A DNA stretch of 64,000 nucleotides, taken from the NCBI RefSeq assembly GCF_003790525.1, contig NZ_CP033635.1; one strand, 5' to 3'. The notes under the pieces were generated by a model that did not search any database, had not been told where the DNA came from, and saw only the letters and a list, made by a program, of their open reading frames with translations. This document shows positions 1 to 64,000 of this stretch, piece by piece (within the stretch, counting starts at the first letter, position 1; every line of letters begins with the position of its first letter). The translations under genes were made by a program, and so were the position numbers. The DNA comes from Escherichia coli (GTDB taxonomy: Bacteria; Pseudomonadota; Gammaproteobacteria; Enterobacterales; Enterobacteriaceae).

Positions 1-181
1 CATCCCAGTCAAAAATCACGCCGCAAATTCGAGGGTTATGTTCGATAAATTTCAGCAAATCAACGCTGTTTTGTGGCCAGATAATCTGAAAGCCTTGCGC
101 CACCAGCGCCGACTCCAGTTCTTTGATGGGCTCATCTTTATAAAAGACGCCATGCGGTCCCATAATGGCAATGATGTTCAT
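1..181 (-). CDS. ldcC: Lysine decarboxylase LdcC, 5-prime end only (runs off window start)
   Basis: Reverse-complement of 1..181 translates from ATG at 181..179 as MNIIAIMGPHGVFYKDEPIKELESALVAQGFQIIWPQNSVDLLKFIEHNPRICGVIFDWD, recognised as the LdcC N-terminus; GGAGG Shine-Dalgarno at 186..190; expected position downstream of accA. Confidence 0.8.
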   Translation of the reverse strand, partial: MNIIAIMGPHGVFYKDEPIKELESALVAQGFQIIWPQNSVDLLKFIEHNPRICGVIFDWD

Positions 182-233
182 GTGTTCCTCCTGGAAAATC
201 CTTCCTTAATCATAGCCTGCTCAAACCGTGGCG

Positions 234-260
234 ATAAAAAAGGGCCACCGAAGTGACCCT
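234..260 (-). terminator. Intrinsic terminator downstream of accA
   Basis: On the minus strand, hairpin GGGUCACUUCGGUGGCCC (plus 241..260) followed by a U tract (plus A-run 235..240), just after the accA stop at 280. Confidence 0.5.
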
Positions 261-279
261 TTTTCAGAACTTTTGCGAA

Positions 280-1239
280 TTACGCGTAACCGTAGCTCAT
301 CAGGCGCTGATAACGACGATTTTTTAAATCTTCAGTGCTTAACACGTCGAGATCGGCCAGATCCGCCAGCAGTTGCGCTTTCAACGATGCCGCCATCGCT
401 TCCGGGTTACGATGAGCGCCGCCCAGCGGTTCCGGGATGATGGAGTCGATCAGTTTCAGCTCTTTCAGGCGCGGAGCGATGATACCCATCGCTTCAGCCG
501 CCAACGGCGCTTTGTCGGCGCTCTTCCACAGAATGGACGCGCAACCTTCCGGCGAGATAACGGAATAGGTGCTGTATTGCAGCATATTCACTTTATCGCC
601 CACGCCAATCGCCAGCGCACCACCAGAACCACCTTCACCGATAACGGTACAAATAGTCGGTACGCTAAGGCGAGACATTTCACGCAGGTTGCGTGCAATG
701 GCTTCAGACTGACCGCGCTCTTCTGCGCCCACGCCCGGATAAGCCCCCGGGGTGTCGATAAAGGTGATGATAGGCATTTTAAAACGTTCAGCCATTTGCA
801 TCAGACGCAGTGCTTTGCGGTAACCTTCTGGCGCTGGCATACCAAAGTTACGGCGAATTTTTTCTTTGGTTTCACGACCTTTTTGATGACCAATGATCAT
901 CACCGGACGACCATCGAGACGGGCGATACCACCGACGATAGCTTTATCGTCTGCATACGCGCGGTCGCCAGCCAGTTCGTCAAATTCATCAAATGCCAGG
1001 CGAACGTAATCCAGGGTATAAGGACGCTGTGGATGGCGTGCCAGTTGCGCAATCTGCCATGCACCGAGATCGGCGAAGATTTTACGCGTCAGTTCTACGC
1101 TTTTTTCACGCAGACGATGCACTTCTTCATCGATGTTAATATCCAGTTTCTCATCCTGGCGGCTAACCGCAGTCAGAGAATCGATTTTCGCTTCCAGCTC
1201 TGCAATCGGCTGTTCAAAATCAAGGAAATTCAGACTCAT
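280..1239 (-). CDS. accA: Acetyl-CoA carboxylase carboxyltransferase alpha subunit
   Basis: 319-aa [25 protein letters not shown]..., recognised as AccA; conserved position after dnaE. Confidence 0.95.
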
Positions 1240-1251
1240 AGTATTCCTGTA

Positions 1252-4200
1252 TTAGTCAAACTCCAGTTCCACCTGCTCCGAACCAATGAGGCCACGGAGA
1301 TCGTTTAATAAACGATCGCTCGGAGAGACACGCCACGTCGCGCCAAAACGCAACCGCGCGCGTGCATCCGCCCTCTGATAGTAGAGATGTACTGGAATTG
1401 TCCCAGAGCGGTGGGGTTCCAGAGACTGACGGAGTCGGTTTAAAAGCTGGTCATCAATTTGCCTGTCCGTCAGCGAGATAGCAAGCCCGCGAGCATATTT
1501 TTCCCGGGCTTCGTCAATATCCATCACTTCGCGAGCGGTCATTTTAAGCCCACCGCTGAAGTCATCAAAGCTGACCTGTCCGCTGACGATAAGTATGCGG
1601 TCTTTTTCCAGCAATTGCTGGTATTTATCCAGGGCGTCAGTAAACAACATCACTTCCAGCCGCCCGGAACGGTCATCCAGCGTGCAGATACCGATACGAT
1701 TGCCGCGCTTGGTGACCATAACCCGCGCAGCAACAACGAGCCCCGCAGCCGTGATGACTTTACCACGTTCTGTCGGGTGCATGTCTTTCAGCCTTATGCC
1801 TCCGACATAACGCTCAATCTCTTTTAAATACTGGTTGATAGGGTGTCCCGTCAGGTACAGACCTAACGTTTCACGTTCCCCATCTAATACCACCTGCTCC
1901 GGCCACGGTTGGCAGCTGGCGTAGGATTGTTCAATTTGTTCCGGCTCTTCTGCCAGCACGCCGAACATATCGGCCTGACCGATGGCTTCCGCTTTTGCGT
2001 GTTGATCAGCCGCTTTTAACGCATCGCCCAGCGAGTTCATCAACGCCGCGCGGTGTGGCCCAAGACGGTCAAACGCCCCGGACATGATCAATTTTTCCAG
2101 CACTCGCCGGTTTAACTTTTTGGTGTCGGTTCGGGCGCAGAGATCAAACAGTTCGCGGAAGTAGCCGCCTTTATTACGGGCTTCGATGATGGCCTCAATC
2201 GGACCTTCACCGACCCCTTTGATCGCGCCAATACCATACACGATTTCGCCGTCGTCGTTGACGTGGAAATGGTAAAGACCGGAGTTTATATCTGGTGGCA
2301 GGATTTTCAGCCCCATCCGCCAGCACTCATCCACCAGGCCCACCACCTTCTCGGTGTTGTCCATATCGGCGGTCATTACCGCCGCCATAAACTCCGCCGG
2401 ATAGTGCGCTTTCAGCCATAACGTTTGATATGACACCAAAGCATAGGCCGCAGAGTGCGATTTGTTAAATCCGTAACCCGCGAATTTCTCCACCAGGTCG
2501 AAGATTTTCATCGCCAGTTCGGCGTTAATTCCGTTCTTTTCTGCACCTTCAGCAAATACAGAACGCTGCTTAGCCATCTCTTCCGGCTTTTTCTTACCCA
2601 TCGCACGACGCAGCATATCCGCGCCACCGAGGGTATAACCAGAAAGCACCTGGGCAATCTGCATGACCTGTTCCTGATACAGGATGATGCCGTAGGTTGG
2701 CTCCAGTACCGGTTTCAGGCTTTCATGCTGCCACTGCACGTCCGGATAGGAGATCTCTTCGCGACCATGTTTACGGTCGATAAAGTTATCCACCATCCCT
2801 GACTGCAACGGACCAGGGCGGAACAGTGCCACCAGTGCGATCATATCTTCGAAGCAGTCAGGTTGCAGACGCTTGATCAGGTCCTTCATGCCGCGCGATT
2901 CAAGCTGGAATACCGCCGTGGTTTCCGAGCGTTGCAGCATGTCGAAGCTTTTCTTGTCATCCAGCGGGATCGCGGCGATATCCAGCGGCGGCTCGCCATT
3001 CTTCGCCCGCCGCTTGTTGATCATCTCCAGCGCCCAGTTGATGATGGTGAGCGTACGCAAACCGAGGAAGTCGAACTTCACCAGCCCGGCGTATTCAACG
3101 TCGCTTTTATCAAACTGGGTGACCGGATGTTTGCCCTCTTCATCGCAGTAAAGCGGCGCAAAATCGGTAATTTTGGTCGGTGCGATAACCACCCCACCGG
3201 CGTGCTTACCGGCGTTACGGGTGACCCCTTCCAGTTTGCGCGCCATGTCGATCAGCGCCTTAACTTCTTCATCCGCTTCGTAGATTTCCGGCAGCTGCGG
3301 CTCGGCTTCAAACGCTTTCGCCAGCGTCATCCCCGGATCGGGCGGGATCAGTTTCGAGATACGATCGACAAAGCCGTACGGATGGCCCAGCACGCGGCCT
3401 ACGTCGCGGATCACCGCTTTCGCCGCCATCGTACCGAAGGTGATAATCTGCGATACCGCATCGCGACCGTACATGTCCGCCACATGTTCGATAACCTGGT
3501 CGCGTTTCTCCATACAGAAGTCAACGTCGAAGTCAGGCATGGAGACACGTTCCGGGTTAAGGAAACGTTCGAACAGCAGGTCAAATTCCAGCGGATCGAG
3601 GTCGGTGATTTTCAGCGCGTAGGCCACCAGTGAACCCGCACCGGAGCCACGGCCTGGCCCTACCGGTACGCCGTTATCTTTCGACCACTGGATAAATTCC
3701 ATAACGATGAGGAAGTAACCCGGGAAGCCCATCTGGTTGATAACCTGAAGTTCAGTCTCCAGACGCTCGTCATATTCCGGGCGGCGCTTCAGACGTTCTT
3801 CCTCGTCAGGGAATAAAAAGGCCAGACGCTCTTCCAGGCCTTCTTTTGCACGCTTGACCAGATAATCTTCGGTGCTCATGTCCCCGGTCGGGAATTGCGG
3901 CAAGAAGTATTCACCCAGACGCACAGTTACGTTACAACGTTTGGCTATCTCAACGGTGTTGGCAAGGGCTTCGGGAATGTCGGCAAAAAGCTCGCACATC
4001 TCCTCTTCGCTACGCATATATTGCTGCGGCGAATAGTTACGCGGGCGTTTAGGATCGTCGAGGGTAAAGCCGTCGTGGATCGCGACGCGGATTTCGTGTG
4101 CGTCAAAGTCGCTGCTGTCGATAAAGCGCACGTCGTTGGTCGCCACAACGGGCAAACCGCGTGATTCCGCCAGTTCCACCGCAGCGTGCAGATAGCTTTC

Positions 4201-4734
4201 TTCGTCCGGCCTGCCGGTGCGGATCAGCTCGAGAAAATAGCGATCCGGGAAGTGTTCTTCATAAAACGCGACACACTCATCTACCAGCGCGCTGTTACCA
4301 CGCAAAAGACTGCGTCCAACGTCGCCCATGCGCCCGCCGGAAAGAAGGATCAACCCTTCATTTAATTCGATAAGCCAGTCGCGATCGATGATCGGCCCGG
4401 CGGCACCGTACCCGCGCTGATACGCTTTTGAGATCAGCAACGTCAGATTCTGATAGCCGGTATTGTTCGCCGCCAGCACCGTCAGGTGGGTTAACTCATC
4501 ACCCAGCAGGTCGCACTGGACGTTAAAATCCGCCCCGACGATGGGCTTAATCCCTGCGCCATGTCCCGCTCCGTAGAACTTCACCAGACCGCAAAGGTTG
4601 GTGAAATCGGTGATCGCCAGTGCTGGCATACCCAACGCCGCCGCCTTTTTTACCAGCGGTGCGGTTTTGGCCAGGCCATCGATCATCGAGTAGTCGCTGT
4701 GCACCCGCAGGTGTACGAAACGTGGTTCAGACAT
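1252..4734 (-). CDS. dnaE: DNA polymerase III alpha subunit
   Basis: 1160-aa ORF with PHP-domain N-terminus ([23 protein letters not shown]...), recognised as DnaE. Confidence 0.97.
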
Positions 4735-4770
4735 CTTCAGATTCCGGTTTACTTAATCTCGACACAAGAA

Positions 4771-5367
4771 TCAGGACGCAAGTCCCAGTGCGCGTTTGAC
4801 AGGCCCAAAGCTGCGCCGATGGTGTTCGGTCGCGCCGTGTTCAGCCAGTTTTTCCAGATGAAAAGCGGTTGGATACCCTTTGTGTTGGGCAAAACCATAT
4901 TGCGGGAAAACAATATCCAGCGCCGCCATTTCGGCGTCACGCGTCACTTTCGCCAGGATAGACGCGGCACTGATTTCCGGTACGCGGCTATCGCCTTTCA
5001 CCACAGCCATCGAAGGCATCGGTAATTTCGGGCAGCGGTTACCATCAATCAACACATATTCCGGCGCAATATGCAGTCCAGCGACGGCACGCTGCATCGC
5101 CAGCATGGTCGCATGTAAAATATTCAGTTCGTCGATTTCGTGAGGTTCCGCGCGGCCCAGACTCCAGCTCAACGCTTTCTCTTTGATCTCTTCACAGAGC
5201 GCCAGACGGCGTTTTTCGCTCAGCTTTTTGGAATCATTCAGCCCGGCAATTGGGCGCGCCGGGTCAAGGATTACAGCAGCGGTAACCACCGCGCCAACCA
5301 ACGGCCCGCGTCCAACTTCATCCACACCCGCAACCAGCTGCGTGTGTGGATAAACAAATTCGATCAT
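4771..5367 (-). CDS. rnhB: Ribonuclease HII
   Basis: 198-aa [31 protein letters not shown]..., RNase HII motif; overlaps lpxB stop by 4 nt. Confidence 0.95.
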
Positions 5368-6512
5368 TGTGCTAACTCCAGAACGGCTTGTGCCGCCTGC
5401 TCATCGGCATTGCAGCGGATCTGCTGATGCAGTTCACGGAAGGTATCGTGCATCGCGTGACTGGTTTTCCCGTTCGCCAACAGCGGTAACAGCGCCGCAG
5501 CCAGTTTTTGCGGCTCACACTCTTCCTGCAATAACTCTTTGACTAACTCTCTGCCCGCCAGCAAATTTGGCAGCGAGACATACTCGGTTTTCACCAGCCG
5601 CTTCGCCAGCCAGAAGGTAAAAGGCTTCATGCGATATCCCACCACCATCGGGCATTTCGCCAGCATGCACTCCAGGGCTGCCGTACCCGACGCCAGTAGC
5701 GCCGCATCACTGGCGACCATCGCCTCACGGCCCATTCCATCCAGCAGATGAACAGCAAGGTCCGGTGCGACTTCAGCTTTGATACGCTCAAACTGCTCGC
5801 GGCGTTTGGCATTCACCAGCGGCACCACGATCTCGAGATCGGGATATGTCTGACGCAAAAGCTGGGCCGTTTTCAGGAAATCGGCACTAAGCATTTCGAC
5901 TTCTGCACCACGGCTGCCCGGCAACAATGCCAGACAGTGGGCATCGTAAGGGATACCCAGCACATCACGGGCACCATTTTTATCTGGATCTAATGGCATG
6001 GCATCAGCCATGGTATGACCGATAAAGCGGCACGGTACGTTGTATTTGTCATAAAACGCCTTTTCGAAAGGCAGAAATGCGAGCACCAGATCGGTGGCTC
6101 TGCCTATTTTGAAAACGCGTTTCTGTCGCCACGCCCAGACGGACGGACTAACGTAATGAATGGTTTTGACACCCTGCTTTTTGAGGTTACCTTCAAGAGT
6201 AATATTGAAGTCTGGCGCATCAATACCGACAAAAACATCTGGCTTCAGTTCGCCAAAACGCTTTGTCAGATCGGCACGAATATGCAGTAAGCGACGCAGA
6301 CGCCCGAGCACTTCAACAATGCCCATCACCGCCAGCTCTTCCATTTCGTACCAGGCTTCGCAGCCTTCGGCTTGCATTCGTGGCCCGGCAACACCAACAA
6401 AGCGGGCATTGGGCACACGTTCTTTCAGAGCACGGATTAAACCGGCCCCCAGGATATCGCCGGAGGTTTCTCCGGCGACCAGGGCAATCGTTAATGGACG
6501 CTGTTCAGTCAT
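5364..6512 (-). CDS. lpxB: Lipid-A-disaccharide synthase
   Basis: 382-aa ORF recognised as LpxB; lies in the lpxD-fabZ-lpxA-lpxB cluster. Confidence 0.95.
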
Positions 6513-7300
6513 TAACGAATCAGACCGCGCGTTGAGCGTGCAAAGAAATCGGTAAAGGCTTTCACTTCCGGATATGTTTCCGCCAGTTCAGCAATTTCCG
6601 GTTTCACTTCATCGAGCGTTTTACCGCTACGATAAATCAGCTTATACGCATTGCGGATAGCGGTAATCGCCTCACGGCTGAATCCGCGGCGCTTCAGCCC
6701 TTCGATATTGACACCGAACGGCGTTGCGTGGTTACCCTGCGCAATGACATAAGGAGGGACGTCCTGCGCCACACCGGAGCAGCCGCCAACCATCACATGC
6801 GCACCAATGATGCAGAACTGATGGACTGCGGTCATGCCGCCGATGATCGCGAAGTCGTCAACCGATACGTGACCCGCCAGCGTTGCGTTGTTGGCGAGGA
6901 TGCAGCGGTTACCTACCGTACAATCGTGCGCAATGTGCGCATTGATCATCAGTAAGTTGTCGCTGCCCACCTTCGTCAATCCACCGCCCTGGACTGTGCC
7001 ACGATGAATGGTGACGCTTTCGCGAATGCGGTTACGATCGCCGATTTCCACGCGGGTCGGTTCGCCAGCATATTTCAGATCCTGGTTAACTTCGCCGATG
7101 GAGGCGAACTGATAAATCTCATTATCGCGGCCAATTTTAGTATGACCATTCACGACAACGTGAGATTTCAGTACGGTACCCTCACCAATTTCGACATGGG
7201 GTCCAACGATACAAAAAGGACCAATGTGAGCGTTCGCGCCAATCGACGCGCCCTCTTCCACAATGGCGGTTGGATGCACAAAGGCGGATTTATCAATCAC
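6512..7300 (-). CDS. lpxA: UDP-N-acetylglucosamine acyltransferase
   Basis: 262-aa ORF with left-handed beta-helix hexapeptide repeats, recognised as LpxA. Confidence 0.95.
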
Positions 7301-7303
7301 GTA

Positions 7304-7759
7304 TCAGGCCTCCCGGCTACGAGCACACATCATCGTTGCTTCGCAAACTACTTTACCGTCGACCAGAGCAACCCCTTTAAAACGGGTCAGGCCGCGGCGC
7401 GTTTTTTCGAAAGTGACTTCCATGATCATTTGATCGCCAGGCACGACCGGGCGCTTAAAGCGCGCTTCGTCAATACCGGCGAAGTAGTACAGCTCACCCG
7501 GTTCCAGTTTTCCTACGCTTTTAAACGCCAGAATACCTGTTGCCTGTGCCATTGCTTCCAGAATCAGCACACCCGGGAAAATCGGTTTTCCAGGGAAATG
7601 GCCCTGGAAGAATGGCTCATTGACAGAGACATTTTTTACTGCGCGCAGAAAACGACCTTCTTCAAAATCCAGCACGCGATCCACCAGTAAGAACGGGAAA
7701 CGGTGCGGCAGAAGTTCTAAAATCTCTTCAATCTGCAGAGTATGAGTGTTAGTAGTCAA
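7304..7759 (-). CDS. fabZ: 3-hydroxyacyl-ACP dehydratase FabZ
   Basis: ORF track gives 182 aa; known 151-aa FabZ begins at the internal TTG ([29 protein letters not shown]...), so the start is trimmed to 7759. Confidence 0.88.
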
Positions 7760-7863
7760 GATACTCTTCCTGTCAAAATATAAGAAACGACAATAATAAC
7801 ACGGCCTGCCGCAATCGTAAGAATGAGACAGGCCGTAAAGTTTGGCGAACAAAAGATGGAACG

Positions 7864-8889
7864 TTAGTCTTGTTGATTAACCTTGCGCTCAAGCGATTTC
7901 AGACGCTTGCTCATGTCATCAATGTTCATCACCAGTGCAGCGGTTTTGCGCCAGACTTTGTTGGGTTGCAGCGGAATGCCTGAGGAATAGACGCCTGGTT
8001 CAGTGATGGGACGCATCACCATACCCATGCCCGTAACCGTCACTTTGTCGCATATTTCCATATGCCCGTTGATTACGCTGGCTCCGCCGATCATGCAGTA
8101 ACGACCAATTTTCAGGCTGCCCGCCATAATGACGCCACCGGCAACTGCCGTATTGTCGCCAATCACGACGTTATGTGCAATCTGGCACTGGTTATCAATG
8201 ATCACACCATTGCCAATAACAGTGTCATCCAGCGCACCGCGATCGATGGTAGTACATGCGCCGATCTCCACGCGATCGCCAATAATTACGCGACCTATCT
8301 GCGGGATCTTCACCCAGTTACCACGATCGTTGGCATAACCAAAGCCGTCTGCGCCTACCACTGTTCCGGACTGGATCAGGCAATTCTGACCGATCTGGAT
8401 CTCATGGTAAATGGTTACGTTCGCCCAGAGACGCGAACCTGCACCGATTTTGCTGTTTTTACCTACGAAGCAACCGGCACCGATAATCACGTTATCGCCC
8501 AGTTCAACGCCGGACTCAATCACCGCGTTAGCGCCAATTGAGACGTTGTTACCCAGCTTCGCCGTCGCGTCAATCACTGCACTGGGTGCAATGTTCTGCG
8601 CGGGCTGCGGCGTGGTATCTAAAATTTGCGCCATGCGCGCGTAAGTCAGGTAGGGATTCTTCACTACCAGCGCGGCACTTTTCGCGAAAGGAAGATCGTC
8701 CTGGGTCATGACAACCGCGGACGCCTGGCACAAGCCTAAATGCTCACGGTATTTTGGGTTAACCATGAACGTAATGTGACCTGTTTGTGCAGATTGCATG
8801 GACGCAACGCCGGTGATGACGATATCGCCATCACCGTGTAGTTCTGCATCCAACTGCTGCGCTAAATCAGCCAGTCGAATTGAAGGCAT
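7864..8889 (-). CDS. lpxD: UDP-3-O-(3-hydroxymyristoyl)glucosamine N-acyltransferase
   Basis: 341-aa [34 protein letters not shown]..., recognised as LpxD. Confidence 0.95.
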
Positions 8890-8892
8890 TAC

Positions 8893-9378
8893 TTATTTAA
8901 CCTGTTTCAGTACGTCAGCAGTGATGTCTTTTACATCGCTGCTGTTGTAAGCAACGGCGTTTGCATCAACAACCAGATCGATATCCTGGCTGTTGGCAAC
9001 GGATTTCACAGCAGTCTGGATACGAGTAACCAGTTTGCCACGTTCTTCGTTGGAACGACGAGCGCGATCCTGCTCAAAAGCCTGCGCTTTCTGAGCAAAA
9101 GTCTGGCGCTGAGCCATCACGTCTTTTTCCAGCTTAGTGCGATCGCTGCCGGCTTTCATGGACTGCAGCTTTTTCATTTTAGCTTGCAGATCAGTTTCCA
9201 TACGCTGCAGTTCGCTGGCACGGCCTTTGAACTCATTTTCCAGCGTATTAGAAACACCGGTTTTCTGCGCTACCTGCTGAAACAGGCTGCCCATATTGAC
9301 GATTGCAATTTTGTCAGCCGCCTGAGCAGAAGTTGCCAGTGCTAAACCGAGACCTGCCGCTAATAACCACTTTTTCAC
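8893..9378 (-). CDS. skp: Periplasmic chaperone Skp (OmpH)
   Basis: 161-aa ORF with signal peptide ([20 protein letters not shown]), recognised as Skp. Confidence 0.95.
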
Positions 9379-9499
9379 AATAAACTCCTTACCATCCCAT
9401 TTGCACCGGAAGGTGCAGTTCTTTGCGTGGCCCGGCGATCTTATCGAGATCGCCTAAAGTCATCGCTACACTACCACTACATTCCTTTGTGGAGAACAC

Positions 9500-11950
<2,451 letters not shown>

Positions 11951-11961
11951 CTAACTAACTC

Positions 11962-13314
11962 TCATAACCGAGAGAAATCATTGAAAAGTGCAAGCCCCAT
12001 TAACAGCACCAGCAGAATCGAGCCAATGCGATAACAAAAGTCTTGAACCCGCTCGGATACCGGTCCGCCCTTGATCTTTTCGATCGCAAGGAACAGCAGA
12101 TGCCCCCCGTCAAGTACGGGCAACGGAAACAGGTTAATTATCCCTAAGTTCACGCTAATAAGCGCAAGAAACGGCAGGTAATAAACAACCCCGAGTTCCG
12201 CTGTCATCCCAGCCCCCTTGGCGATAGAGATCGGCCCACTGAGGTTGTTCAGTTTCACATCACCGGTGATCAATTTTCCCAGCATACTGACCGTCAGCTT
12301 CATCAGCTGCCACGTTTTGTCCGTGGCTTCGACAATGGCGTTGAACGGCCCATACTGGCGTACAACTTTATACTCATCTGGCAAAGGAATGACTTTCGGC
12401 TCAATACCGACAAAACCAATCGCTTTACCATTACCCGGTTTACTCTCCGGGATTAATGTCAAAGACAAAGGACTCCCCTGCCTTTCGATTTCTAACGCTA
12501 AGGATTTACCCGGGTTATCCCGGACAAGCATCACAAAGGTCACCCACTGCGTTAAGGGCTGACCATCGACTTTAACGATCCTGTCGCCTGCTTGCAAACC
12601 TGCCTTGCTTGCCGCCGAGTTTGGCTGCACATTTTCCAGTACAGGTTCAATTTGCGGCCCACGAGGACGAATCCCCAGCGAAGTTACCGGATCTTCTTTA
12701 TCAGGCTCAAACGCCCAGTGACGTAAATCGAGCTTTACATCCCGCCGTTGGTCGCTGCCAAATGGCGCTACCGTAATGGTGGTGCTTTCATCGCCAATTT
12801 TATCGACCAACTGCAAACGCACGGCATCCCAATCAGGCGTTTCGATACCATCTACGGCTTTTAGTTCCGTACCTGGTGCAATTTGTGCTTCCGCAGCTAT
12901 CGAATTGGCTGCTATTTCACCAACCACCGGACGTACGCCAGGCACACCAATAATAAAAACCAGCCAGTAGGCAAAGATAGCAAAAATGAAGTTTGCAACC
13001 GGACCTGCGGCAATAATCGCCGCTCGTTGGCCGACAGATTTATTATTGAAGGCATGGTGGCGGAGTTCCGGAACGACCGGTTCTGCGCGCTCATCCAGCA
13101 TTTTGACATAACCGCCCAACGGGATCAGGGCGATAACATATTCGGTGCCGAGCTTATCAGTTCGCCGCCAGAGCGCCTTACCAAACCCTATTGAGAAACG
13201 CTCAACGCGAACACCACAACGCCGGGCAACCCAGAAATGACCAAATTCATGCACGGTGATAAGTACACCCAGTGCAACGATGAACGAAGCCAAATCCCAG
13301 AGAAAACTCAGCAT
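11962..13314 (-). CDS. rseP: Regulator of sigma-E protease RseP (site-2 protease)
   Basis: ORF track gives 465 aa; known 450-aa RseP begins at internal Met ([28 protein letters not shown]...), HExxH motif present; start trimmed to 13314. Confidence 0.92.
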
Positions 13315-13325
13315 ATTACCTTCCG

Positions 13326-14183
13326 TTAAAGCGTCCTGAATACCAGTAACAACAAGCAAGCAAAGACCGGTACCGCAGCCGTCAGGCTATCAATACGATC
13401 TAAAATACCACCGTGTCCTGGAATTAAATGACCGCTGTCCTTAATTCCTGCTTCACGCTTAAACATACTTTCGGTCAGATCGCCGAGCACTGAGGCTAAC
13501 GCTGCGACAATAGAGCAAATGAGTAAGGTGACGGGAGCGACGTCGAGATTCACCCACATGCCATAACCCCATGAGATTACCGCTGCGGTCGCGAGTCCAC
13601 CGATAAAGCCTTGCCAGGTTTTACCCGGAGAAACCTTCGGTGCCAGTTTATGTTTACCAAACAATTTGCCAAACATATATGCGCCAGAGTCAGCGCCCCA
13701 TACCAGGATCATGACATAGAGCAGCCATATTGCGCCACTGTAATGATTCTCGTCGTAGTGCCAGGCCCGTAACGCCAGCATGCCCCAGAAGAAGGGAACA
13801 ATGGTTAGCACGCCAAAAATAATGCGCAATGTTTTAGAGTTACGCCAGATTGCTGCGGAACCTGGGTAAAACAGCACCAGCAATAGCGCGACAATCCACC
13901 AACCCAGCGAAGCCCAAAGTGAGATTTCAACCAGCGGTTGATGAATATTTCGGTGATATTCCGGCAACAGAAAAAGCATCAGCGCCAACAATAACCCGCA
14001 TAACACCGCCAACCATACTCGCTGCGAACGAGTGGTAAAACCGCTAAGCTGTCCCCATTCCCACGCTGCCAGCATACAGACCACCAGCGTTACAATGGCG
14101 AACCCCACCGGCGGCAACAGAAACAACGCCGCGATGACGACGGGTATTAACACAAAAGCAGATATCAGGCGATACTTCAGCAA
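13326..14183 (-). CDS. cdsA: CDP-diglyceride synthase
   Basis: 285-aa polytopic membrane protein recognised as CdsA. Confidence 0.93.
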
Positions 14184-14195
14184 AAGCGACCCCCA

Positions 14196-14957
14196 TCAGG
14201 CTGTTTCATCACCGGGCTCGGTGCCGCCGAAACGACGCTCTCGATTAGCAAAGGCATTTAACGCCCCTTCAAAGTCTTGTTCATCGAAATCGGGCCAGAG
14301 AACATCTGTAAAGTAAAGTTCGGCATAGGCAATTTGCCAAAGCAAAAAGTTACTAATGCGATGCTCCCCCCCAGTCCTAATTACTAAATCTACAGGGGCC
14401 AGTTCATGCATACAGACATGCTGGTTTAGCATCTCTTCATCTATCTGATCTGGTTGCAGGTTTCCTTGCTGCACCTTTTCAGCCAGTTGCCTGACTCCCT
14501 GGACTATATCCCAACGTCCACCGTAGTTCGCCGCAATATTCAGCGTCAGACCGGTATTCCCGGCTGTTAGCGCTTCAGATTTACGAATACGTTCTTGCAA
14601 ACGCGAGTTAAAGCGACTGGTATCGCCAATAATACGCAGACGCACGTTATGTCGGTGCAGACTCTTTACTTCGCTATCAAGCGCCCACACAAACAGTTCC
14701 ATTAACGCACTGACTTCCTGCGCTGGTCGGTTCCAGTTTTCACTACTAAAGGCATACAGAGTTAACGCCTCAATACCGTTGTTGGCCGCAAAAGAGACAG
14801 CCCGGCGGACGGATTTTGCCCCGGCTTTATGCCCAAAGGCACGAATCTTCCCTTGCTTTTTTGCCCAGCGACCATTGCCGTCCATAATGATCGCAACATG
14901 ACGACAGCCATGCGCTGGCAATTTTTCGCTAAGTGGTTGAGTAGCAGACAACATCAC
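14196..14957 (-). CDS. uppS: Undecaprenyl pyrophosphate synthase
   Basis: 253-aa ORF, ...HVAIIMDGNGRWAKKQG..., cis-prenyltransferase signature. Confidence 0.93.
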   Translation of the reverse strand: MMLSATQPLSEKLPAHGCRHVAIIMDGNGRWAKKQGKIRAFGHKAGAKSVRRAVSFAANNGIEALTLYAFSSENWNRPAQEVSALMELFVWALDSEVKSLHRHNVRLRIIGDTSRFNSRLQERIRKSEALTAGNTGLTLNIAANYGGRWDIVQGVRQLAEKVQQGNLQPDQIDEEMLNQHVCMHELAPVDLVIRTGGEHRISNFLLWQIAYAELYFTDVLWPDFDEQDFEGALNAFANRERRFGGTEPGDETA

Positions 14958-15010
14958 GCGTTTCTTATTCCCTGACAGGGTTTACGGTACTCAGGAATAC
15001 TGAAGCCTAT

Positions 15011-15038
15011 ACAAAAAAAAGCCGTGTAAAACCACGGC
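15011..15038 (-). terminator. Intrinsic terminator between dxr and uppS
   Basis: Plus strand reads AAAAAAAA-GCCGTG-TAAAAC-CACGGC; on the minus strand this is a GC stem followed by U8. Confidence 0.6.
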
Positions 15039-15142
15039 ATACCTGACCTTATAAAGCCAACTACTTACGATCAGATGGCGCAGACTATATCACTGAAGCC
15101 CTACGCTAACAAATAGCGCGACTCTCTGTAGCCGGATTATCC

Positions 15143-29693: not shown

Positions 29694-30392
29694 ATGAAAA
29701 TCGGCATCATTGGTGCAATGGAAGAAGAAGTTACGCTGCTGCGTGACAAAATCGAAAACCGTCAAACTATCAGTCTGGGCGGTTGCGAAATCTATACCGG
29801 CCAACTGAATGGAACCGAGGTTGCGCTTCTGAAATCGGGCATCGGTAAAGTCGCTGCGGCGCTGGGTGCCACTCTGCTGTTGGAACACTGCAAGCCAGAT
29901 GTGATTATTAACACCGGTTCTGCCGGTGGCCTGGCACCAACGCTGAAAGTGGGCGATATCGTTGTCTCGGACGAAGCGCGTTATCACGACGCGGATGTCA
30001 CGGCATTTGGTTATGAATACGGCCAGTTACCAGGCTGCCCGGCAGGCTTTAAAGCTGACGATAAACTGATCGCTGCCGCTGAGGCCTGCATTGCCGAACT
30101 GAATCTTAACGCTGTACGTGGCCTGATTGTTAGCGGCGACGCATTCATCAACGGTTCTGTTGGTCTGGCGAAAATCCGCCACAACTTCCCACAGGCCATT
30201 GCTGTAGAGATGGAAGCGACGGCAATCGCCCATGTCTGCCACAATTTCAACGTCCCGTTTGTCGTAGTACGCGCCATCTCCGACGTGGCCGATCAACAGT
30301 CTCATCTTAGCTTCGATGAGTTCCTGGCTGTTGCCGCTAAACAGTCCAGCCTGATGGTTGAGTCACTGGTGCAGAAACTGGCACATGGCTAA
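29694..30392 (+). CDS. mtn: 5-prime-methylthioadenosine / S-adenosylhomocysteine nucleosidase
   Basis: 232-aa [43 protein letters not shown]..., recognised as Mtn (Pfs). Confidence 0.95.
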
Positions 30393-31185
30393 GTCACTGT
30401 TCAGGGCGCTGGTCGCCCTGTCTTTTCTCGCGCCGCTGTGGCTCAATGCCGCGCCGCGCGTCATCACGCTTTCTCCCGCCAACACTGAACTTGCCTTTGC
30501 CGCCGGGATCACGCCGGTTGGGGTCAGCAGCTATTCCGACTATCCTCCACAAGCGCAAAAGATTGAGCAGGTTTCCACCTGGCAGGGGATGAATCTGGAA
30601 CGCATTGTCGCGCTGAAACCCGATCTGGTGATTGCCTGGCGTGGAGGTAATGCCGAGCGGCAGGTTGACCAGCTGGCTTCGCTGGGAATAAAAGTGATGT
30701 GGGTCGATGCGACAAGCATTGAACAAATTGCCAATGCGTTACGTCAACTGGCCCCCTGGAGTCCGCAACCGGATAAGGCCGAACAAGCCGCGCAATCCCT
30801 GCTGGATCAGTACGCGCAATTGAAAGCGCAATATGCTGATAAACCTAAAAAACGTGTTTTTCTGCAATTCGGCATTAATCCGCCATTTACCAGTGGAAAA
30901 GAGTCGATTCAAAACCAGGTACTCGAAGTTTGTGGCGGAGAAAACATCTTTAAAGACAGCCGGGTTCCCTGGCCGCAAGTTAGCCGTGAACAGGTGTTAG
31001 CACGCTCGCCACAGGCGATTGTCATTACAGGCGGACCGGACCAAATTCCTAAAATCAAACAATACTGGGGTGAACAGCTCAAAATTCCCGTTATTCCTCT
31101 CACGAGTGACTGGTTTGAACGTGCAAGCCCACGTATTATCCTCGCTGCACAACAGCTCTGTAATGCGCTTTCACAGGTAGATTAG
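30385..31185 (+). CDS. btuF: Vitamin B12 periplasmic binding protein BtuF
   Basis: ORF track starts at 30358; known 266-aa BtuF begins [22 protein letters not shown] (signal peptide), so start moved to 30385; overlaps mtn 3-prime end by 8 nt. Confidence 0.9.
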
Positions 31186-31222
31186 CGCCTGACCTTTTCA
31201 GGTGCTCAGTGGGGATTGAACA

Positions 31223-31846
31223 ATGCTCGTCTATTGGCTGGATATAGTCGGCACAGCGGTATTTGCCATCTCCGGCGTTTTGTTAGCCGGAAAATTGCGT
31301 ATGGACCCTTTTGGTGTTCTGGTACTGGGCGTGGTAACCGCAGTAGGCGGCGGAACAATTCGCGACATGGCGCTGGATCACGGCCCGGTATTTTGGGTGA
31401 AAGATCCCACCGATCTGGTCGTTGCAATGGTCACCAGCATGCTGACCATCGTGCTGGTGCGCCAGCCAAGACGCTTACCAAAATGGATGTTGCCGGTGCT
31501 GGACGCCGTTGGTCTGGCGGTGTTTGTCGGCATTGGCGTGAATAAAGCCTTTAATGCGGAAGCCGGTCCGTTAATCGCGGTTTGTATGGGCGTCATTACT
31601 GGCGTTGGCGGCGGGATCATTCGTGATGTACTGGCCCGCGAAATCCCCATGATTTTACGTACAGAAATCTACGCAACTGCCTGTATTATCGGCGGTATTG
31701 TCCACGCTACGGCTTATTACACATTTTCCGTACCACTGGAAACAGCCAGTATGATGGGCATGGTCGTGACGCTATTGATTCGGCTGGCGGCTATTCGTTG
31801 GCATCTTAAGCTACCGACGTTTGCGCTGGATGAGAATGGTCGTTGA
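31223..31846 (+). CDS. yadS: Inner membrane protein YadS (UPF0126 family)
   Basis: 207-aa hydrophobic ORF with duplicated glycine-rich membrane segments, recognised as YadS. Confidence 0.85.
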   Translation: MLVYWLDIVGTAVFAISGVLLAGKLRMDPFGVLVLGVVTAVGGGTIRDMALDHGPVFWVKDPTDLVVAMVTSMLTIVLVRQPRRLPKWMLPVLDAVGLAVFVGIGVNKAFNAEAGPLIAVCMGVITGVGGGIIRDVLAREIPMILRTEIYATACIIGGIVHATAYYTFSVPLETASMMGMVVTLLIRLAAIRWHLKLPTFALDENGR

Positions 31847-31857
31847 AGAGAGAAGAT

Positions 31858-31880
31858 GTGCCGGATAGTTTATCCGGCAC
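31858..31880. terminator. Perfect 10-bp hairpin between convergent yadS and erpA
   Basis: GTGCCGGATA-GTT-TATCCGGCAC; no clear U tract on either side. Confidence 0.35.
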
Positions 31881-31892
31881 ATGAACAGCAGA

Positions 31893-32237
31893 TTAGATAC
31901 TAAAGGAAGAACCGCAACCGCAGGTACTTTTCGCGTTCGGGTTGGTCACGATGAAACGAGAACCTTCCAAACCTTCGGTATAGTCAACGGAACCGCCGAC
32001 CAGATATTGCAGGCTCATCGGATCAACCACCAGGCCAACGCCCTGTTTTTCGATGGTCATATCGCCTTCGTTCACCTGATCATCAAAGGTGAAACCATAC
32101 TGGAAGCCGCTGCAACCGCCACCGGTGATATACACGCGTAATTTCAGATTCGGGTTATCTTCGTCAGCGATCAGGCTTTTAACTTTGTTGGCTGCTGCGT
32201 CGGTAAACTCCAGCGGCAGTGCTACGTCATCACTCAT
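31893..32237 (-). CDS. erpA: Iron-sulfur cluster insertion protein ErpA
   Basis: ORF track gives 125 aa; known 114-aa ErpA begins at internal Met ([20 protein letters not shown]...), A-type carrier with C-terminal CGCGSSF motif. Confidence 0.9.
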
Positions 32238-32318
32238 ATTTTGCTCCAAACGACATCGGCAATTGGGCAAATTCTAACCCAATAATAATCGCCATTATCT
32301 AATACCCTGGTATTTCGT

Positions 32319-33758
<1,440 letters not shown>

Positions 33759-33964
33759 TCATACAAATAAGATGACGGCATTTTACTCGCACGTTCCATG
33801 AAAATCCTTTGCAAAGCGTAATGTTTCAAATGCACAAAACTTTTATACTCTAAGAAATCAGGATTGCACCAGTACAAGCAGCCTGATGTTTGACGAGTAT
33901 TTAACTTGTTATGAATAACATAGAATAGCAGCCATTCACTTTTTCTACGAATCAGGAACCCTCC

Positions 33965-35245
33965 ATGAGTAAGTCTGAAAATCTTTACAGCGCAGCGCGC
34001 GAGCTGATCCCTGGCGGTGTGAACTCCCCTGTTCGCGCCTTTACTGGCGTGGGCGGCACTCCACTGTTTATCGAAAAAGCGGACGGCGCTTATCTGTACG
34101 ATGTTGATGGCAAAGCCTATATCGATTATGTCGGTTCCTGGGGGCCGATGGTGCTGGGCCATAACCATCCGGCGATCCGCAATGCCGTGATTGAAGCCGC
34201 CGAGCGTGGTTTAAGCTTTGGTGCACCAACCGAAATGGAAGTGAAAATGGCGCAACTGGTGACCGAACTGGTCCCGACCATGGATATGGTGCGCATGGTG
34301 AACTCCGGCACTGAAGCGACGATGAGCGCCATCCGCCTGGCCCGTGGTTTTACCGGTCGCGACAAAATTATTAAATTTGAAGGTTGTTACCACGGTCACG
34401 CTGACTGCCTGCTGGTGAAAGCCGGTTCTGGCGCACTCACGTTAGGCCAGCCAAATTCGCCGGGCGTTCCGGCAGATTTCGCCAAACATACCTTAACCTG
34501 TACTTATAACGATCTGGCCTCTGTACGCGCCGCGTTTGAGCAATACCCGCAAGAGATTGCCTGTATTATCGTCGAGCCGGTGGCAGGCAATATGAACTGC
34601 GTTCCACCGCTGCCAGAGTTCCTGCCAGGTCTGCGCGCGCTGTGCGACGAATTTGGCGCGTTGCTGATCATCGATGAAGTGATGACCGGTTTCCGCGTAG
34701 CGCTAGCTGGCGCACAGGATTATTACGGCGTAGTGCCAGATTTAACCTGCCTCGGCAAAATCATCGGCGGTGGAATGCCGGTAGGCGCATTCGGTGGTCG
34801 TCGTGATGTAATGGATGCGCTGGCCCCGACTGGTCCGGTATATCAGGCGGGTACGCTTTCCGGTAACCCGATTGCGATGGCAGCCGGTTTCGCCTGTCTG
34901 AATGAAGTCGCACAGCCGGGCGTTCACGAAACGCTGGATGAGCTGACAACACGTCTGGCAGAAGGTCTGCTGGAAGCGGCAGAAGAAGCCGGAATTCCGC
35001 TGGTGGTAAACCACGTTGGCGGCATGTTCGGTATTTTCTTTACCGACGCCGAGTCCGTGACGTGCTATCAGGATGTGATGGCCTGTGACGTGGAACGCTT
35101 TAAGCGTTTCTTCCATATGATGCTGGACGAAGGTGTTTACCTGGCACCGTCAGCGTTTGAAGCGGGCTTTATGTCCGTGGCGCATAGCATGGAAGATATC
35201 AATAACACCATCGATGCTGCACGTCGGGTGTTTGCGAAGTTGTAA
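33965..35245 (+). CDS. hemL: Glutamate-1-semialdehyde 2,1-aminomutase
   Basis: 426-aa [29 protein letters not shown]..., recognised as HemL. Confidence 0.95.
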
Positions 35246-35251
35246 TGATTT

Positions 35252-35274
35252 TGCCTCGCCCACCGGGCGAGGCA
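35252..35274. terminator. Hairpin between convergent hemL and fhuB
   Basis: TGCCTCGCC-CACCG-GGCGAGGCA immediately after the hemL stop, followed by ATTCTATT. Confidence 0.4.
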
Positions 35275-35279
35275 TTCTA

Positions 35280-37262
35280 TTAACGGCTCTGCTTTCTCAA
35301 CAAATAGATAAAATATGGCGCGCCGATAAAGGTCGACAGCAGCCCCGCCGGGATCTGGAATGGAAACAATACCATCCGCCCACACCAGTCAGCGAACACC
35401 AGCAGTAAACCACCCACCAGCGCCGAAATTACGATGTGTGGCATCGTCCGTCGAAAGCCCATCATCCGCGCAATATGCGGTGCCATTAAACCAACAAAAC
35501 TCAACGGTCCAATGGTCATTGTCGCAGTCGCTGTCAGGCAAGCCGCTAACAGCAGCAGCGCAATTCGCGTCGGCGTCAGCGCCATTCCTACGGCTCGTGC
35601 GGTATCACCGCCCAGCGGTAAAATGGTCAGCCAGCGGCGGCACAGCGGGGTAATCGCCAGCAAAATTACCATCACAATTCCCGTGCGCCAGACCTGCGCC
35701 TCGGTCGCGTTGTAGGTCGAACCGGAAATCCAGGTCAGAACTTGCGCCATTCGCGGGTCACCACTTGCCTGCAACATCATCAAAAGCATGGTGAACGCGG
35801 TACTTAACGCCATCCCCGCCAGTAACATGCGGTGTGGGGAAAATCCACCGCGTCCGGCGGCGATCATAATGATCAACAGCGTCACCGCCGCCCCGAGGCT
35901 GCCCGCGGGTAACAGCCAGCCAAAGGCATTACCCGGCACCAAAAACAGCATCAACACCACACCAAACGCCGCGCCGGAACTAATCCCCAGCACTTCCGGG
36001 CTTGCCATCGGGTTTCCGGTCAGCCGCTGAATAATACAGCCCGCCACTGCCAGCATGATGCCCGCAAACAGTGCCGCCATAATTCGCGGCCAGCGCCAGG
36101 GCATTAAATCATCGAGCAGCGCCCCGCTCGCCCACGTCCAGCCGTGCGCATCACGACCAAACGACAGCGCCACCACCACAGCCATCAACAGCAGCACGCC
36201 GCCCGCGAGGGCAAACGCCAGCACGTGTTGGCGTTCAGTCTCGACACGATCGTTGACCTTCATATCCGGCGCGCTAATGCTGCGTAAACGCGGCAGCAAC
36301 CACAGTAGCAGCGGCGCACCGATCAACGCAGTGACCGAACCGGTGGACACTTCCATCCACACGCGAGTCAGCCAGAGGATGATTTGATCGGAAAGCCAGA
36401 GGATCAGCGCACCAATCAGCGACGCCAGCATCAACCTTGGTAGCAGACGCCGCGCCCCCAGCATTTTCGCCAGCAGTGGCGCGAACAAACCGATAAAGCC
36501 GATAATCCCCACCGCGTTCACCAGCAGCGCACTGATGACAATCGCCAGCGACAACGCCGCCAGACGCGCCAGCGACAAGGCCAGCCCGAGATTGCGCGCC
36601 ACTCCATCATCAAGCCCCATCAGAGTTAACGGGCGAAGTAGCAATAACGTCAGCATCACGCCGCCCAGCAGCTGCGGCCATAAACGCTCAACGCCGCCCC
36701 AGTCGGTTTGCGTCAGCGTTCCGGTGCTCCACAGGAACATGCTTTGCAGTTGGTCATGATGGAAGATAACCAGTAACTGATTGATTGCGCCGCAATAAAG
36801 GCTCACTACCAGCCCCGCGAGGATCAGCGTTACCGGCGAAAGCCGTTTCCCCCACGCGACGCCAAAGACGATTAAGCCAACCACACAAGCCCCTGCCAAT
36901 GCAGCAAACTGGCTCGCCATAGCACCTGGGATCGCCCAGAGCGTGGTGACGGTAATCCCCAGTTGCGCGCCTGTTGCAACGCCCAACGTCGTCGGTTCCG
37001 CCAGCGGGTTACGCAGCACTTGCTGAAACAGCACGCCCACCAGCCCCAGGCCCGCGCCCACCAGCAGCGAAATCGCCAGACGCGGCAACAAGCTGTAGTG
37101 AAAAATCATCTGCTCGATGACGTCAATATCCGGCGACCAGGCGGCCTGCGCCCACTGGCTGCGCGGCAGCGCCTGCGAGAAGTTCATCCAGGTCAACGCC
37201 GCAGCAGCAACCACCAGCAGCACCAGCAATAACACCGGAAAAAGCGCAATTCGTTTACTCAC
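35280..37262 (-). CDS. fhuB: Ferric hydroxamate ABC transporter permease
   Basis: 660-aa duplicated-permease ORF recognised as FhuB; overlaps fhuD stop. Confidence 0.95.
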   Translation of the reverse strand: MSKRIALFPVLLLVLLVVAAAALTWMNFSQALPRSQWAQAAWSPDIDVIEQMIFHYSLLPRLAISLLVGAGLGLVGVLFQQVLRNPLAEPTTLGVATGAQLGITVTTLWAIPGAMASQFAALAGACVVGLIVFGVAWGKRLSPVTLILAGLVVSLYCGAINQLLVIFHHDQLQSMFLWSTGTLTQTDWGGVERLWPQLLGGVMLTLLLLRPLTLMGLDDGVARNLGLALSLARLAALSLAIVISALLVNAVGIIGFIGLFAPLLAKMLGARRLLPRLMLASLIGALILWLSDQIILWLTRVWMEVSTGSVTALIGAPLLLWLLPRLRSISAPDMKVNDRVETERQHVLAFALAGGVLLLMAVVVALSFGRDAHGWTWASGALLDDLMPWRWPRIMAALFAGIMLAVAGCIIQRLTGNPMASPEVLGISSGAAFGVVLMLFLVPGNAFGWLLPAGSLGAAVTLLIIMIAAGRGGFSPHRMLLAGMALSTAFTMLLMMLQASGDPRMAQVLTWISGSTYNATEAQVWRTGIVMVILLAITPLCRRWLTILPLGGDTARAVGMALTPTRIALLLLAACLTATATMTIGPLSFVGLMAPHIARMMGFRRTMPHIVISALVGGLLLVFADWCGRMVLFPFQIPAGLLSTFIGAPYFIYLLRKQSR

Positions 37263-38149
37263 GCTTTACCTCCGATGGCGTTATCCAGAATACGCACAAA
37301 GTGCATTGCAGAAAGCGTCGCACCATAGAACCAGACCGCCGGAACGCGCTGAAAGCGTCCGGCGCGGACAAACGGCATGGCCTGCCACAGCGGGGTTGCC
37401 ATTAGGGTGTCCATGTCTTTGCTGTTGTCGTGATCAAAACAGAGCACATCAACGTCTTTATACGCTGCCAGACGATCGATACTGACAGCGGTACTGCCCC
37501 AGAAGTTGGTTTCCCCTTGCCAGGCATTTGGGATGCCGTACTCATCAAGAATTTCCTGGAACAGGCTGTTTGGACCGAAGACCAACATATGGCGCGGATC
37601 GATAAGTGTCGTCAGCAATAACGGGCGTGCACCACGCTTCACAAAGCGGGGTTTCATGCTGCGGATAAAGTCTTCATAGTGCGCTAAATGCGTTTCTGCT
37701 GCGCTTTGCAGGTTAAGTAAATCTGCCATTTCCGTCAGTGATTTACGCGCCATCGCCAGCGGCTGTTTGCCATCGCTGAAGTTAAATCCGCGCCCCGGCG
37801 CAATGCGTGCCAGCATTTCTGGTGAAGGGCCATATCCTGCCGACCAGACCATAAACGATGGTTTCATTTCGGTCAGCAGTTCAAGGTTAGGTTCTGTGCG
37901 CAAACCGACGTCGATCACTGAGTCCGGCAATGGTGGTTCGCTGACCCACAGGCGATAGTTGATGGTATCCGCCACGCCGTAAGGCACGATGCCGAGCGCC
38001 AGCAGTAATTCCACCGGCAACCACTCCAGCGCCACAATACGATTGGGATCAATAGCCGCCGCGTGGGCGGTATTCATCTGCCATAACAACGGAGAAAGCG
38101 CCATCGCCGTTAACAGTCGACGGCGCGAAATAAGAGGTAAGCCGCTCAT
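37259..38149 (-). CDS. fhuD: Ferric hydroxamate periplasmic binding protein
   Basis: ORF track gives 297 aa (MMSGLPLISRRRLL...); the second Met gives the 296-aa FhuD; start overlaps fhuC stop. Confidence 0.9.
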   Translation of the reverse strand: MSGLPLISRRRLLTAMALSPLLWQMNTAHAAAIDPNRIVALEWLPVELLLALGIVPYGVADTINYRLWVSEPPLPDSVIDVGLRTEPNLELLTEMKPSFMVWSAGYGPSPEMLARIAPGRGFNFSDGKQPLAMARKSLTEMADLLNLQSAAETHLAHYEDFIRSMKPRFVKRGARPLLLTTLIDPRHMLVFGPNSLFQEILDEYGIPNAWQGETNFWGSTAVSIDRLAAYKDVDVLCFDHDNSKDMDTLMATPLWQAMPFVRAGRFQRVPAVWFYGATLSAMHFVRILDNAIGGKA

Positions 38150-38946
38150 CAATAAACAAAACTCACAGGTGCAGCACCCGCCGGATGCGGCAAAATACCC
38201 ATCGGGATGCCATAAATCATTTCAAGGGTTTCGCCGCGCATAATTTCCGCAGGCGTTCCCTGAGCAATCATTTCACCACCGCGCAGGGCGACCAGATAAT
38301 CACAGTAGCGTGCCGCCATATTGATATCGTGCAACACGGCAATGACCGTCAGGCCACGCTCCTGACTTAAACGGTGCACCAGCGCCAGCACATCAACCTG
38401 GTGGGCGATATCCAGCGCCGAGGTCGGTTCGTCGAGCAACAGACAACGGCTATCCTGTGCCACCAGCATAGCGATCCACGCCCGCTGACGTTCGCCGCCA
38501 GAGAGACTATCGACCAGCCGATGCGCCAGCGGTTTTAAGCCAACCAGCGAAATCGCCTCTTCGACCTTTTCGCGATCTGCCGCACCAAAGCGCCCCAGTG
38601 CGCCATGCCACGGGTAACGACCAATCGCCACCAGTTCACGCACGGTCATCCCTTCTGCCGGAGGAAGCTGCTGCGGCAAATAAGCCACTTTGCGGGCAAA
38701 CGCTTTGCTGCTCCAGCTTTCCAGCGGCTGGGCATCAAGGAGAATCTCCCCTTCCGACGGTGGCTGGTGACGACCAAGCATTTTGAGCAGAGTGGATTTA
38801 CCAGAACCGTTGTGACCAATCAGACCGGTCACTTTCCCGGCAGGAAAGGTTAACGACAGCGGATGCAAAAGCGTGCGCCCGGGCACACGAAAGGAGATAT
38901 TACGCAGTGCAAAAGTGGTATCGGAATGATTCGTGTATTCCTGCAT
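38149..38946 (-). CDS. fhuC: Ferric hydroxamate ABC transporter ATPase
   Basis: ORF track gives 279 aa; known 265-aa FhuC begins at internal Met (MQEYTNHSDTTFALRNISF...); Walker A GHNGSGKST present. Confidence 0.93.
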   Translation of the reverse strand: MQEYTNHSDTTFALRNISFRVPGRTLLHPLSLTFPAGKVTGLIGHNGSGKSTLLKMLGRHQPPSEGEILLDAQPLESWSSKAFARKVAYLPQQLPPAEGMTVRELVAIGRYPWHGALGRFGAADREKVEEAISLVGLKPLAHRLVDSLSGGERQRAWIAMLVAQDSRCLLLDEPTSALDIAHQVDVLALVHRLSQERGLTVIAVLHDINMAARYCDYLVALRGGEMIAQGTPAEIMRGETLEMIYGIPMGILPHPAGAAPVSFVY

Positions 38947-38996
38947 AACAGCCAACTTGTGAAACGGGCACGGAAATCCGTGCCCCAAAAGAGAAA

Positions 38997-41255
38997 TTAG
39001 AAACGGAAGGTTGCGGTTGCAACGACCTGACGTTCTGCGCCCCAGAAGCAGCCATAGGTGTTAAAGCAGCTGGCGACGTATTCACGATCGAACAGGTTGT
39101 TGACATGCAGCGCCACGTTGGAGCCAGCCATGCCGACTCGCGCCAGATCATAACGCACTAACGCATCCACGACCGTATAACTTCCCACTTTAAAGGAGTT
39201 AGCCGGATCACCATAGCTGGAGCCAGTATAACGACCACCGGTGCCCAGCGTCAGACCTGAAAGCGGACCGTCAAAGAAGGTATAGTCAGCCCACAGCGAA
39301 GCCATGTGTTTTGGCACCTGTGCAGGCGTATTGCCTTTATAGGTAGTGTCGGTGGTGTATTCCGCATCGGTGTAAGTATAAGAACCTACTACGTTAACAC
39401 TCGCCGACAGCGCCGCTTTTGCTTCCAGTTCTACACCACGAGCGCGAATCTCACCGCCTTCAATCGAGAAATTGGGATTATTCGGATCCGCCATCAGGTT
39501 GTTGGTTTTGGTAAGCTGATACAGTGCGCCCGTCAGCACAATTGGGCGATCTTCCGGCACATATTTCACACCAACTTCATACTGTTTGCCTTTCGAAGGT
39601 GCAAACAGATCACCGTTTGCATCTGTCAAAGATGCTGGCTCAAACGACTCACTGTAGCTGAAGTAAGGCGTTACCCCGTTGTCGAACAGGTAGTTTACGC
39701 CACCACGCCAGGTGAACTGTTTGTCATCACGATCGGATTTATTACCGTAATCACGGTTGAAAGATGACTGTTCCGCCCAGTCATAGCGACCACCCAGAGT
39801 CACCAGCACCTTATCCCACTGCGCCTGATCCTGAACATACAGACCGGTTTGTTTCTGTTTAAGCAAAACGCGGTATGGGCCAGACGGATCCGGGTGAGCA
39901 CCAAAATCAAAGTCACTACGGTCTAAATTATAGATATCAGACGGTGCAACGGAACCGGCGTAACCGAACCAGGAGTCAATATCATTACGCATACGCATAA
40001 AGTCAACGCCGGTCAGCAGAGTGTGTTCAACCGAGCCGGTTGCGAATTTACTTTGCAACTGAGTATCAACAGAGAAGTTTTCTAATTTCTCATTATCGAT
40101 AACGTACTGACGAGTCAGTGTATGATTCCATTCTGACTGCGGGATACTTAAACATGGACTCGCCTTGAGTGCATCGTCGTCTTTGGTATACAGCGGATCC
40201 GAGCACATGCCGTAGCCATATACGCTCTTTTGCGAGACTTTATTTTGCGCAAAGCGCAGGTTCTGACGCACAGTAAAGGTGTCGTTAAATTCGTGATCGA
40301 AGCTGTAGCCCACCATCTTCTCATTACGAGAATAGGTGTTGTTCTTCGCCCCTTCATTAAAGTCTGTCGGCAGACGCTTACCGTTCGGCAGCGGCTCAAC
40401 GGTTCCCTCTTTCGGCAACCAGCCGTAATAACCGGTTTCCGGTTCGTTCTGGAAGTAAGAAAGGAAAGTGAAATTGGTTTTATCATCCGGGCGCCAGGTG
40501 AACGCTGGAGCAATAGCATAACGCTGCTCTTCTGCCCCCTTCTGCTGAGCATTGGCTGAACGCGCAATACCAGTCAGACGATAAGAGTAAACGCCGTCAT
40601 CATCCAGCGCATCACTGAAGTCAAAACCAGTCTGGAACAGGCTGTCAGTACCGGCTTTAAACTGAATTTCTTTCAGCGGTTCTGTAGTCGGGCGCTTGCT
40701 GACCATGTTCAACAGGCCGCCAGGGCTGCTTTTCCCGTACAGCACGGATACCGGACCACGCATGATTTCAGCGCGCTCCAGCATATACGGATCGATAACT
40801 GCATCGTTATAGAAGTTGCCCTGCATCTTCAGGCCATTCAGATAGTTGTTCTGGCTTTGGCCGTCAGCGGCAAATCCGCGGATGATCAGGTAATCGTAAG
40901 TGTTGGATGCGCCACGAGTTCCCACGGCAACGCCAGGAGTGTAGCTAAGAGCTTCTTTTACCGACTTCGGCTGATGCAGCGCCATCTCTTCGGCGGTCAC
41001 AACAGAAATAGACTGTGGCACTTTTTGAATCGGCGTATCGGTTTTAGTGCCGGTAGCGGACTGTCGCGCCGCAATAGTTGCAGCTGGCCCCCATGCGCTT
41101 TCTTGCGGCGCAGGTGCAGCGGTAACGGTGATAGTGTCTTCTTTCGGTTCAACCGCTGCCTGTGCATAAACAGACATGCCGCTAACCGCTGTGGCTACTA
41201 CAACTGCGATTTTACGCAGTGAGTGTTTTGGCTGAGCAGTTTTGGAACGCGCCAT
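38997..41255 (-). CDS. fhuA: TonB-dependent ferrichrome outer membrane receptor FhuA (phage T1/T5/phi80 receptor)
   Basis: 752-aa ORF with signal peptide, TonB-box region, plug and beta-barrel ending in F; N- and C-terminal regions match FhuA while central predicted-loop segments differ from the K-12 allele as I recall it (see findings). Confidence 0.93.
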   Translation of the reverse strand: MARSKTAQPKHSLRKIAVVVATAVSGMSVYAQAAVEPKEDTITVTAAPAPQESAWGPAATIAARQSATGTKTDTPIQKVPQSISVVTAEEMALHQPKSVKEALSYTPGVAVGTRGASNTYDYLIIRGFAADGQSQNNYLNGLKMQGNFYNDAVIDPYMLERAEIMRGPVSVLYGKSSPGGLLNMVSKRPTTEPLKEIQFKAGTDSLFQTGFDFSDALDDDGVYSYRLTGIARSANAQQKGAEEQRYAIAPAFTWRPDDKTNFTFLSYFQNEPETGYYGWLPKEGTVEPLPNGKRLPTDFNEGAKNNTYSRNEKMVGYSFDHEFNDTFTVRQNLRFAQNKVSQKSVYGYGMCSDPLYTKDDDALKASPCLSIPQSEWNHTLTRQYVIDNEKLENFSVDTQLQSKFATGSVEHTLLTGVDFMRMRNDIDSWFGYAGSVAPSDIYNLDRSDFDFGAHPDPSGPYRVLLKQKQTGLYVQDQAQWDKVLVTLGGRYDWAEQSSFNRDYGNKSDRDDKQFTWRGGVNYLFDNGVTPYFSYSESFEPASLTDANGDLFAPSKGKQYEVGVKYVPEDRPIVLTGALYQLTKTNNLMADPNNPNFSIEGGEIRARGVELEAKAALSASVNVVGSYTYTDAEYTTDTTYKGNTPAQVPKHMASLWADYTFFDGPLSGLTLGTGGRYTGSSYGDPANSFKVGSYTVVDALVRYDLARVGMAGSNVALHVNNLFDREYVASCFNTYGCFWGAERQVVATATFRF

Positions 41256-41293
41256 TGGTATATCTCTGATGTAAAGTGAATGATAACGTAAAC

Positions 41294-41326
41294 GAGAATG
41301 ATTATTATAAAGATAAGATAATATTC
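41294..41326 (-). promoter_or_regulatory. Fur box-like sequence in the fhuA promoter region
   Basis: GAGAATGATTATTATAAAGATAAGATAATATT resembles the GATAATGATAATCATTATC Fur consensus, 40 to 70 nt upstream of the fhuA ATG. Confidence 0.5.
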
Positions 41327-41433
41327 GAAACGCTGGCGGGTTCGCAAGCGGTACGCAATCTGAGCGTTCCTGAAGGGTTAATAAACAACCAGATGAAAAG
41401 AAAGGGTTAATACTTTAGGTGGGATGTTATTTT

Positions 41434-41458
41434 ACCGGATGGCTACTCGCCATCCGGT
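41434..41458. repeat. Perfect 10-bp inverted repeat between the mrcB stop and the fhuA promoter
   Basis: ACCGGATGGC-TACTC-GCCATCCGGT; flanked by A/T runs in the wrong orientation for a minus-strand intrinsic terminator. Confidence 0.35.
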
Positions 41459-41474
41459 ATGTCACGCTTAGACG

Positions 41475-44009
41475 TTAATTACTACCAAACATATCCTTGA
41501 TCCAACCGGCTACACCGTCGCTGTCTTTCTGCTCTTGCTGAGCAGGTTGCTGTTGCGGCTGTTGCTGCGGCTGAGAAGACTGATCAAACGGATTGCCTGA
41601 CGGCTGCTGCTGCATCTCACTCTGCTGGCACAGCGATTGCGGATCGCTGGTCCAGACCGGCAAGACACGCATACCACCGCTGCAAACAAAGTTGCCGTCG
41701 TAGTCCACGCCCATATCTGCAATATCTTCCGGCGGAACAAGATTCAGCGGTGTTGGCGTCTGGTTAGCCAGATAACGCTGATAAATCGACATTGCCCCGC
41801 TGGCTCCATACAGTTTGGTCGGTTGGTTGTTATCACGGCCTACCCAGGTGATGGTCACCGTGCTGCCGTCAATGCCCGCAAACCAGGTATCTACGTTATT
41901 GTTGGTAGTTCCTGTTTTCCCTGCCAGATGCAGGTTCGGGTATTTCGCCCCAAGCTGACGCCCCGTACCACGTTGTACCACCTGCTGCATGGTCCATAGT
42001 GTCAGATACGCCGCCTGCGCCGGAACCGCGCGTTCCGCCTGCGGGAAGCTCTGATACAGCACTTTGCCATCTTCCGCAATTACCGAACGCAGCGCAGAAA
42101 GCGGTGCACGGTTACCGCCGCTGGCGATAGTCTGGAATGCCTGCGCCACTTCGATTGGCGTTAAGTTCAACGCCCCCAGCAGCATCGCCGGAACCGGATG
42201 CAGCTGATCTTTCGGCACGCCCAGTTTAATCCAGGTCTCCGTAACCGCAGGCAGCCCCAGCGCCATCCCCAGATTCACCGTCGGCACGTTCATCGAACGG
42301 GTCAACGCATCCACCAGCATCACTCTGCCACTTTCGCTATAACGACGGTCATCGTTCTGCGGTGACCAGACCTGGCCATTCGGCTGACGCAGCGCGATGG
42401 GCGCATCGGCAATCCACGTGTTCAGGCGATAGATTTTCGGCTGGCTTAAGGCAGTCAGATAAGTCGCTGGTTTTGCGAGGGAACCAATCGAACGACGCGC
42501 CTGCATCGCACGGTTGTAGCCCGCAAACTGCGGCTCAGAACCACCGACCATCGCACGAACTTCACCGCTAAAGCGGTCAACAACCACAATCGCGGTTTCA
42601 AGATCGCTCAACTTACGCTGTTTTTTCAGTGCCGGAATGCCTTCCACGGCGGCTTTTTCTGCCGCGTCCTGGGCCACCGAGTCAAAGGTAGTGAAGATCT
42701 TCACGCCGGAGAGATCTTTTACCTTATCGCCTAATTTAGCCTGAAGCTCCTGGCGCACCAGTTGCATAAAGGCTGGCTGAGGAGAGATCACCCCACCGCG
42801 CGGCTGAACACCCAGCGGACGTGCACTCAACATGTCATAGAGTTCTTGATCAATAATCTGTTGCTGTTGCAGCAGACGCAGTACCAGGTTACGTCGCTCC
42901 AGCGCCAGTTTCGGGTTACGCCACGGGTTGTAGATGGACGCCCCTTTCACCATACCCACCAACAGCGCCTGCTGATCGAGGCTCAATTCTTCTACCGGGC
43001 GACCAAAGTAATACAAGCTCGCCAGCGGGAAGCCGCGGATTTCGTTGTCGCCGCTCTGACCGAGATACACCTCGTTCATATACAGCTCAAGAATACGGTC
43101 TTTGCTGTAACGCGCGTCCATGATCAGCGCCATGTAGGCTTCGTTCGCTTTACGCCAGTAAGAACGCTCGCTGGAGAGGAACAGGTTTTTAACCAACTGT
43201 TGCGTCAGCGTACTCGCCCCCTGCACCGTGCGTCCGGCAGTCAGGTTTGCCAGCACCGCACGTCCGATTGAGTAGAGACTGATCCCATCATGCTCGTAGA
43301 AATGACGGTCTTCTGTCGCCAGCAAAGTATCCACCAGCAAATCCGGGAAACCACTGCGCGGCACAAACAGACGCTGCTCACCGTTTGGTGAAGAGATCAT
43401 AGTGATCAGGCGCGGATCAAGACGGAAGAAACCGAACTGACGGTTGTTCTCCATATTGACGATCGTCGCCAGATGATCGCCATCAAAGGTCAGACGTGCA
43501 CGCACCTGCCCTTCTTTACTGTCCGGGAAATCAAACGGACGGCGGATCATCTCAATGCTGTTGGCCTGCACGGTAAATTCGCCAGGACGGGTCATTTTCG
43601 ACACCTGACGATACTGGGTCGCCTCCAGCAGATTCACCATCTCGTTCTTGCTGATGGTCATGTCTGGCTCAAGGTTGACCATCCGGCCATAAACTGCCGC
43701 GGGCAGTTGCCAGACCTTGCCATCAATACGGCTGCGAATTTTTTGATCGAGATAAACGCCGTAAATGGCGATCAGCACGGCAAAAACGATAGCCAGTTTT
43801 AGCAGCAGCCATAGCCAGCCGCGTTTGCCACGAGGCTTACGCCCTTTGCCTTTGCCCTTACCTTTGCGCGGCATCGGTTCTTCATCCTCATAGTCATCAT
43901 AATCGTCGTAATCATCGTCATCTTCGTAACGACGACGGCTTACCTTTTGTTTGACCGGACGCGTCGGTTTCCCTTTGCGTCCAATTGGCTCGCGGTCATT
44001 CCCGGCCAT
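41475..44009 (-). CDS. mrcB: Penicillin-binding protein 1B (bifunctional glycosyltransferase/transpeptidase)
   Basis: ORF track gives 849 aa ([10 protein letters not shown]...); known 844-aa PBP1b begins [15 protein letters not shown]; acidic/basic N-terminal cytoplasmic tail and Q-rich C-terminus present. Confidence 0.93.
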
Positions 44010-44052
44010 GCTTTTTCTCCGCAATATTCAGGCGCAAAAGCCCGATTTTCTG

Positions 44053-44076
44053 TTCTTCTGTTGCAAGACAGAAGAA
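44053..44076. repeat. 9-bp inverted repeat in the hrpB / mrcB intergenic region
   Basis: TTCTTCTGT-TGCAAG-ACAGAAGAA between the hrpB stop (44103) and the mrcB start (44009). Confidence 0.3.
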
Positions 44077-44102
44077 GATATCTCTCAAATTTACTTTGAT
44101 CT

Positions 44103-46535
44103 TCACGAATACTTTTTCGTTCGTCGCGTTGGTGCGGTGTTTGCCGGGTCGTCCGGCCAGACATGTTTGGGATAACGCCCTTTCATCTCTTTTTGCACCT
44201 CACGGTACGCTCCTTTCCAGAAGGCGCTCAAATCACGCGTGATTTGCAGCGGCCTTTGGGCAGGGGAAAGTAACTCCAGCACCAGCGGCACGCGCCCCTG
44301 GGCGATCGTCGGATTGGTGGCCGCGCCAAACATCTCCTGCATTCTCACCGCCAGCGCGGGCGGGTTATCTTCATGATAACGAATGGCGATCCGGCTTCCC
44401 GTCGGCACAGTGTAATGCGCAGGCAATTCACTATCCAGACGTTGCTGCATTACCCAATCAAGTAATCCACGCAGTGCCTGATAAATATCGAGTGATTTCA
44501 AGCCGCGTAGCGAATGTACGCCTGTCATATGCGGCAGTAGCCACGTTTCCAGCGTCGCCAACAAACTCTCATCATCAACCGCTGGCCAGTCATATTCCGG
44601 CAACCACTTTGCGGCGCATAACAAACGCAAGCGTAGCTGTTCCGCTTCCGCCGTCCAGTTGAGCACGCTTAAACCTTTATCACGAATGCCGTTAAGCATC
44701 GCCTGATGCAACTCGTCTTCCGAGGGTTTCGCCAGTGGCTGCACTTTCACCATCAACTGACCGATTTGCAGCCGACGCCAGGCTTTCAGCGTACCTTGCG
44801 CGTCATCCCACTCCACGGTGTCCGATTGCTGTACCAGCTGCGGGCAGCGTTGTACTAACTCATCAATATCGACCGGTAGCGCCAGTAAAATCCGCGCATC
44901 CGGCGAGGCGCTGCCCTGCAATAATAACGGTGCGATCAACCATTCGTGGCGGCTTAGCGCATCGTCGGCATCGAGCATCGCCCCCATGCCGTTCGCCAGT
45001 TGATAGCGTTCATCTTGCCCACGGCGACGAGCAATGCGATCGGCATACGCTCTGGCAAGTAGCGGCGCGATAAGCGAACTGTCTGCCTCACCGCCGCGTA
45101 CGTTTAAGCGTTTTAACAGTTGCTGACTACGTTGCTGCCAGGCGGGTTGATTGCGCGAAAACGCCACGCCCAGGTCACTATTGCCCATCCGTGGCGGCTC
45201 TTCGAGAATGGCGGCAATTTTTGCCGCGGTAGCAGCTTCGTCGTCGCTCTTCGCGCTCACCAGCATTGCCGCTAAACGCGGATCGTTCCCCAGCGCTGCC
45301 ATTTTTTGCCCTTGCGCACTAAGCCGTTCACCGTCCAGCGCCCCCAGCATCCGTAACAGGCGTTTCGCGGCCAGTAGATTCACCGTTGGCGGTTGATCCA
45401 GCCAGCTCATCTGCGCCGGATCGCTGCATCCCCATTGCAGTAATTCCATCAGCAAACAGGAAAGATCGCTTTGTAATATTTCCGGTTCACTTTGCGCCGC
45501 GGCGCGTTCTGCTTGTTCTTTGGCGATTAAATGCAGGCAGATACCCGGATCCAGACGCCCGGCACGCCCGGCACGCTGCGTCATCGACGCCTGACTAACG
45601 CGTTGAGTAACCAGCCGCGTAAGCCCTGTACGCGGATCAAAACGCGCCACACGTTCCTGAGCACAATCCACCACCAGACGAATACCTTCGATGGTTAAAC
45701 TGGTTTCAGCAATATTGGTCGCCAGCACCACTTTGCGCATCCCTTGCGGTGCCGGGAGGATCGCTTTTCGCTGATCGTTCAGCGACAACGCGCCATACAG
45801 CGGGCAGAGCAACACATCACTGCCGATGCGCGAAGCCAGTTGTTCCTGCACACGCTGAATTTCTCCGACGCCAGGTAAAAATAACAGTAATGATCCGCTT
45901 TCCTGACGCAGCATTTCGGCGGTGGCTACCGCAACGGCTTCGTCAAAACGCTGATGCGCGGGCAGTGGTAAATAACGGCGTTCAACCGGAAACGAGCGCC
46001 CTTCTGAGATGATGACGGGCGCTTCTGGCAGCATTTGCTGCAAGCGGTCGTTGTCCAGCGTAGCCGACATAATCAGCAGTTTAAGGTCATCACGCAGACC
46101 TTGTTGCACATCGAGTAACAGCGCCAACGCCAAATCCGCCTGCAAACTGCGCTCATGAAACTCATCGAGGATCACCAATCCAACACCGCTCAGTTCCGGG
46201 TCACGCTGGATCATGCGCGTCAGCACGCCTTCGGTAACCACTTCCAGGCGGGTATTCGGCCCGACGCAGTTTTGCGCACGCATCCGGTAGCCAACGGTAT
46301 CGCCTGGCTTTTCGTTAAGCAGCTCCGCCAGCCGTTGCGCAACGTTACGCGCCGCCAGACGACGCGGCTCCAGCAGGATAACTTTCCCGTTAATGCCTGG
46401 ATGCGCCAGCAGTTGCAGCGGCAGCCAGGTTGATTTCCCGGCCCCGGTCGGCGCACTTAATAACACCTGCGATGCACCATCGAGGGCAGCAAGTAACTCA
46501 GGTAAGACGGCAGCAACGGGCAACGACGACACAAA
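44103..46535 (-). CDS. hrpB: ATP-dependent RNA helicase HrpB (DEAH box)
   Basis: 824-aa ORF from an upstream ATG; the recognised HrpB N-terminus (SSLPVAAVLPELL...) begins at an internal GTG at 46535. Walker A SAPTGAGKST and DEFH motif present. Start choice is uncertain. Confidence 0.85.
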   Translation of the reverse strand, partial: FVSSLPVAAVLPELLAALDGASQVLLSAPTGAGKSTWLPLQLLAHPGINGKVILLEPRRLAARNVAQRLAELLNEKPGDTVGYRMRAQNCVGPNTRLEVVTEGVLTRMIQRDPELSGVGLVILDEFHERSLQADLALALLLDVQQGLRDDLKLLIMSATLDNDRLQQMLPEAPVIISEGRSFPVERRYLPLPAHQRFDEAVAVATAEMLRQESGSLLLFLPGVGEIQRVQEQLASRIGSDVLLCPLYGALSLNDQRKAILPAPQGMRKVVLATNIAETSLTIEGIRLVVDCAQERVARFDPRTGLTRLVTQRVSQASMTQRAGRAGRLDPGICLHLIAKEQAERAAAQSEPEILQSDLSCLLMELLQWGCSDPAQMSWLDQPPTVNLLAAKRLLRMLGALDGERLSAQGQKMAALGNDPRLAAMLVSAKSDDEAATAAKIAAILEEPPRMGNSDLGVAFSRNQPAWQQRSQQLLKRLNVRGGEADSSLIAPLLARAYADRIARRRGQDERYQLANGMGAMLDADDALSRHEWLIAPLLLQGSASPDARILLALPVDIDELVQRCPQLVQQSDTVEWDDAQGTLKAWRRLQIGQLMVKVQPLAKPSEDELHQAMLNGIRDKGLSVLNWTAEAEQLRLRLLCAAKWLPEYDWPAVDDESLLATLETWLLPHMTGVHSLRGLKSLDIYQALRGLLDWVMQQRLDSELPAHYTVPTGSRIAIRYHEDNPPALAVRMQEMFGAATNPTIAQGRVPLVLELLSPAQRPLQITRDLSAFWKGAYREVQKEMKGRYPKHVWPDDPANTAPTRRTKKYS

Positions 46536-46605
46536 ACGCTCCAGAGGGTTAACATTCTTCGCGCCACATTGTAGCATCGCGGTAATTCATAACCGAGTGC
46601 CTCAC

Positions 46606-47855
<1,250 letters not shown>

Positions 47856-48032
47856 TAGAGTAAGTAACTGGTTAATTTACATTCTGGTCGCGTGCGCAAA
47901 TACGCTTTTCCTCACACAGTTGTCAAGTGTTACGTTTAGATAATTGCTATCCGGAAAAGCATCTGCTATTTATAGCGGCCTCATTTTTCCCCCGAACATG
48001 GGGATCGATAGTGCGTGTTAAGGAGAAGCAAC

Positions 48033-48488
48033 ATGCAAGAAGGGCAAAACCGTAAAACATCGTCCCTGAGTATTCTCGCCATCGCTGGGGTGGAGCCATA
48101 TCAGGAGAAGCCGGGCGAAGAGTATATGAATGAAGCCCAGCTGGCGCACTTCCGTCGTATTCTGGAAGCATGGCGTAATCAACTCAGGGATGAAGTCGAT
48201 CGCACCGTTACACATATGCAGGATGAAGCAGCCAACTTCCCGGACCCGGTAGACCGTGCAGCCCAGGAAGAAGAGTTCAGCCTCGAACTGCGTAACCGCG
48301 ATCGCGAGCGTAAGCTGATCAAAAAGATCGAGAAGACGCTGAAAAAAGTGGAAGACGAAGATTTCGGCTACTGCGAATCCTGCGGTGTTGAAATTGGTAT
48401 TCGCCGTCTGGAAGCGCGCCCGACAGCCGATCTGTGCATCGACTGCAAAACGCTGGCTGAAATTCGCGAAAAACAGATGGCTGGCTAA
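48033..48488 (+). CDS. dksA: RNA polymerase-binding transcription factor DksA
   Basis: Known 151-aa DksA begins [20 protein letters not shown] at ATG 48033 with AGGAG Shine-Dalgarno at 48021..48025; C4 zinc finger ([25 protein letters not shown]). Confidence 0.95.
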
Positions 48489-48516
48489 TTACAGCCGTTC
48501 CATCACGTTTACCACA

Positions 48517-48545
48517 GGCGGGAAATGCTCCCGCCTTATTTTTTG
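48517..48545 (+). terminator. Intrinsic terminator downstream of dksA, immediately upstream of gluQ
   Basis: GGCGGGA-AATGC-TCCCGCC followed by TTATTTTTTG, 29 nt after the dksA stop and 10 nt before the gluQ ATG. Confidence 0.65.
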
Positions 48546-48554
48546 TTCAAAGAG

Positions 48555-49451
48555 ATGACAGACACACACTATATTGGCCGCTTCGCCCCCTCTCCTTCCG
48601 GCGAGCTTCATTTTGGTTCTCTGATTGCCGCGCTTGGCAGCTATTTGCAGGCTCGCGCCCGGCAAGGTCGCTGGCTGGTACGCATAGAAGATATCGACCC
48701 GCCTCGTGAAGTTCCCGGTGCCGCAGAGACTATCCTGCGCCAGCTGGAACATTACGGCCTGCACTGGGACGGCGACGTTCTCTGGCAATCGCAACGTCAC
48801 CACGCCTATCGCGAAGCACTCGCCTGGTTATATGAGCAAGGACTAAGTTATTACTGCACCTGCACGCGTGCGCGTATTCAAAGCATTGGCGGTATTTACG
48901 ACGGTCATTGCCGGGATTTGCATCATGGACCAGACAACGCGGCTGTGCGAATTCGGCAGTTGCATCCGGTCACGCAGTTTACTGATCAACTACGCGGAAT
49001 TATTCACGCCGACGAAAAACTGGCGCAAGAAGATTTTATTATTCATCGTCGTGATGGTTTGTTTGCCTATAACCTGGCGGTGGTGGTCGATGATCACTTC
49101 CAGGGCGTCACAGAAATTGTTCGTGGGGCAGATTTGATTGAACCGACAGTGCGACAAATCTCGCTGTACCAGCTTTTTGGCTGGAAAGTGCCAGATTACA
49201 TTCATTTACCGCTGGCGCTTAACACACAAGGCGCTAAACTTTCCAAGCAGAATCATGCGCCTGCGTTGCCGAAAGGCGATCCGCGCCCGGTGTTAATCGC
49301 GGCACTTCATTTTCTGGGTCAGCAGGTAGAAACACACTGGCAGGATTTCAGCGTCGAGCAAATCCTTCAGTCAGCCGTCAAAAACTGGACGCTGACTGCC
49401 GTGCCTGAGTCGGCAATTGTAAATTCAACATTCTCAAATGCGTCATGCTGA
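48555..49451 (+). CDS. gluQ: Glutamyl-Q tRNA(Asp) synthetase (GluRS paralog YadB)
   Basis: ORF track starts at 48525, but that ATG lies in the loop of the dksA terminator hairpin; the recalled 298-aa GluQ-RS begins [30 protein letters not shown] at 48555. Confidence 0.85.
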
Positions 49452-49510
49452 GCTATGATTAGCCGCTATTTTTTTGTCCTGAATGATGTTTGACACTACC
49501 GAGGTGTACT

Positions 49511-50908
49511 ATTTTTACCCGAGTCGCTAATTTTTGCCGCAAGGTGCTAAGCCGCGAGGAAAGCGAGGCTGAACAGGCAGTCGCCCGTCCACAGGTGACG
49601 GTGATCCCGCGTGAGCAGCATGCTATTTCCCGCAAAGATATCAGTGAAAATGCCCTGAAGGTAATGTACAGGCTCAATAAAGCGGGATACGAAGCCTGGC
49701 TGGTTGGCGGCGGCGTGCGCGACCTGTTACTTGGCAAAAAGCCGAAAGATTTTGACGTGACCACCAACGCCACGCCAGAGCAGGTGCGCAAACTGTTCCG
49801 TAACTGCCGCCTGGTGGGTCGCCGTTTCCGTCTGGCTCATGTGATGTTTGGCCCGGAGATTATCGAAGTTGCGACCTTCCGTGGACATCACGAAGGTAAC
49901 GTCAGCGATCGCACGACCTCCCAACGCGGGCAAAACGGTATGTTGCTGCGCGACAACATTTTCGGCTCCATCGAAGAAGACGCCCAGCGCCGCGATTTCA
50001 CTATCAACAGCCTGTATTACAGCGTGGCAGATTTTACCGTCCGTGATTACGTTGGCGGCATGAAGGATCTGAAAGACGGCGTTATCCGTCTGATTGGTAA
50101 CCCGGAAACGCGCTACCGTGAAGATCCGGTACGGATGCTTCGCGCGGTTCGTTTTGCCGCCAAATTGGGCATGCGCATCAGCCCGGAAACTGCCGAGCCG
50201 ATCCCACGCCTGGCAACCTTACTGAACGATATCCCACCGGCACGTCTGTTTGAAGAATCGCTGAAACTGTTGCAAGCGGGCTACGGTTACGAAACTTATA
50301 AGCTGCTGTGTGAATATCATCTGTTCCAGCCGCTGTTTCCGACCATTACCCGCTACTTCACGGAAAATGGCGACAGCCCGATGGAGCGGATCATTGAACA
50401 GGTGCTGAAGAATACCGATACGCGTATCCATAACGATATGCGCGTGAACCCGGCGTTCCTGTTTGCCGCCATGTTCTGGTACCCATTGCTGGAGACGGCA
50501 CAGAAGATCGCCCAGGAAAGCGGCCTGACCTATCACGACGCTTTCGCACTGGCGATGAACGACGTGCTGGACGAAGCCTGCCGTTCACTGGCGATCCCGA
50601 AACGTCTGACTACGCTAACTCGCGATATCTGGCAGTTGCAGTTGCGTATGTCCCGTCGTCAGGGAAAACGCGCATGGAAACTGCTGGAGCATCCTAAGTT
50701 CCGTGCGGCATACGACCTGTTGGCCTTACGAGCCGAAGTTGAGCGTAACGCTGAACTGCAACGTCTGGTGAAATGGTGGGGTGAGTTCCAGGTTTCCGCG
50801 CCGCCAGACCAAAAAGGGATGCTTAACGAACTGGATGAAGAACCGTCACCGCGTCGTCGTACTCGTCGTCCACGCAAACGCGCACCGCGTCGTGAGGGTA
50901 CCGCATGA
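49511..50908 (+). CDS. pcnB: Poly(A) polymerase I
   Basis: ORF track begins at TTG 49490; the established PcnB N-terminus ([19 protein letters not shown]...) starts at an AUU codon, here ATT at 49511, giving 465 aa. Start assignment rests on published knowledge, not sequence alone. Confidence 0.85.
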
Positions 50909-51384
50909 CAGTGGCGTATATTGCCATAGGCAGCAATCTGGCCTCTCCGCTGGAGCAGGTCAATGCTGCTCTGAAAGCATTAGGCGATATTCCAGAAAGC
51001 CGCATTCTTGCTGTTTCTTCGTTTTACCGCACCCCACCGCTGGGGCCGCAAGATCAACCCGATTACTTAAATGCAGCCGTCGCGCTGGAAACCACTCTTG
51101 CCCCTGAAGAGCTACTCAATCACACACAACGTATCGAATTGCAGCAAGGTCGCGTCCGTAAAGCTGAACGCTGGGGACCGCGCACGCTGGATCTCGACAT
51201 CATGCTGTTTGGTAATGAAGTAATAAATACCGAACGTCTGACCGTTCCGCACTACGATATGAAAAATCGTGGCTTTATGCTGTGGCCACTGTTTGAAATT
51301 GCGCCGGAGTTAGTGTTTCCTGATGGGGAGACGTTGCGTCAAATCTTACATACAAGAGCATTTGAAAAATTAAGCAAATGGTAA
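50905..51384 (+). CDS. folK: 2-amino-4-hydroxy-6-hydroxymethyldihydropteridine pyrophosphokinase
   Basis: 159-aa [62 protein letters not shown]..., recognised as FolK; overlaps pcnB stop by 4 nt. Confidence 0.93.
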
Positions 51385-51544
51385 TTTATTTATATTACGA
51401 ATATAAATATTTTCTGAAAATCACACCGACTCTCTTTCCTTAATAACGATTTTAGTTTAAAAATTTTTTATAGAAACATAATATAAATTCCCGCTGAGAA
51501 ATATCAATCCCATCGCCATACCCTAACTAATTGCACTTGTGAAC

Positions 51545-51579
51545 TTAAATTTACTTAATCTTGAATTAAGTAAATTTAA
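51545..51579. repeat. Perfect 15-bp inverted repeat in the AT-rich folK / yadN intergenic region
   Basis: TTAAATTTACTTAAT-CTTGA-ATTAAGTAAATTTAA, about 175 nt upstream of the yadN start. Confidence 0.45.
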
Positions 51580-51754
51580 TTTGTTCAAAAGCTTCTAAAG
51601 TGCACAATAGGCAACCTAATGAACAATGGTTGTAAATTTTGGTAACAAACATCATTGCTCATTAATATCTAACATTTGTTTCTTATATTCGTGTCATGAA
51701 TAGTTACTCTTCAAACATGTAGTCTGACTAATGGAATTTTATTCAAGGATTTTT

Positions 51755-52339
51755 ATGTCTAAAAAATTAGGTTTTGCCCTGTCTGGTCTTATGCTGGCAA
51801 TGGTTGCAGGTAATGCTTCTGCTGCACTGGACGGTGGCCAATTAAATATCAGTGGTCTGGTAGTTGATAACACCTGTGAAACCCGTGTTGATGGTGGCAA
51901 CAAAGATGGCCTGGTGCTTCTGCAAACTGCAACTGTTGCTGAAATCAGTGCTGGCGTACTGAATGACACCGTAGGTGCTAAAGCTAAACCTTTCAGCATC
52001 ACCGTTGACTGCAGCAATGCAAACCCGAATCCTGGTAGCACCGCAAAAATGACCTTCGGTTCCGTGTTCTTTGGCAACAGCAAAGGGACTCTGAACAACG
52101 ATATGTCTATTAACACGCCTTCTGACGGCGTAAATATTGCCCTGCACAATATTGATGGTTCCACTATCAAACAGGTTCAAATTAACAACCCAGGCGATAT
52201 TTACACAAAAACGCTGGACGCTACGACTAAATCTGCAACCTATGATTTTAAAGCATCCTATGTCCGTGCTGAAGCAAGCCAGGCACCAACTGCTGGTTAT
52301 GTTAAAACCAACACTGCATATACCATTACTTACCAGTAA
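51755..52339 (+). CDS. yadN: Fimbrial major subunit (Yad fimbriae)
   Basis: Second ATG of the ORF ([23 protein letters not shown] signal peptide) preceded by AAGGA; fimbrin-like with conserved Cys and C-terminal Y-x-I-T-Y-Q. Confidence 0.8.
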
Positions 52340-52436
52340 TCCTTCGTTAGATTCATAAACTGAATATCTATGGGAGTAACTTTCTTAATAGTGGAATGTT
52401 ACTCCCTATTTTAATTAACTCTGTCGGGAATGGTTT

Positions 52437-53177
52437 ATGTTTTTAAACGCTAAACATACTGCAGCTGTATGCTTCGCCACTTGTATGAGCTTAAGCGCAT
52501 CGGCAATAGCAGATATCGTAATTTCAGGAACTCGCGTAATTTATAAAAGTAATGAAAAAAGCGTTAATGTTCGGCTGGAAAATAAGGGGAATAATCCGTT
52601 ACTCGTTCAGAGCTGGCTGGATACTGGCGACGATAGTGCTGAACCAGGGAGTATTACTGTCCCATTTACCGCCACCCCTCCTGTTTCGCGAATTGATGCC
52701 AAACGTGGTCAAACTATTAAATTGATGTACACGGCTTCCTCACCGCTGCCAAAAGACCGAGAAAGTGTTTTCTGGTTTAACGTACTCGAGGTTCCACCCA
52801 AACCTGACGCAGATAAAGTCGCCAACCAGAGTCTTCTGCAATTGGCATTCCGTACGCGTATCAAATTATTTTATCGCCCGGAAGGTTTAAACGGACTGCC
52901 ATCAGATGCACCCGCAGCACTGAAATGGTCATGGGCAACCTCTGCTGGAAAAACTGCATTGCGCGTCGCAAATCCGACACCGTATCACGTCTCATTCAGT
53001 AGTGGTGATTTAGTCGCCAATGGCAAAACCTACCCCCTGGATGTAAAAATGGTAGCCCCGCTGAGTGAAGAAACCTTCGATATAAAAGGCATGAGTGGTA
53101 AAGCAAGTTCTGCCAAAGTGCATTTCTTCGCCATAAATGACTTTGGTGGTGCAATTGAAGGCAATGCCAGCCTGTAA
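52437..53177 (+). CDS. yadV: Periplasmic fimbrial chaperone (PapD-like)
   Basis: 246-aa ORF with signal peptide and PapD-like chaperone N-terminal region (...GTRVIYKSNEKSVNVRLENKGNNPLLVQSW...); synonym ecpD. Confidence 0.85.
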   Translation: MFLNAKHTAAVCFATCMSLSASAIADIVISGTRVIYKSNEKSVNVRLENKGNNPLLVQSWLDTGDDSAEPGSITVPFTATPPVSRIDAKRGQTIKLMYTASSPLPKDRESVFWFNVLEVPPKPDADKVANQSLLQLAFRTRIKLFYRPEGLNGLPSDAPAALKWSWATSAGKTALRVANPTPYHVSFSSGDLVANGKTYPLDVKMVAPLSEETFDIKGMSGKASSAKVHFFAINDFGGAIEGNASL

Positions 53178-53211
53178 CTAAATCAGGAATAAACGCAGCA
53201 GGAAGCACAAC

Positions 53212-55812
53212 GTGTCCCGAAAAATCATAAAAACGCATAATAACAAACTTACATATATAGCCTCGTTTTGCGCATTGCTATTAAGCCCCTGTGCCATAAG
53301 CGCTGAACACGTTGAATATGATAATACCTTTTTGATGGGGCAAGATGCTTTTAACATCGACCTTAGTCGGTATACCGAAGGTAACCCTACCTTGCCCGGC
53401 GTGTATGACGTCAGTGTTTATATCAATGATCAACCGGTTATCAACCAAAGCATTTCCTTTATTACCCTCGAAGGTAAGAAGAATGCGCAGGCTTGTATCA
53501 CCCTGAAGAATTTATTGCAGTTTCACATTAATAAACCAGATATAAATGCCGAGAATTCCATCCTTCTACAGCGCGAAGGCGAACTCGGAGATTGTCTTGA
53601 TTTAGCAAATATCATTCCTCAGGCCTCGGTTCATTATGACGTCAACGATCAACGACTGGACATCAATGTTCCTCAAGCCTGGGTAATGAAGAATTACCAA
53701 AACTATGTTGACTCTTCACTGTGGGAAAACGGTATTAACGCCGCAATGCTAGCCTACAACGTCAACGCATATCACAGCGAAATTCCGGACAGAAAAAACG
53801 ACAGTGTTTACGCCGCATTTAACGGCGGTATAAATCTGGGGGCATGGCGACTTCGCGCAACCGGCAACTACAACTGGATGACCAATGTAGGCAGTGATTA
53901 CGATTTTCAGAATCGCTATTTGCAGCGCGACCTGGCCTCTTTGCGTTCACAGTTAATAGTGGGTGAGTCATACACAACTGGGGAAACCTTTGATGCTGTC
54001 AGTATTCGCGGTATTCGTTTATACAGCGACAGCCGAATGCTACCGCCTGCGTTAGCTAGTTTTGCGCCTATTATTCATGGTGTCGCTAACACCAACGCAA
54101 AAGTCACCATTACCCAGGGCGGGTATAAAATATATGAAACTACTGTACCGCCGGGAGCATTTGTTATTGATGATTTAAGCCCATCAGGCTACGGCAGCGA
54201 TCTCATTATCACAATCGAAGAATCTGATGGCATAAAACGAACTTTTTCCCAGCCATTTTCTTCGGTAATTCAGATGCAACGCCCTGGTGTTGGAAGATGG
54301 GACATCAGTGCTGGTCAGGTATTAAAAGACGATATTCAAAATGAGCCAAATTTGTTCCAGGCCAGCTACTACTATGGTCTGAACAACTATCTTACAGGTT
54401 ATACCGGTATTCAAATTACCGATAATAACTATACTGCCGGGCTGTTGGGCCTTGGCCTGAATACCGCGTACGGTGCGTTTTCAGTCGATGTAACCCACTC
54501 GGATGTGCAAATTCCGGACGATAAAACCTACCGCGGGCAAAGTTATCGCATCTCCTGGAATAAGTTATTTGAAGATACCAGAACCTCGCTCAATATCGCC
54601 GCTTACCGTTATTCAACCCAGAATTATCTGGGGCTTAACGATGCACTGACATTGATCGATGAAGTAAAACATCCGGAACAGGACCTGGAACCTAAAAATA
54701 TGCGTAACTATTCACGCATGAAAAATCAGGTTACGGTTAGTATTAACCAACCCCTCAAGTTTGAAAAGAAAGACTATGGCTCATTCTATCTTGCCGGAAG
54801 TTGGTCTGACTATTGGGCGGACGGACAAAATAATACTAACTACTCCATTGGTTATAGTAACAGCGCATCGTGGGGAAGCTACAGCATTAGTGCCCAACGG
54901 TCCTGGAGCCAGGACGGCGGTAATGAAGACAGCATCTATCTAAGCTTTAGCATTCCTATCGAAAAGTTACTGGGTTCAGAACATCGCGACTCTGGTTTTC
55001 AGAGCATTGATACTCAGTTAAATAGTGATTTCAACGGCAGCAATCAACTCAGTATCAGCAGTAGTGGTTATAGCACCGAAAACCATATCAGTTATAGCGT
55101 CAATACAGGCTATTCGATGATGAAATCCAGTGATGATTTGGGCTATATCGGCGGATATGCAAGCTATGAATCTCCCTGGGGAACTCTTTCCAGTTCAGTT
55201 TCCGCAAGCAGTGATAATAGCCGTCAAATCTCATTTAATACCGACGGCGGATTTGTTTTACATAGCGGCGGCCTGACCTTCAGTAATGACAGCTTTAGCG
55301 ACTCAGACACTCTGGCCGTTGTACAAGCGCCAGGAGCTAAAGGGGCGCGTATTAACTATGGTAATAGTACGATAGATCGTTGGGGATATGGTGTTACTAA
55401 CGCGCTCTCCCCTTATCATGAAAACCGAATTGCACTCGATATTAACGGTCTGGAAAATGACGTTGAATTGAAAAGTACCAGTGCTATTACTGTCCCCCGC
55501 CAAGGGTCTGTTGTCTTTGCTGGTTTTGAAACAGTTCAGGGACAATCAGCGATTATGAACATCAAGCGAACTGACGGTAAAAACATTCCGTTTGCCGCAG
55601 ATATTTATGACGAGAACGGAAATATTATTGGCAATGTAGGGCAAGGTGGTCAGGCCTTTGTTCGAGGTATAGAACAACAAGGTAACATACGTATCAACTG
55701 GCTTGACGACGGTAAACCTGTCACTTGCCTTGCTCATTACCAGCAGAGCACAGCACCAGAAAAAATAGCGCAAACTATTATTCTGAATGGAATTAGTTGT
55801 CAGATTCAGTAA
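53212..55812 (+). CDS. htrE: Fimbrial outer membrane usher
   Basis: 866-aa ORF from GTG with AGGAAG Shine-Dalgarno; usher family, sits between chaperone and minor subunit genes. Confidence 0.9.
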   Translation: MSRKIIKTHNNKLTYIASFCALLLSPCAISAEHVEYDNTFLMGQDAFNIDLSRYTEGNPTLPGVYDVSVYINDQPVINQSISFITLEGKKNAQACITLKNLLQFHINKPDINAENSILLQREGELGDCLDLANIIPQASVHYDVNDQRLDINVPQAWVMKNYQNYVDSSLWENGINAAMLAYNVNAYHSEIPDRKNDSVYAAFNGGINLGAWRLRATGNYNWMTNVGSDYDFQNRYLQRDLASLRSQLIVGESYTTGETFDAVSIRGIRLYSDSRMLPPALASFAPIIHGVANTNAKVTITQGGYKIYETTVPPGAFVIDDLSPSGYGSDLIITIEESDGIKRTFSQPFSSVIQMQRPGVGRWDISAGQVLKDDIQNEPNLFQASYYYGLNNYLTGYTGIQITDNNYTAGLLGLGLNTAYGAFSVDVTHSDVQIPDDKTYRGQSYRISWNKLFEDTRTSLNIAAYRYSTQNYLGLNDALTLIDEVKHPEQDLEPKNMRNYSRMKNQVTVSINQPLKFEKKDYGSFYLAGSWSDYWADGQNNTNYSIGYSNSASWGSYSISAQRSWSQDGGNEDSIYLSFSIPIEKLLGSEHRDSGFQSIDTQLNSDFNGSNQLSISSSGYSTENHISYSVNTGYSMMKSSDDLGYIGGYASYESPWGTLSSSVSASSDNSRQISFNTDGGFVLHSGGLTFSNDSFSDSDTLAVVQAPGAKGARINYGNSTIDRWGYGVTNALSPYHENRIALDINGLENDVELKSTSAITVPRQGSVVFAGFETVQGQSAIMNIKRTDGKNIPFAADIYDENGNIIGNVGQGGQAFVRGIEQQGNIRINWLDDGKPVTCLAHYQQSTAPEKIAQTIILNGISCQIQ

Positions 55813-55831
55813 CAACAGGGAATTTCACATA

Positions 55832-56398
55832 ATGAGAATAACACTGCATAAATTGGCAATACTGACTGGATTATTTTTATCATCCTCTGTACTTGCAACA
55901 GACATTAATGTTGATTTTACAGCAACCGTAAAAGCATCAACTTGTAACATTACGTTATCAGGCGACAATGTCACCCCTGATGGGAGTGACACCTACACAT
56001 TAACTTTCCCAGGAACTATTGGTCTGGACAAAATTGCAAATAAAACGACTCAAGCACAGGCGAATTTTAATCTGGTTGCCAGCGGTTGTACCACAGGCGT
56101 CAGCAAAATCAATACCAGGCTCAGTGGGAATGCTTCCGGAACTACTCCCGCATTAATTGTTCCACTCTCTTCTGACACTACATCAACAACTAATTATATT
56201 GGTATGGGTATAAAAGCACTTGGTGAAGATGATTCGACATTCTTAATCCCAAACAGTGCGCCGAGTTTTATTCCATGGGAAATTAGTGATACAGACAAAA
56301 CTCTTGAACTGACCGTTGCACTGCGCGAAACCACGGCTGGCAGTGGTGTTCCTGGCGATTTCCGCGCCCAGGCAACTTTCAATTTCATTTATGAATAA
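55832..56398 (+). CDS. yadM: Fimbrial minor subunit
   Basis: Internal ATG at 55832 (MRITLHKLAILTGLFLSSSVLA signal peptide) preceded by AGGGA; the upstream part of the tracked ORF overlaps the htrE 3-prime end. Confidence 0.75.
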   Translation: MRITLHKLAILTGLFLSSSVLATDINVDFTATVKASTCNITLSGDNVTPDGSDTYTLTFPGTIGLDKIANKTTQAQANFNLVASGCTTGVSKINTRLSGNASGTTPALIVPLSSDTTSTTNYIGMGIKALGEDDSTFLIPNSAPSFIPWEISDTDKTLELTVALRETTAGSGVPGDFRAQATFNFIYE

Positions 56399-56412
56399 CA
56401 GGGATGATAATA

Positions 56413-57018
56413 ATGAAATCTAAAACATTATGTTATGGACTGCCCGCTGGTGTTTTTTTTGCGGCATCCCTATTCACCAGCCAATTGTTTGCAGCTACCG
56501 ATAGCGTTAAGCTGAATGTTAAAGCAACCGTAGAGACGGGAACCTGTACCGCCAGCCTGGTGGATGACAATGATCAGCCTATTTCTGTTATTGCATTTGG
56601 GGATGCTTACATTCCTGAAATTGATGCCAAAACAAAAATTAAAATATTTAAGTTACAGTTTAAGGATTGTGCTGGTATTCCTAATAAAAAAGCACTCGTA
56701 AAATTAACTAAACGCGCAACTTGTGAAGGAGCAGCCAACGATGGGCCTGGTTTTGCAAACGGCTCCGCCGCTGCTGATAAAGCAAATGCTGTTGCGGTTG
56801 AAGTATGGAATACCACGACACCTGGTACAGACGGCAAGACTCAATTTAGCTGCGTAACACCAGTCGCTCAGGAAGTGAATATCTCCACTGCAACAGGAAC
56901 TACGTCAGTATATCATCCTATGAGTGCACGCCTGGTGGTAGAGAAAAATAAAAGCAAAACCGACATCACTGCCGGTCCGTTTTCCGCACCTGCAACATTT
57001 TCTATCACCTATAACTAA
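56413..57018 (+). CDS. yadL: Fimbrial minor subunit
   Basis: Fimbrin-like ORF with signal peptide (MKSKTLCYGLPAGVFFAASLFTSQLFA); start chosen at the second ATG, so the start is uncertain by 9 nt. Confidence 0.75.
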   Translation: MKSKTLCYGLPAGVFFAASLFTSQLFAATDSVKLNVKATVETGTCTASLVDDNDQPISVIAFGDAYIPEIDAKTKIKIFKLQFKDCAGIPNKKALVKLTKRATCEGAANDGPGFANGSAAADKANAVAVEVWNTTTPGTDGKTQFSCVTPVAQEVNISTATGTTSVYHPMSARLVVEKNKSKTDITAGPFSAPATFSITYN

Positions 57019-57044
57019 CAGGCCATTAAAGTCAGGGACCGATT

Positions 57045-57641
57045 ATGCTTTCCTCTCAACTAAAAATTAAGATAAAAACAAGTCTGTTCCTGGCATTATT
57101 GTTTGCCACATCCAGTCCTGTATATGCAGGGCTGGATGTGGATATGGTTGCCAATATCAAGAACAGTACATGTAAAAGTGGCCTCAGTAACCTTGGTAAT
57201 ATCGACCTTGGTGTGGTTGGTGTGGATTATTTTTCTGGTAACGTCGCACCTGAAGATGATTATCCGGGTGGGAGAGAGTTCACTATCACTGTGACTGACT
57301 GCGCCATCCAGGGTTCTGGAAATGTGTTAAATCAGTTACATATTAACTTTAAACCGCTTAATGGCGTGATGGCGACAGGCTCTCAGCAAATTTTTGCAAA
57401 TGAAAATGTCGCCGGCGCTCAAAACGTAGGTGTAGTAATATTTTCCACTCAGGACCCGGCTAATATATTTAATGTTCTTACCCCAGCGGGCAGTTCTCGT
57501 TCAATTTATCCGGTGATGACTGCTGATTTAAACAATTCATCCTGGAAATTCTATACACGGATGCAAAAAATCAACCCTGTATTAAATGTCATGCCCGGCC
57601 AAATCATAAGCCATGTATTAATTGATATTTACTACGAGTAA
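57045..57641 (+). CDS. yadK: Fimbrial minor subunit
   Basis: 198-aa fimbrin-like ORF with signal peptide, ending ...IDIYYE. Confidence 0.75.
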
Positions 57642-57694
57642 CATACCAAAAACAAATTACTGCGACTATTACAGCAGTGGATGGTGGAGTGAAA

Positions 57695-58966
57695 ATGAAG
57701 ACATTCTTCAGATATTTTCTTTTTTTAATTCTGTGCTTGAGTTGTTATACCGCGAGTGCTGGCACTGATGATTTCGTAGGATATGTTGTTGGGAATAACT
57801 ACGGCGTTGGTCCGTCAGATCAAAAATGGAGAGAAACCGGGCCAAATGGAGATGTGACAGTCGTGTTCAGGTATGGTACCAGTACAAATAATTTAGTATT
57901 TTATAAACCAACACAACTGGGTCCAACAGGGGTGAAATTACATTGGAGTCAGTTAGATACTGCTTCTGGCGGAGGCTTTCTTTATTGTAACAGAAGCAAT
58001 AACACCAGTGGCGGGGCAATGCGTATCGAAAATGCAATGGTTGACTCTGGAAAAAGATATGGTAACCATAAACTATTCAATACATCTGTTCCCGGTTTGT
58101 ATTATACAATATTAATTTCAAATATGTGGTCAGCTTACGGTACTGTAACTAACGTTAGTTCACCAGGAATATATATTGGTGATTCTGCAGAACAATATTT
58201 TTCATGGTACAATCCAAGCGAAAGCATATTATACCAAAGTTGTAACAATGCCAACACATCCAGCAAATATTGGGCTGTAGGCGGTATTTATCAAAATCTT
58301 ACCATCGAATTTTATACAGATACCAACTTTGATCCAACAGTAACTCAACAAGTTTCATTATCGCGCTCATCAAACTATTTATATTCATTTAAAGCTTATG
58401 GTGCTGGTATCGGCATTAACGAACACAGCTATTTTCTTCGAGTTGATTTTGACCTACTAAATATTAAATTAAGTAATCCCACTTGTTTTACAGCTATGTT
58501 AAGTGGAACATCTGTTACTGGTTCTACGGTAAAAATGGGCGAGTATAGTGAAGCACAAATAAGAAACGGTGCCACACCGGTTCCTTTTGATATTTCACTT
58601 CAAAACTGCGTTCGTGTGACTAATATCGAGACAAAATTAGTTTCAACAAAGGTTGGTACTGAAAACAGGCAACTCCTTGGTAACACTCTCACAGGAAATG
58701 GCGCAGCAAAAGGCGTTGGGGTATTGATTGAAGGATTAGCAAACAGTAAAAGTGCCCTCATGATACTGAAACCTAATGATTCAACTTCTGTTTATAAAGA
58801 TAATACGGGCCAGACGCAGAATAACGATTCAGATGCGATTTACCCGGAAGATGACGGTATAACGTATCCACTTCATTTCCAGGCTACATTAAAACAAGAC
58901 GGGAATATTGCTATTGAACCCGGCGAATTTAAAGCCACCAGCACTTTTCAGGTTACCTACCCCTGA
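57695..58966 (+). CDS. yadC: Fimbrial tip adhesin-like protein
   Basis: ATG at 57695 ([22 protein letters not shown] signal peptide) inside a GTG-initiated ORF; about 423 aa, two-domain adhesin-like protein with pilin-like C-terminus (...FQVTYP). Confidence 0.75.
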
Positions 58967-58972
58967 TAACAC

Positions 58973-59003
58973 TATCGCACCGCCAGACAACGGCGGTGCG
59001 ATA
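58973..59003. repeat. Perfect 12-bp GC-rich inverted repeat downstream of yadC
   Basis: TATCGCACCGCC-AGACAAC-GGCGGTGCGATA 7 nt after the yadC stop; no U tract on either strand. Confidence 0.4.
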
Positions 59004-59077
59004 CGGATAAATCATTGCCCCCACCAATGTGACTGATAAAATGCGAGACAGCACAACATTATTTATCAGGATACGCT

Positions 59078-59872
59078 ATGAAACCAACCACGATTGCTTC
59101 ATTGCAGAAATGCAAGCAGGACAAAAAACGTTTCGCAACCATCACCGCTTACGACTATAGCTTCGCAAAACTGTTTGCCGAAGAAGGACTTAACGTCATG
59201 CTGGTAGGCGATTCACTGGGCATGACGGTTCAGGGGCATGACTCCACGCTACCGGTTACCGTTGCCGATATCGCCTATCACACCGCCGCTGTGCGTCGCG
59301 GCGCGCCAAACTGCCTTCTGCTGGCTGACCTGCCATTTATGGCGTATGCCACGCCGGAACAAGCCTTTGAAAACGCCGCAACGGTAATGCGTGCCGGAGC
59401 CAACATGGTCAAAATTGAAGGCGGTGAGTGGCTGGTGGAAACCGTACAAATGCTGACCGAACGTGCCGTTCCAGTTTGTGGTCATTTAGGCCTAACCCCA
59501 CAGTCAGTAAATATTTTCGGTGGCTACAAAGTCCAGGGGCGCGGCGATGAAGCGGGAGATCAACTGCTCAGCGATGCATTGGCATTAGAAGCTGCTGGGG
59601 CACAGCTGCTGGTACTGGAGTGCGTGCCGGTTGAGCTGGCAAAACGCATTACCGAAGCACTGGCGATCCCGGTTATCGGTATTGGCGCAGGCAACGTCAC
59701 TGACGGGCAAATCCTCGTGATGCACGACGCGTTCGGCATTACCGGCGGTCATATTCCTAAATTCGCCAAAAATTTCCTCGCCGAAACGGGCGACATCCGC
59801 GCGGCTGTGCGGCAGTATATGGCTGAAGTGGAGTCCGGCGTTTACCCGGGCGAAGAACACAGTTTCCATTAA
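59078..59872 (+). CDS. panB: 3-methyl-2-oxobutanoate hydroxymethyltransferase
   Basis: 264-aa [36 protein letters not shown]..., recognised as PanB. Confidence 0.95.
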
Positions 59873-59883
59873 GGAGTGACGTT

Positions 59884-60735
59884 GTGTTAATTATCGAAAC
59901 CCTGCCGCTGCTGCGTCAGCAAATCCGCCGCCTGCGTATGGAAGGTAAGCGCGTGGCGCTGGTGCCCACCATGGGTAACCTGCACGACGGCCATATGAAG
60001 CTGGTTGACGAAGCCAAAGCCCGCGCCGATGTGGTCGTCGTCAGTATTTTCGTTAACCCGATGCAGTTTGACCGCCCGGAAGATCTGGCTCGCTACCCAC
60101 GCACCTTGCAGGAAGACTGCGAGAAGCTAAACAAACGTAAAGTGGATCTGGTTTTCGCTCCCTCGGTAAAAGAGATCTATCCGAACGGTACAGAAACCCA
60201 CACCTATGTCGATGTTCCAGGCCTTTCCACCATGCTGGAAGGTGCCAGCCGTCCAGGACATTTTCGCGGCGTTTCGACTATTGTCAGCAAGCTTTTCAAC
60301 CTGGTCCAGCCAGATATCGCTTGCTTCGGTGAAAAAGATTTTCAGCAACTGGCGCTGATCCGCAAAATGGTTGCTGATATGGGCTTTGATATTGAGATTG
60401 TCGGCGTACCGATTATGCGCGCCAAAGACGGTCTGGCGCTGAGTTCCCGTAACGGTTATCTGACGGCGGAACAACGCAAAATTGCGCCGGGTCTGTACAA
60501 GGTCTTAAGTTCAATTGCCGACAAATTGCAGGCTGGCGAACGGGATCTCGATGAAATTATTGCTATTGCCGGGCAAGAACTGAATGAAAAAGGTTTCCGT
60601 TCCGATGATATTCAGATTCGCGATGCCGACACCTTGCTGGAAATCTCTGAAAACAGCAAACGAGCGGTGATCCTGGTAGCCGCCTGGCTTGGCGATGCTC
60701 GCCTGATCGACAACAAAATCGTAGAACTGGCGTAA
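59884..60735 (+). CDS. panC: Pantothenate synthetase
   Basis: 283-aa ORF from [40 protein letters not shown]..., recognised as PanC. Confidence 0.95.
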
Positions 60736-60816
60736 TATTTAACTGGCGCTACGGCTGATGGCGCCAGTTATTCATTGCCACGTCATCTGTAAGCAATTAT
60801 TCATATCGTAGACAAC

Positions 60817-61032
60817 TTAGTTAGAGTTAATTAGCTTATCAATCTCTGCAAGAGATAAAGCTGTCACCTCTGCAACGTCTTCCCGAGACATTCCTTTACT
60901 CAGAAGACGCTGGGCCAGTCTTACCTTCTGGAGTCCCTCTTTATATCCCTTCTGAAATCCCTTCTGAAATCCCTTCTCTTCAAACCACTGCGCCAACGTC
61001 TGCCAGGTTTCTCTCCGTGTCTTTATTTCCAT
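60817..61032 (-). CDS. Small ORF (71 aa) paralogous to the C-terminal tail of YadD/RpnC; candidate free-standing RpnS-like protein
   Basis: ATG at 61032 preceded by AAGGGA; MEIKTRRETWQTLAQWFEEKG-(GFQK repeats)-LLSKGMSREDVAEVTALSLAEIDKLINSN parallels the yadD C-terminus ...TLAQWFEEKG-(RQEV repeats)-FLSKGMSREDVAEMANLPLAEVDKLIS; DNA of the two 3-prime ends is clearly homologous. Expression is unproven. Confidence 0.45.
   Translation of the reverse strand: MEIKTRRETWQTLAQWFEEKGFQKGFQKGYKEGLQKVRLAQRLLSKGMSREDVAEVTALSLAEIDKLINSN
60946..60978. repeat. Short tandem 12-nt repeat inside the 71-codon ORF
   Basis: CCCTTCTGAAAT repeated in tandem, encoding GFQKGFQKG on the minus strand. Confidence 0.5.
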
Positions 61033-61100
61033 ATGTTCCCTTAATTATCTGGTCAGTTAACAATAACAATTATCTGGCTATAACTGATAATGCAGATAAC

Positions 61101-62021
61101 TTAGCTAATCAGCTTATCAACCTCAGCAAGAGGTAAATTTGCCATCTCTGCAACGTCTTCCCGAGACATCCCTTTACTCAGAAAACGCAGGGCGAATTCC
61201 TGTCTTACTTCCTGTCTAACCTCTTGTATTACCTCCTGTCTTACCTCCTGCCTTTCCTCCTGTCTTCCCTTCTCTTCAAACCACTGCGCCAGCGTCATCA
61301 TAGACTCCCCTCCCGTTTCCCTGTCTCTCAGCACACCATAAAACAAATCCGCTTGTTCAGTATGACCGCGTTGCAGCATATAGTTTTGCATGGCAACTAA
61401 CTGACTTCCGCTAGTGTACCCTTCGTCTATCAGCGTGACCAGTTGCTCCAGCAATAACATTAAGTCGCGTTGGCGAATATGTTTTTGCAGCAGTTCGAGA
61501 ATCGCAATCCGCCGATGTTGCATGATTTCGTCATCCGGTGTGATAGTGATATCCACCAGCGGGAAAGGACTGTTATAGACGCGTCGCGCCAGCTCCGGCG
61601 AGTAAAACATATCAAACCAGCACATTGAGAGTGGATAAGGCGTGGCCTCGCCCTGATAAAACAAAATCGGCACCACCAGCGGCAGCTTATCGTGATCTGC
61701 CTCCAGATGCCGGTGCATGGCAGCAATAGAATAACGCATCATGCGAAAGGCCATTTTTTTGTCCGGCTTGCTTTGGTGTTCAATTACAACATGTAGATAG
61801 CCCGTATTACCCTGCATTTGCACGGAATAGAGCACGTCAGTGCTGTGCCCTTTCAGGCTTTCTTCAATAAAACTCCCCGACTCAAGATGCAGCGTGTCGA
61901 GGTCACACAGTTCGCGTAGTTCCGCTGGCAAATGGATATCCAGAAAGTCACGAGCCGTTTCCGCATGCATTAAAAATTGTTTAAACACCGCATCATGCGG
62001 TGTGGTACTCGGTGCATCCAT
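61101..62021 (-). CDS. yadD: Rpn-family (YhgA-like, PD-(D/E)xK) recombination-promoting nuclease
   Basis: 306-aa ORF, MDAPSTTPHDAVFKQFLMHAETARDFLDIHLPAELRELCDLDTLHLESGSFIEE..., recognised as YadD (RpnC); AGGGA Shine-Dalgarno before ATG at 62021; located between panC and panD. Confidence 0.85.
   Translation of the reverse strand: MDAPSTTPHDAVFKQFLMHAETARDFLDIHLPAELRELCDLDTLHLESGSFIEESLKGHSTDVLYSVQMQGNTGYLHVVIEHQSKPDKKMAFRMMRYSIAAMHRHLEADHDKLPLVVPILFYQGEATPYPLSMCWFDMFYSPELARRVYNSPFPLVDITITPDDEIMQHRRIAILELLQKHIRQRDLMLLLEQLVTLIDEGYTSGSQLVAMQNYMLQRGHTEQADLFYGVLRDRETGGESMMTLAQWFEEKGRQEERQEVRQEVIQEVRQEVRQEFALRFLSKGMSREDVAEMANLPLAEVDKLIS
61196..61272. repeat. Imperfect 12-nt tandem repeats inside the yadD 3-prime region
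   Basis: About six imperfect copies of CCTCCTGTCTTA-like units, encoding RQEERQEVRQEVIQEVRQEVRQE on the minus strand. Confidence 0.6.
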
Positions 62022-62294
62022 CTTCCCTGCCTTCTGTGTTGTCTTGCGTGAAGGCAGTATCCAGTCAAGGCGCGCCGTCGTCAGCCGCCTCTTTAGTGTT
62101 TACCGAGCAGCGTTCAGATAAATTTCAATTGGTTACAGGCATTACATGGCACGCTTCGGCACGGTTCGCAAACTGCTGATGCAAATGCCGTCAGATGAGT
62201 AGACACTAAACAAAAATCGGGCAATACTGCGTGAGAATTTCCTCAAAGCAGGCATCGCCTGCTTCGTTAACGACAGGGTAGAAAGGTAGAAGTT

Positions 62295-62675
62295 ATGATT
62301 CGCACGATGCTGCAGGGCAAACTCCACCGCGTGAAAGTGACTCATGCGGACCTGCACTATGAAGGTTCTTGCGCCATTGACCAGGATTTTCTTGACGCAG
62401 CTGGTATTCTCGAAAACGAAGCCATTGATATCTGGAATGTGACCAACGGCAAGCGTTTCTCCACCTATGCCATCGCGGCAGAACGCGGTTCGAGAATTAT
62501 TTCCGTTAACGGTGCGGCGGCCCACTGCGCCAGCGTCGGCGATATTGTCATCATCGCCAGCTTCGTTACCATGCCAGATGAAGAAGCTCGCACCTGGCGA
62601 CCCAACGTCGCCTATTTTGAAGGCGACAACGAAATGAAACGTACCGCGAAAGCGATTCCGGTACAGGTTGCCTGA
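62295..62675 (+). CDS. panD: Aspartate 1-decarboxylase
   Basis: 126-aa [41 protein letters not shown]..., recognised as PanD (pyruvoyl-dependent; G-S cleavage site present). Confidence 0.95.
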
Positions 62676-62678
62676 TTG

Positions 62679-63908
62679 TTATCCCTGCGGCTGGTTACTC
62701 ACCAGCCGCGACATCGTCTCCAGCGAATCCGTTCTTAAGATATAAAGTCGTTTTAGTAACAACGGATTATCCCCCGGTTTTACTTTGCCTTTCATGGTCG
62801 TCACCGCCAGGTGAAATCCGGCTTCTTTTGCTGCCTTCACGGCTTTGTCATTAAATCCGCCAAATGGATAAGAAAGATACAAAACATGTGGATTAAATTG
62901 CGCCAGAGCGCGGCGTGAACGTGCAAAATCAAACAGAATATTGTGCTCACTACGGCTCAGCAATATAGGCCGCCGATAACCATCTATCCGATGCAAAAAA
63001 TGAGTATGTGACTGGAAATCAAATACATCGCGAATTTCGTTAAGTTCAGAAACGCTCATAAATTGCAGCGATTTTGGGTTCCATTTCTGCGGGTGACGTT
63101 TGATGCGCGAGGTAACAATAAACGCCGTCGCCTTCATACCATATTGTTTCAACACAGGATACGCATAGCGGCTCACCGACTTGAGGCCATCATCAAAGGT
63201 AATTACCACCGCTCGCGCAGGGAGATTGATCTTATTCTTCACGTAACCTTCCAACTGCGCCATGCTCAGTGTCGCGTATCCCCTGTCGCGCAGCCAGGCC
63301 ATCTGGTTATTGAAAGCGCGTACCGAGGTGGTCGTCGAAGTATGGCGAAAACGGGTGTTTTCTTCGTCGCGCAAAATATGGTGATAGGTTAGCACCGGCA
63401 GGCCATTATCGGGTTGGGCATCCAGCGCGCTGATATAGGCCAGTCGATCGCCAATACGGATCTGATACCAGGTTTGATTTAACCTGTCTTTCAGTTTATG
63501 CAAAATCGGGTAGCGCAAATTGTCCGCCAGTACTCCAAATGGCGCACTGCCCACACTCGGTGCGTTATAAACCAGTGTATCTTTCCAGGTTATTAAGTTC
63601 TGATTACTCAGCGGCTTGTTGAGGTCACCCAAACCATCTTCAACTTTTTGTCGCCCCTGAACCGGCTCGAGATGGCCTTTATCGATAAACCCTTTACCAA
63701 AGCCAAAATTAAATGCGTAATAACTTGCGGCAGTGGGCTCCACGGCAATGATTTGCCCGGCCCGAATATTCCCTACCGTCACCATTTTGTCGCCAATTTG
63801 CGCCCAGACCGCGGCATTTTCGATGGTTTGCATATAACGGGCAGGTAATGCGGCACTGACGCTTGCGGTAAACAGCATCAGCAGGAGAATAACAGCTTGT
63901 TTGTACAT
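62679..63908 (-). CDS. yadE: Putative polysaccharide deacetylase lipoprotein
   Basis: 409-aa ORF with signal peptide ([19 protein letters not shown]), recognised as YadE. Confidence 0.85.
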
Positions 63909-64000
63909 GAAAAAATAACCGAGGGTGAAACAACGCTTTTATTGTAGCAAAAGCGTCATCAGGATCGCGGGTTAATACTCATACAAATTATGTTTGAGGA

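Follow-up and report, generated by a model that had tools for sequence, protein, structure and literature searches.

A Rho-independent terminator between dxr and uppS of Escherichia coli marks the 3' end of the small RNA IspZ within the uppS leader

The hairpin and U8 tract between dxr and uppS in this Escherichia coli window (the whole 64-kb stretch of DNA that was analysed) are best explained as a Rho-independent terminator that makes the small RNA IspZ out of the uppS leader, that also ends the transcripts of frr and dxr, and that, by a low level of readthrough, supplies the uppS-cdsA-rseP mRNA; we put the probability of this reading at roughly 93%, and no observation runs counter to the identification. 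The element is already known as the 3' end of IspZ, because it is annotated within the dxr-ispU spacer of the K-12 MG1655 record (ncRNA ispZ, b4809, 'small regulatory RNA IspZ') and was characterised experimentally in 2021. An earlier note on this DNA is accurate on the sequence of the element and missed both the promoter upstream of it and the sRNA. A hairpin that stands between co-oriented genes should not automatically be assigned to the gene that precedes it; in this spacer a promoter lies 38 nt upstream, and the hairpin becomes the 3' end of a functional sRNA within the leader of an essential gene.

The genes dxr and uppS are co-oriented, both on the minus strand, and uppS is followed by cdsA, rseP and bamA, a gene order on which our calls and those of the earlier note agree. 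The two coding sequences are separated by a spacer of 185 nt (15142..14958). A 501-nt query laid over the junction found matches in 5424 of 5426 complete E. coli genomes, with an identity of at least 99% in 5324, and the hairpin is single-copy per genome in complete E. coli genomes. Relative to K-12 the spacer aligns without gaps and carries two differences in the 201 nt compared, at window positions 15042 and 14964. The window shares with K-12 IspZ (b4809) the locus, promoter, stem-loop 1, OxyS seed and 6-bp hairpin with U8, the only difference within ispZ being G for A at IspZ nt 35 (15042), which converts a U-A pair of stem-loop 1 to U-G and keeps the pairing; the published experiments used the K-12 allele. 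At the other difference, 14964, the window has G where K-12 has A; this base precedes the uppS GTG by 7 nt and falls within the putative ribosome-binding region. The coordinates of the features are collected in Table 1.

Table 1. Features of the dxr-uppS junction, in window coordinates
Feature	Position	Strand	Details
dxr, 1-deoxy-D-xylulose-5-phosphate reductoisomerase CDS	16339..15143	minus	ORF; NCBIfam NF003938 E = 3e-231; K-12 b0173
Sigma-70 promoter shared by IspZ and uppS	15112..15084	minus	-35 TTGTTA 15112..15107; 17-nt spacer; extended -10 TGaTATAGT 15092..15084
IspZ sRNA, 81-nt form (published)	would start near 15097	minus	
IspZ sRNA, 60/61-nt form	15076..15016	minus	K-12 ncRNA ispZ b4809, 194784..194844
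IspZ stem-loop 1	15076..15041	minus	nt 1-8 (15076..15069) pair with nt 29-36 (15048..15041); MFE fold
OxyS-pairing seed GUUGGCUUUA	15061..15052	minus	IspZ nt 16-25; apical part of stem-loop 1
Terminator hairpin GCCGUG-GUUUUA-CACGGC	15038..15021	minus (coding)	IspZ nt 39-56
U8 tract	15020..15013	minus	directly 3' of the stem; followed by GT at 15012..15011
Distal uppS 5' UTR	14958..15012	minus	in readthrough transcripts only; has block GGCTTCAGTATTCCTGAGTACCGT...CAGGGA
uppS/ispU CDS, GTG start	14957..14196	minus	ORF; NCBIfam NF007596 E = 2e-167; K-12 b0174

Inspection of the sequence resolves a stem of six perfect pairs, five of them G-C, closed by a 6-nt loop (GTTTTA). RNA folding returns this hairpin as both the MFE and the centroid structure, with a dG of -11.7 kcal/mol and a z of -2.7 against dinucleotide shuffles, and within the 64-nt IspZ context each pair of the stem has a probability of 0.997-1.0. 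The two attributes of an intrinsic terminator, a G+C-rich stem-loop and an immediate U-tract, are thus both present on the transcribed strand; on the plus strand the hairpin is followed by ATACCTGA, which has no T-run, so that the element is not bidirectional. The GC stem and eight U residues that had been placed on the coding strand at 15011-15038 match these data exactly in sequence and in coordinates. A strict census of both strands of the window, in which a perfect 6-bp stem with at least five G-C pairs, a loop of 3-8 nt and at least seven T in the eight positions immediately after were demanded, found three sites, as against 0.04 +/- 0.24 in 100 dinucleotide-preserving shuffles, and the dxr-uppS hairpin was the sole strict-census site in the window with 8/8 T. 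Other strong terminator-grade hairpins lie at 17996..17981 (minus), between tsf and pyrH, and at 48517..48535 (plus), at 48.5 kb; another strong hairpin, at 18945..18923 (minus) between rpsB and tsf, coincides with the published Term-seq 3' end at K-12 190800.

Published experiments in K-12 demonstrate the activity of the terminator in vivo. Adams et al. 2021 (eLife 10:e62438, PMC7815308) reported a dominant Term-seq 3' end at K-12 194843, 60 nt upstream of ispU, with 73,361 reads (LB, OD 0.4; supplementary files 1 and 3). Mapped onto the window, this end falls at 15017, the fourth U of the tract, and so at the location near 15.0 kb where the earlier note had proposed looking for a Term-seq signal. 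For this 3' end the intrinsic-terminator score is 14.1 and the Rho score, after bicyclomycin, 0.69, and in a rhoR66S mutant the IspZ terminator was unchanged in lacZ fusions and by northern blot (PMC7815308). The authors describe 'very little readthrough' and an IspZ that is abundant under all conditions tested in K-12; on northern blots, the RNA appears as abundant, stable species of 60 and 81 nt (PMC7815308). Term-seq, northern blots and rho-mutant data together (PMC7815308) bear out the proposal of a strong intrinsic terminator, active in vivo and Rho-independent, and confirm that the hairpin is a real strong terminator and no chance feature.

Binding of IspZ by Hfq was detected by RIL-seq and co-IP (Melamed 2016/2020, as summarised in PMC7815308), and the level of IspZ is slightly Hfq-dependent (PMC7815308). 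A terminator hairpin with a long U tail, as found at the 3' end of IspZ, is usual for Hfq-bound RNAs. A later correction to PMC7815308 touches ChiZ/ChiX only. A cmscan against Rfam 15 over 14000..16500 (E <= 10) brought up no family for IspZ; its four matches were at chance level, and the best one over the region reached 15.4 bits where the gathering score is 111.

The spacer promoter has nine of 12 consensus matches plus the TG in a promoter scan, and it ends 7 nt before a +1 at 15076, in agreement with the annotated ispZ start and with the Cappable-seq TSS at 194783. A primary 5' end at 194783/4 is reported from both Cappable-seq and dRNA-seq (PMC7815308, PMC6131387), and the two IspZ TSSs are taken from the description of Adams et al. 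(PMC7815308) and the table of Yan et al. (PMC6131387); no convincing sigma-70 promoter match was found for the 81-nt form. With this promoter placed after the dxr stop and before the hairpin, the hairpin sits in the uppS 5' UTR and is more than a dxr terminator. The earlier description of the hairpin as the end of dxr is accordingly right in so far as some transcripts do stop past dxr, and falls short in that the hairpin belongs to the uppS 5' UTR and the IspZ 3' end. Promoter mapping upstream of uppS, which had been suggested as a check, indeed yields a TSS (194783), albeit one upstream of the hairpin and not downstream of it.

Full-length reads delineate the transcripts that reach and cross the hairpin. 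In the SMRT-Cappable-seq data of Yan et al. 2018 (PMC6131387), frr-dxr, pyrH-frr-dxr and tsf-pyrH-frr-dxr reads terminate past dxr, frr-dxr-ispU and frr-dxr-ispU-cdsA reads from TSSs 192616 and 192813 cross the hairpin, and ispU-cdsA-rseP reads starting from TSS 194783, the IspZ promoter, represent readthrough. The partial readthrough that had been suggested for uppS-cdsA-rseP-bamA is thereby upheld by both sets of crossing reads. Transcription start sites internal to the cluster were mapped from the same publication onto the window: rseP 196158 at 13702, and bamA 197025 and 197299 at 12835 and 12561, respectively (PMC6131387). The same table also has an ispU-cdsA-rseP TSS at K-12 194839 (PMC6131387), which corresponds to window 15021, in the 3' arm of the stem and 4 nt before the Term-seq 3' end. 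No -10 or -35 element is recognisable for this TSS, and the place where its -10 would be is taken up by the hairpin loop, which is not conserved; either a weak but genuine start or an artefact may lie behind it. On the coding strand, the promoter scan gave nothing promoter-like within the 55 nt from the U-tract to the uppS GTG. The suggestion that the downstream genes have promoters beyond the terminator consequently holds for rseP and bamA, by way of their internal TSSs, and is not supported for uppS. Upstream of the first bamA TSS (12835, minus, inside rseP) lies GGAACT-N16-TCGAAA, which fits the sigma-E promoter consensus; the match supports an independent stress-responsive bamA promoter within rseP. 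PMC1851643, followed as a lead on sigma-E and uppS, was irrelevant.

Upstream of the terminator, the apical part of stem-loop 1 presents a sequence (IspZ nt 16-25) that is a perfect 10-nt complement of OxyS nt 71-80, a complement of at least 10 nt being found in eight of 2000 shuffles. This longest-perfect-complement test was used in place of RNAduplex, by which the long duplex between full-length IspZ and OxyS was no better than shuffles (190/500); the RNAduplex result is uninformative because the program ignores intramolecular structure. OxyS is the predominant RIL-seq partner of IspZ, and overexpression of IspZ leaves OxyS 'slightly lower' in K-12 (PMC7815308). Mutation of either IspZ or OxyS (the M1 alleles) abolishes the lowering of OxyS and the compensatory pair restores it (PMC7815308). 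Stem-loop 1 itself carries a covariation signal: across 14 distinct Escherichia/Citrobacter/Kluyvera sequences, four of its eight pairs differ at both bases and pairing is kept in 98% of cells, values that were reached by 0-1 of 500 shuffles, with slid controls pairing at 26-35%.

Taken together, a working model for the junction emerges. RNA polymerase starts at the spacer sigma-70 promoter with its +1 at 15076, a second, longer form beginning near 15097, and transcribes the 36-nt stem-loop before reaching the hairpin and U8. Most transcripts are released at about 15017, yielding the stable, abundant, Hfq-bound IspZ of 60/81 nt, which through nt 16-25 base-pairs with the oxidative-stress sRNA OxyS and brings down its level; a minority of polymerases pass the hairpin and generate the uppS-cdsA-rseP mRNA. 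For frr/dxr transcripts the first terminator encountered is the IspZ hairpin, which thereby serves dxr as a terminator too. We infer that it also acts as a step-down valve, set between translation-factor genes that are highly expressed and envelope enzymes of low abundance, and that a share of uppS expression is reliant on readthrough. It is uppS that provides the lipid carrier used for peptidoglycan, O-antigen and further polymers of the envelope. Because uppS heads a cluster that runs on into cdsA, rseP and bamA, the passage of polymerase past the hairpin bears on envelope biogenesis.

We queried the conservation of this arrangement by a scan of species-representative genomes anchored on the back-translated UppS peptide motif MDGNGRWAKKQGK, which is independent of the hairpin. 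The scan gave at least 120 loci, mostly from Bacteroidota, with 28 Enterobacterales among the matches listed; the motif MDGNGRWAKKQGK is too general, and no Salmonella, Klebsiella or Enterobacter was among the matches listed. In every listed Enterobacterales locus with upstream DNA, dxr lies directly upstream of uppS, which is not the case in Vibrio and Psychromonas. The promoter (TTTGTT-N-TGnTATAGT) and the hairpin GCCGUG...CACGGC/U followed by 6-9 U were present in 26 of the 27 analysable Enterobacterales spacers among the matches listed; as listed, the 26 comprise Escherichia spp., 13 Citrobacter, 2 Kluyvera, 4 Yersinia and 7 Proteus. The sole exception among the 27, an Erwinia MAG (locus L085), keeps the promoter as TTGTTC...TGGTATAGT and has neither hairpin nor U-tract; there, to judge by the sequence, the spacer promoter appears to drive uppS directly. 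From +1 to the U-tract the RNA is about 60 nt long in Escherichia, Citrobacter and Kluyvera; in Yersinia and Proteus its length is about 100 nt.

In an alignment of the six genera, the promoter hexamers alone are invariant, the hairpin is common to five genera and the remainder drifts. The sequence of the terminator stem is invariant in Escherichia, Citrobacter and Kluyvera, with a loop that varies in sequence and length; Y. rohdei has one compensatory stem pair (C-G to U-A), and Proteus has a G-C to G-U change. Covariation says little on the terminator stem (the observed score was reached by 40 of 500 shuffles) because the stem is nearly sequence-invariant. The block GGCTTCAGTATTCCTGAGTACCGT...CAGGGA near uppS is kept in Escherichia, Citrobacter and Kluyvera. 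The OxyS seed GUUGGCUUUA, by comparison, is intact only in Escherichia among the matches listed; one E. coli representative has GUUGGCUUUU at this position, and some Citrobacter retain only UUGGCUUU. Because the seed is restricted to Escherichia and the promoter-hairpin module is much older, the origin of the hairpin cannot lie in OxyS sponging.

In four Vibrio species (loci L026, L028, L048 and L106), a non-homologous strong hairpin, GCGCUGUGC...GCACAGCGC followed by U7, precedes uppS; its 5' arm is also given as GCGCTGTGC (GCGCTGTGC-loop-GCACAGCGC plus T7). The Vibrio hairpin lies 30-40 nt upstream of uppS, the stretch concerned spanning about 30-60 nt before the gene, and directly past frr, with almost no room for a promoter. 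A strong terminator right before uppS thus recurs in Vibrio as an independent case.

The arrangement could be read more simply as an operon boundary, at which the (frr-)dxr transcript ends and downstream of which uppS-cdsA-rseP-bamA start anew, a reading that we consider very unlikely. In its favor, the sequence scan found no second terminator-grade hairpin between the dxr stop (15143) and 15038, the full-length frr-dxr, pyrH-frr-dxr and tsf-pyrH-frr-dxr reads stop past dxr, and starts are reported at 194839 (window 15021) and within the cluster for rseP and bamA. However, the conserved promoter lies upstream of the hairpin and the abundant product is a 60-nt RNA begun there, the 55 nt from the U-tract to the uppS start are devoid of a promoter-like site, and TSS 194839 falls in the stem with no -10 match and a would-be -10 region that is not conserved. 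Adams et al. likewise class the 3' end as 'orphan', in the ispU 5' UTR, and not as the primary dxr 3' end (PMC7815308). An operon boundary is compatible with the data as a partial role, in that the hairpin stops upstream transcripts, and fails as the whole story.

It is also improbable, if less so, that the hairpin belongs to a regulated leader in the manner of an attenuator or riboswitch, in which a ligand, a protein, an sRNA or translation tunes readthrough and IspZ is a by-product. The placement of a terminator in the 5' UTR of an essential gene, a promoter-leader-hairpin layout that is kept from Escherichia to Proteus when the OxyS seed is not, the non-homologous strong hairpin before uppS in Vibrio, and the remark of Adams et al. 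that whether sRNA or full-length mRNA is made 'could be regulated' (PMC7815308) are all in keeping with such control. Against it, we found no antiterminator: in prefix folds the 5' arm is single-stranded until the 3' arm has been made, and a fold with the 3' arm blocked gives no new helix, with the terminator helix at a probability of about 1. The leader also has no Rfam match even at E <= 10 and no conserved leader peptide, its only AUG frame (15040..14954) losing the AUG in Citrobacter and Kluyvera, and IspZ is abundant, with little readthrough, in each condition tested (PMC7815308). A trans-acting factor might nonetheless tune readthrough. That the hairpin is a chance structure, or a REP/ERIC-type repeat, with no role in transcription can be set aside almost entirely. 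Weak terminator-like matches are common, as a loose definition returned 25 matches in the window versus 16.5 expected, but the stringent definition gave its three sites against 0.04 expected, and an in vivo 3' end falls in the U-tract (PMC7815308). A repeat element is further contradicted by conservation of the hairpin in five genera, by its single copy per genome and by RepRanger, which has no REP or RIT for ispZ (PMC12306157).

With a terminator that makes IspZ as the preferred reading, the junction can be placed among known systems by what it shares with them. Rho-independent terminators can act as partial terminators in gene clusters, with the downstream genes expressed at a lower level. 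Such terminators resemble the IspZ hairpin in their G+C-rich stem and U-tract, in 3' ends that fall within the U-tract and in allowing some readthrough; unlike them, the IspZ hairpin has a promoter 38 nt upstream, and its terminated product is a trans-acting RNA. A close parallel is ChiZ, from the chiP leader, the second sponge sRNA of 5'-UTR origin in the study that described IspZ, which is similarly short, stable and Hfq-bound, is derived from a 5' UTR via a premature 3' end and acts on an sRNA, ChiX (PMC7815308). ChiZ, however, has a Rho-dependent 3' end that allows substantial readthrough, and it needs Hfq for its level, whereas IspZ has an intrinsic 3' end that allows very little readthrough and a level almost independent of Hfq (PMC7815308). 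Riboswitch- and attenuator-derived sRNAs (DebRoy 2014, Mellin 2014 and Melior 2019, as cited in PMC7815308) are also terminated leaders that act in trans; those leaders have an antiterminator under the control of a ligand or protein, whereas for IspZ no alternative fold, Rfam match or leader peptide was found.

The comparative result, that is, a module kept across Enterobacterales, a seed that is not and no antiterminator, is not reported in the literature examined, and it leaves the classification of the element unchanged. We tentatively suggest, at odds that we hold to be rather low, that the module of promoter, short structured RNA and hairpin before uppS is ancient, with a conserved job either as a fixed or conditionally leaky cis valve or as an sRNA family with lineage-specific targets, and that OxyS sponging is a recent Escherichia exaptation. 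If this reading were true, the recurrence in Vibrio would suggest that cells generally have to restrain undecaprenyl-phosphate synthase expression by terminator readthrough. A module far older than the OxyS seed, together with an unrelated terminator in Vibrio, offers a new angle that amounts to a modest hypothesis and not to a discovery.

Several minor features of the spacer were also observed. A 28-codon frame, MPWFYTAFFCIGFSIPEYRKPCQGIRNA*, runs from 15040 to 14954 on the minus strand; its AUG overlaps the 5' arm of the hairpin, the frame crosses the U-tract, and its TGA stop overlaps the GTG start of uppS (GTGA). It is the sole AUG-initiated frame in the leader and is probably spurious because Citrobacter has AAG and Kluyvera GAG in place of the AUG. 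In three Citrobacter species (L057 at about 1700-1900, L086 at about 10000-10130, and L117), an insertion of 125-200 nt lies between the terminator and the uppS-proximal block, extending the spacer to 310-384 nt versus 185. The core of this insertion, CCCAGGAGCATACAnnnAGTATGTGACTGGGG, resembles the ERIC/IRU repeat; a pattern search found the core in L057 and L086 only, and the ERIC-like insert is separate from the hairpin, which it adjoins. Lastly, the 9-mer GGCTTCAGT occurs twice on the minus strand of the spacer, at 15100..15092, just 5' of the -10, and at 15007..14999, just past the terminator, where it opens the block GGCTTCAGTATTCCTGAGTACCGT. Both copies are conserved in Citrobacter, and a 9-mer repeat within 185 nt is marginally unexpected (about 0.07 by a rough calculation).

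Follow-up and report, generated by a model that had tools for sequence, protein, structure and literature searches.

The SMS-3-5 fhuA allele of Escherichia coli is a recombination mosaic built around an old core with divergent surface loops

The window, a stretch of 64,000 nucleotides from Escherichia coli contig NZ_CP033635.1, carries fhuA at the head of the fhuACDB operon, which follows mrcB in the locus mrcB-fhuACDB-hemL. The gene product is 100% identical to that of E. coli SMS-3-5 fhuA (WP_000124395.1), and the allele is therefore named here after that strain; it is longer than FhuA of K-12 (752 vs 747 residues). Over residues 1-752 it matches the NCBIfam equivalog NF007465 ('ferrichrome porin FhuA') with 1448.3 bits, where the cutoff is 803, and the identical protein has precomputed matches to the Pfam domains PF07715 and PF00593. 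An AlphaFold2 model of SMS-3-5 FhuA, which was built on a 150-sequence alignment and kept in place of a version built on 8 sequences (rejected at pLDDT 25.7), reached a pLDDT of 91.0 and a pTM of 0.90 and displays 22 barrel strands plus the plug domain. The best PDB matches to this model were FhuA structures (TM 0.96-0.98, rmsd 1.5-2.5 Å), with a TM of 0.98 for 1BY5.

Residues 1-109 are the same as in K-12, including the TonB box DTITV at residues 40-44. The residues reported in the 1998 crystal-structure papers to be in contact with ferrichrome (R81, G99, Q100, Y116, Y244, W246, Y313, Y315, F391 and F693) are conserved in 10 of 10 cases relative to K-12. For Y244 and W246 a role as ferrichrome sites is confirmed in the literature. 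Likewise, all four disulfide cysteines are kept (C318-C329 and C692-C698 in K-12 mature numbering). Since the ligand pocket, the plug, the membrane strands and the disulfides are constant, ferrichrome uptake should persist with an altered outer surface, and SMS-3-5 fhuA is predicted to be a functional allele.

Comparison with K-12 divides the gene into five blocks (Table 1), whose nucleotide divergence from 5' to 3' is 0.8, 10.0, 1.9, 27.9 and 2.1% (chi2 = 262, p = 1e-55). Identity to K-12 in sliding windows was 98-100% in mrcB, in fhuC and at both ends of fhuA and dropped to 41% in the core. Nearly all changes in the block at 40479-41000 are synonymous and only 8 amino-acid differences result, whereas the core at 39426-40265 holds 82 of the 90 differences of the whole protein. 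In L3, which contains the ferrichrome-contact residues Y277 and W279, none of 32 residues differs from K-12. Strain UID2309220009 carries a chimeric fhuA that is SMS-like on its 5' side and K-12-like on its 3' side, with the switch just downstream of the block at 40266-40478. Between SMS-3-5 and an ST648 isolate, the SfsA, ThpR and HemL proteins are identical, while FhuA is 73% identical. SMS-3-5 fhuA is a recombination mosaic, in which ordinary E. coli ends and an ordinary L3 region surround an old core. The first-pass annotation had located divergence at 39450-40210, a span that is real but slightly too narrow. Its statement that the plug matches K-12 holds only for the protein; the block at 40479-41000 (plug and strands 1-5), with its 10% DNA divergence, had been missed.

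Table 1. Position of the fhuA gene, its blocks and its divergent loops in the window (pS and pN, synonymous and nonsynonymous divergence; all comparisons are with K-12).
Feature	Residues	Position	Strand	Description
fhuA CDS	752 aa + stop	38997..41255	(-)	Intact ferrichrome TonB-dependent transporter/phage receptor (ORF)
5' conserved block	1-85	41001..41255	(-)	Signal peptide, TonB box, plug start; 2/255 nt differ; pS 0.03; E. coli background level
Divergent block 1	86-259	40479..41000	(-)	Plug, strands 1-5; 52/522 nt differ (10.0%); pS 0.38, pN 0.021
Conserved block, recombination junction zone	260-330	40266..40478	(-)	Strand 5, L3, strand 6; 4/213 nt differ
Hypervariable core	331-610	39426..40265	(-)	Strands 7-16, L4-L8; 229/822 nt differ (27.9%); pS 0.64-0.70
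3' conserved block	611-752	39000..39425	(-)	Strands 16-22, L9-L11, C730-C736 disulfide; 9/426 nt differ; 0 amino-acid changes; pS 0.09
Loop L4	351-378	40122..40205	(-)	Cys351-Cys368 pair; 22/28 positions differ
Loop L5	431-460	39876..39965	(-)	SMS type GYAGSVAPSDIYNLDRSD...; 16/32 positions differ
Loop L6 apex and adjoining strand ends	495-508	39732..39773	(-)	9 differences
Loop L7	540-553	39597..39638	(-)	8/16 positions differ; D509 (EL7 tip) -> N
Loop L8 apex (DPNNPNF)	590-596	39468..39488	(-)	4/7 positions differ; F557 -> N, E554 -> N

At the protein level SMS-3-5 and K-12 FhuA are 88.0% identical, and 82 of the 90 differing columns fall within K-12 mature residues 304-572. When the alignment was mapped on the topology of the confident model, 75 of the 90 differences were extracellular (OR 8.9, p = 7e-18), which bears out the earlier proposal that amino-acid divergence is localised in the loops used by phages. 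The differing share was 24.7% for extracellular positions vs 2.5% for the plug, 4.6% for membrane strands and 2.1% for periplasmic turns. Long strands were split here into extracellular and membrane parts by a 10-residue rule and not by coordinates; a test that used only published loop ranges (Table S1 of Lewis et al. 2023) agreed, with differences in 51 of 147 loop columns vs 39 of 581 columns elsewhere (OR 7.4, p = 1e-16). The main loop changes are confined to L4-L8. L1, L3 and L9-L11 are the same as in K-12, which reflects recombination boundaries near residues 331 and 610, and L2 is changed at one position. In L4 a 6-residue insertion brings the two cysteines 17 residues apart, vs 11 in K-12, so that the altered spacing noted in the first-pass annotation was confirmed by alignment; in the same loop K-12 Y325 is replaced by K, and PADKGH stands opposite QSEWNH. 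The four internal peptides quoted earlier from the 752-residue protein all translate exactly as written: CSDPLYTKDDDALKASPC in L4 (40152-40205), GYAGSVAPSDIYNLDRSDFDFGAHPDPSGPYRVLL (39861-39965), FEPASLTDANGDLF (39603-39644) and DPNNPNFSIEG (within 39450-39500). The apex region of L6 reads EQSSFNRDYGNKSD in the SMS-3-5 allele vs DQESLNRVAGTTDK in K-12.

FhuA is a classic entry point for the phages T1, T5 and phi80, for colicin M, microcin J25 and albomycin. The T5 protein pb5 contacts EL4-EL11, and most hydrogen bonds are given by EL4, EL5 and EL8 (PMC9586334). These three loops are all changed in the SMS-3-5 allele (Table 1), and the pb5-contact loop residues Y325, D509 and F557 of K-12 are all replaced. 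Among the loops, L8 is the one whose deletion affects T5 most, and SO1-like phages no longer infect without it; resistance to MccJ25 in natural isolates is associated with fhuA sequence divergence (PMC10926693). An altered ligand and phage sensitivity of the SMS-3-5 allele is plausible, judging from its loop sequences. On the other hand, Degroux et al. described that pb5 binding tolerates some changes of contact residues and that the T5-resistant E. coli EPEC and Shigella strains which they tested had unchanged pb5-contact residues; they suggest superinfection exclusion or capsule behind such resistance. Sensitivity in the wild may therefore depend mainly on factors other than FhuA contacts. 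A search of the literature returned no data on the SMS-3-5 allele and no phage or colicin phenotype of E2-type FhuA, the cluster discussed below. An outbreak of a T1-like phage (PMC13035648) was considered as a FhuA case and rejected, since it concerns LptD.

The L8 apex NNPNFSI is one small new detail of the SMS-3-5 allele among the alleles examined. Compared with the nearest alleles it shows 9 nucleotide changes in 5 codons, giving 4 replacements and 1 synonymous change in near-identical surroundings; the 21-nt patch is AATAATCCCAATTTCTCGATT. None of 71 further loci with fhuA, taken from 65 species representatives and 6 additional E. coli strains, contains the motif, and the E2-like alleles of ATCC 25922, O145 and ST131 carry NGSLFSV at this position. 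The 729-aa allele type also has an Asn-Pro here, but copying of the apex from it was rejected as its codons differ, which excludes direct conversion. In a set of complete genomes that is biased in its sampling, the exact allele was present in 181 of 5,426 and the NNPNFSI motif likewise in exactly 181. An identical or near-identical protein is encoded on at least 1000 contigs, and the best 120 matches were all near-identical E. coli proteins. By core identity to the SMS-3-5 allele, about 20% of the complete E. coli genomes fall at or above 80% (the three higher bands, with allele types in the 80-95% bands assigned from identity alone) and about 68% in the 60-80% band, which includes K-12-like alleles.

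Across genera, L4-L5 sequences group by type and not by genus, with a distance of 0.38 between types vs 0.10-0.17 within them. The SMS type (n=29) occurs in Escherichia, Citrobacter, Silvania, Leclercia, Lelliottia, Enterobacter, Kosakonia, Phytobacter, Atlantibacter, Klebsiella indica and Buttiauxella; the K-12 type (n=8) occurs in Escherichia, Salmonella, Enterobacter, Leclercia, Buttiauxella and Phytobacter, its loops recurring for instance in Salmonella, E. whittamii and Enterobacter. In the hypervariable region the SMS-3-5 protein is 84% identical to Citrobacter youngae vs 70% to K-12, and for L5 these values are 92% vs 62%. For each of the two L4/L5 types there is another Escherichia species that carries it with a pS like that of the flanks, and each type also extends to several further genera. 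The lineages thus predate their present carrier species and cross species borders, as is characteristic of a trans-species polymorphism.

Such coexistence might be neutral, if weakly constrained loops were shuffled by recombination and sorted by population structure, without balancing selection. This would agree with a dN/dS below 1 throughout and with L6-L8, where sequences do not sort clearly into types and all taxa differ from one another to about the same degree. However, within types the pN of L4 and L5 across genera is only about 0.09-0.12 while pS is saturated, so that these loops are constrained and purifying selection acts within a type. In addition, drift alone would hardly leave two discrete L4/L5 types across several genera and at least three Escherichia species, and the variable loops coincide with the mapped phage-contact loops. 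We therefore regard a neutral origin as unlikely.

Between SMS-3-5 and K-12, pS is 0.05-0.13 in the flanking genes hrpB, mrcB, fhuC, fhuD, fhuB and hemL vs 0.64-0.70 in the core; the core lineage and that of K-12 separated no later than the enteric genera diverged. A recent horizontal import of the core from another genus, e.g. Citrobacter, into an E. coli backbone would explain why the hypervariable region is 80-84% identical at the protein level to Citrobacter, Kosakonia, Enterobacter vonholyi and Lelliottia, and frequent exchange between species after speciation was favoured by Wang et al. (10.1101/320069). Yet core pS to every sampled Citrobacter, Kosakonia, Enterobacter, Silvania and Leclercia is 0.59-0.85 vs 0.59-0.67 in fhuC and fhuD, which served as the flank baseline between genera. 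Because core pS is as high as flank pS, no sampled genus is a recent donor, and none was found among 67 species representatives. An mrcB comparison with Citrobacter sp. On2M was set aside, as its pN of 0.49 reflects misalignment or a non-orthologous flank. Inter-genus pS of 0.6-0.8 is near saturation, so that a lineage as old as the genera and an older one look alike and only comparisons within Escherichia are informative. Here, the nearest non-coli relative of SMS-3-5, Escherichia sp. E1V33, has a pS of 0.18-0.35 in the hypervariable region vs 0.19-0.30 in the flanks, and the corresponding values for K-12 and E. whittamii are 0.21-0.32 vs 0.15-0.28. Recent import is accordingly quite improbable.

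The first-pass annotation had attributed the loop divergence to diversifying selection, but recent phage- or bacteriocin-driven point mutation in the SMS-3-5 loops is very doubtful, even though amino-acid changes cluster in L4-L8, the L8 apex is rich in replacements and the scans of Chen 2006 and Petersen 2007, as cited in 10.1101/320069 and 10.1101/2021.09.21.461324, listed fhuA as positively selected: the synonymous divergence of the same segment is saturated and extends over plug and strands, dN exceeded dS in no 30-codon window of the pairwise comparisons (Nei-Gojobori sliding window), dN/dS of the whole gene is 0.16 (0.05-0.22 across all pairs), the loop sequences recur in other genera at low pN, and positive selection fits at most the small L8 patch and a few residues of the L4 apex.

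We consider it probable that SMS-3-5 fhuA is a functional allele of the old and widespread E2 lineage, a recombination mosaic whose type is kept by purifying selection, with phages and bacteriocins likely favouring rare types. The core (residues 331-610) and residues 86-259 would descend from this old lineage and would have been imported or retained by recombination. Purifying selection would hold the loops within a lineage, while the ferrichrome pocket, plug, strands and disulfides stay constant. Several FhuA surface types coexist in E. coli as well as in other genera, most likely because phages, colicin M and microcins docking on the loops give an advantage to the type that is rare at the time; homologous recombination would carry types between strains. 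The mosaic structure, the age and trans-generic spread of the lineage, the concentration of amino-acid changes in loops and the conserved ligand pocket are shown by the comparisons, whereas the role of phages and bacteriocins as selective agent and an altered sensitivity due to the SMS-3-5 allele are inferred. More tentatively, the L4/L5 types may have arisen before Escherichia, Salmonella, Citrobacter and Enterobacter separated and form a true trans-species balanced polymorphism that does not stem from recent exchange, and the NNPNFSI apex of L8 may be a recent phage-escape change.

The FhuA surface type should affect which phages and bacteriocins act on a strain, and thereby bears on the host range in phage therapy and on the use of microcins and sideromycins. 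As about 20% of the complete E. coli genomes fall in the bands closer to the SMS-3-5 core, contact maps and loop-deletion phenotypes obtained with K-12 FhuA should not be assumed to be transferable.

Wang et al. 2018 (bioRxiv 10.1101/320069) described FhuA sequence clusters (E1-E4) together with local recombination and indels at loop apices; variable loop-apex regions with local recombination were also reported in 2021 and 2025 (10.1101/2021.09.21.461324 and PMC12175518). The principle is thus already published and the SMS-3-5 allele is a common known type, so that the locus is a worked example and not a discovery. The main text of 10.1101/320069 does not mention SMS-3-5, but the allele carries the hallmark of cluster E2, an L4 insertion relative to E1 (K-12), and from this insertion it appears to belong to E2. 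Like E2 and other mosaic types, it is variable at loop apices, incongruent with its flanks and locally recombined; its L8 (NNPNFSI) differs from that of E2-like alleles (NGSLFSV). While the papers on mosaic evolution favour frequent recent exchange, the synonymous sites of SMS-3-5 point to old lineages.

With K-12 FhuA (P06971; PDB 1BY3/1BY5/2FCP/8A8C/8B14) the SMS-3-5 protein shares gene, locus and fold (TM 0.98, rmsd 1.5 Å), and the signal peptide and first 76 mature residues are identical; it differs in the 6-residue insertion of L4, the changed loops L4-L8 and the saturated synonymous sites of the core. The L4/L5 surface type is common to SMS-3-5 and FhuA of C. youngae, other Citrobacter, Silvania, Kosakonia and Leclercia. 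C. youngae is 92% identical in L5 and 78% in L4, and Kosakonia sp. S29 even has in common with SMS-3-5 the longer L4 with a DALK motif. In these genera, however, the gene ends are genus-specific and L6-L8 differ from SMS-3-5, and the saturated synonymous sites exclude a recent common origin. The E. coli phage receptors OmpC, OmpF, OmpA and LamB likewise combine a conserved barrel with discrete loop-apex types that recombination shuffles, and their variable regions coincide with phage binding sites; FhuA differs from them as a TonB-dependent transporter with a plug domain, which in SMS-3-5 is covered by a second, synonymous-only divergent block.

The fhuA gene of the window, the first gene of fhuACDB with mrcB upstream of it, was identical across the whole gene to that of E. 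coli SMS-3-5 (NC_010498.1). FhuA encoded here matched the NCBIfam equivalog NF007465 (1448 bits, cutoff 803). An AlphaFold2 model built from a 150-sequence alignment had 22 barrel strands (pLDDT 91, pTM 0.90) and could be superimposed on crystal and cryo-EM structures of FhuA at TM scores of 0.96-0.98 and an rmsd of 1.5-2.5 Å. The protein is full-length and apparently functional.

The protein shared 88.0% identity with K-12 FhuA (747 aa). All peptides quoted in the first-pass annotation were found, with exact coordinates, and the proposed change in the L4 cysteine spacing was confirmed: the cysteines lie 17 residues apart (CSDPLYTKDDDALKASPC) versus 11 in K-12 (CSDPANAYSKQC), because of a 6-residue insertion relative to K-12. 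The alignment contained 90 differing columns, 82 of which fall within K-12 mature residues 304-572, and the changed loops were L4 to L8 only. Topology was taken from the model, counting the 10 strand residues closest to each periplasmic turn as membrane-embedded, a rule of thumb for dividing the long strands; on this basis 24.7% of extracellular positions differed, compared with 2.5% in the plug, 4.6% in membrane strands and 2.1% in periplasmic turns (75 of the 90 differences extracellular, OR 8.9, p = 7e-18). A second, independent test used published K-12 loop ranges alone (L3 247-273, L4 318-339, L5 394-419, L10 640-654 and L11 689-701, Lewis et al. 2023 Table S1; EL7 501-516 and EL8 546-564, van den Berg et al. 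2022). Here, 51/147 loop columns differed versus 39/581 elsewhere (OR 7.4, p = 1e-16), with zero differences in the published ranges of L3, L10 and L11. The amino-acid divergence from K-12 is localised to loops by both tests, as had been proposed.

Positions of the features in the window, in FhuA and in the fetched fhuA loci (L-numbers)
Feature	Sequence or numbering	Position	Strand	Remark
fhuA CDS	window	38997-41255	minus	752 aa
L8 apex NNPNFSI (within DPNNPNFSIEG)	window	39468-39488	minus	
DNA block	fhuA residues	1-85		0.8% divergent from K-12
DNA block (plug block)	fhuA residues	86-259		10.0% divergent from K-12
DNA block	fhuA residues	260-330		1.9% divergent from K-12
DNA block (core, hypervariable segment)	fhuA residues	331-610		27.9% divergent from K-12
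DNA block	fhuA residues	611-752		2.1% divergent from K-12
Difference block, L4	K-12 mature	317-353		29 differences
Difference block	K-12 mature	369-371		3 differences
Difference block, L5	K-12 mature	388-427		20 differences
Difference block, L6	K-12 mature	457-470		9 differences
Difference block, L7	K-12 mature	503-512		8 differences
Difference block	K-12 mature	536-542		3 differences
Difference block, L8	K-12 mature	554-560		5 differences
Chimeric fhuA	UID2309220009 (L007)	6001-8244		
Chimera switch point	SMS-3-5 (L002)	~6950		~residue 317
fhuA with in-frame stop	MOD1-EC7003 (L023)	3001-5241		ORF 593 aa
Fimbrial operon	ST131, NZ_OX637964.1 (L004)	877-5781		~5 kb
IS621 element	ST648 isolate (L008)	12192-13172		IS110 family
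fhuB-hemL intergenic	K-12 (L001)	12445-12603		157 bp
fhuB-hemL intergenic	SMS-3-5 (L002)	11976-12011		34 bp
fhuB-hemL intergenic	window	~35240-35280		

At the DNA level fhuA was a mosaic, its blocks diverging unequally from K-12 (chi2 = 262, p = 1e-55). The plug, said earlier to match K-12, does so at the protein level, with a handful of residue changes, but not at the DNA level. Between the window strain and K-12, pS was 0.05-0.13 in the flanking hrpB, mrcB, fhuC, fhuD, fhuB and hemL, rising to 0.38 for the plug block and to 0.64-0.70 for the core (Nei-Gojobori estimates, saturated above about 0.6). Flanking genes of K-12 and Salmonella arizonae differed by a pS of 0.56-0.63; core pS between the two E. 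coli strains is of this between-genera order. None of the 30-codon windows sliding along fhuA had dN > dS against K-12, and whole-gene dN/dS was 0.16, so the divergence is old and, outside the loops, filtered by purifying selection. The high core pS and the lack of such windows show that the bulk of the divergence is not a recent burst of loop substitutions, and the diversifying selection suggested in the first-pass annotation does not hold as a recent process.

The surface types were followed in a species scan with one genome per bacterial species, in which fhuA was recovered at 67 loci. Together with the E. coli strains, these fell into L4-L5 groups that followed surface type rather than genus, both types being present in several genera. 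The type of SMS-3-5 (motifs ...CSDPLY..SPC..PQS.W.HTL and GYAGSV.PSDIYNLDR.D) was carried by Escherichia sp. E1V33, many Citrobacter, Silvania, Lelliottia, Leclercia sp. UBA7405, Enterobacter vonholyi, Kosakonia, Phytobacter ursingii, Atlantibacter, Klebsiella indica and Buttiauxella warmboldiae. The K-12 type (...CSDP-ANA-YSKQCAALAPADKGHYL and GYDDSVPLLDLYNPV.TD) was found in E. whittamii, Salmonella arizonae, Enterobacter asburiae, Leclercia adecarboxylata, Buttiauxella massiliensis and Phytobacter massiliensis. L4-L5 distance was 0.38 between and 0.10-0.17 within types; pN was 0.09-0.12 across genera within one type and about 0.23 between types, the same within E. coli as between genera. 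In L6-L8 of these alleles no two-type structure was found. Outside the core, Escherichia alleles were mutually 97-100% identical, the 729-aa type excepted. A long L4 with a DALK motif (PIYPTEPDALKTHPC) was common to the Kosakonia sp. S29, SMS-3-5, E1V33 and ATCC 25922 alleles; in most other SMS-type sequences L4 was 3 residues shorter.

No recent donor of the SMS-3-5 core was found among the genera sampled: core pS against Citrobacter, Kosakonia, Enterobacter, Silvania and Leclercia was 0.59-0.85, and their fhuC and fhuD were equally high. The informative age comparisons are those within Escherichia, where pS is unsaturated. SMS-3-5 and E1V33 differed by a pS of 0.18-0.35 in the core and 0.19-0.30 in the flanks, K-12 and E. 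whittamii by 0.21-0.32 and 0.15-0.28, respectively, so that between species each type has diverged to roughly the extent of the remaining genome, while inside E. coli the two types lie a pS of about 0.7 apart. Such a pattern is the mark of allelic lineages that predate the species, and it points to trans-species polymorphism or very old exchange, the conserved ends having later been homogenised by recombination within E. coli.

Exchange within E. coli was seen in UID2309220009, whose fhuA is a chimera, 100% identical to SMS-3-5 up to the switch point and K-12-like thereafter; this point marks a recombination junction just ahead of L4. SMS-3-5 and an ST648 isolate had identical SfsA, ThpR and HemL proteins and flanks of 98-100% identity, while FhuA was just 73% identical. 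Over 5,426 complete E. coli genomes, with frequencies that carry sequencing bias, hypervariable-segment identity to the window allele fell into discrete bands: at least 99% in 181 genomes, 90-95% in 266 and 80-90% in 621 (both known by identity alone), 60-80% in 3,690 (K-12-derived and O157:H7 strains among the examples listed) and no match in 668, which probably include the 729-aa type (strain 789, ST648). Banding was alike in a whole-gene search: ATCC 25922 (93.1%), O145 (93.3%) and ST131 (92.3%) belonged to the 90-95% band, while K-12-like strains stood near 87% and 729-aa alleles near 77-79%. Three fhuA matches were plasmid-borne and not chromosomal, two of the 5,426 genomes had no fhuA match at all, and in E. 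coli 0H18 (NZ_CP081767.1; match H35) an ISAs1-family transposase splits the gene.

The L8 apex sequence DPNNPNFSIEG was absent from the other 71 fhuA-bearing loci fetched (6 further E. coli strains, and 65 species representatives from which the apex motif could be read); the majority of these had DP.GS[FIL][FW]SVEGG. Among the complete genomes the patch occurred in exactly 181, as many as had at least 99% segment identity. It differs from the nearest alleles (E1V33, ATCC 25922, O145) by 9 nucleotides in 5 codons within near-identical surroundings. Copying from L8 of the 729-aa type was rejected by patch comparison; the patch may have arrived by a short conversion, its donor lineage lying outside the sample, or may be a recent change under selection. 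In Escherichia sp. MOD1-EC7003 the in-frame stop lies exactly at the L8 apex (LMADPNGSYFSV*GGEIR), and this receptor appears to be pseudogenised at a phage-critical loop.

Ten residues, which we take to be the ferrichrome contacts of the 1998 structure papers, were all kept in the window FhuA, as were both cysteine pairs, so siderophore uptake should be retained. Y244 and W246 are confirmed ferrichrome sites in the literature. In the T5 complex, most hydrogen bonds to the receptor-binding protein pb5 come from EL4 (8 bonds), EL5 (8) and EL8 (7) (PMC9586334), the loops most changed here. The loop residues named as contacts, Y325, D509 and F557, are replaced by K, N and N, and the K-12 L4 peptide PADKGH by QSEWNH; F115 and Y116, the contacts in the plug, are as in K-12. 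Among isolates of E. coli and Salmonella, resistance to MccJ25 has been linked to natural divergence of the fhuA sequence (PMC10926693), and together with the changed pb5-contact loops this makes altered phage or bacteriocin recognition plausible. Binding of pb5 tolerates some contact changes, and the T5-resistant E. coli EPEC and Shigella strains tested by Degroux et al. showed no difference in pb5-contacting residues; superinfection exclusion or a capsule was suggested as the cause of their resistance.

The surroundings of fhuA also varied. The ST131 genome carries a four-gene fimbrial operon (fimbrial protein, chaperone, usher, fimbrial protein) between mrcB and fhuA that none of the other loci fetched has, those of SMS-3-5 and K-12 included, and the IS621 element of the ST648 isolate lies between fhuB and hemL. 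The length difference of this intergenic region suggests a small insertion in K-12, possibly a repeat element, or a deletion in SMS-3-5.

FhuA clusters E1-E4 of E. coli were defined by Wang et al. 2018 (bioRxiv 10.1101/320069), who located the indels that tell them apart at loop apices (L3, L4, L5, L6, L7 and L10), reported clusters also present in Salmonella, and proposed local recombination over simple positive selection. E2 was described as E1-like with an L4 insertion, an insertion likewise present in the window allele, which would fit E2. Earlier, fhuA had been listed as positively selected (Chen 2006 and Petersen 2007, as cited in that preprint). Follow-up papers generalised the picture of Wang et al. 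to a "mosaic evolution" of outer-membrane proteins and surveyed hypervariable-region types over 3,104 complete genomes (10.1101/2021.09.21.461324; PMC12175518). The finding restates this published phenomenon in a genome itself published. From the first-pass reading, the loop localisation and the plausible consequences for the receptor stand, but recent diversifying selection does not. Our additions are only two: the L8 variant specific to the window allele among those examined, and the synonymous-site evidence for old types, whereas Wang et al. and the follow-up papers suggested frequent recent exchange.

Follow-up and report, generated by a model that had tools for sequence, protein, structure and literature searches.

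The A+T-rich stretch upstream of Escherichia coli fhuA as the very probable Fur operator of the fhuACDB promoter

The DNA analyzed here, a 64-kb stretch that we call the window, is part of the E. coli chromosome. Over 801 bp around the Fur-like stretch, its sequence shows 100% identity to strain SMS-3-5, and this piece is matched in 5424 of 5426 complete E. coli genomes. According to the RefSeq annotation of the identical SMS-3-5 region, the gene order is mrcB-fhuA-fhuC-fhuD-fhuB, followed by hemL; the five genes from mrcB to fhuB lie on the minus strand of the window and hemL on the opposite strand. The fhuA coding sequence (752 aa), the first gene of the regulated operon, runs on the minus strand from its ATG at 41255 to 38997. 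The downstream operon genes fhuC, fhuD, and fhuB occupy 35280–38946 on the same strand (SMS-3-5 RefSeq annotation converted to window coordinates), and mrcB ends at 41475. The fhuACDB genes form the ferrichrome receptor operon, Fur is an iron-sensing repressor, and the repression of fhuACDB by Fur is textbook knowledge. The window and K-12 MG1655 show no difference from about -160 to the fhuA ATG, so Fur experiments carried out in K-12 apply to exactly the sequence present here. FhuA has 752 residues in this window versus ~747 in K-12 (our own arithmetic from the gene at 167484–169727), and in ~11% of the matching E. coli genomes, less than 80% of the 801-bp mrcB-fhuA query is covered. Both observations fit the known allelic diversity of fhuA, a phage and colicin receptor gene.

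A first-pass annotation, made from the letters of the sequence, had pointed to an AT-rich, Fur-like stretch within 41281–41330, about 40 to 70 nt upstream of the fhuA start. The 32-mer that it quoted, GAGAATGATTATTATAAAGATAAGATAATATT, occurs once in the window, at 41294–41325 on the plus strand, and measurement places it 39–70 nt upstream of the fhuA ATG (-39 to -70), in agreement with the annotated distance. The stretch was scored with a 19-bp Fur matrix built from 16 K-12 sites, each footprinted or gel-shifted, with fhuA left out. The sites were taken from Table 4 of Chen et al. 2007 (PMC2189734), their sequences were fetched from NC_000913.3, and each coordinate shift was verified by the published spacing between site and gene start. 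The consensus of the 16 extracted 19-mers is AATGATAATCATTATCATT, as expected for Fur.

The top match to this matrix in the whole 64-kb window, ranking first of 63,982 positions with 20.4 bits, is TATAATAATCATTCTCGTT, a 9-1-9 inverted repeat on the minus strand at 41309–41291 that spans -54 to -36 relative to the fhuA ATG and is centered at 41300 (-45). We take this sequence as the main Fur dimer site. The exact score distribution gives a P of 7.5e-8 per position for 20.4 bits, or ~0.005 expected matches per window. At 75% A+T, the expected number rises to 0.5 per 64 kb but is 0.0016 in the intergenic region upstream of fhuA. A matrix score had been proposed as a check on the annotation: the leave-one-out scores of the proven sites extend from 16.5 to 29.0 bits, and the fhuA site, scored with the fhuA-free matrix, is 12th of 17, inside the range of experimentally bound sites as a Fur box should be.

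The matrix also delimits the operator within the stretch. The main site at 41291–41309 extends 3 nt past the quoted 32-mer on the ATG side. A weak second site overlaps it on the minus strand at 41297–41315 (centre 41306, -51, 3.6 bits), 6 bp upstream of the main site, and every other 19-mer across 41270–41330 scores below 0 bits with the Fur matrix. The distal part of the quoted stretch (41310–41325) has negative matrix scores, and the high-affinity Fur site is only the ATG-proximal half of the stretch.

The annotation had described overlapping GATAAT-like hexamers, and this description stands. The in-phase array GTGAAT GATAAC GTAAAC GAGAAT GATTAT TATAAA GATAAG ATAATA lies at 41276–41323 on the plus strand, and the best 4-, 5-, and 7-unit in-phase arrays of the window are all located at fhuA, with 19/24, 23/30, and 31/42 matches, respectively. 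The best 4-unit array is GAGAAT GATTAT TATAAA GATAAG; for 7 units, the mean across the window is 14.2 matches (sd 3.1). A Fur box of the hexamer model, which consists of at least three adjacent in-phase GATAAT-like hexamers, is thus present at fhuA. The distal half of the quoted stretch is negative by the matrix and includes an unconserved segment at 41310–41317: the GATAAG of this half falls in that segment, and the exact GATAAT at 41317–41322 (plus strand) corresponds on the coding strand to a conserved TATTAT. Matching to the classical 19-bp consensus, GATAATGATAATCATTATC, was dropped in favor of the matrix and the hexamer arrays; the fhuA stretch reaches 14/19, a tie with five other places in the window, so the classical consensus alone would not have convinced. 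Consensus matching mispredicts Fur sites, according to Chen et al. (PMC2189734).

Elsewhere in the window, the second-best Fur match is a near-palindrome, ATTCAGAATGATTCTCAAT, at 19996–20014 (centre 20005, 17.5 bits). It falls in the intergenic region between map and rpsB, with the ATG of map (methionine aminopeptidase) 85 nt downstream, at 20090, and coincides with a ChIP-exo Fur peak assigned to map (K-12 189588–189600; PMC10164565). This map site is known but little discussed.

Published work on the identical K-12 sequence places Fur at the fhuA site both in vitro and in vivo. Chen et al. 2007 (NAR 35:6762; PMC2189734, Table 4) reported the strongest fhuA site, of 19.5 bits, at K-12 167439, -45 from the start codon, and coordinate mapping converts this position to 41300 of the window. 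In the same study, the fhuA cluster comprises three overlapping sites over 31 bp, and a gel shift with 150 nM Fur was positive. Shultzaberger et al. 2007 (NAR 35:771; PMC1807945) described two fhuA Fur sites, of 10.7 and 19.5 bits, that overlap a 7.3-bit promoter. By ChIP-exo, Gao et al. 2023 (PMC10164565) detected Fur regions at 167456–167466 in MG1655 and at 167456–167468 in W3110, in iron-replete cells only. RNA-seq in the same work found fhuACDB derepressed in delta-fur strains, with a log2 change of fhuA of 1.07–5.0 in eight of nine strains, those with a value. Beauchene et al. 2015 (PMC4676285) showed that Fur represses a fhuA promoter-lacZ fusion. A ‘fhuA promoter’ discussed in PMC3621691 was set aside as evidence, as it concerns Vibrio cholerae fhuA. 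The iron repression of fhuACDB through Fur that the first-pass annotation expected is thus borne out by gel shift, ChIP-exo occupancy, and delta-fur derepression; the comparison with published binding, which it had proposed, leads back to the gel-shifted site at K-12 167439 (-45) within a promoter occupied in ChIP-exo, and no Fur DNase I footprint at fhuA was found in the accessible literature.

The ChIP-exo peak and the matrix site are close neighbors. In window coordinates, the peak lies at 41273–41283; it does not overlap the matrix site, and its center is shifted from that of the site by 22 bp towards the ATG. We compared twenty peak/site pairs between the ChIP-exo set and published sites and found offsets of -13.5 to +28 bp, with peaks of 11–13 bp mostly displaced by 9–28 bp. 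Because such offsets are usual in the dataset, the peak gives occupancy and not fine position: it backs the presence of Fur at the fhuA promoter but cannot refine where the protein sits. The possibility that the real Fur site lies elsewhere, under the peak, was rejected on account of the comparable offsets at footprinted sites and the lack of any positive matrix score there.

Conservation was followed within E. coli and across genera. Of 5426 complete E. coli genomes, 5421 contain a single copy of the 61 nt at 41270–41330, and in 4124 of these the copy is identical. The cross-genus scan, run on a species genome collection, was anchored on the FhuA TonB-box coding sequence and not on the Fur site. 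This anchor gave 24 genome matches, of which 3 were chance matches in unrelated metagenome-assembled genomes and were dropped; the remaining 21 are enterobacterial orthologues from Escherichia, Citrobacter, Enterobacter, Lelliottia, Atlantibacter, Klebsiella indica, Pseudenterobacter, and Cedecea. A Fur site of 15.9–20.4 bits is found upstream of fhuA in 21/21 orthologues, and at -44 to -48 in 20/21. Judged from these alignments, the fhuA operator keeps both sequence and position in orthologous promoters, as a Fur box should. The promoter of Cedecea sulfonylureivorans has a different layout, with an insertion relative to the other genera, and carries two Fur sites, one at -32 (17.8 bits) and one at -50 (14.7 bits); Fur control in this species appears to be kept via a rearranged operator.

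On the coding strand, the alignment contains a nearly invariant block, (T/C)ATAATAAT(C/A)ATT(C/A)TCGTTTACGTTATCATTC, at 41309–41277, flanked by variable bases. Further upstream, TTGC(G/T)A (41347–41342), CGTTTCG (41332–41326, minus strand), and ATATTAT (41324–41318) are conserved across genera, and CTTATCTT (41317–41310) varies freely. CGTTTCG sits in the spacer between a candidate -35 and -10 element and is accounted for by neither the promoter hexamers nor the Fur matrix. An Rfam scan of 41150–41550 on both strands returned no RNA family at E ≤ 1, so nothing suggests that the conserved block corresponds to a known RNA element.

The ATG-proximal portion of the invariant block brings in a second regulator. 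HypT (YjiE) represses the fhu operon under hypochlorite stress, and Jo et al. 2019 (PNAS 116:3740; PMC6397515) found TTACGTTATCATTCA and AACCCTTCCTTTTCA of the Salmonella fhuA promoter protected by HypT in DNase I footprints. The conserved block beside the Fur site, TTACGTTATCATTCA at 41277–41291 on the minus strand, is identical to the proximal Salmonella footprint, and AACCCTTTCTTTTCA at 41408–41394 equals the distal one with one mismatch. It could be argued from these two matches, and from the position of the ChIP-exo Fur peak (41283–41273) over the proximal HypT sequence, that the conserved block is mainly a HypT operator and that Fur acts elsewhere. However, the proximal HypT site shares only base 41291 with the 19-bp Fur site and cannot, therefore, account for 41292–41325. 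Moreover, no 19-mer centered at 41270–41290 has a positive Fur score, and HypT binding was shown in Salmonella, not in E. coli. We consider a HypT operator in place of a Fur operator very unlikely. Instead, the two operators appear to be neighbors, neither replacing the other, and, by its sequence, TTACGTTATCATTCA looks like a separate operator next to the Fur site and not an alternative reading of it.

Upstream of the promoter, a distal block, ATTAACCC...TTTTCATCTGGTT.TTT.TTAA.CCCT, at 41373–41411 on the minus strand (~-120 to -155 from the ATG), is kept in most enterobacterial genera. It contains a direct repeat of TTAACCCTT, and its portion at 41408–41394 is the distal HypT match. Beyond it, just past the mrcB stop, lies a strong hairpin, ACCGGATGGCGAGTAGCCATCCGGT, at 41436–41460; a 59-nt piece folds at -24 kcal/mol (z = -5.8). 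The coding strand continues after the hairpin with AAAATAAC and not with a U run, whereas several other genera have a canonical terminator, with a GC stem and a T run, at this place. Transcriptional read-through from mrcB into fhuA is conceivable in E. coli because the hairpin has no U run.

Three placements of the fhuA promoter have to be considered. First, a promoter scan gave TTGCGA-N18-TATTAT with 9/12 matches, that is, a candidate -35 at 41342–41347 and a candidate -10 at 41318–41323, both on the minus strand. Of the 21 orthologues, 20 keep the TTGC of this -35, and its distance to the conserved -10 does not change. Such a promoter would start near 41311 and place the main Fur site at ~+2 to +20. 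Second, the start back-calculated from the HypT footprint numbering (PMC6397515) falls at 41297, with an alternative -10, TATAAT, at 41304–41309 (minus strand) inside the Fur site; the main Fur site then occupies about -12 to +7. The start used in that paper comes from a computational promoter study, and the hexamer reads CATAAT in other genera. Third, a -10 element (TATCAT) has been proposed at a distance of 29 nt from the ATG (PMC1807945), with a start further downstream, near 41273, and the main Fur site over the -35 region. A search of the accessible literature found no experimentally mapped fhuA start; fhuA is mentioned in PMC5389530 and PMC3130263, neither of which gives a start. Located 36–54 nt before the ATG, the main Fur site overlaps or adjoins the promoter in each placement, as would be required of a Fur box, and repression by occlusion is compatible with any of the three. 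Because three placements exist and neither a mapped start nor a footprint was found, we infer the geometry of occlusion, including which hexamers form the real promoter and hence whether Fur would lie over the -10 element or just downstream of the start.

We tentatively raise one arrangement, possible but on balance doubtful, in which the working promoter would be TTGCGA-N18-TATTAT (41347–41318) and not the TATAAT in the Fur box. A Fur dimer at ~+2 to +20 would then hit open-complex formation or promoter escape instead of masking the -10 element, and the invariant 33-bp block at 41277–41309 would be a composite Fur and HypT operator in the early transcribed region. The start of the fhuA transcript would decide whether Fur hides a -10 element or blocks the polymerase just past the start.

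The promoter hexamers also invite the view that the stretch is merely an A+T-rich sigma-70 promoter core, with a chance likeness to Fur hexamers that stems from the similarity of the two motifs. TATAAT (41309–41304) and TATTAT (41323–41318) are promoter-like, the Fur matrix gives no positive score in the distal half of the stretch, and other places in the window match the classical consensus equally well, but the 20.4 bits come from a matrix in which positions outside any -10 hexamer carry weight, and only 0.0016 such matches are expected in the intergenic region even at 75% A+T. Fur also gel-shifts this sequence (PMC2189734) and occupies the promoter in vivo (PMC10164565), and a promoter and an operator are not exclusive; at fhuA they overlap. 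As an exclusive explanation, a sigma-70 promoter has very little probability left and is effectively refuted, because Fur binding in vitro has already been reported.

We hold with high confidence that the stretch is the Fur operator of the fhuACDB promoter. This operator is real, conserved, and previously described, and there is nothing biologically new about it; the case exemplifies a genuine regulatory site that a model reader could recognize from raw sequence. When iron is plentiful, Fe2+-loaded Fur dimers would bind the inverted repeat at 41291–41309 and probably extend from there to the weaker in-phase hexamers on both sides. Since the site shares bases with the core promoter and the start region, bound Fur would keep RNA polymerase from initiating fhuACDB. 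When iron is scarce, Fur would be released, allowing the ferrichrome uptake operon to be transcribed.

Among known systems, the K-12 fhuA Fur cluster is the closest to the site described here. The DNA is the same from -160 to the ATG, the site is centered at -45 in front of the same operon, and the main site scores 20.4 bits here versus 19.5 bits in the published work. Nothing of substance separates the two, apart from the SMS-3-5-like background and the score of the second site, which is 3.6 bits here versus 10.7 bits published. The Salmonella HypT (YjiE) sites belong to the same promoter, and the proximal sequence, which adjoins the Fur site, is unchanged here. HypT, however, is a LysR-type protein that responds to a HOCl signal and contacts other bases, and its sites are not the feature to which the first-pass annotation pointed. 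The footprinted Fur operators of other E. coli iron-uptake promoters (fepA-fes, entC, cirA, fecI, fhuF, and sodA) share with fhuA the 9-1-9 repeat AATGATAATnATTATCATT, the overlapping sites spaced by 6 bp, and the overlap with a sigma-70 promoter. fhuA differs from other Fur operators in having one strong site with weak neighbors, in contrast to 7 sites in fecI and 12 in yoeA. It also differs in its left arm, which reads TATAATAAT in place of AATGATAAT and therefore doubles as a perfect TATAAT hexamer.

Follow-up and report, generated by a model that had tools for sequence, protein, structure and literature searches.

The closest described counterpart of the locus studied here is the mrcB gene of Escherichia coli K-12, whose product, PBP1b, is made in more than one form. 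The shorter form, PBP1b-gamma, starts at Met46 according to published work, and an M46L construct, in which gamma is abolished, yields the longer form, alpha, alone (PMC13423804). The same paper, from 2026, reported that PBP1b is brought to the division site by the N-terminus present only in alpha, with R6 critical and FtsA the probable partner, and that a septal peptidoglycan wedge is built there (PMC13423804). For the isoforms themselves, that paper credits Broome-Smith 1985 and Chalut 2001. Using Ribo-RET, Meydan et al. recovered mrcB as one of three E. coli genes whose internal starts had been characterised before, listing it together with infB and clpB (10.1101/520783). Like infB and clpB, mrcB has two in-frame sites on one mRNA, each with a Shine-Dalgarno sequence and a start codon, which produce N-terminally nested isoforms. 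Unlike in those two genes, the extra N-terminal segment is the short disordered cytoplasmic tail of a membrane protein, rather than a folded domain.

The second close system is MrcB of Salmonella Typhimurium, for which a 2024 mBio study described the same pair of proteoforms, with a Ribo-RET peak at the internal site and Ribo-RET support for both starts (PMC11005335). According to that study, the extension is 42 amino acids long and passes from a basic into an acidic stretch (PMC11005335). The Salmonella protein has the same architecture as the one analyzed here, and the 24 nucleotides upstream of its internal ATG are identical (GATGACTATGAGGATGAAGAACCG). It differs in having a shorter acidic block, which places the internal Met at position 43, and in carrying three Lys-Gly units compared with four.

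The locus described here lies in a 64,000-nucleotide stretch of E. coli DNA, referred to as the window. Residues 1 to 60 of K-12 PBP1b, as printed in PMC13423804, are identical to those encoded in the window; K-12 also shares the starts at Met1 and Met46 and the hrpB-mrcB-fhuA gene context. Across a 251-nucleotide 5' region, K-12 strains are 99.6% identical to the window. The one difference is synonymous and falls in the codon after Trp67, where the window has G and K-12 has A, so that the tail itself is the same. In addition, K-12 carries a GC-rich palindromic insertion of about 100 bp between hrpB and mrcB, which is missing from the window.

The gene carrying the tail is mrcB, encoding PBP1b. 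Its ATG start codon occupies positions 44009 to 44007 on the minus strand, and a frame of 844 codons closes at 41475; this ATG is also where RefSeq begins mrcB in all E. coli genomes fetched. The product scored 1734.3 bits against NCBIfam NF007061 (cutoff, 1120) over residues 1 to 843 and 1247.4 bits against TIGR02071 (cutoff, 717.75) in an end-to-end match, placing the full-length protein above the curated cutoff of both PBP1b equivalogs. The Pfam domains were found in the order expected of PBP1b: PF14812 (PBP1_TM) at residues 1 to 79, covering the full 85-position profile with an E value of 3.8e-25, followed by PF14814 (UB2H) at 113 to 197, PF00912 (Transgly) at 209 to 379, and PF00905 (Transpeptidase) at 473 to 714. 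The tail is the archetype of the PF14812 family, from which it shows no difference, and the orthologues carry the same domain. On the same strand, mrcB is flanked by hrpB (44103-46532) and fhuA (38997-41255), whose products match the HrpB and FhuA equivalogs with 1503 and 1448 bits, respectively, reproducing the enterobacterial hrpB-mrcB-fhuA order in agreement with RefSeq. Between positions 43300 and 44600, no sigma-70-like promoter was detected, no Rfam family was matched, and no terminator was predicted beyond chance, the one weak hit lying on the opposite strand inside hrpB. Two plus-strand open reading frames over the tail region (43951-44175 and 43985-44242) are mechanical calls, antisense to the annotated genes. 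The features of the gene and its tail are as follows.

41475-44009, minus strand: mrcB (ponB) open reading frame encoding the 844-residue PBP1b-alpha, stop codon included (translation and NCBIfam equivalogs).
44017-44020, minus strand: GGAG, Shine-Dalgarno sequence for the alpha start at Met1 (sequence; anti-Shine-Dalgarno duplex, -6.6 kcal/mol).
43968-44009, minus strand: residues 1 to 14, an alpha-specific, conserved peptide at the N-terminus, published as the FtsA-binding "N-pep" (near-invariant in Enterobacterales; PMC13423804).
43929-43979, minus strand: first basic stretch, residues 11 to 27 (translation).
43878-43928, minus strand: acidic and aromatic Asp/Glu/Tyr block, residues 28 to 44, specific to alpha, net charge of -13 (translation and TRF).
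43911-43916, minus strand: GATGAT (Asp32-Asp33), a perfect two-copy repeat and the site of origin of the allele lacking one Asp (alignments).
43885-43889, minus strand: GAGGA spanning Glu41-Asp42, a Shine-Dalgarno-like motif upstream of the internal start (anti-Shine-Dalgarno duplex, -6.1 kcal/mol).
43872-43874, minus strand: ATG of Met46, the PBP1b-gamma start codon (sequence; PMC13423804, 10.1101/520783, PMC11005335).
43818-43871, minus strand: juxtamembrane basic Lys/Gly/Arg block, residues 47 to 64, present in both isoforms (translation and TRF).
43843-43856, minus strand: GGCAAAGGCAAAGG, a perfect hexamer repeat of 2.3 copies and the site of origin of the allele lacking one Lys-Gly (alignments).
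43749-43817, minus strand: transmembrane helix, approximately residues 65 to 87, with approximate boundaries (hydrophobic run, overlapping the PF14812 match).

Translation of the minus strand from 44009 reproduced exactly the acidic-then-basic peptide given for the PBP1b N-terminus in a preliminary description of this DNA. The acidic block (residues 28 to 44) is followed by Pro45-Met46, the basic block (47 to 64), and the hydrophobic helix. The interval of that description, 43850 to 44009, covers the acidic block and Met46; its lower bound, however, cuts the basic block at Lys53/Gly54, and the description did not place the gene on the minus strand. Net charge runs from +8 over residues 1 to 27, through -13 over 28 to 44, to +10 over 45 to 64. 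When the same protein was permuted 20,000 times, no shuffle placed more than 10 acidic residues where the acidic block has 13 of 17, and the 10 basic residues among the 18 of block 47 to 64 were also infrequent (P = 0.0024). Charge segregation in the tail is thus far above chance for the composition of PBP1b. Residues 1 to 52 are absent from all solved PBP1b structures, which begin at residues 53 to 58.

The DNA encoding the tail had been called near-repetitive, a description that is accurate but weak, as TRF found imperfect arrays only. In the acidic block, it reported a period-9 array of 4.0 copies at 43894 to 43929 (77% matches; score, 44), and in the basic block, a period-6 array of 4.2 copies at 43843 to 43867 (78% matches; score, 36). 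For comparison, synonymous codons were resampled with weights derived from codon frequencies in mrcB, hrpB, and fhuA. No perfect tandem tract in the acidic block exceeds 7 nucleotides, against a mean maximum of 15.3 in the resampled sequences, only 2.5% of which were as short. The block uses six GAT and three GAC codons for Asp and two TAT and two TAC codons for Tyr, and its perfect repeats are short because this alternation interrupts them. The Lys-Gly block contains a single perfect tract of 14 nucleotides, of a length typical of the resamples. Self-matches of the tail DNA at lags of 3, 6, and 9 were at the level predicted from the peptide alone. The tail DNA is therefore no more repetitive than the peptide requires.

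We then determined how tail length varies among E. coli strains. A 251-nucleotide query across the tail matched 5,424 of 5,426 complete E. coli genomes, with at least 99% identity in 5,088 and 95 to 99% in the other 336. Since identity of 99% or more over this length is too high to hide a 3-bp gap, the reference tail length is present in 93.8% of the 5,424 genomes. The lowest-ranked matches that were fetched had lost, in frame, one GAT (DDDD to DDD), one GGCAAA (four Lys-Gly units to three), or both. A query for the exact deletion junction found the allele lacking one Asp in at least 180 genomes (3.3%), and a junction-specific query found the 6-bp Lys-Gly deletion in 143 (2.6%). Querying with the reference allele of the Lys-Gly block gave 4,921 exact matches, 359 genomes with single-nucleotide polymorphisms only, and the 143 lacking 6 bp, and no 6-bp gain was present in its identity band among the 5,424 genomes. 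For the acidic block, the reference query gave 5,222 exact matches, 6 genomes with single-nucleotide polymorphisms only, and 196 in the 90 to 95% band, the one expected for a 3-bp gain or loss; the 80 to 90% band was empty, showing no 6-bp change in this block among the 5,424 genomes. The 196 comprise the 180 exact GAT deletions and about 16 others, of which two were read, and a rare 3-bp gain may be present among those others. Strain LR14, read from this band, has the GAT deletion with an extra single-nucleotide polymorphism. A third allele, present in at least one genome, was found in CFS3292, for which BLAST returned a partial ungapped match; it has lost 9 bp, corresponding to one Asp-Asp-Tyr unit.

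All of these deletions lie between short direct repeats: GAT next to GAT, GGCAAA next to GGCAAA, and, for the 9-bp loss, TACGACGAT flanked by GATTA on each side. To place them on strain backgrounds, haplotypes were compared at 17 sampled loci, using 1 kb of hrpB and 1.2 kb of mrcB outside the tail. Six of the sampled carriers of the Asp deletion share one haplotype, but JNE23-011 and LR14, which also lack the Asp, each have a different one. Two related B2-like backgrounds carry the Lys-Gly deletion, as does the O157-like LR14, and the haplotype of CFS3292 is identical to that of K-12 at all variable sites. Judging from these alignments, the occurrence of length alleles on several backgrounds fits occasional slippage, and recombination instead of recurrent slippage could account for part of the spread. 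Tail length among strains is consequently not strictly invariant, with about 94% of genomes at the reference length and the variants found differing from it by one unit per block. The repeated units had been proposed as potential slippage sites; that potential is real but small, with in-frame single-unit alleles of either block in about 3% of genomes each.

Length alleles that stay in frame, occurring in either block and on multiple haplotype backgrounds, are also what would be seen at a contingency locus, in which frequent slippage tunes or switches PBP1b-alpha. We consider such a phase- or length-variable locus highly improbable. The repeat units of 3, 6, and 9 nucleotides are all multiples of three, making on/off switching impossible, and the perfect tracts reach only 6 to 14 nucleotides. 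The codon alternation in the acidic block lowers its proneness to slippage, the population is dominated by one length with single-unit variants and no Lys-Gly gain, and the location of six of seven sampled carriers of the Asp deletion on one haplotype indicates mostly clonal inheritance. Phase variation was therefore rejected, as the locus has neither a long tract that changes frame or spacing nor frequent multi-step variation.

To see which properties of the tail are shared more widely, we compared 46 distinct PBP1b tails from Enterobacterales, comprising partial and complete N-termini. They follow a common plan, in which a near-invariant 14-residue N-terminus is followed by a basic stretch ending in RRR, an Asp/Glu/aromatic block, a Pro-X-Pro-Arg/Lys-Lys junction, a basic Lys/Gly/Arg/Pro block, and the helix. 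Between species, the acidic block ranges from roughly 10 to 32 amino acids. Every orthologue keeps an aromatic residue within it, and the number of Tyr residues ranges from one to four with varying spacing. Orthologues resembling those of Pantoea and Erwinia have Phe at the aromatic positions (DDFDNDDFDD).

These comparisons bear on the function of the Asp/Glu/Tyr block, a segment that PMC13423804 does not discuss, neither "acidic" nor "linker" occurring in that paper. Rather than a passive spacer, the block could be a regulated modification site, for instance for tyrosine phosphorylation. In the window, Tyr recurs at a spacing of three to four residues within the acidic run. Tyr residues spaced in an acidic context resemble generic tyrosine-kinase substrates, and retention of an aromatic residue by all orthologues would agree with a conserved site. 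However, the Phe that replaces Tyr in the Pantoea- and Erwinia-like tails cannot be phosphorylated, the number and spacing of Tyr are not maintained, and a literature search for mrcB together with phosphotyrosine returned nothing relevant. Regulated modification of the block is accordingly very unlikely in our assessment, and tyrosine phosphorylation as its conserved function was rejected in view of the Phe-containing orthologues and the empty search.

Within codons 1 to 70 of the window's mrcB, the only in-frame ATG, GTG, or TTG codons are those of Met1 and Met46. Both are preceded by Shine-Dalgarno-like sequences of similar calculated strength, GGAG at Met1 (-6.6 kcal/mol) and GAGGA at Met46 (-6.1 kcal/mol), the latter lying about 10 to 11 nucleotides upstream of its ATG, near the upper limit of typical spacings. 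Met46 therefore combines the two elements of a dual-start gene, an in-frame start codon inside the open reading frame and a Shine-Dalgarno-like sequence upstream. At the equivalent position X of the 46 tails, Met occurs in 23 and Val in 13, with Thr, Ala, and Gly as single cases; about five further tails have Met in a Met-Ala/Ser/Thr-Arg/Lys-Lys context.

The codons at this position were read from the DNA of ten orthologues. All seven Val codons are GTG, which can itself serve as a start codon, whereas other Val residues of the same tails are encoded by GTC, GTT, or GTA. In six of these seven orthologues, GAGGA or GAGGAG lies 8 to 11 nucleotides upstream, with calculated energies of -6 to -13 kcal/mol; P0014 keeps GTG with a weak upstream Shine-Dalgarno sequence (-1.9 kcal/mol). 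The start codon has been lost in two orthologues, as ACG (Thr) and GCG (Ala). A single transition separates each of these codons from ATG or GTG, and the two orthologues presumably make alpha only. Since the seven GTG cases are phylogenetically non-independent, they support, without establishing, selection on the internal start.

The in-frame Met that the preliminary description had put forward as a candidate start for a shorter isoform is thus Met46, the published start of PBP1b-gamma, and the ribosome-profiling peaks that would mark initiation there are already on record, from Ribo-RET in E. coli (10.1101/520783) and S. Typhimurium (PMC11005335). Another form of PBP1b, beta, has been attributed to proteolysis. 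That attribution lends some background to the idea that Met46 is an ordinary internal Met and that shorter forms arise from alpha by proteolysis only, an idea we find barely credible given the initiating ribosomes caught at the internal site in two species (10.1101/520783; PMC11005335), the use of M46L to abolish gamma (PMC13423804), and a codon that remains ATG or GTG across Enterobacterales, in most cases preceded by a Shine-Dalgarno sequence, with GTG at all seven Val codons read.

Collectively, we are confident that the region encodes a dual-start cytoplasmic tail of PBP1b and that its near-repetitive DNA is a by-product of a low-complexity peptide. Initiation at Met1, through the GGAG Shine-Dalgarno sequence, produces PBP1b-alpha, and initiation at Met46, probably through the GAGGA contributed by the last acidic codons, produces PBP1b-gamma. 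The purine-rich GAN codons of the acidic block may supply this second Shine-Dalgarno sequence incidentally. The Lys/Gly/Arg block adjoining the helix, kept in both isoforms, is likely to act as a positive-inside topology determinant and as an anchor to anionic lipids. Residues 1 to 45, consisting of the N-terminal peptide, the basic stretch, and the acidic block, are restricted to alpha, and in published work this extension recruits alpha to the division site, probably by way of FtsA. Within it, the acidic block is most likely a disordered spacer that is repelled by the membrane and whose length is loosely constrained. Such loose constraint would explain why lengths differ so widely between species and why losses of one unit are tolerated. 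Replication would occasionally slip at the few short direct repeats that are perfect, removing one in-frame unit at a time and giving rise to the rare length alleles, whose effect is probably small; here, near-neutrality is assumed.

It is conceivable, but in our judgment unlikely, that the acidic block serves two purposes at once. As a peptide, it would act as a spacer of tunable length, repelled by the membrane, and determine the reach of alpha's FtsA-binding N-peptide; as RNA, its terminal GAG-GAT/GAG would provide the Shine-Dalgarno sequence that sets gamma output. The length alleles (loss of Asp, Asp-Asp-Tyr, or Lys-Gly) and the ACG and GCG variants without the start would then shift the alpha-to-gamma balance or septal recruitment by lineage. 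If this were true, it would amount to heritable differences in division-site fortification.

The tail is the textbook dual-start tail of PBP1b, and the internal start at Met46, the two isoforms, and the role of the alpha-specific N-terminus were already published, so that their recognition here is a rediscovery. What this analysis adds is a length census in E. coli, in which the tail is nearly fixed with three rare in-frame alleles, and evidence that across Enterobacterales the codon of the internal start stays ATG or GTG, usually behind a Shine-Dalgarno sequence. The natural variants identified, namely the ACG and GCG codons and the length alleles, are ready-made test cases for work on PBP1b.

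The distance from the hrpB stop codon to the mrcB ATG was found to differ among strains in the comparison of the window with other Escherichia coli loci. The window shares a 93-nt spacer with EC581, SCU-484, APEC O1, and the genomes that lack one GAT codon in the acidic block of PBP1b (-Asp carriers), and the spacer measures 195 nt in K-12, O157:H7, IAI1, LR14, and CFS3292. The 195-nt spacer is the longer of the two because it carries a GC-rich palindromic insertion of ~100 bp, which contains ...CCCTCTCCCTGTGGGAGAGGGCCGGGGTGAGGGC...CCCTCACCCTAACCCTCTCCC... and which we take to resemble a boxC/REP-type intergenic repeat. The insertion is a presence/absence polymorphism among the compared strains. 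The regions of the window considered here are as follows.

44025-44102: hrpB-mrcB intergenic region, compared with loci L004, L003, L012, L018, L020, and L021.
44054-44075, minus strand: hairpin TCTTCTG-TCTTGCAA-CAGAAGA, with a 7-bp stem and an 8-nt loop.
41529-41627, minus strand: second low-complexity segment, at the PBP1b C-terminus (residues ~795-827), identified by translation.

The hairpin is located downstream of the hrpB stop codon and upstream of the mrcB Shine-Dalgarno sequence. Its stem is identical in all five aligned strains, with a single loop-base change in K-12. No T-run follows the hairpin on its 3' side, and thus it is not an obvious terminator.

At the start of mrcB itself, the longest-ORF call opens at a TTG five codons 5' of the annotated ATG (44010-44024, minus strand), and this extension overlaps the GGAG Shine-Dalgarno sequence; the TTG was rejected as a real start, since it is chosen only by the rule that takes the longest ORF and is thus artefactual. 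Two deposited PBP1b sequences, P0027 and P0032, begin at the internal start (MPRKGKGKG... and MPRKAKGKGG..., respectively) as called by some gene-prediction programs, indicating that public databases sometimes place the beginning of mrcB at the start of gamma, the shorter isoform.

When 5,426 complete E. coli genomes were searched with a 251-nt query over the mrcB 5' region, no match was found in two genomes, and three matches fell on records labelled as plasmids. These cases may reflect an mrcB gene that is deleted or disrupted, or replicons that carry the wrong label. Translation of the window further revealed that the C-terminal segment is a 33-residue Gln/Pro-rich repeat, a candidate further site at which in-frame slippage alleles might arise.

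Among the deposited N-termini P0012, P0035, P0061, P0064, and P0055, several have an acidic block that is frame-shifted before the frame is restored, and in one the tail contains an internal duplication of 34 residues. The most likely source of these shifted and duplicated tails is faulty sequencing or assembly of a low-complexity stretch. A frameshift in the acidic block would abolish alpha, the isoform that begins at Met1, but would spare the gamma start.

Follow-up and report, generated by a model that had tools for sequence, protein, structure and literature searches.

The spacer between dksA and gluQ-rs, the element considered here, was investigated in Shigella flexneri by Caballero et al. 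(2012, BMC Microbiol 12:226, PMC3542578). In S. flexneri, RT-PCR detected a single transcript extending across dksA and gluQ-rs. A lacZ fusion (pVCDT) that runs from dksA +58 to the gluQ-rs start and lacks the dksA promoters showed baseline activity, also under altered pH and with added glutamate. A fusion stopping at the dksA stop codon was ∼10-fold more active than one with the intergenic region, and point mutations that disrupt the stem (pVCPDTMut) increased downstream lacZ expression more than 2-fold. The hairpin was drawn in that study with a free energy of -14.7 kcal/mol; its loop carries the first AUG, and the second one follows 27 nt downstream. Edman sequencing of C-terminally tagged GluQ-RS, performed on the main band after T7-driven overexpression in BL21(DE3), gave TDTQYIGRFAP, which corresponds to initiation at the second AUG and a protein of 298 aa; the authors pointed out that this true start has no obvious Shine-Dalgarno sequence. 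They further reported that the hairpin is present in E. fergusonii with no methionine codon in it, that Pseudomonas also has a terminator in the dksA-gluQ spacer, and that in stationary phase the intergenic amplicon increased 20-fold while the dksA and gluQ amplicons changed 1.3-fold (PMC3542578).

We analyzed the corresponding region of Escherichia coli in a stretch of 64 kb (64,000 nt, hereafter the window). The dksA-gluQ terminator and the over-extended gluQ start are already known, having been published in 2012, and are corroborated by Term-seq data from 2021 (Adams et al. 2021, eLife 10:e62438, PMC7815308). In the literature after 2012 on gluQ starts or readthrough we found nothing beyond PMC3542578. 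The reporter assays and the RT-PCR were carried out in Shigella; among E. coli genomes, 4456 of 5424 are identical to the window over positions 48503-48557. We are highly confident that the intrinsic terminator at this locus is the one already known between the two cistrons of the dksA-gluQ operon and that gluQ is expressed via readthrough, with translation starting at position 48555.

Layout of the locus

Positions 48000-49500 of the window match E. coli SMS-3-5 (NC_010498.1) with 100% identity, and 5424 of 5426 complete E. coli genomes contain this region. The gene order in the RefSeq annotation of SMS-3-5 is thpR, sfsA, dksA, gluQRS, pcnB, folK. The coordinates of the features at the locus are collected in Table 1.

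Table 1. Features of the dksA-gluQ region (window coordinates)
Feature	Position	Strand	Evidence
dksA CDS, 151 aa + stop	48033..48488	+	RefSeq annotation of the identical SMS-3-5 sequence
Small hairpin GAUGGCUG / GCUAAUUA / CAGCCGUU, dksA stop in loop (tentative)	48476..48499	+	Fold energy
Terminator stem-loop	48516..48536	+	Fold of -15.1 kcal/mol; core in 77/79 species; published stem mutations
Spurious 10-codon N-terminal extension of gluQ	48525..48554	+	NC_000913.3 b0144; Edman data; conservation; Term-seq 3' end
Terminator T tract TATTTTTTGTT	48537..48547	+	Sequence; mapped RNA 3' end at 48540
gluQ (gluQRS/yadB) CDS, 298 aa + stop	48555..49451	+	PGAP; PDB 1NZJ; published N-terminus; NCBIfam GluQRS equivalogs

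The dksA product matches the NCBIfam DksA model NF008045 over residues 1-151 (E = 1.7e-104). Its gene is preceded by a strong Shine-Dalgarno sequence, AAGGAG, with a duplex energy of -9.2 kcal/mol in 77/77 species, and ends with a TAA codon at 48486-48488. The gluQ product is ∼96% identical to PDB 1NZJ by mismatches counted in the alignment. It scores above the cut-off of the GluQRS equivalog model NF004312 (622 bits, cut-off 453) and of two other equivalog models, NF004314 (403, cut-off 256) and TIGR03838 (379, cut-off 277).

Just 3' of gluQ, the annotated start of pcnB is an ATT codon (49511-49513, plus strand), in agreement with the non-canonical AUU initiation codon described for poly(A) polymerase I. 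The neighbors gluQ, which lies behind a terminator and has no Shine-Dalgarno sequence, and pcnB, with its AUU start, thus both carry expression-limiting start signals. A sigma-70-like site, TTCTCA-17-TATGAT (9/12 matches; 49431-49459, plus strand), overlaps the end of gluQ upstream of pcnB and may be a candidate pcnB promoter. Elsewhere in the window, two Rfam matches above the gathering score were found, the t44 sRNA (83.5 bits, 19749-19835, minus strand) and the HtrA 5' UTR thermometer (77 bits, 27958-28003, minus strand); both are ordinary E. coli features with no relation to the dksA-gluQ terminator.

An intrinsic terminator between dksA and gluQ

The stem-loop begins 27 nt past the dksA stop codon. 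It consists of a 5' arm AGGCGGGA (48516-48523), a 5-nt loop AATGC (AAUGC in RNA; 48524-48528) and a 3' arm TCCCGCCT (UCCCGCCU in RNA; 48529-48536), which form eight pairs, six of them G-C. This G+C-rich structure is directly followed by the U tract UAUUUUUUGUU. Each element of the canonical terminator proposed after dksA in the original prediction was found in its place. The folding energy is -15.1 kcal/mol (z = -4.3 against dinucleotide shuffles), and none of 200 shuffles was as stable. A scan of the 64 kb window for GGCGGGA-N3-7-TCCCGCC gave one match versus 0.00 expected from 100 shuffles, and this single match, together with the fold z-score, indicates that the hairpin is non-random. A loose scan for terminators returned 4 sites in 3 kb versus 3.9 expected, which is chance level. 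Since such a scan provides no evidence by itself, the case for the terminator rests on the strength of the hairpin, its conservation and the published mapping of RNA 3' ends.

In the Term-seq tables for E. coli MG1655 (PMC7815308), a dominant 3' end is listed at 160097 on the minus strand, flanked by the dksA-gluQ hairpin. MG1655 position 160112, the loop ATG in K-12, corresponds to window position 48525, and 160097 therefore corresponds to 48540, which is inside the U tract, 4 nt past the stem and 15 nt past the loop ATG. The listed reads at this end are 3,097,035 in LB at OD 0.4, the highest value among the table rows examined, and 254,767 in LB at OD 2.0; with a further listing in M63, the end appears in all three growth conditions of the tables. 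It is given an intrinsic-terminator score of 7.47, where scores of at least 3 are taken as intrinsic, as well as a Rho score of 1.16 and the entry 'No' for a significant Rho region. The DirectRNA-seq coverage, tabulated for 800-nt windows, falls from 250 upstream of the end to 62 downstream in the absence of bicyclomycin and is unchanged in its presence (250 and 72; PMC7815308). According to these published tables, transcripts end in vivo within the U tract and do so independently of Rho. In S. flexneri, disruption of the stem raises downstream expression, as described above, and the terminator is functional.

We compared the locus across Enterobacteriaceae using one genome per GTDB species, which gave 80 loci from Escherichia, Citrobacter, Salmonella, Enterobacter, Klebsiella, Kluyvera, Kosakonia, Cedecea, Buttiauxella and other genera; dksA precedes gluQ in 79 of them. 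Of these 79 species, 77 have the GGCGGG/CCCGCC stem, and in these 77 the gluQ ATG follows 12-29 nt after the stem (median 22). In the 12 nt before the stem, the consensus base is shared by 0.35-0.69 of the species; at the 4-fold degenerate sites in dksA and gluQ, this fraction is 0.56-0.70. An invariant core between diverging flanks and synonymous sites suggests that the stem is under strong purifying selection. The six core pairs are invariant, and compensatory changes are seen at the apical and basal pairs only (apical A-U to G-C in four species; basal A-U to U-A or C-G), while the sequence of the loop varies freely. Paired positions make up 85% of cells, versus 48-62% with the partner slid. 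The structure is thus conserved with compensatory changes, with support coming mostly from conservation, and the comparison adds modestly to the case for strong selection on the terminator. The U tract is good in Escherichia (8 T in the first 10 nt after the stem) and poorer in the Enterobacter loci (3-5 of 10).

The spacer between the dksA stop and the stem has a minimum of 16 nt (median 27); it tolerates lengths of 16-107 nt as well as insertions. In three Citrobacter loci (L012, L017, L020) it is enlarged by REP-like palindromic insertions, and in Kosakonia and relatives (L036, L041, L045, L071) by an extra G+C-rich hairpin; these enlarged spacers reach 86-151 nt, with the terminator and its distance to gluQ unchanged. 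In Phytobacter and a related MAG (L025, L053), a weaker and different hairpin, CGGGGA-AAAT-TTCCCG, replaces the GGCGGG stem, and the Phytobacter spacer is 125 nt. In Buttiauxella sp. A111 (L081), no GGCGGG hairpin is found in the 110 nt upstream of gluQ, which look unrelated to the usual type of spacer; a dksA-type C-terminus was assigned by script 199 nt upstream, and the locus was left out of the counts.

The same stem could be read as a regulated attenuator, on which a protein, a small RNA or a growth-phase signal would adjust readthrough and thereby the level of GluQ-RS. The 12 core stem nucleotides are identical in 77 of 79 species, which is more constraint than pairing alone demands; this invariance can also be explained by the fact that every single-step change of a G-C pair weakens a selected terminator. 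The 20-fold stationary-phase rise of the intergenic RT-PCR product would fit such an attenuator, and the authors raised protein binding or a riboswitch-like circuit as possibilities; their own riboswitch search was negative (PMC3542578). The Term-seq reads at the 3' end are 12-fold lower at OD 2.0 than at OD 0.4, in counts that are not normalized to dksA, but the tables list the end in each of their conditions. Rfam searches of the locus were negative, both with gathering thresholds and with E <= 5. Upstream of the hairpin, the sequence is unconserved and accommodates insertions, with no conserved antiterminator partner evident; neither a conserved alternative structure nor a ligand-binding domain was found upstream by Rfam, in the 12-nt upstream consensus or in the spacer. 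We therefore consider a regulated attenuator unlikely and favor a passively leaky intrinsic terminator.

A smaller, putative hairpin was found at the dksA stop codon, formed by the final codons of dksA (AUG GCN GGY) and the nucleotides right after the stop, with UAA in the loop. In E. coli its folding energy is -11.6 kcal/mol (z = -4.05). At the same position in loci L002-L080, 70 distinct species sequences have a mean energy of -7.02, versus -4.83 +/- 0.27 when the 3' parts are shuffled. All four Watson-Crick pair types are seen at the Ala wobble base. The covariation observed at this base (37) is close to the value obtained when 3' segments are permuted between species (34.8 +/- 3.7), with 66 of 200 permutations at or above the observed count; thus we claim no covariation, and only the excess of energy over shuffles stands.

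An antiterminator around the stop codon was considered and rejected. The terminal GGCNGG codons of dksA and the C-rich stretch behind the stop are similar to the arms of the terminator and could have competed with them, but in E. coli they pair poorly, with a mismatch in CAGCC/GGCGG. In addition, a ribosome at the stop codon would be expected to cover both arms of the small hairpin and to leave the terminator, at least 16 nt downstream (median 27), untouched.

It can be speculated that the invariant stem, the stop-codon hairpin and the gluQ start without a Shine-Dalgarno sequence, three features taken as conserved in at least 77 Enterobacteriaceae species, form a control module in which a factor reads the stem and adjusts readthrough in response to growth phase or osmotic stress. 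Such a module would link the stringent-response factor DksA to the glutamyl-queuosine modification of tRNA-Asp. We regard it as quite doubtful, and retain the simple terminator as the preferred reading.

The gluQ start codon

The mechanically called gluQ ORF encodes 308 aa. As stated in the original prediction, its first ATG is in the hairpin loop: the codon occupies 48525-48527 and lies wholly inside the five loop nucleotides (48524-48528). The next in-frame ATG (48555-48557) is found 30 nt on, 10 nt past the last T of a T6 run (48544), and opens the sequence MTDTH. Public annotations are divided between the two codons. The K-12 reference NC_000913.3 (b0144; 927 nt, 308 aa) starts at the loop ATG, and large E. 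coli protein clusters from a metagenome and genome collection have 308-aa representatives. PGAP assigns gluQRS 298 aa from the second ATG, both in the identical SMS-3-5 and in the other E. coli genomes examined.

The structures of YadB/GluQ-RS (PDB 1NZJ and 4A91) are of a 298-aa protein that begins with MTDTQYIG and whose alignment with the long ORF covers residues 11-308. The MTDT N-terminus placed at 48555 in the original prediction is correct; these structures, the published Edman sequence TDTQYIGRFAP and the 298-aa PGAP model all agree with it. On the 308-aa form, the match to NF004314 starts at residue 11 and that to TIGR03838 at residue 16. For the 306-position NF004312 profile, the alignment begins at residue 5 of the 308-aa form (48525-49448), and this profile is the only one that reaches into the extension; presumably the untranslated extension was built into this profile via its seed sequences.

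Among the 80 species loci, those of E. coli and E. albertii are the only ones with an in-frame ATG in the loop, and no such ATG was found in the genera other than Escherichia that were compared. In E. whittamii the loop is AATAC and thus contains no ATG. In Escherichia sp. MOD1-EC7003 the T tract is 1 nt shorter and the loop ATG is out of frame. The blood isolate E. coli AF16 has the loop AATTAC and is the sole carrier of exactly that stretch in 5426 genomes. The in-frame conservation among relatives that a genuine N-terminal extension would display is therefore not observed. The loop ATG arose by accident in the loop sequence and is specific to Escherichia, and the 308-aa gene model is an artefact that annotation produced by taking the first ATG of the longest ORF.

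The ATG at 48555 has no usable Shine-Dalgarno sequence; an AAGAG stretch adjoins this ATG. Across 77 species, the energy of the anti-Shine-Dalgarno duplex at gluQ is +1.0 kcal/mol on average (range -3.4 to +3.0), versus -9.2 at dksA. Since no species has a Shine-Dalgarno sequence at gluQ, its absence is a conserved property of this gene.

Occasional use of the loop AUG in Escherichia, giving a 308-aa isoform as in the K-12 annotation, has been largely refuted and appears most improbable. From 48525 onward the reading frame is open, and within E. coli the loop ATG is close to fixation (4456/5424 genomes identical over the interval given above; one AF16-type loop). The 2012 authors noted a possible Shine-Dalgarno sequence upstream of the loop AUG (PMC3542578), and the extension is carried by NC_000913.3, many gene callers and NF004312. 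Edman sequencing yielded only the short form (PMC3542578), although, as it covered the main band of an overexpressed protein, a minor chromosomal 308-aa species is conceivable. Against the isoform, both the AUG and its Shine-Dalgarno-like purines are locked in a hairpin of -15 kcal/mol, and in the Term-seq tables most transcripts stop 15 nt past the loop AUG. The extension is absent or out of frame in E. whittamii, MOD1-EC7003, AF16 and the other genera, as well as in E. fergusonii according to PMC3542578, and the family-wide HMMs start at residue 11 or later. The fold of -15.1 kcal/mol, the Edman short form and the poor conservation likewise bear out the original prediction that the upstream ATG is sequestered in the stem-loop and is not the start. 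Initiation at 48555 remains the preferred reading.

The Term-seq tables label the 160097 end as 'internal' to gluQ, 15 nt from the start codon (PMC7815308). This label results only from the use of the loop ATG in the K-12 annotation, and the 3' end of the dksA terminator is a false case of intragenic, premature termination. Correction of the start would remove this case from the genome-wide Term-seq list. The remaining use of the present analysis is in curation: a 10-residue extension that is not made persists in NC_000913.3 (b0144), in many automated gene calls and in one of the NCBIfam models.

Expression of gluQ by readthrough and related operons

In the mechanism that best explains these data, transcripts begin at the dksA promoters, and most of them end in the U tract just past the hairpin, with the 3' end at 48540. 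A minority, roughly 10-25%, read through and provide the sole mRNAs carrying gluQ; this range is a rough one from the 10-fold reporter ratio and the coverage, both of which mix in RNA stability. On the readthrough mRNAs, translation from the AUG at 48555 without a Shine-Dalgarno sequence keeps GluQ-RS low relative to DksA. The AUG at 48525 is held in the loop of the hairpin, the 5' arm of which (AGGCGGGA) contains its only Shine-Dalgarno-like purines. Initiation there would mostly yield stop-less messages, because most transcripts end 15 nt after that ATG.

The original prediction left two routes to gluQ, readthrough from dksA or a promoter overlapping the terminator. The reporter fusions and Term-seq data support the first of them, whereas the silent promoterless fusion and our promoter scans speak against the second. 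Under laboratory conditions gluQ has no separate promoter. A condition-specific promoter of its own, either overlapping the terminator or within dksA, such as a sigma-24 site, could be considered, given that RegulonDB predicts a sigma-24 site for E. coli gluQ-rs and that the 2012 authors left condition-specific promoters possible (PMC3542578). The fusion from dksA +58 without the dksA promoter stayed at baseline (PMC3542578), and our scan of 47990-48600 with the sigma-E pattern GGAACTT-N15-17-TCNAA found no match. A sigma-70-like match (9/12) is present at 48546-48575, but two such matches were found versus 2.3 expected, and this one would start transcription downstream of the gluQ ATG. A dedicated gluQ promoter is thus very unlikely, and readthrough stands as the route to gluQ.

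As established in 2012, the synthesis of GluQ-RS is tied to dksA transcription, and a leaky terminator together with a start codon that lacks a Shine-Dalgarno sequence keeps it low. We infer that the purpose of this arrangement is a fixed low ratio of GluQ-RS to DksA, and that the readthrough is probably passive rather than regulated. The 20-fold stationary-phase rise of the intergenic amplicon (PMC3542578) argues against a purely passive terminator, which leaves it unexplained.

The locus agrees with the S. flexneri dksA-gluQ-rs operon in co-transcription, the absence of a separate promoter, a working terminator and the use of the second AUG, which has no obvious Shine-Dalgarno sequence. It differs in that the organism is E. 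coli and that residue 5 of the mature protein is H and not Q, with no difference in mechanism. The gluQ gene model follows the usual course of longest-ORF, over-extended annotations, in which an older annotation took an upstream in-frame ATG, conservation and N-terminal data favor the downstream ATG, and PGAP has already made the correction; it differs from them in that an RNA structure encloses the false start and an RNA 3' end has been mapped 15 nt past it. The rpsU-dnaG-rpoD operon, whose T1 terminator upstream of dnaG was named as an analogue by the 2012 authors (PMC3542578), similarly has an operon-internal intrinsic terminator before a gene with a poor ribosome-binding site and a scarce product; the genes are different, and the likeness, drawn from the literature, is one of principle only. 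Finally, E. coli recX, although at an unrelated locus, is likewise a downstream gene that is expressed only via ∼10% readthrough of the terminator of the upstream gene, recA (cited in PMC3542578).

Follow-up and report, generated by a model that had tools for sequence, protein, structure and literature searches.

Which codon begins the translation of pcnB is the question raised by this locus, a stretch of 64,000 nucleotides of Escherichia coli DNA (hereafter the window, whose numbering is used throughout). The genes sfsA, dksA, gluQRS, pcnB, and folK occupy positions 47151–51384 on the plus strand, as do all features named below. The pcnB frame is closed upstream by an in-frame TGA (49484–49486; −27 from the ATT discussed here) and lies open from 49487. 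Read onwards from that stop, the codons are TGA (49484), TGT, TTG (49490), ACA, CTA, CCG, AGG, TGT, ACT, ATT (49511), TTT, ACC, CGA, and GTC. The TTG (49490–49492) is the sole start of canonical type 5′ of the ATT, and no in-frame ATG, GTG, or TTG stands between the two in the window sequence. On the 3′ side, with codons numbered from the ATT, the in-frame candidates are a GTG at codon 12 (49544–49546) and the first ATG, at codon 52 (49664–49666). A sequence-only reading of the window had proposed that pcnB lacks an in-frame ATG near its N terminus and is preceded only by the TTG at 49490; the codons match that description to the base.

The segment 49511–50908 is almost certainly E. coli pcnB, encoding poly(A) polymerase I (PAP I) and translated from the ATT initiation codon at 49511–49513; the coding sequence comprises 465 codons followed by a TGA stop at 50906–50908. 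This agrees with the earlier proposal that the ATT corresponds to the published start, as the RefSeq pcnB coding sequence begins at ATT in three genomes: NZ_CP033850, which is identical to the window; NC_000913.3, the K-12 MG1655 genome, where b0143 runs from 157729 to 159126; and a third strain, NZ_AP027764. In the window-identical locus L001, pcnB is locus 2712, with protein WP_010723084.1. The 465-residue product of the window is 100% identical to K-12 PcnB, and the two coding sequences differ at only 46 nucleotides, all of them synonymous and none at the start site. K-12 also shares the 70 nucleotides around the start and the gluQRS-pcnB-folK neighbourhood, so that b0143 is the same gene with the same synteny and the same ATT start.

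Profile searches concur on the identity of the protein. Against the NCBIfam PcnB equivalog NF008634 (cut-off 702 bits) it reaches 997.1 bits, its residues 1–464 aligning to profile positions 1–468 of 469; against TIGR01942 (cut-off 305.65 bits) it reaches 523 bits. Structures 3AQK, 3AQL, and 3AQM in the PDB match residues 28–442 in ATT-based numbering, the crystal constructs beginning at residue 28. At the nucleotide level, a 501-nucleotide piece around the start matches E. coli FDAARGOS_497 at 100% identity, and of 5426 complete E. coli genomes 5424 carry it, only 745 of them at an identity of at least 99%; the 70 nucleotides at 49481–49550 are identical in 5416 of the 5424.

Published promoter mapping provides an internal check on the position of the start. 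Transcripts of the sigma-S promoter pS2 begin 263–265 nucleotides before the ATT, a short way 3′ of a −10 element reading TAAACT (PMC2939334). In the window, these distances place the transcription starts at about 49246–49248, next to a TAAACT at 49235–49240 within gluQRS; the pS2 coordinates therefore fit only if the ATT is the one at window position 49511.

A Shine-Dalgarno sequence, GAGGTG, occupies 49501–49506, its six bases complementary to the 3′ end of 16S rRNA, and is separated from the ATT by the 4-nucleotide spacer TACT (49507–49510). Pairing was predicted between the 16 nucleotides 5′ of each candidate start and the 16S rRNA 3′ end, which we take to be GAUCACCUCCUUA. The ATT at 49511 reaches −9.8 kcal/mol, within the top 1% of window positions. 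The corresponding values are −1.5 kcal/mol for the TTG at 49490 (72nd percentile of window positions), +0.9 kcal/mol for the GTG at codon 12, −7.9 kcal/mol for a GTG at codon 31 (49601), and −2.9 kcal/mol for the ATG at codon 52, which is average for the window. By these predictions and the alignments described below, the ATT is the only candidate with a conserved and properly spaced Shine-Dalgarno sequence. Secondary sources, PMC3561954 and PMC9764084 among them, refer to a "poor ribosome-binding site" for pcnB; however, a perfect and invariant 6-nucleotide match is what is found, and the poverty of the site is not obvious in the sequence.

The comparison across Enterobacteriaceae draws on a scan of species-representative genomes, from which the best 80 of 452 pcnB matches were taken (86%–100% protein identity, all Enterobacteriaceae, around 30 genera). 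Together with L001 these give 81 loci, with the first residue matched serving as the anchor. In all 81 listed loci the codon corresponding to 49511 is ATT, and GAGGTG at −10 to −5 is likewise invariant (81/81), with conservation collapsing 5′ of −11. The spacer keeps its length but varies in sequence: the consensus base at its four positions is present in fractions of 0.52, 0.96, 0.85, and 0.64 of the listed loci, and one E. coli strain carries C49509T within it. A chance pattern is excluded, given an ATT in 81 of 81 listed loci and an invariant GAGGTG whose predicted pairing lies in the top 1%.

Downstream of the ATT, the listed loci vary at five sites within codons 2–11 (ACC to ACT; GCT to GCA; TTT to TTC; CGC, CGT, or CGA; and AAG or AAA), every one of them third-position and synonymous. 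This synonymous-only pattern shows that the stretch is translated in the pcnB frame and excludes the GTG at codon 12 as the start. Of the first 15 PcnB residues only the 14th varies, between Ser, Asn, and Thr. Between this N-terminal peptide and the catalytic domain lies a hypervariable acidic linker (residues 16–28). The near-invariant 15 residues themselves are missing from the crystal structures; distant orthologues carry related peptides of basic, amphipathic character.

Upstream of the ATT the picture is one of disorder. In 43 of the 81 listed loci, the open frame that precedes the ATT contains no ATG, GTG, or TTG as far back as the first in-frame stop. A TTG at −21 is present in 27, namely those of Escherichia, Citrobacter, Intestinirhabdus, Phytobacter, some Kosakonia, and one Proteobacteria metagenome-assembled genome, and nine further loci carry a TTG at −30 or −33. 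An in-frame stop occurs at −15 in three loci and at −18 in one, with no near-cognate codon between the stop and the ATT. Single-base length differences just 5′ of the Shine-Dalgarno sequence, such as ACACTAC-GAGGTG in Enterobacter, put the upstream codons out of frame. Taken together, the comparative data independently point to the ATT at 49511 and away from the TTG at 49490.

Two of the listed loci depart from this scheme. Salmonella enterica subsp. diarizonae (L021) and arizonae (L022) have an in-frame ATG at −21 relative to the ATT at locus position 1501, in the place of the E. coli TTG; this ATG has no visible Shine-Dalgarno sequence, and GAGGTG-N4-ATT is intact in both. With these two loci in view, the start codon could differ in Salmonella.

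How far the ATT start extends outside the Enterobacteriaceae was assessed from six loci, a small sample, obtained by searching cluster representatives (50% identity) with HMMER and looking up their contigs. Three orthologues of 62%–67% identity read GAGGTG-TACC-ATT (L082), GAGGTG-TCCT-ATT (L083), and GAGGTG-TATT-ATT (L085), and an orthologue of 55% identity (L084) has AGAGGA followed, after 7 nucleotides, by ATT ATT. The called protein of L083 begins at the ATT, the L082 call has been extended to an upstream ATG, and the L085 call has been cut back to a downstream GTG. In orthologues of 55%–67% identity the N-terminal peptide is kept as protein, for example ILKRITQLYRSL and IITKVINLYHRLF, with conservative replacements and the frame preserved. 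The pairing of pcnB with folK is also found in L082–L085 and L087. Of the two orthologues at 48% identity, L086 starts at TTG and L087 at GTG, in both cases immediately 3′ of a stop codon; neither has a clear Shine-Dalgarno sequence.

These sequences indicate that an AUU start of pcnB is not confined to E. coli, in agreement, small as the sample is, with a published statement: according to PMC3561954, phylogenetic evidence in Binns and Masters suggested AUU starts in many Proteobacteria. The same small sample points to weak starts as the norm for pcnB, and L086 and L087, two loci only, hint that this holds even where ATT is unused.

Two other placements of the start have to be weighed. Were translation to begin at the TTG at 49490, the product would have 472 residues and the ATT would be an internal isoleucine codon. 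This TTG is the first canonical-type start to follow the in-frame stop, and an ORF finder begins the gene there; moreover, a TTG, or in Salmonella an ATG, stands at −21 in 29 of the 81 listed loci. PMC3561954 is inconsistent on the matter: its introduction names UUG, its discussion AUU. The predicted pairing of −1.5 kcal/mol, however, leaves the TTG without a Shine-Dalgarno sequence, and a ribosome positioned on GAGGUG cannot place it in the P site. A codon of this kind at −21 is missing from 52 of the 81 listed loci even when the Salmonella ATG is counted as present, any canonical upstream start is missing from the 43 noted above, and some loci have in-frame stops at −15 or −18. The 21 nucleotides from TTG to ATT differ in length by single bases among the loci and vary at every codon position, and RefSeq and the literature use the ATT. 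Lacking a Shine-Dalgarno sequence and conservation, and opposed by frame-breaking length changes and in-frame stops in related genera, the TTG is rejected, and its use as the start is extremely improbable.

Initiation farther downstream, at the GTG of codon 12 (49544) or of codon 31 (49601), would make the conserved block after the ATT an untranslated leader. All 80 of the 80 distinct sequences carry the GTG at codon 12; that at codon 31 has AGGUGA just upstream, hence its Shine-Dalgarno-like predicted pairing of −7.9 kcal/mol; and crystallised PAP I starts at residue 28, so that the 27 N-terminal residues are unneeded for the fold. Codon 12, however, has no Shine-Dalgarno sequence, and only 8 of 80 sequences have a GTG at codon 31. 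The exclusively synonymous third-position changes in codons 2–11, the conservation of the N-terminal peptide as protein in orthologues of 55%–67% identity, and an equivalog profile (NF008634) that begins at residue 1 all speak against a start beyond the ATT. Both GTG codons are rejected on these grounds, and a leader reading is scarcely credible. One further candidate, an out-of-frame mini-ORF of 15 codons (ATG ATG…, 49483–49530) lying over the pcnB Shine-Dalgarno sequence and start, is absent in 41 of the 81 listed loci and is probably fortuitous.

A milder variant retains the AUU as the main start and adds a second, N-terminally truncated PAP I made under special conditions from the ATG at codon 52 (49664), on a transcript from the internal sigma-S promoter pS1. 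We take this ATG to be the start proposed by Liu and Parkinson in 1989. Codons 37–48 (49619–49654), just 5′ of the ATG, show the second-lowest synonymous variation in pcnB (0.07, against 0.28 gene-wide), and pS1 and the old Liu and Parkinson start are expected within this region. pS1 is active with sigma-S in vitro, and in vivo under particular conditions, and two bands appear in anti-PAP I Western blots, from which the possibility of a shorter form was raised (PMC2939334); the same authors, however, call that form unproven and possibly unlikely. Against it, too, are the weak Shine-Dalgarno pairing, the poor conservation of the codon—many listed loci have GTG one codon earlier, at codon 51, or lack a start codon at this place—and the loss of residues 28–51 of the crystallised, structured enzyme that such a product would entail. 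The ATG is at most a possible start for a minor isoform, and a second PAP I made from it is unlikely.

With the ATT at 49511 retained as the start, a mechanism for its weakness can be outlined. GAGGUG at 49501–49506 positions the 30S subunit such that the AUU, four bases downstream, enters the P site, where the initiator tRNA pairs with it save for a mismatch at the third position. By analogy with infC, initiation factor IF3 would discriminate against the AUU complex and thereby render initiation inefficient. Inefficient initiation, in turn, limits PAP I to some tens of copies in each cell, a low level that matters because excess PAP I is toxic. The source cited for the AUU start of pcnB is Binns and Masters (2002, Mol Microbiol 44:1287), to whom secondary sources also credit its experimental mapping.

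The sequence-only reading had also suggested that AUU initiation keeps PAP I levels low, and this interpretation finds support in a series of papers that describe the AUU start of pcnB and the limit it sets on PAP I synthesis, all citing Binns and Masters (PMC2939334, PMC3561954, PMC5499595, PMC9764084, PMC4447247, PMC2830850, PMC9410913, and bioRxiv 10.1101/063800). PAP I is present at around 30–50 molecules per cell and its overexpression is lethal, the excess enzyme polyadenylating tRNAs and killing the cell (PMC3561954). In reporter assays, AUU supports around 1%–2% of the expression obtained with AUG (bioRxiv 10.1101/063800). The PAP I level is inversely related to growth rate (PMC2939334), and it may be speculated that an AUU/IF3-type mechanism contributes to this relation. 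The literature search returned no ribosome-profiling statement on the pcnB start. The AUU start of pcnB is thus already known and annotated, and the comparative data add many more genomes to the published picture without changing it.

Only two E. coli genes, pcnB and the IF3 gene infC, are confirmed to initiate at AUU; in both, the weak codon limits expression. Features common to this class are found at pcnB: the conserved N terminus has no canonical start with a Shine-Dalgarno sequence, the Shine-Dalgarno spacing is conserved, and coding evolution sets in after the AUU. The two genes differ in that infC is autoregulated, its own product discriminating against AUU, whereas pcnB encodes no initiation factor and would depend on IF3 only by analogy. 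They differ also in the codon itself, as infC uses AUU or AUC (PMC5499595), with ATA proposed in Deinococcus (PMC2830850), whereas pcnB is strictly ATT in the Enterobacteriaceae listed. In Enterococcus faecalis, a rare ATT start attenuates production of the ebpA protein (PMC4447247); this is an unrelated gene in an unrelated organism, and its likeness to pcnB is one of mechanism only.

For annotation, the consequence is that ORF finders and gene callers limited to ATG, GTG, and TTG misplace the pcnB start, either by extending it to a TTG or an upstream ATG (P0141) or by shortening it to a downstream GTG (P0003/L085). Beyond this lesson on non-canonical starts, the residual value of the locus lies in the frozen synonymous sites that follow its start codon.

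Synonymous variation was measured as the mean fraction of sequences carrying a non-majority codon, over the 276 degenerate codons whose amino acid is the same in all 81 listed sequences. Codons 2–9 (TTT ACC CGA GTC GCT AAT TTT TGC; 49514–49537) are near-frozen, with a fraction of 0.008 against a gene-wide mean of 0.28; they form the lowest 8-codon window in pcnB, and none of 100,000 random draws was as low. Even the rare arginine codon CGA is retained by all 81 listed sequences. This freezing may be a new observation. The most economical explanation is strong selection to keep the initiation region open and rich in U, so that a weak codon can be used. It is possible, though rather doubtful, that the block of around 37 nucleotides from the Shine-Dalgarno sequence to codon 9 (49501–49537) marks an undescribed sequence-specific regulatory contact on the initiation region, for which generic selection on translation-initiation regions is the alternative. 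The partner in such a contact could be a protein, an sRNA, or a ribosome-, S1-, or IF3-dependent enhancer tuning AUU initiation.

RNA folding does not account for the frozen sites, and a regulatory RNA structure around the pcnB start was considered and rejected: in the window, Enterobacter, Salmonella, and Raoultella, predicted folds of the start region gained no stability over shuffled sequence (z from −0.4 to +1.9). Among them a weak hairpin sequestering the Shine-Dalgarno sequence (−4.7 kcal/mol) recurs without reaching significance, and both of its arms are invariant, so there is no covariation to score. Nor does an Rfam family explain the freezing, Rfam giving no match at E ≤ 1 within 49300–49800.

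Upstream of the start region, a sigma-70 promoter-like site, TTCTCA-17-TATGAT, lies at 49431–49459 and overlaps the gluQRS stop. It is the sole promoter-like match within 49150–49750, where shuffled sequences give a mean of 0.4, and the block GCTGAGCTATGATTAGCCGCTATTTTTTT at this site is conserved in most genera. Judged by its sequence and conservation, it is probably pB, the major pcnB promoter. A block at 49448–49482, GCTGAGCTATGATTAGCCGCTATTTTTTTGTCC, covers the gluQRS stop and the gluQRS-pcnB spacer and is conserved in many genera although mostly intergenic; it holds the TATGAT −10 followed by a run of T. The TTG at 49490 forms the first half of a perfect TTGACA (49490–49495), the −35 consensus, with no good −10 at a distance of 16–18 nucleotides; this TTGACA is conserved only in Escherichia, Citrobacter, Phytobacter, and some Kosakonia.

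At the other end of the gene, the ATG of folK (50905–51384) overlaps the pcnB TGA in an ATGA at 50905–50908. Stop/start overlap of this type is the usual arrangement for translational coupling, and the adjacency of pcnB and folK is kept even in orthologues of 48%–62% identity. The upstream neighbour gluQRS resembles pcnB in that its longest ORF is not the annotated gene: the ORF opens at an ATG at 48525 (308 residues), and the RefSeq start is at 48555 (298 residues).

Follow-up and report, generated by a model that had tools for sequence, protein, structure and literature searches.

A rare and apparently recombinant version of the Yad chaperone-usher operon between folK and panB in Escherichia coli SMS-3-5

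The window that we analyzed, a stretch of 64,000 nucleotides, is 100% identical to E. coli SMS-3-5. We are highly confident that its positions 51385-58966 hold the known chromosomal chaperone-usher operon Yad (Sta in Salmonella), located as usual between folK and panB, in the version of SMS-3-5, and that this version is an intact, selectively maintained and rare recombinant allele, which would build a fibre and would be silenced by H-NS.

Seven intact open reading frames on the plus strand, with intergenic gaps of 14-97 bp, follow one another in the order yadN, yadV, htrE, yadM, yadL, yadK, yadC, which is the Yad/Sta order of major subunit, chaperone, usher, three minor subunits and adhesin. 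Their coordinates agree with the RefSeq annotation of SMS-3-5, except for the starts of the usher and of yadC. Position 51385 is the first base past the folK stop codon (folK ends at 51384) and 58966 is the final base of the yadC stop codon; panB starts at 59078. The same siting between folK and panB is found in K-12, in five other E. coli strains and in Salmonella. All constituents of a classical chaperone-usher operon are present, namely a chaperone, an usher, pilin features and a two-domain adhesin. The chaperone, the usher, YadL, YadK and YadC exceed the curated cut-offs of NCBIfam models, and the Pfam Fimbrial domain (PF00419) is recognized in YadN, in YadM and at the C-terminal end of YadC. 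Judging from the translations, all five pilin-type products have a Cys pair and a penultimate Tyr at the C-terminus (TITYQ, NFIYE, SITYN, DIYYE and QVTYP); signal peptides of the pilin subunits were judged by eye. These family and domain matches bear out a preliminary description, which had placed and named the seven genes as a complete chaperone-usher operon. Not every version of the locus has seven genes, as a six-gene variant exists elsewhere.

The major pilin YadN (51755-52339, 194 aa) matches PF00419 with E = 7e-12, and the minor pilin YadM (55829-56398, 189 aa) does so with E = 7e-19. As neither reaches the cut-off of its nearest NCBIfam model (StaA and StaD), they were assigned by Pfam domain, position and identity to K-12 (92% and 64%, respectively). 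YadV, also known as EcpD (52437-53177, 246 aa), is a PapD-like periplasmic chaperone (NF007398, 445 bits; cut-off 285). In PapD, an Arg and a Lys anchor the subunits; both are included in the corresponding YadV motifs GTRVIY and RIKLFYRP, which were read by eye. The outer-membrane usher HtrE (53212 or 53224 to 55812, 866 or 862 aa depending on the start) matches the HtrE equivalog NF007337 end to end with 1639 bits (cut-off 830), the runner-up family reaching 505 bits. It is 84-85% identical to the HtrE proteins of K-12, EcN and ST131 and 55% identical to the Salmonella usher, and is thus grouped with HtrE by both family score and pairwise identity; synonymous sites are saturated against K-12. 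Among the remaining minor pilins, YadL (56413-57018, 201 aa) reaches 371.7 bits on the YadL variant model NF011797 (cut-off 206) and 306.8 bits on the K-12-type model NF011795, under the cut-off of 392, and YadK (57045-57641, 198 aa) reaches 297 bits on NF011794 (cut-off 132). The tip adhesin YadC (57695-58966, 423 aa) comprises a lectin domain (approximately residues 23-255) and a pilin domain (approximately 256-423). RefSeq starts yadC at a GTG at 57677, which yields 429 aa; the ATG at 57695 has GGTGGAG just upstream and is the start common to 36 homologues. Counted from this conserved ATG, the previously given lengths of 423 aa here and 412 aa in K-12 are both correct. The two-domain architecture that had been proposed for YadC agrees with the predicted structure and with the matches of a fold search.

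Comparison with K-12 sets the operon apart from its surroundings. DNA identity is 57-81% over 52200-59000 and 89-100% in the flanks. The proteins of the neighboring core genes pcnB, folK, panB and panC are 96-100% identical to K-12, and the Yad proteins are far below that (YadN 92%, YadV 82%, HtrE 84-85%, YadM 64%, YadL 70%, YadK 68%, YadC 65%), so that a K-12-type (MG1655) allele can be rejected. YadC and YadL reach their highest NCBIfam scores with variant models that differ from those of K-12 length. Nevertheless, six of the seven proteins have exactly the length of their K-12 counterparts, the exception being YadC with 423 against 412 aa. With synonymous sites near saturation, dN/dS against K-12 is 0.05-0.15, which speaks for purifying selection and makes both versions look functional. 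The expectation that YadC would be the most strain-variable component was correct insofar as it is highly variable (its lectin domain is only 57% identical to that of K-12), but YadM is equally divergent, and YadK and YadL are close. The divergence starts in the 3' portion of yadN and runs through the rest of the operon. The earlier comparison with K-12 had not recognized this different operon lineage with its mosaic history.

When judged against six other versions, the SMS-3-5 operon appears, from its pattern of sequence identities, to be a mosaic, with a body of a rare lineage, a promoter like those of K-12 and B1, and a B1-like adhesin lectin domain. The resemblance to K-12 and B1 extends from the promoter into the 5' part of yadN. 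Sliding identity then falls at approximately 52200, where the divergent 3' end of yadN begins, pointing to a recombination boundary inside this gene. Among the seven comparison loci aligned, only strain CUWW06 shares the stretch from the 3' end of yadN up to and including yadK. The two domains of YadC have different closest relatives, the lectin domain in B1 (88%) and the pilin domain in ST131 (87%). Compared with an ST131 strain and with EcN_Sk, a B2 strain of the Nissle type, YadV to YadC are in both cases 62-85% identical. Overall, there are at least four lineages of the operon body, one of them with six genes; the usher of the six-gene variant is 74% identical to that of SMS-3-5 and 75% to that of K-12. 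Approximately 160 of 5426 complete genomes (about 3%) carry the SMS-3-5 haplotype at an identity of at least 99%. In other strains the locus is often damaged, for instance by an IS1 deletion, by an IS2 inside the usher gene or by an htrE frameshift.

The operon and the 370-bp spacer upstream of it had been described as AT-rich by eye, and composition measurements confirm this. GC content is 0.427 for the operon, 0.420 for the full interval and 0.523 for the remainder of the window. Individual yad genes range from 0.388 to 0.459, and the 46 other genes of the window average 0.525 (sd 0.027; Mann-Whitney p = 5e-8); at third codon positions (0.301-0.437) each yad gene lies under the minimum of these 46 genes (0.458; p = 1e-8). 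A codon-adaptation index trained on the window's own core genes is 0.598 for yad versus 0.701 (p = 2e-4), with yadN the highest in the operon. Of the 14 spacers in the window that exceed 120 bp, this one (51385-51754) is the poorest in GC, with 0.268 compared with 0.357-0.495 in the others. Among eight yad/sta versions, operon GC is in all cases about 0.10 under that of the flanking genes (0.42-0.45 in the seven from E. coli and 0.47 in Salmonella), and upstream spacer GC is 0.21-0.32. GC markedly below that of the host, especially in the promoter region, as expected of loci silenced by H-NS, is therefore found in all versions. As judged from these comparisons, low GC looks like a maintained property rather than the fading relic of a foreign origin. 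As for the suggestion of an anciently acquired operon, a homologous operon at the same locus in Salmonella indicates that it is indeed ancient, but low GC is a weak argument for acquisition long ago, because all eight versions stay AT-rich. A recently acquired genomic island can be rejected, since mobility markers are absent from the borders (no tRNA in 47000-64000, no annotated integrase or insertion sequence, and no direct repeats in the upstream spacer) and the Salmonella locus is likewise occupied.

The spacer on the yadN side of folK presumably hosts the yad promoter and, by analogy with the literature, would be bound by H-NS. It is 89-93% identical to the K-12 and B1 versions and just 61-78% to those of B2. 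A promoter scan found 23 sites where 21 are expected from shuffled sequence, i.e., no excess, and a search of the region with a high-affinity H-NS consensus motif gave no match and is uninformative. Two elements stand out. An invariant block, GAATATAAATA..TTC.GAAAA (51398-51420, plus strand), covers spacer positions 15-36, which are unchanged in an alignment of seven E. coli versions. A palindrome with 18-nt arms (AACTTAAATTTACTTAAT / ATTAAGTAAATTTAATTT; 51542-51582) lies inside a second inverted repeat (51532-51604); most positions of its central half-sites, CTTAA and TTAAG, are invariant in the seven versions, making it a candidate binding site for a regulator. In SMS-3-5, a 20-nt inverted repeat of 80% identity with a 10-bp exact core flanks 276 bp. 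A phase-variable invertible promoter of the fimS type is rejected here, as the right arm of the repeat is not conserved in K-12 or B1 and no recombinase gene adjoins; Yad has also been stated not to be phase-variable (PMC13245861).

Two hairpins frame the genes downstream of yadN. The first, GGGAGUAAC...GUUACUCCC followed by a U-rich tract (52372-52415, plus strand), lies between yadN and yadV, with a folding energy of -26.1 kcal/mol (z = -2.3). Its stem is kept in eight versions including Salmonella, with several pairs changed on both sides, and by analogy with other fimbrial operons it is probably a partial terminator that holds major-subunit mRNA in excess. The second, a 12-bp GC-rich hairpin just 3' of yadC (58973-59003, plus strand; fold z = -5.6), is kept among E. 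coli versions through compensatory changes. As no T tract follows, it is not a canonical terminator; it probably forms a 3' end or stabilises the mRNA, setting the operon apart from the panB promoter, for which there is a conserved promoter-like site at 59015-59042.

Established knowledge of the chaperone-usher pathway suggests how the fibre would be made. Subunits would be exported to the periplasm, where the YadV chaperone would hold each of them through donor-strand complementation. HtrE would then polymerise them in order, the YadC adhesin first, followed by YadK, YadL and YadM, and the YadN rod last, with the U-tract hairpin past yadN probably providing the excess of YadN mRNA. H-NS would bind the AT-rich spacer as well as AT-rich coding DNA, keeping the operon silent in standard culture until particular cues switch it on. 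For SMS-3-5, we infer fibre assembly, H-NS silencing, the roles of the hairpins and ligand specificity. In K-12, CFT073 and EC958, the Yad fibre has been shown on the surface and H-NS represses yad (PMC13245861). The operon is silent in laboratory culture, and mutants show roles in colonisation (PMC13245861; for colonisation also PMC6921372).

The coexistence of such divergent versions at one site might reflect a long-lived balanced polymorphism, a real possibility that we would nevertheless not call probable. In this reading, diversifying or frequency-dependent selection (by hosts, phages or immunity) would preserve several Yad lineages in Escherichia that are older than the species, with promoter, assembly and adhesin modules being shuffled and low GC being kept by selection for H-NS control. 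This would extend the main explanation rather than replace it. At four-fold sites, SMS-3-5 and K-12 differ by 0.63 over yadV-yadC, more than the 0.51 between E. coli and Salmonella for pcnB, panB and panC, and near the 0.66-0.70 of yad between E. coli and Salmonella. However, synonymous estimates are saturated and unreliable, and weak codon bias and little transcription could by themselves raise the synonymous rate. Against K-12, dS also declines away from the operon (pcnB 0.15, folK 0.19, yadN 0.51, panB 0.36, panC 0.30), consistent with old lineages, as are the at least four operon bodies (the six-gene one included) and the AT-richness of every version. YadC alleles of E. fergusonii and of unnamed Escherichia species interleave with those of E. 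coli in a neighbor-joining tree, but this tree was built rapidly from distances and has no support values, and interspecies transfer could equally explain the interleaving. Moreover, the Salmonella proteins are 30-59% identical to each E. coli lineage, versus 62-85% over yadV-yadC between the seven-gene E. coli lineages, so that these lineages could be younger than the separation of the two genera.

The abrupt drops in identity near 52200 inside yadN and at the end of yadC would also fit a fairly recent one-off replacement in the SMS-3-5 lineage, by homologous recombination through the conserved flanks with a divergent Escherichia-like donor, as would flanking genes somewhat more divergent than pcnB and the rarity of the haplotype. 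We consider this unlikely. The borders are without integrase, insertion sequence or tRNA, and the nearest relative, always within E. coli, changes from one of the three modules to the next, so that several events rather than one would be needed. Nor has a closer donor been found: a scan of species-representative genomes gave three loci, none of them a named non-coli donor (one from E. coli with 84% usher identity and two fragments of metagenome-assembled genomes, 88% and 96% identical along a portion of the usher), and non-coli YadC proteins are merely 54-65% identical. Silence in laboratory culture (PMC13245861), frequent damage in other strains and low codon adaptation could suggest a decaying cryptic remnant without present function, its low GC resulting from relaxed selection and AT-biased mutation. 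This is highly improbable and is disfavored by the seven intact genes and the low dN/dS over near-saturated synonymous divergence; lengths kept to the residue in six of seven products, hairpins retained by compensatory changes and the published colonisation phenotypes of mutants (PMC13245861, PMC6921372) also speak against it.

Little of this is a discovery, since earlier publications already cover the operon and where it lies, how it varies, how H-NS silences it and how it relates to Salmonella Sta. It does carry a practical caution, as K-12 is a poor proxy for the Yad of other strains. Receptor specificities (xylose-containing glycans, annexin A2), antibody reagents and thresholds for PCR or BLAST typing that are based on K-12, CFT073 or EC958 may not transfer; a cut-off of 80% for the usher would already miss the six-gene variant (74-75%). 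More speculatively, and we are doubtful here, at least four Yad lineages of great age may be kept by selection at the folK-panB site, being reshuffled as three modules (promoter; assembly and minor-subunit genes; adhesin domains) and shared between species of Escherichia, with low GC held by selection for H-NS control rather than inherited from a foreign source. If true, Yad would be hypervariable in the manner of an antigen, much like the O-antigen or flagellin loci. The depth of its allele lineages and its modular recombination could also provide a small case study of how selection acts on surface structures.

Publications of 2013 and 2026 (PMC3559732, PMC13245861) have covered how prevalent Yad is, how it varies from gene to gene, its recombination and its repression by H-NS. 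Type 1 fimbriae (fimAICDFGH) with the FimH adhesin count among the closest known systems as well. K-12 MG1655 Yad (yadN-yadV/ecpD-htrE-yadMLKC, b0141-b0135) shares the site, genes, order, a spacer of 89-93% identity and an operon GC of 0.424 (0.427 in SMS-3-5), but differs in DNA (57-81% from about 52200 to 59000) and in the YadV-YadC proteins (64-85%). [quoted passage not shown] The SMS-3-5 copy matches this pattern but belongs to neither B2 subtype. Salmonella has a counterpart operon at the same locus, and Yad is a core-associated type (Wurpel et al. 2013, PMC3559732). Salmonella Sta (staA-G) consists of seven homologous genes in the same order with similar product sizes, between pcnB/folK and panB, and StaA, StaD and StaE are the nearest NCBIfam families for YadN, YadM and YadL. 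It differs in protein sequence (30-59% identity), in its higher GC (0.468, with 0.43-0.54 at third codon positions) and in the absence of rpnC between panC and panD.

The interval between folK (50905-51384) and panB (59078-59872) holds seven intact plus-strand genes in the ORF listing: yadN (51755-52339), yadV (52437-53177), htrE (53212 or 53224, two candidate starts, to 55812), yadM (55829-56398), yadL (56413-57018), yadK (57045-57641) and yadC (57695-58966), with intergenic gaps of 14-97 bp. The preliminary description had drawn the operon at 51385-58966, and these bounds are exact: the left is the first base past the folK stop, the right the end of the yadC stop codon. With 100% identity, the interval matches E. 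coli SMS-3-5 (NC_010498.1, minus strand, coordinate 219042 - p for window position p), where RefSeq annotates the same seven genes; K-12 MG1655 has them in the same order (b0141-b0135). From its conserved start, ATG 57695 with GGTGGAG just upstream, yadC encodes 423 aa, as originally estimated, against 412 aa in K-12; RefSeq starts it at GTG 57677, giving 429 aa.

Five of the seven products exceed curated NCBIfam cut-offs, namely YadV (NF007398, 445 bits, cut-off 285), HtrE (NF007337, 1639 bits, cut-off 830), YadL (NF011797, 372 bits, cut-off 206), YadK (NF011794, 297 bits, cut-off 132) and YadC (NF007267, 889 bits, cut-off 391). YadN and YadM, both with a Pfam Fimbrial domain, have sub-threshold scores on the models for Salmonella StaA and StaD. 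Among solved structures in the PDB, YadC has no sequence relative. By the established workings of the chaperone-usher pathway, YadV would cap every subunit, and the usher HtrE would assemble the adhesin YadC first, then the minor pilins YadK, YadL and YadM, and then the YadN rod.

Judged by its substitution pattern, the entire operon is a diverged yet selectively maintained allele. In the alignment with K-12 the flanks are 89-100% identical, whereas identity drops to 57-81% over a stretch that begins within yadN at about 52200 and runs to about 59000. The encoded proteins share 92% (YadN), 82% (YadV), 84-85% (HtrE), 64% (YadM), 70% (YadL), 68% (YadK) and 65% (YadC) of their residues with K-12, against 96-100% for the products of pcnB, folK, panB and panC. 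With dS saturated or exceeding 1.2 and dN/dS at 0.05-0.15, divergence appears to have proceeded under selective maintenance. The earlier interpretation, largely right, was incomplete in that it overlooked this whole-operon divergence; it singled out YadC as the part likeliest to differ between strains, and YadC does vary, but YadM is equally divergent.

Because Nei-Gojobori dS is saturated for htrE and several Salmonella comparisons, we used raw differences at four-fold degenerate sites in its place. Across yadV-yadC, the fraction of these sites that differ between SMS-3-5 and K-12 is 0.63, more than between E. coli and Salmonella in pcnB, panB and panC (0.51) and close to that between the two genera in yad itself (0.66-0.70). 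Flanking dS declines with distance from the operon (pcnB 0.15, folK 0.19, panB 0.36, panC 0.30). A second small divergent patch lies about 2 kb upstream in gluQ (48800-49400), which is 89-92% identical to K-12 where its surroundings reach 97-100%.

The mosaic analysis, which set the SMS-3-5 operon against six other E. coli versions, gives different nearest relatives for different segments. The spacer between folK and yadN, together with the 5' part of yadN, is 89-93% identical to K-12 and B1 and 61-78% to the B2 versions. For the segment that starts in the 3' part of yadN and ends with yadK, only CUWW06 is similar among the six (81-99% for DNA in 300-bp bins, 82-98% for amino acids). The lectin domain of YadC (residues about 23-255) is 88-90% identical to the B1 and CUWW06 types versus 57-58% for K-12 and ST131; for the pilin domain, ST131 is nearest (87%).

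About 160 of 5426 complete genomes carry this haplotype at no less than 99% identity. In the same set, the yadM-yadK segment recurs at 80-95% in about 44 further genomes and at 60-80% in about 3900, and yadK-yadC has counterparts at 80-90% in 1349, all of which, among the matches listed, are B1-type alleles of about 80% identity. Relatives of YadC in the protein database span identities of about 40% to 86% and are nearly all from Escherichia; in a quick neighbour-joining tree, alleles of E. fergusonii and unnamed Escherichia interleave with those of E. coli. Comparison with other species rests on protein matches and one Salmonella contig. A usher-protein scan of one genome per species returned just three loci, one from E. 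coli and two on MAG fragments. An usher fragment 96% identical to HtrE on USPF01000083.1 (2-592), binned as 'uncultured Blautia sp.', most likely belongs to a misplaced E. coli contig.

The locus takes other forms as well. E. coli CFSAN061768 has a six-gene operon between folK and panB (9538-16063) with two minor-subunit genes, the second of which resembles YadK (53%) and not YadL; its usher and adhesin are 74% and 50% identical to the SMS-3-5 proteins. A survey with an 80% usher threshold would count this operon as Yad-negative. Independent inactivations are seen in PSJ-12, where an IS1 deletion has left a fragment of the last gene alone, in CUWW06, where IS2 interrupts the usher gene, and in GB089, where htrE is frameshifted.

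Composition was computed over the whole window with the RefSeq gene list, and the yad genes were compared with 46 other genes by Mann-Whitney tests. The AT-richness first judged by eye is real: GC is 0.388-0.459 in the yad genes versus a mean of 0.525 (sd 0.027) in the others (p = 5e-8), GC3 is 0.301-0.437 versus a minimum of 0.458 (p = 1e-8), and the 370-bp spacer (51385-51754), at 0.268, has the lowest GC of the 14 spacers exceeding 120 bp. The codon index, with the window's own core genes as a small reference set, is likewise lower (0.598 versus 0.701, p = 2e-4); within the operon it is highest for yadN, as expected for the bulk subunit.

Whether low GC marks foreign origin is another matter. 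The operon had been called anciently acquired, and its age holds up, since Salmonella has a homologue at the same site; low GC as a sign of foreign origin is weak reasoning. Operon GC lies about 0.10 below that of its own flanking genes in all eight versions compared (0.42-0.45 in seven E. coli versions, 0.47 in Salmonella), with upstream spacers at 0.21-0.32. As the locus is old and all eight versions are AT-rich, low GC looks to us maintained and not a residue of foreign origin. A tRNA search of 47000-64000 gave no hit, and in the RefSeq annotation neither an integrase nor an insertion sequence flanks the operon.

A block in the spacer, GAATATAAATA..TTC.GAAAA (51398-51420), does not vary among the seven E. 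coli versions. A palindrome with 18-nt arms (51542-51582), nested in a 12-nt inverted repeat (51532-51604), is a candidate regulator-binding site: most positions of its central half-sites, CTTAA and TTAAG, are invariant over seven versions whose divergence is otherwise about 40%. We found no description of it in the Yad literature consulted. A CRP site at TGTGA (about 51538) was dismissed by eye, its second half-site being missing. A 20-nt imperfect inverted repeat flanking 276 bp of the spacer raised the idea of a fimS-like invertible switch, which we reject since K-12 and B1 do not conserve the right arm, no recombinase gene is adjacent, chance alone would give about 0.4 such 10-bp cores (our own rough estimate), and Yad is published as not phase-variable (PMC13245861).

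The promoter scan gave 23 sites versus 21 expected from shuffles, and we therefore assign no promoter. With at most one mismatch, the H-NS motif TCGATAAATT has seven matches in the window versus 4.9 expected and none in the yad region. A hairpin with a U tract 3' of yadN (52372-52415, z = -2.3) is kept in all versions including Salmonella, with several pairs changed on both sides, and probably serves as a partial terminator fixing the ratio of subunits. Directly 3' of yadC, a very stable 12-bp GC stem (58973-59003, z = -5.6), lacking a T tract on both strands, is conserved among E. coli versions with compensatory changes; a promoter-like site for panB (59015-59042) lies downstream of it. A permissive Rfam search of 50800-62400 gave no match.

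About 2 kb from yad, rpnC, a recombination-promoting nuclease gene (61101-62021, minus strand), sits between panC and panD, where the Salmonella locus has no gene. RpnC has 306 aa versus 300 aa in K-12, with a QEVRQEV-type repeat near its C-terminus. Between panC and rpnC, within about 60750-61100, a stretch of about 280 bp without counterpart in K-12 contains a 71-aa ORF (60817-61032, minus strand). It is annotated as a 'hypothetical protein' in this strain, while other strains carry the label 'RpnC/YadD family protein' or 'partial transposase'. Over 60750-61500 the GC skew is -0.29, a strongly negative value. A tie between rpnC and recombination at yad is pure speculation.

H-NS represses yad in K-12, CFT073 and EC958, and serum and infected tissue are inducing conditions for the operon (PMC13245861). 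With about 90% identity between the spacers of SMS-3-5 and K-12, the same control likely applies in SMS-3-5. The same study (PMC13245861, 2026) finds Yad to be prevalent across phylogroups A, B1, B2, C and F, with conservation of 80-100% for major subunit, chaperone and usher, 60-100% for minor subunits and 45-100% for the adhesin, whose pilin domain is as a rule better conserved than its lectin domain; it describes two Yad subtypes within B2 and recombination between phylogroups. Given these findings, and since separate NCBIfam models already exist for variants of YadC and of YadL, the SMS-3-5 copy is one more documented allele of a known feature, and only the depth and modularity of the allele lineages offer a mildly novel angle. 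Beyond the species, a Salmonella enterica contig has, between pcnB/folK and panB, a homologous operon of seven genes whose products show 30-59% amino acid identity, in agreement with Wurpel et al. 2013 (PMC3559732).

Follow-up and report, generated by a model that had tools for sequence, protein, structure and literature searches.

In the 64-kb window (the whole stretch of DNA that was analysed), pcnB, folK (50905-51384), yadN and the genes for a chaperone and an usher follow one another on the plus strand, with a 370-bp spacer between folK and yadN. This folK-yadN intergenic region (51385-51754, plus strand) has a G+C content of 27%, houses the palindrome that is the subject of this work and is a catalogued H-NS-bound 'promoter island' (PMC3661553). 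A 371-bp query covering it gave a 100% match to NC_010498.1 (E. coli SMS-3-5). The gene that follows, yadN (51755-52339, plus strand), encodes the major subunit of the Yad chaperone-usher fimbriae, as indicated by the RefSeq annotation of SMS-3-5, by translation and alignment and by PF00419 homologues. The yad cluster has a low G+C content. An in-frame ATG at 51731, 24 nt upstream of the annotated yadN start at 51755, opens a 202-aa ORF, and the block around this ATG (ATGGAAT...CAAGGATTTTTATG) is among the best-conserved parts of the spacer.

The most conserved block of the spacer lies at 51387-51420, directly after the folK stop codon (TGAATATAAATAwwTTCyGAAAA). Across 18 alleles, 16 of 20 columns are invariant, and the block is found in E. 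fergusonii too. It is near-palindromic (GAATATAAATATATTC, with 7 of 8 pairs in the allele family II described below), and in family I it contains a perfect AT-only 10-bp inverted repeat, TATTTATATT-ACG-AATATAAATA, followed by TTTTC. From its sequence, this block could be the 3' end of folK or a separate site. A 20-nt inverted repeat pair of 80% identity (51387-51406 and 51683-51702, with 276 bp between) decays in K-12 and was judged to be a chance occurrence. A coding function was also discarded for the palindrome region, which is overlapped only by chance ORFs of 20-29 aa.

The palindrome, to which no strand is assigned, is composed of a left arm, TTAAATTTACTTAAT (51545-51559), a spacer or loop CTTGA (51560-51564), which varies among alleles, and a right arm, ATTAAGTAAATTTAA (51565-51579), each arm being the exact complement of the other. 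The first-pass annotation had described perfect 15-bp arms with a 5-bp spacer about 175 nt upstream of yadN; its letters and coordinates are exact, and the distance from the end of the right arm to the annotated ATG is 175 nt. The 15-bp stem does not contain any G-C pair. In both RNA and DNA folds, the outer flank GAAC (51541-51544) pairs with GTTC (51583-51586) over a 3-nt bulge (TTT), which brings the stem to about 20 bp, while a relaxed extension gives 18-nt arms at 94% identity (51542-51582). The same annotation had considered the arms too long to be due to chance, and the shuffling results agree. When the intergenic region (370 bp, 27% G+C) was shuffled 5000 times with dinucleotides preserved, arms of 15 bp never appeared, the maximum being 12, and the analytic expectation for such a repeat in this region is about 8e-5. 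When the whole window was shuffled (n = 30), arm length was at most 11. This is also the longest perfect inverted repeat with a spacer of at most 12 in the 64-kb window, the runner-up having arms of 12 bp. The inverted repeat is therefore non-random.

Other long perfect inverted repeats were observed at 58973-59003, 31856-31882 and 41433-41459 of the window. They have arms of 11-12 bp, are rich in G+C (for instance ATGTGCCGGATA-GTT-TATCCGGCACAT) and look like ordinary intergenic hairpins. The one at 58973-59003 sits at the distal end of the yad cluster, where the G+C content climbs back.

According to the literature, and at region-level resolution, the palindrome region is in H-NS-bound, silenced DNA. 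yadN is bound by H-NS and raised in an hns mutant (PMC8894471 supplement), and a Pyad-lux fusion of about 200 bp from strain CFT073 was more than 100-fold de-repressed in an hns mutant and induced by serum (PMC13245861). The CFT073 H-NS ChIP paper makes no mention of yad. The forward primer of the Pyad-lux fusion is given in S3 Table of its report (PMC13245861), and the fragment starts with CTTAATTTTTTAAAGTTAATTTTAC, 14 nt upstream of the family II palindrome. This start places the palindrome at the 5' edge of a fragment with a working promoter, and that promoter at or downstream of the palindrome. The assignment of the palindrome to the yadN regulatory region, made earlier from the window alone, is thus borne out, as it lies inside or at the edge of an active reporter fragment.

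A candidate promoter follows the palindrome on the plus strand. Its putative -35 element, TTGTTC (51581-51586), is weak and abuts the right arm, and its putative -10 element is CACAAT (51603-51608; CAAAAT in families II and IV). This sigma-70-like match (7/12, spacer of 16) keeps its alignment column in 17 of 18 alleles drawn from three families, and by eye the match in E. fergusonii is comparable. A TGCAcAAT block is conserved in every family and in E. fergusonii. If this predicted promoter is real, the palindrome would span from about -70 to -36 relative to it. The region is crowded with promoter-like sites. The best sigma-70-like match of the spacer is on the minus strand (51478-51507, TTGATA-16-TATATT, 10/12), antisense to folK, and its -35 region is deleted in family II alleles.

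The gene yadN is present in 4643 of 5426 complete E. coli genomes. The perfect palindrome, on the other hand, occurs in about 163 of the 5426 (about 3%), that is, in about 163 of roughly 4600 yadN-positive genomes. Since 163 genomes carry the SMS-type palindrome and 162 the SMS-type yadN allele, the perfect form marks one haplotype, in which a 49-nt element is exact in 107 genomes and bears one mismatch (e.g. a spacer variant) in the other 56. The SMS type is part of family I (about 3006 genomes), which also includes the K-12 type (about 1267 genomes; 13 of 15 pairs, the left arm being TTATTTTTACTTAAT) and the BL21 type (about 1576 genomes), with 12 of 15 pairs and one pair altered on both members to G.A. 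Family II (561 genomes) includes B2 strains such as CFT073, Nissle and E2348/69. At the homologous position it has TTAATTTTACTAA-N9-TTAGTAAAATTAA, in which 13-bp perfect arms are made from different bases; these arms reach 16 bp in E2348/69, PG20180057 and 2012C-4502, while in CFT073 the 13 pairs are followed by a mismatch and then two further pairs. In family III (about 1075-1233 genomes), the dyad is reduced to ACTTAA-N7-TTAAGT or CTTAA-N7-TTAAG, and a fourth allele, family IV (loci L032 and L033), retains TACTTAA-N7-TTAAGTA, so that the perfect dyad core of both families is only 5-7 bp. The spacer has the states CTTGA, ATTGA and TTTGA, and TTTTCATAT, TTTTTATGT and CTTTTATTT in family II, while the arms stay fixed.

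Outside E. coli, the loci of E. fergusonii, E. albertii and Pseudocitrobacter were recovered by protein search and contig look-up; a strict peptide-pattern search for yadN relatives, with one genome per species, had returned the E. coli representative only. E. fergusonii, whose YadN is 90% identical, has the same synteny and a family III-like block, TTTTAATTAAAGATGATTTAAGTGGAT, which is barely palindromic, with a dyad core of 5-7 bp at most; the otherwise invariant C-G pair is disrupted there. In E. albertii and Pseudocitrobacter corydidari, a fimbrial operon likewise follows folK in synteny, but the intergenic region is unrelated and contains no inverted repeat of at least 7 bp. The first-pass annotation had named lack of conservation in strains that retain the operon as a refutation, and by this measure its reading is not supported as stated: the perfect form is rare, and most strains keep the operon without it. 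Compensatory changes, which it had proposed to check, are present.

Within E. coli, the alleles of the folK-yadN spacer and of yadN (51385-52339; loci L001-L033) form no fewer than four families that diverge deeply from one another. The DNA identity of yadN among families is 75-100%, the spacers agree at about 36% of columns (three family consensuses), and the divergence between families starts at the folK stop codon. This pattern suggests that the yad alleles are old and may have been maintained by recombination or diversifying selection. The split into families parallels the strain-specific conditions reported for Yad induction, namely ambient temperature and anaerobiosis in K-12, 41 °C in an avian strain, acid in O157 and serum in ExPEC (PMC7098969, PMC13245861). 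A stretch of 10 bp, or one helical turn, that directly follows the right arm in families I and II is missing from family III and E. fergusonii, which brings the dyad core one turn nearer to the conserved TGCACAAT block. CTTAAT hexamers, recalling the PmrA half-site, cluster in families I, III and IV. The assembly of L029 (GCA_043359715.1), in which folK lies beside a family II yad promoter, has this gene split into calls of 94 aa and 60 aa, which suggests a frameshift or a sequencing error in this essential folate gene.

The substitutions between alleles were then considered pair by pair. Across 14 distinct alleles, 82.9% of the cells of the 15-pair register are paired, and sliding the partner columns lowers this to 54% or less. 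At pair 5/31, family II has T-A and the SMS type A-T, the remaining family I alleles (K-12 and BL21 types) having the intermediate T.T. At pair 12/24, families I and III have T-A and family II has A-T. Beyond its 13-bp arms, family II has a flank pair that is G.A in CFT073, G-C in E2348/69 and PG20180057 and T-A in 2012C-4502, so that this mismatch has been mended from either side. Altogether, three pairs have been altered on both sides between or within families, and three single substitutions restore a pair (T-to-A in SMS, A-to-C in E2348/69 and G-to-T in 2012C-4502). The A at 51549 (arm position 5) is specific to the SMS haplotype and complements 51575; with families II and III as outgroups, parsimony indicates that it is probably a derived, pair-restoring change. 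A C-to-T change on either side of the flank gives G.T in the BL21-type, OkiPb and JNE alleles. The in-register mismatches consist of six G.T (G.U on the plus strand) and one A.C, a strand bias that is not significant (p about 0.12).

Constraint on the arms differs among families. In family II, 2 of 32 arm positions are variable versus 25% of the background (P = 0.008); both 13-bp arms are unchanged in five variants down to 81% overall identity, although the spacer varies, and the arms are invariant save for the covarying flank pair. In family III, the homologous segment has 3 of 30 variable positions versus 38% (P = 0.0007), and the homologue of the right arm is the second-longest invariant run in the family. 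In family I, which includes SMS-3-5, arm constraint was not detected (4 of 30 versus 18%, P = 0.33). Between families, conservation of the palindrome segment is moderate (9-12 of 20 columns versus 7 expected from the 36% mean) and lower than that of the post-folK block and the ribosome-binding region. Taken together, the data from families II and III and the persistence of the block in E. fergusonii point to a moderate, sequence-level constraint on the arm block. At the same time, the commonest alleles keep mismatches (13/15 pairs in K-12, 12/15 in BL21), which means that the dyad is dispensable or weakly selected.

What has been kept is complementarity rather than base identity. This is the signature of intrastrand pairing, whether in RNA, in single-stranded DNA or in a cruciform, but equally that of templated correction of a quasi-palindrome by replication strand switching. 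An RNA role would require a plus-strand hairpin, either in the 3' tail of the pcnB-folK transcript, which it might stabilise or insulate leakily from the silent yad operon, or in a long leader of yadN transcribed from an upstream promoter. The hairpin is stable in SMS (-15.4 kcal/mol, z -6.1), in K-12 (-11.7) and in family II (about -12), and in family I its stem is followed by UUUGUUC. When G.U pairs are allowed, as most register mismatches are of this kind on the plus strand, families III and IV retain 8-9 pairs, and a -10-like hexamer is present upstream, at about 51477, in all three families. However, the wobble bias does not reach significance, the U-rich tail is missing in families II and III, and the hairpins of the BL21 type (-4.9 kcal/mol) and family III (-4.8) are no better than those of shuffled sequences. 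That mismatched forms are common and their hairpins weak argues against strong selection for pairing. A known RNA family was rejected, as Rfam 15 returned only noise (best E of at least 1.9, far under the gathering scores, to eukaryotic or plastid families). The resemblance to a Rho-independent terminator, a stem-loop downstream of folK with TTTGTT after it in family I, is offset by a stem devoid of G-C pairs, a T-tract that other families do not conserve and a terminator scan that found none, and this candidate was discarded as well. The Term-seq, Rend-seq and hns-mutant supplements searched gave no positions for start sites or 3' ends of folK or yadN. Finally, the CFT073 promoter, being at or downstream of the palindrome, places no hairpin in the leader, which weakens the earlier idea of a structured yadN leader; an RNA function is accordingly regarded as improbable. 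Recognition of both half-sites by a specific dimeric regulator of the helix-turn-helix type, activating or repressing yadN, fits several features. The dyad adjoins the candidate promoter, the core ACTTAA-N5-7-TTAAGT is retained in families I, III and IV, and the half-sites of CTTAA-N7-TTAAG, with centres about 12 bp apart, are spaced by about one helical turn. CTTAA/TTAAG pentamers also cluster, with five in 40 bp in family IV (P = 0.0003) and three in 40 bp in families I and III (P about 0.03). Several inputs act on yadN, namely serum, SlyA overproduction, BolA and anaerobic induction, in which ArcA has been implicated in K-12 (PMC13245861). Nevertheless, none of the regulators considered fits: PyadN was unbound by LmiA in published EMSA and ChIP, the LeuO SELEX column is blank for yadN, the BolA motif contains G+C and is unlike the palindrome, the TTA-N6-TAA motif of SlyA was not visible on inspection, and no link between BasR/PmrA and yadN was found in the literature. 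Compared by eye with consensus sequences, the region gave only weak or non-conserved matches for SlyA, FNR, CRP, ArcA, NarL and Fur, and nothing conserved across allele families for these or for Lrp, IHF, Fis, TyrR and ArgR. Furthermore, family II alters the half-sites symmetrically (CTTAAT to CTAATT and ATTAAG to ATTTAG) and lengthens the spacer from 5 to 9 nt, which a fixed protein should not tolerate, and in the BL21 type (about 1576 genomes) the same position of both half-sites is mutated to different bases. A protein site would be expected to keep base identity, and here complementarity is kept instead; a dimeric operator is thus considered unlikely.

The palindromic form and the low G+C content of the yad cluster could also point to the remnant of a mobile or recombination element, such as an invertible switch, a transposon end, a miniature repeat or a recombinase site, and IS5 and IS1 insertions with deletions do occur in the intergenic region of some strains. 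These insertions sit 20-100 bp from the palindrome, however, and the element occupies a single locus per genome in 3006 genomes (E of at most 10), the second 'place' being its opposite-strand self-match. In 2945 of 2970 matching genomes, one place covers at least 80% of the 371-bp query, in a single piece among the matches listed. A REP, BIME, ERIC or MITE repeat, of which many copies would be expected, was rejected because the element is single-copy. As had been stated from the sequence of the window, no recombinase gene is adjacent: in SMS-3-5 as in K-12, the palindrome is surrounded by pcnB, folK, yadN and the genes for the chaperone and the usher, without any transposase. The palindrome resembles the fimS switch in having inverted repeats upstream of a fimbrial major subunit gene, but its arms are 5 bp apart instead of flanking about 300 bp, only folK and yad structural genes surround it and no inverted arrangement was seen. 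Yad has moreover been described as 'not phase-variable' (PMC13245861), and the earlier dismissal of a fim-type switch is upheld. The folK-fimbrial synteny extends to E. fergusonii, E. albertii and Pseudocitrobacter, the last two without the palindrome. A mobile or recombination origin is effectively refuted. Much more weight should be given to a neutral history, even if it too appears somewhat unlikely, in which a functionless quasi-palindrome perpetuates itself, being perfected by template switching during replication and degraded by point mutation. Template-switch hotspots at quasi-palindromes of E. coli are well documented from the work of Ripley and of the Lovett laboratory. The yadN repeat is likewise imperfect in most alleles, with a short loop, arms of 13-18 bp and DNA hairpins of -9 to -13.4 kcal/mol, and its alleles have gained complementarity through three restoring substitutions and two pairs changed on both sides. 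Unlike the lacZ and thyA reporter hotspots, it is known from comparative evidence only and belongs to regulatory DNA whose sequence is to some degree constrained. Intermediates with mismatches are frequent and evidently tolerated (K-12 type, about 1267 genomes; BL21 type, about 1576; CFT073 type with its G.A flank), and the pair-restoring single substitutions of SMS, E2348/69 and 2012C-4502 arose at least three times independently. A rough, uncomputed estimate puts pair-restoring changes at only a few percent of random substitutions in such a stem; three of about ten arm changes would then represent a strong enrichment. The hairpins are stable as single-stranded DNA in SMS (-13.2/-13.4 kcal/mol) and E2348/69 (-11.7), and the arms of family I are free of detectable constraint. 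On the other side, the arms of families II and III are significantly less variable than the background, the block persists in E. fergusonii though barely palindromic there, and its adjacency to a positionally conserved promoter-like site and to the edge of a functional fragment is suggestive of function.

Independent IS5 and IS1 insertions were observed in the folK-proximal spacer of L006 (strain 1506) and L022 (strain PSJ-12). Both are accompanied by a deletion that reaches panB and removes the yad operon largely or completely.

Three known AT-rich elements can be compared with the palindrome. With high-affinity H-NS nucleation sites, such as that of the proU regulatory element, it shares an AT-only sequence with TpA steps in a region that H-NS binds and silences. 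The 10-bp nucleation motif is reportedly tCGATAAATT (Lang et al. 2007; Bouffartigues et al. 2007), and each arm contains TAAGTAAATT, which agrees with it at 7 of the 10 positions; the palindrome has no TCGA part, though, and dyad symmetry is not needed by H-NS sites. The MlrA box, AAAATTGTACA-N12-TGTACAATTTT, an activator site that precedes csgD at a distance, is also a long AT-rich dyad ahead of a weak, H-NS-affected adhesin promoter, but the yadN sequence is unrelated to it and half-site identity is lost between allele families. Lastly, the cruciform-forming repeat of ColE1 described by Lilley has 13-bp arms and a 5-nt loop. Similar arm and loop sizes and the AT-rich context of the yadN repeat would suit extrusion in supercoiled DNA in vitro, although most yadN alleles are too imperfect for extrusion.

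We tentatively favour, with somewhat less than even confidence, the view that the palindrome works at the level of DNA, as an upstream element of the yadN promoter that H-NS silences, and that its perfect symmetry is the haplotype-specific outcome of a complementarity-restoring change. On this view, an old AT-rich quasi-palindrome, usually imperfect, takes its perfect form in the SMS-3-5 haplotype. In functional terms, the segment, bordering the silenced promoter on its upstream side, would be an upstream promoter element or an architectural one, might serve as a docking or nucleation platform for H-NS, for an H-NS-counteracting factor or for both, and may add A/T tracts resembling an UP element. 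Since H-NS binding needs no dyad, this reading by itself leaves the palindromic form unexplained. A single T-to-A change in one haplotype would have restored a pair and produced the perfect 15-bp symmetry, the symmetry itself not being required; the most economical origin would be template-switch correction of the quasi-palindrome or weak selection for pairing. Changes akin to this T-to-A recur in other lineages, and the perfect symmetry would be a by-product of complementarity-restoring, probably templated, mutation.

A supercoiling-sensitive switch is a very unlikely variant, in which rising negative supercoiling would make the AT-only arms of 15-20 bp extrude as a cruciform, or as a hairpin in the course of transcription or replication, and so alter H-NS filament nucleation or polymerase access at the neighbouring promoter. 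If it were true, Yad expression would be coupled to temperature, oxygen or osmolarity, and the perfect 15-16 bp arms of the SMS, E2348/69 and 2012C-4502 types would represent selected extrusion, with strain-specific set-points.

Should the element be neutral, the finding would be ordinary. Whatever its function, the locus provides, in its intermediate and 'repaired' alleles, a natural series in which the evolution of quasi-palindromes can be studied. Yad fimbriae occur widely in E. coli and, according to recent work, help the bacteria in bloodstream infection; the sole established control of their expression is H-NS silencing (PMC13245861). For mutagenesis and protein pull-down experiments, the obvious first target is the conserved dyad segment that borders the active promoter fragment on its upstream side.
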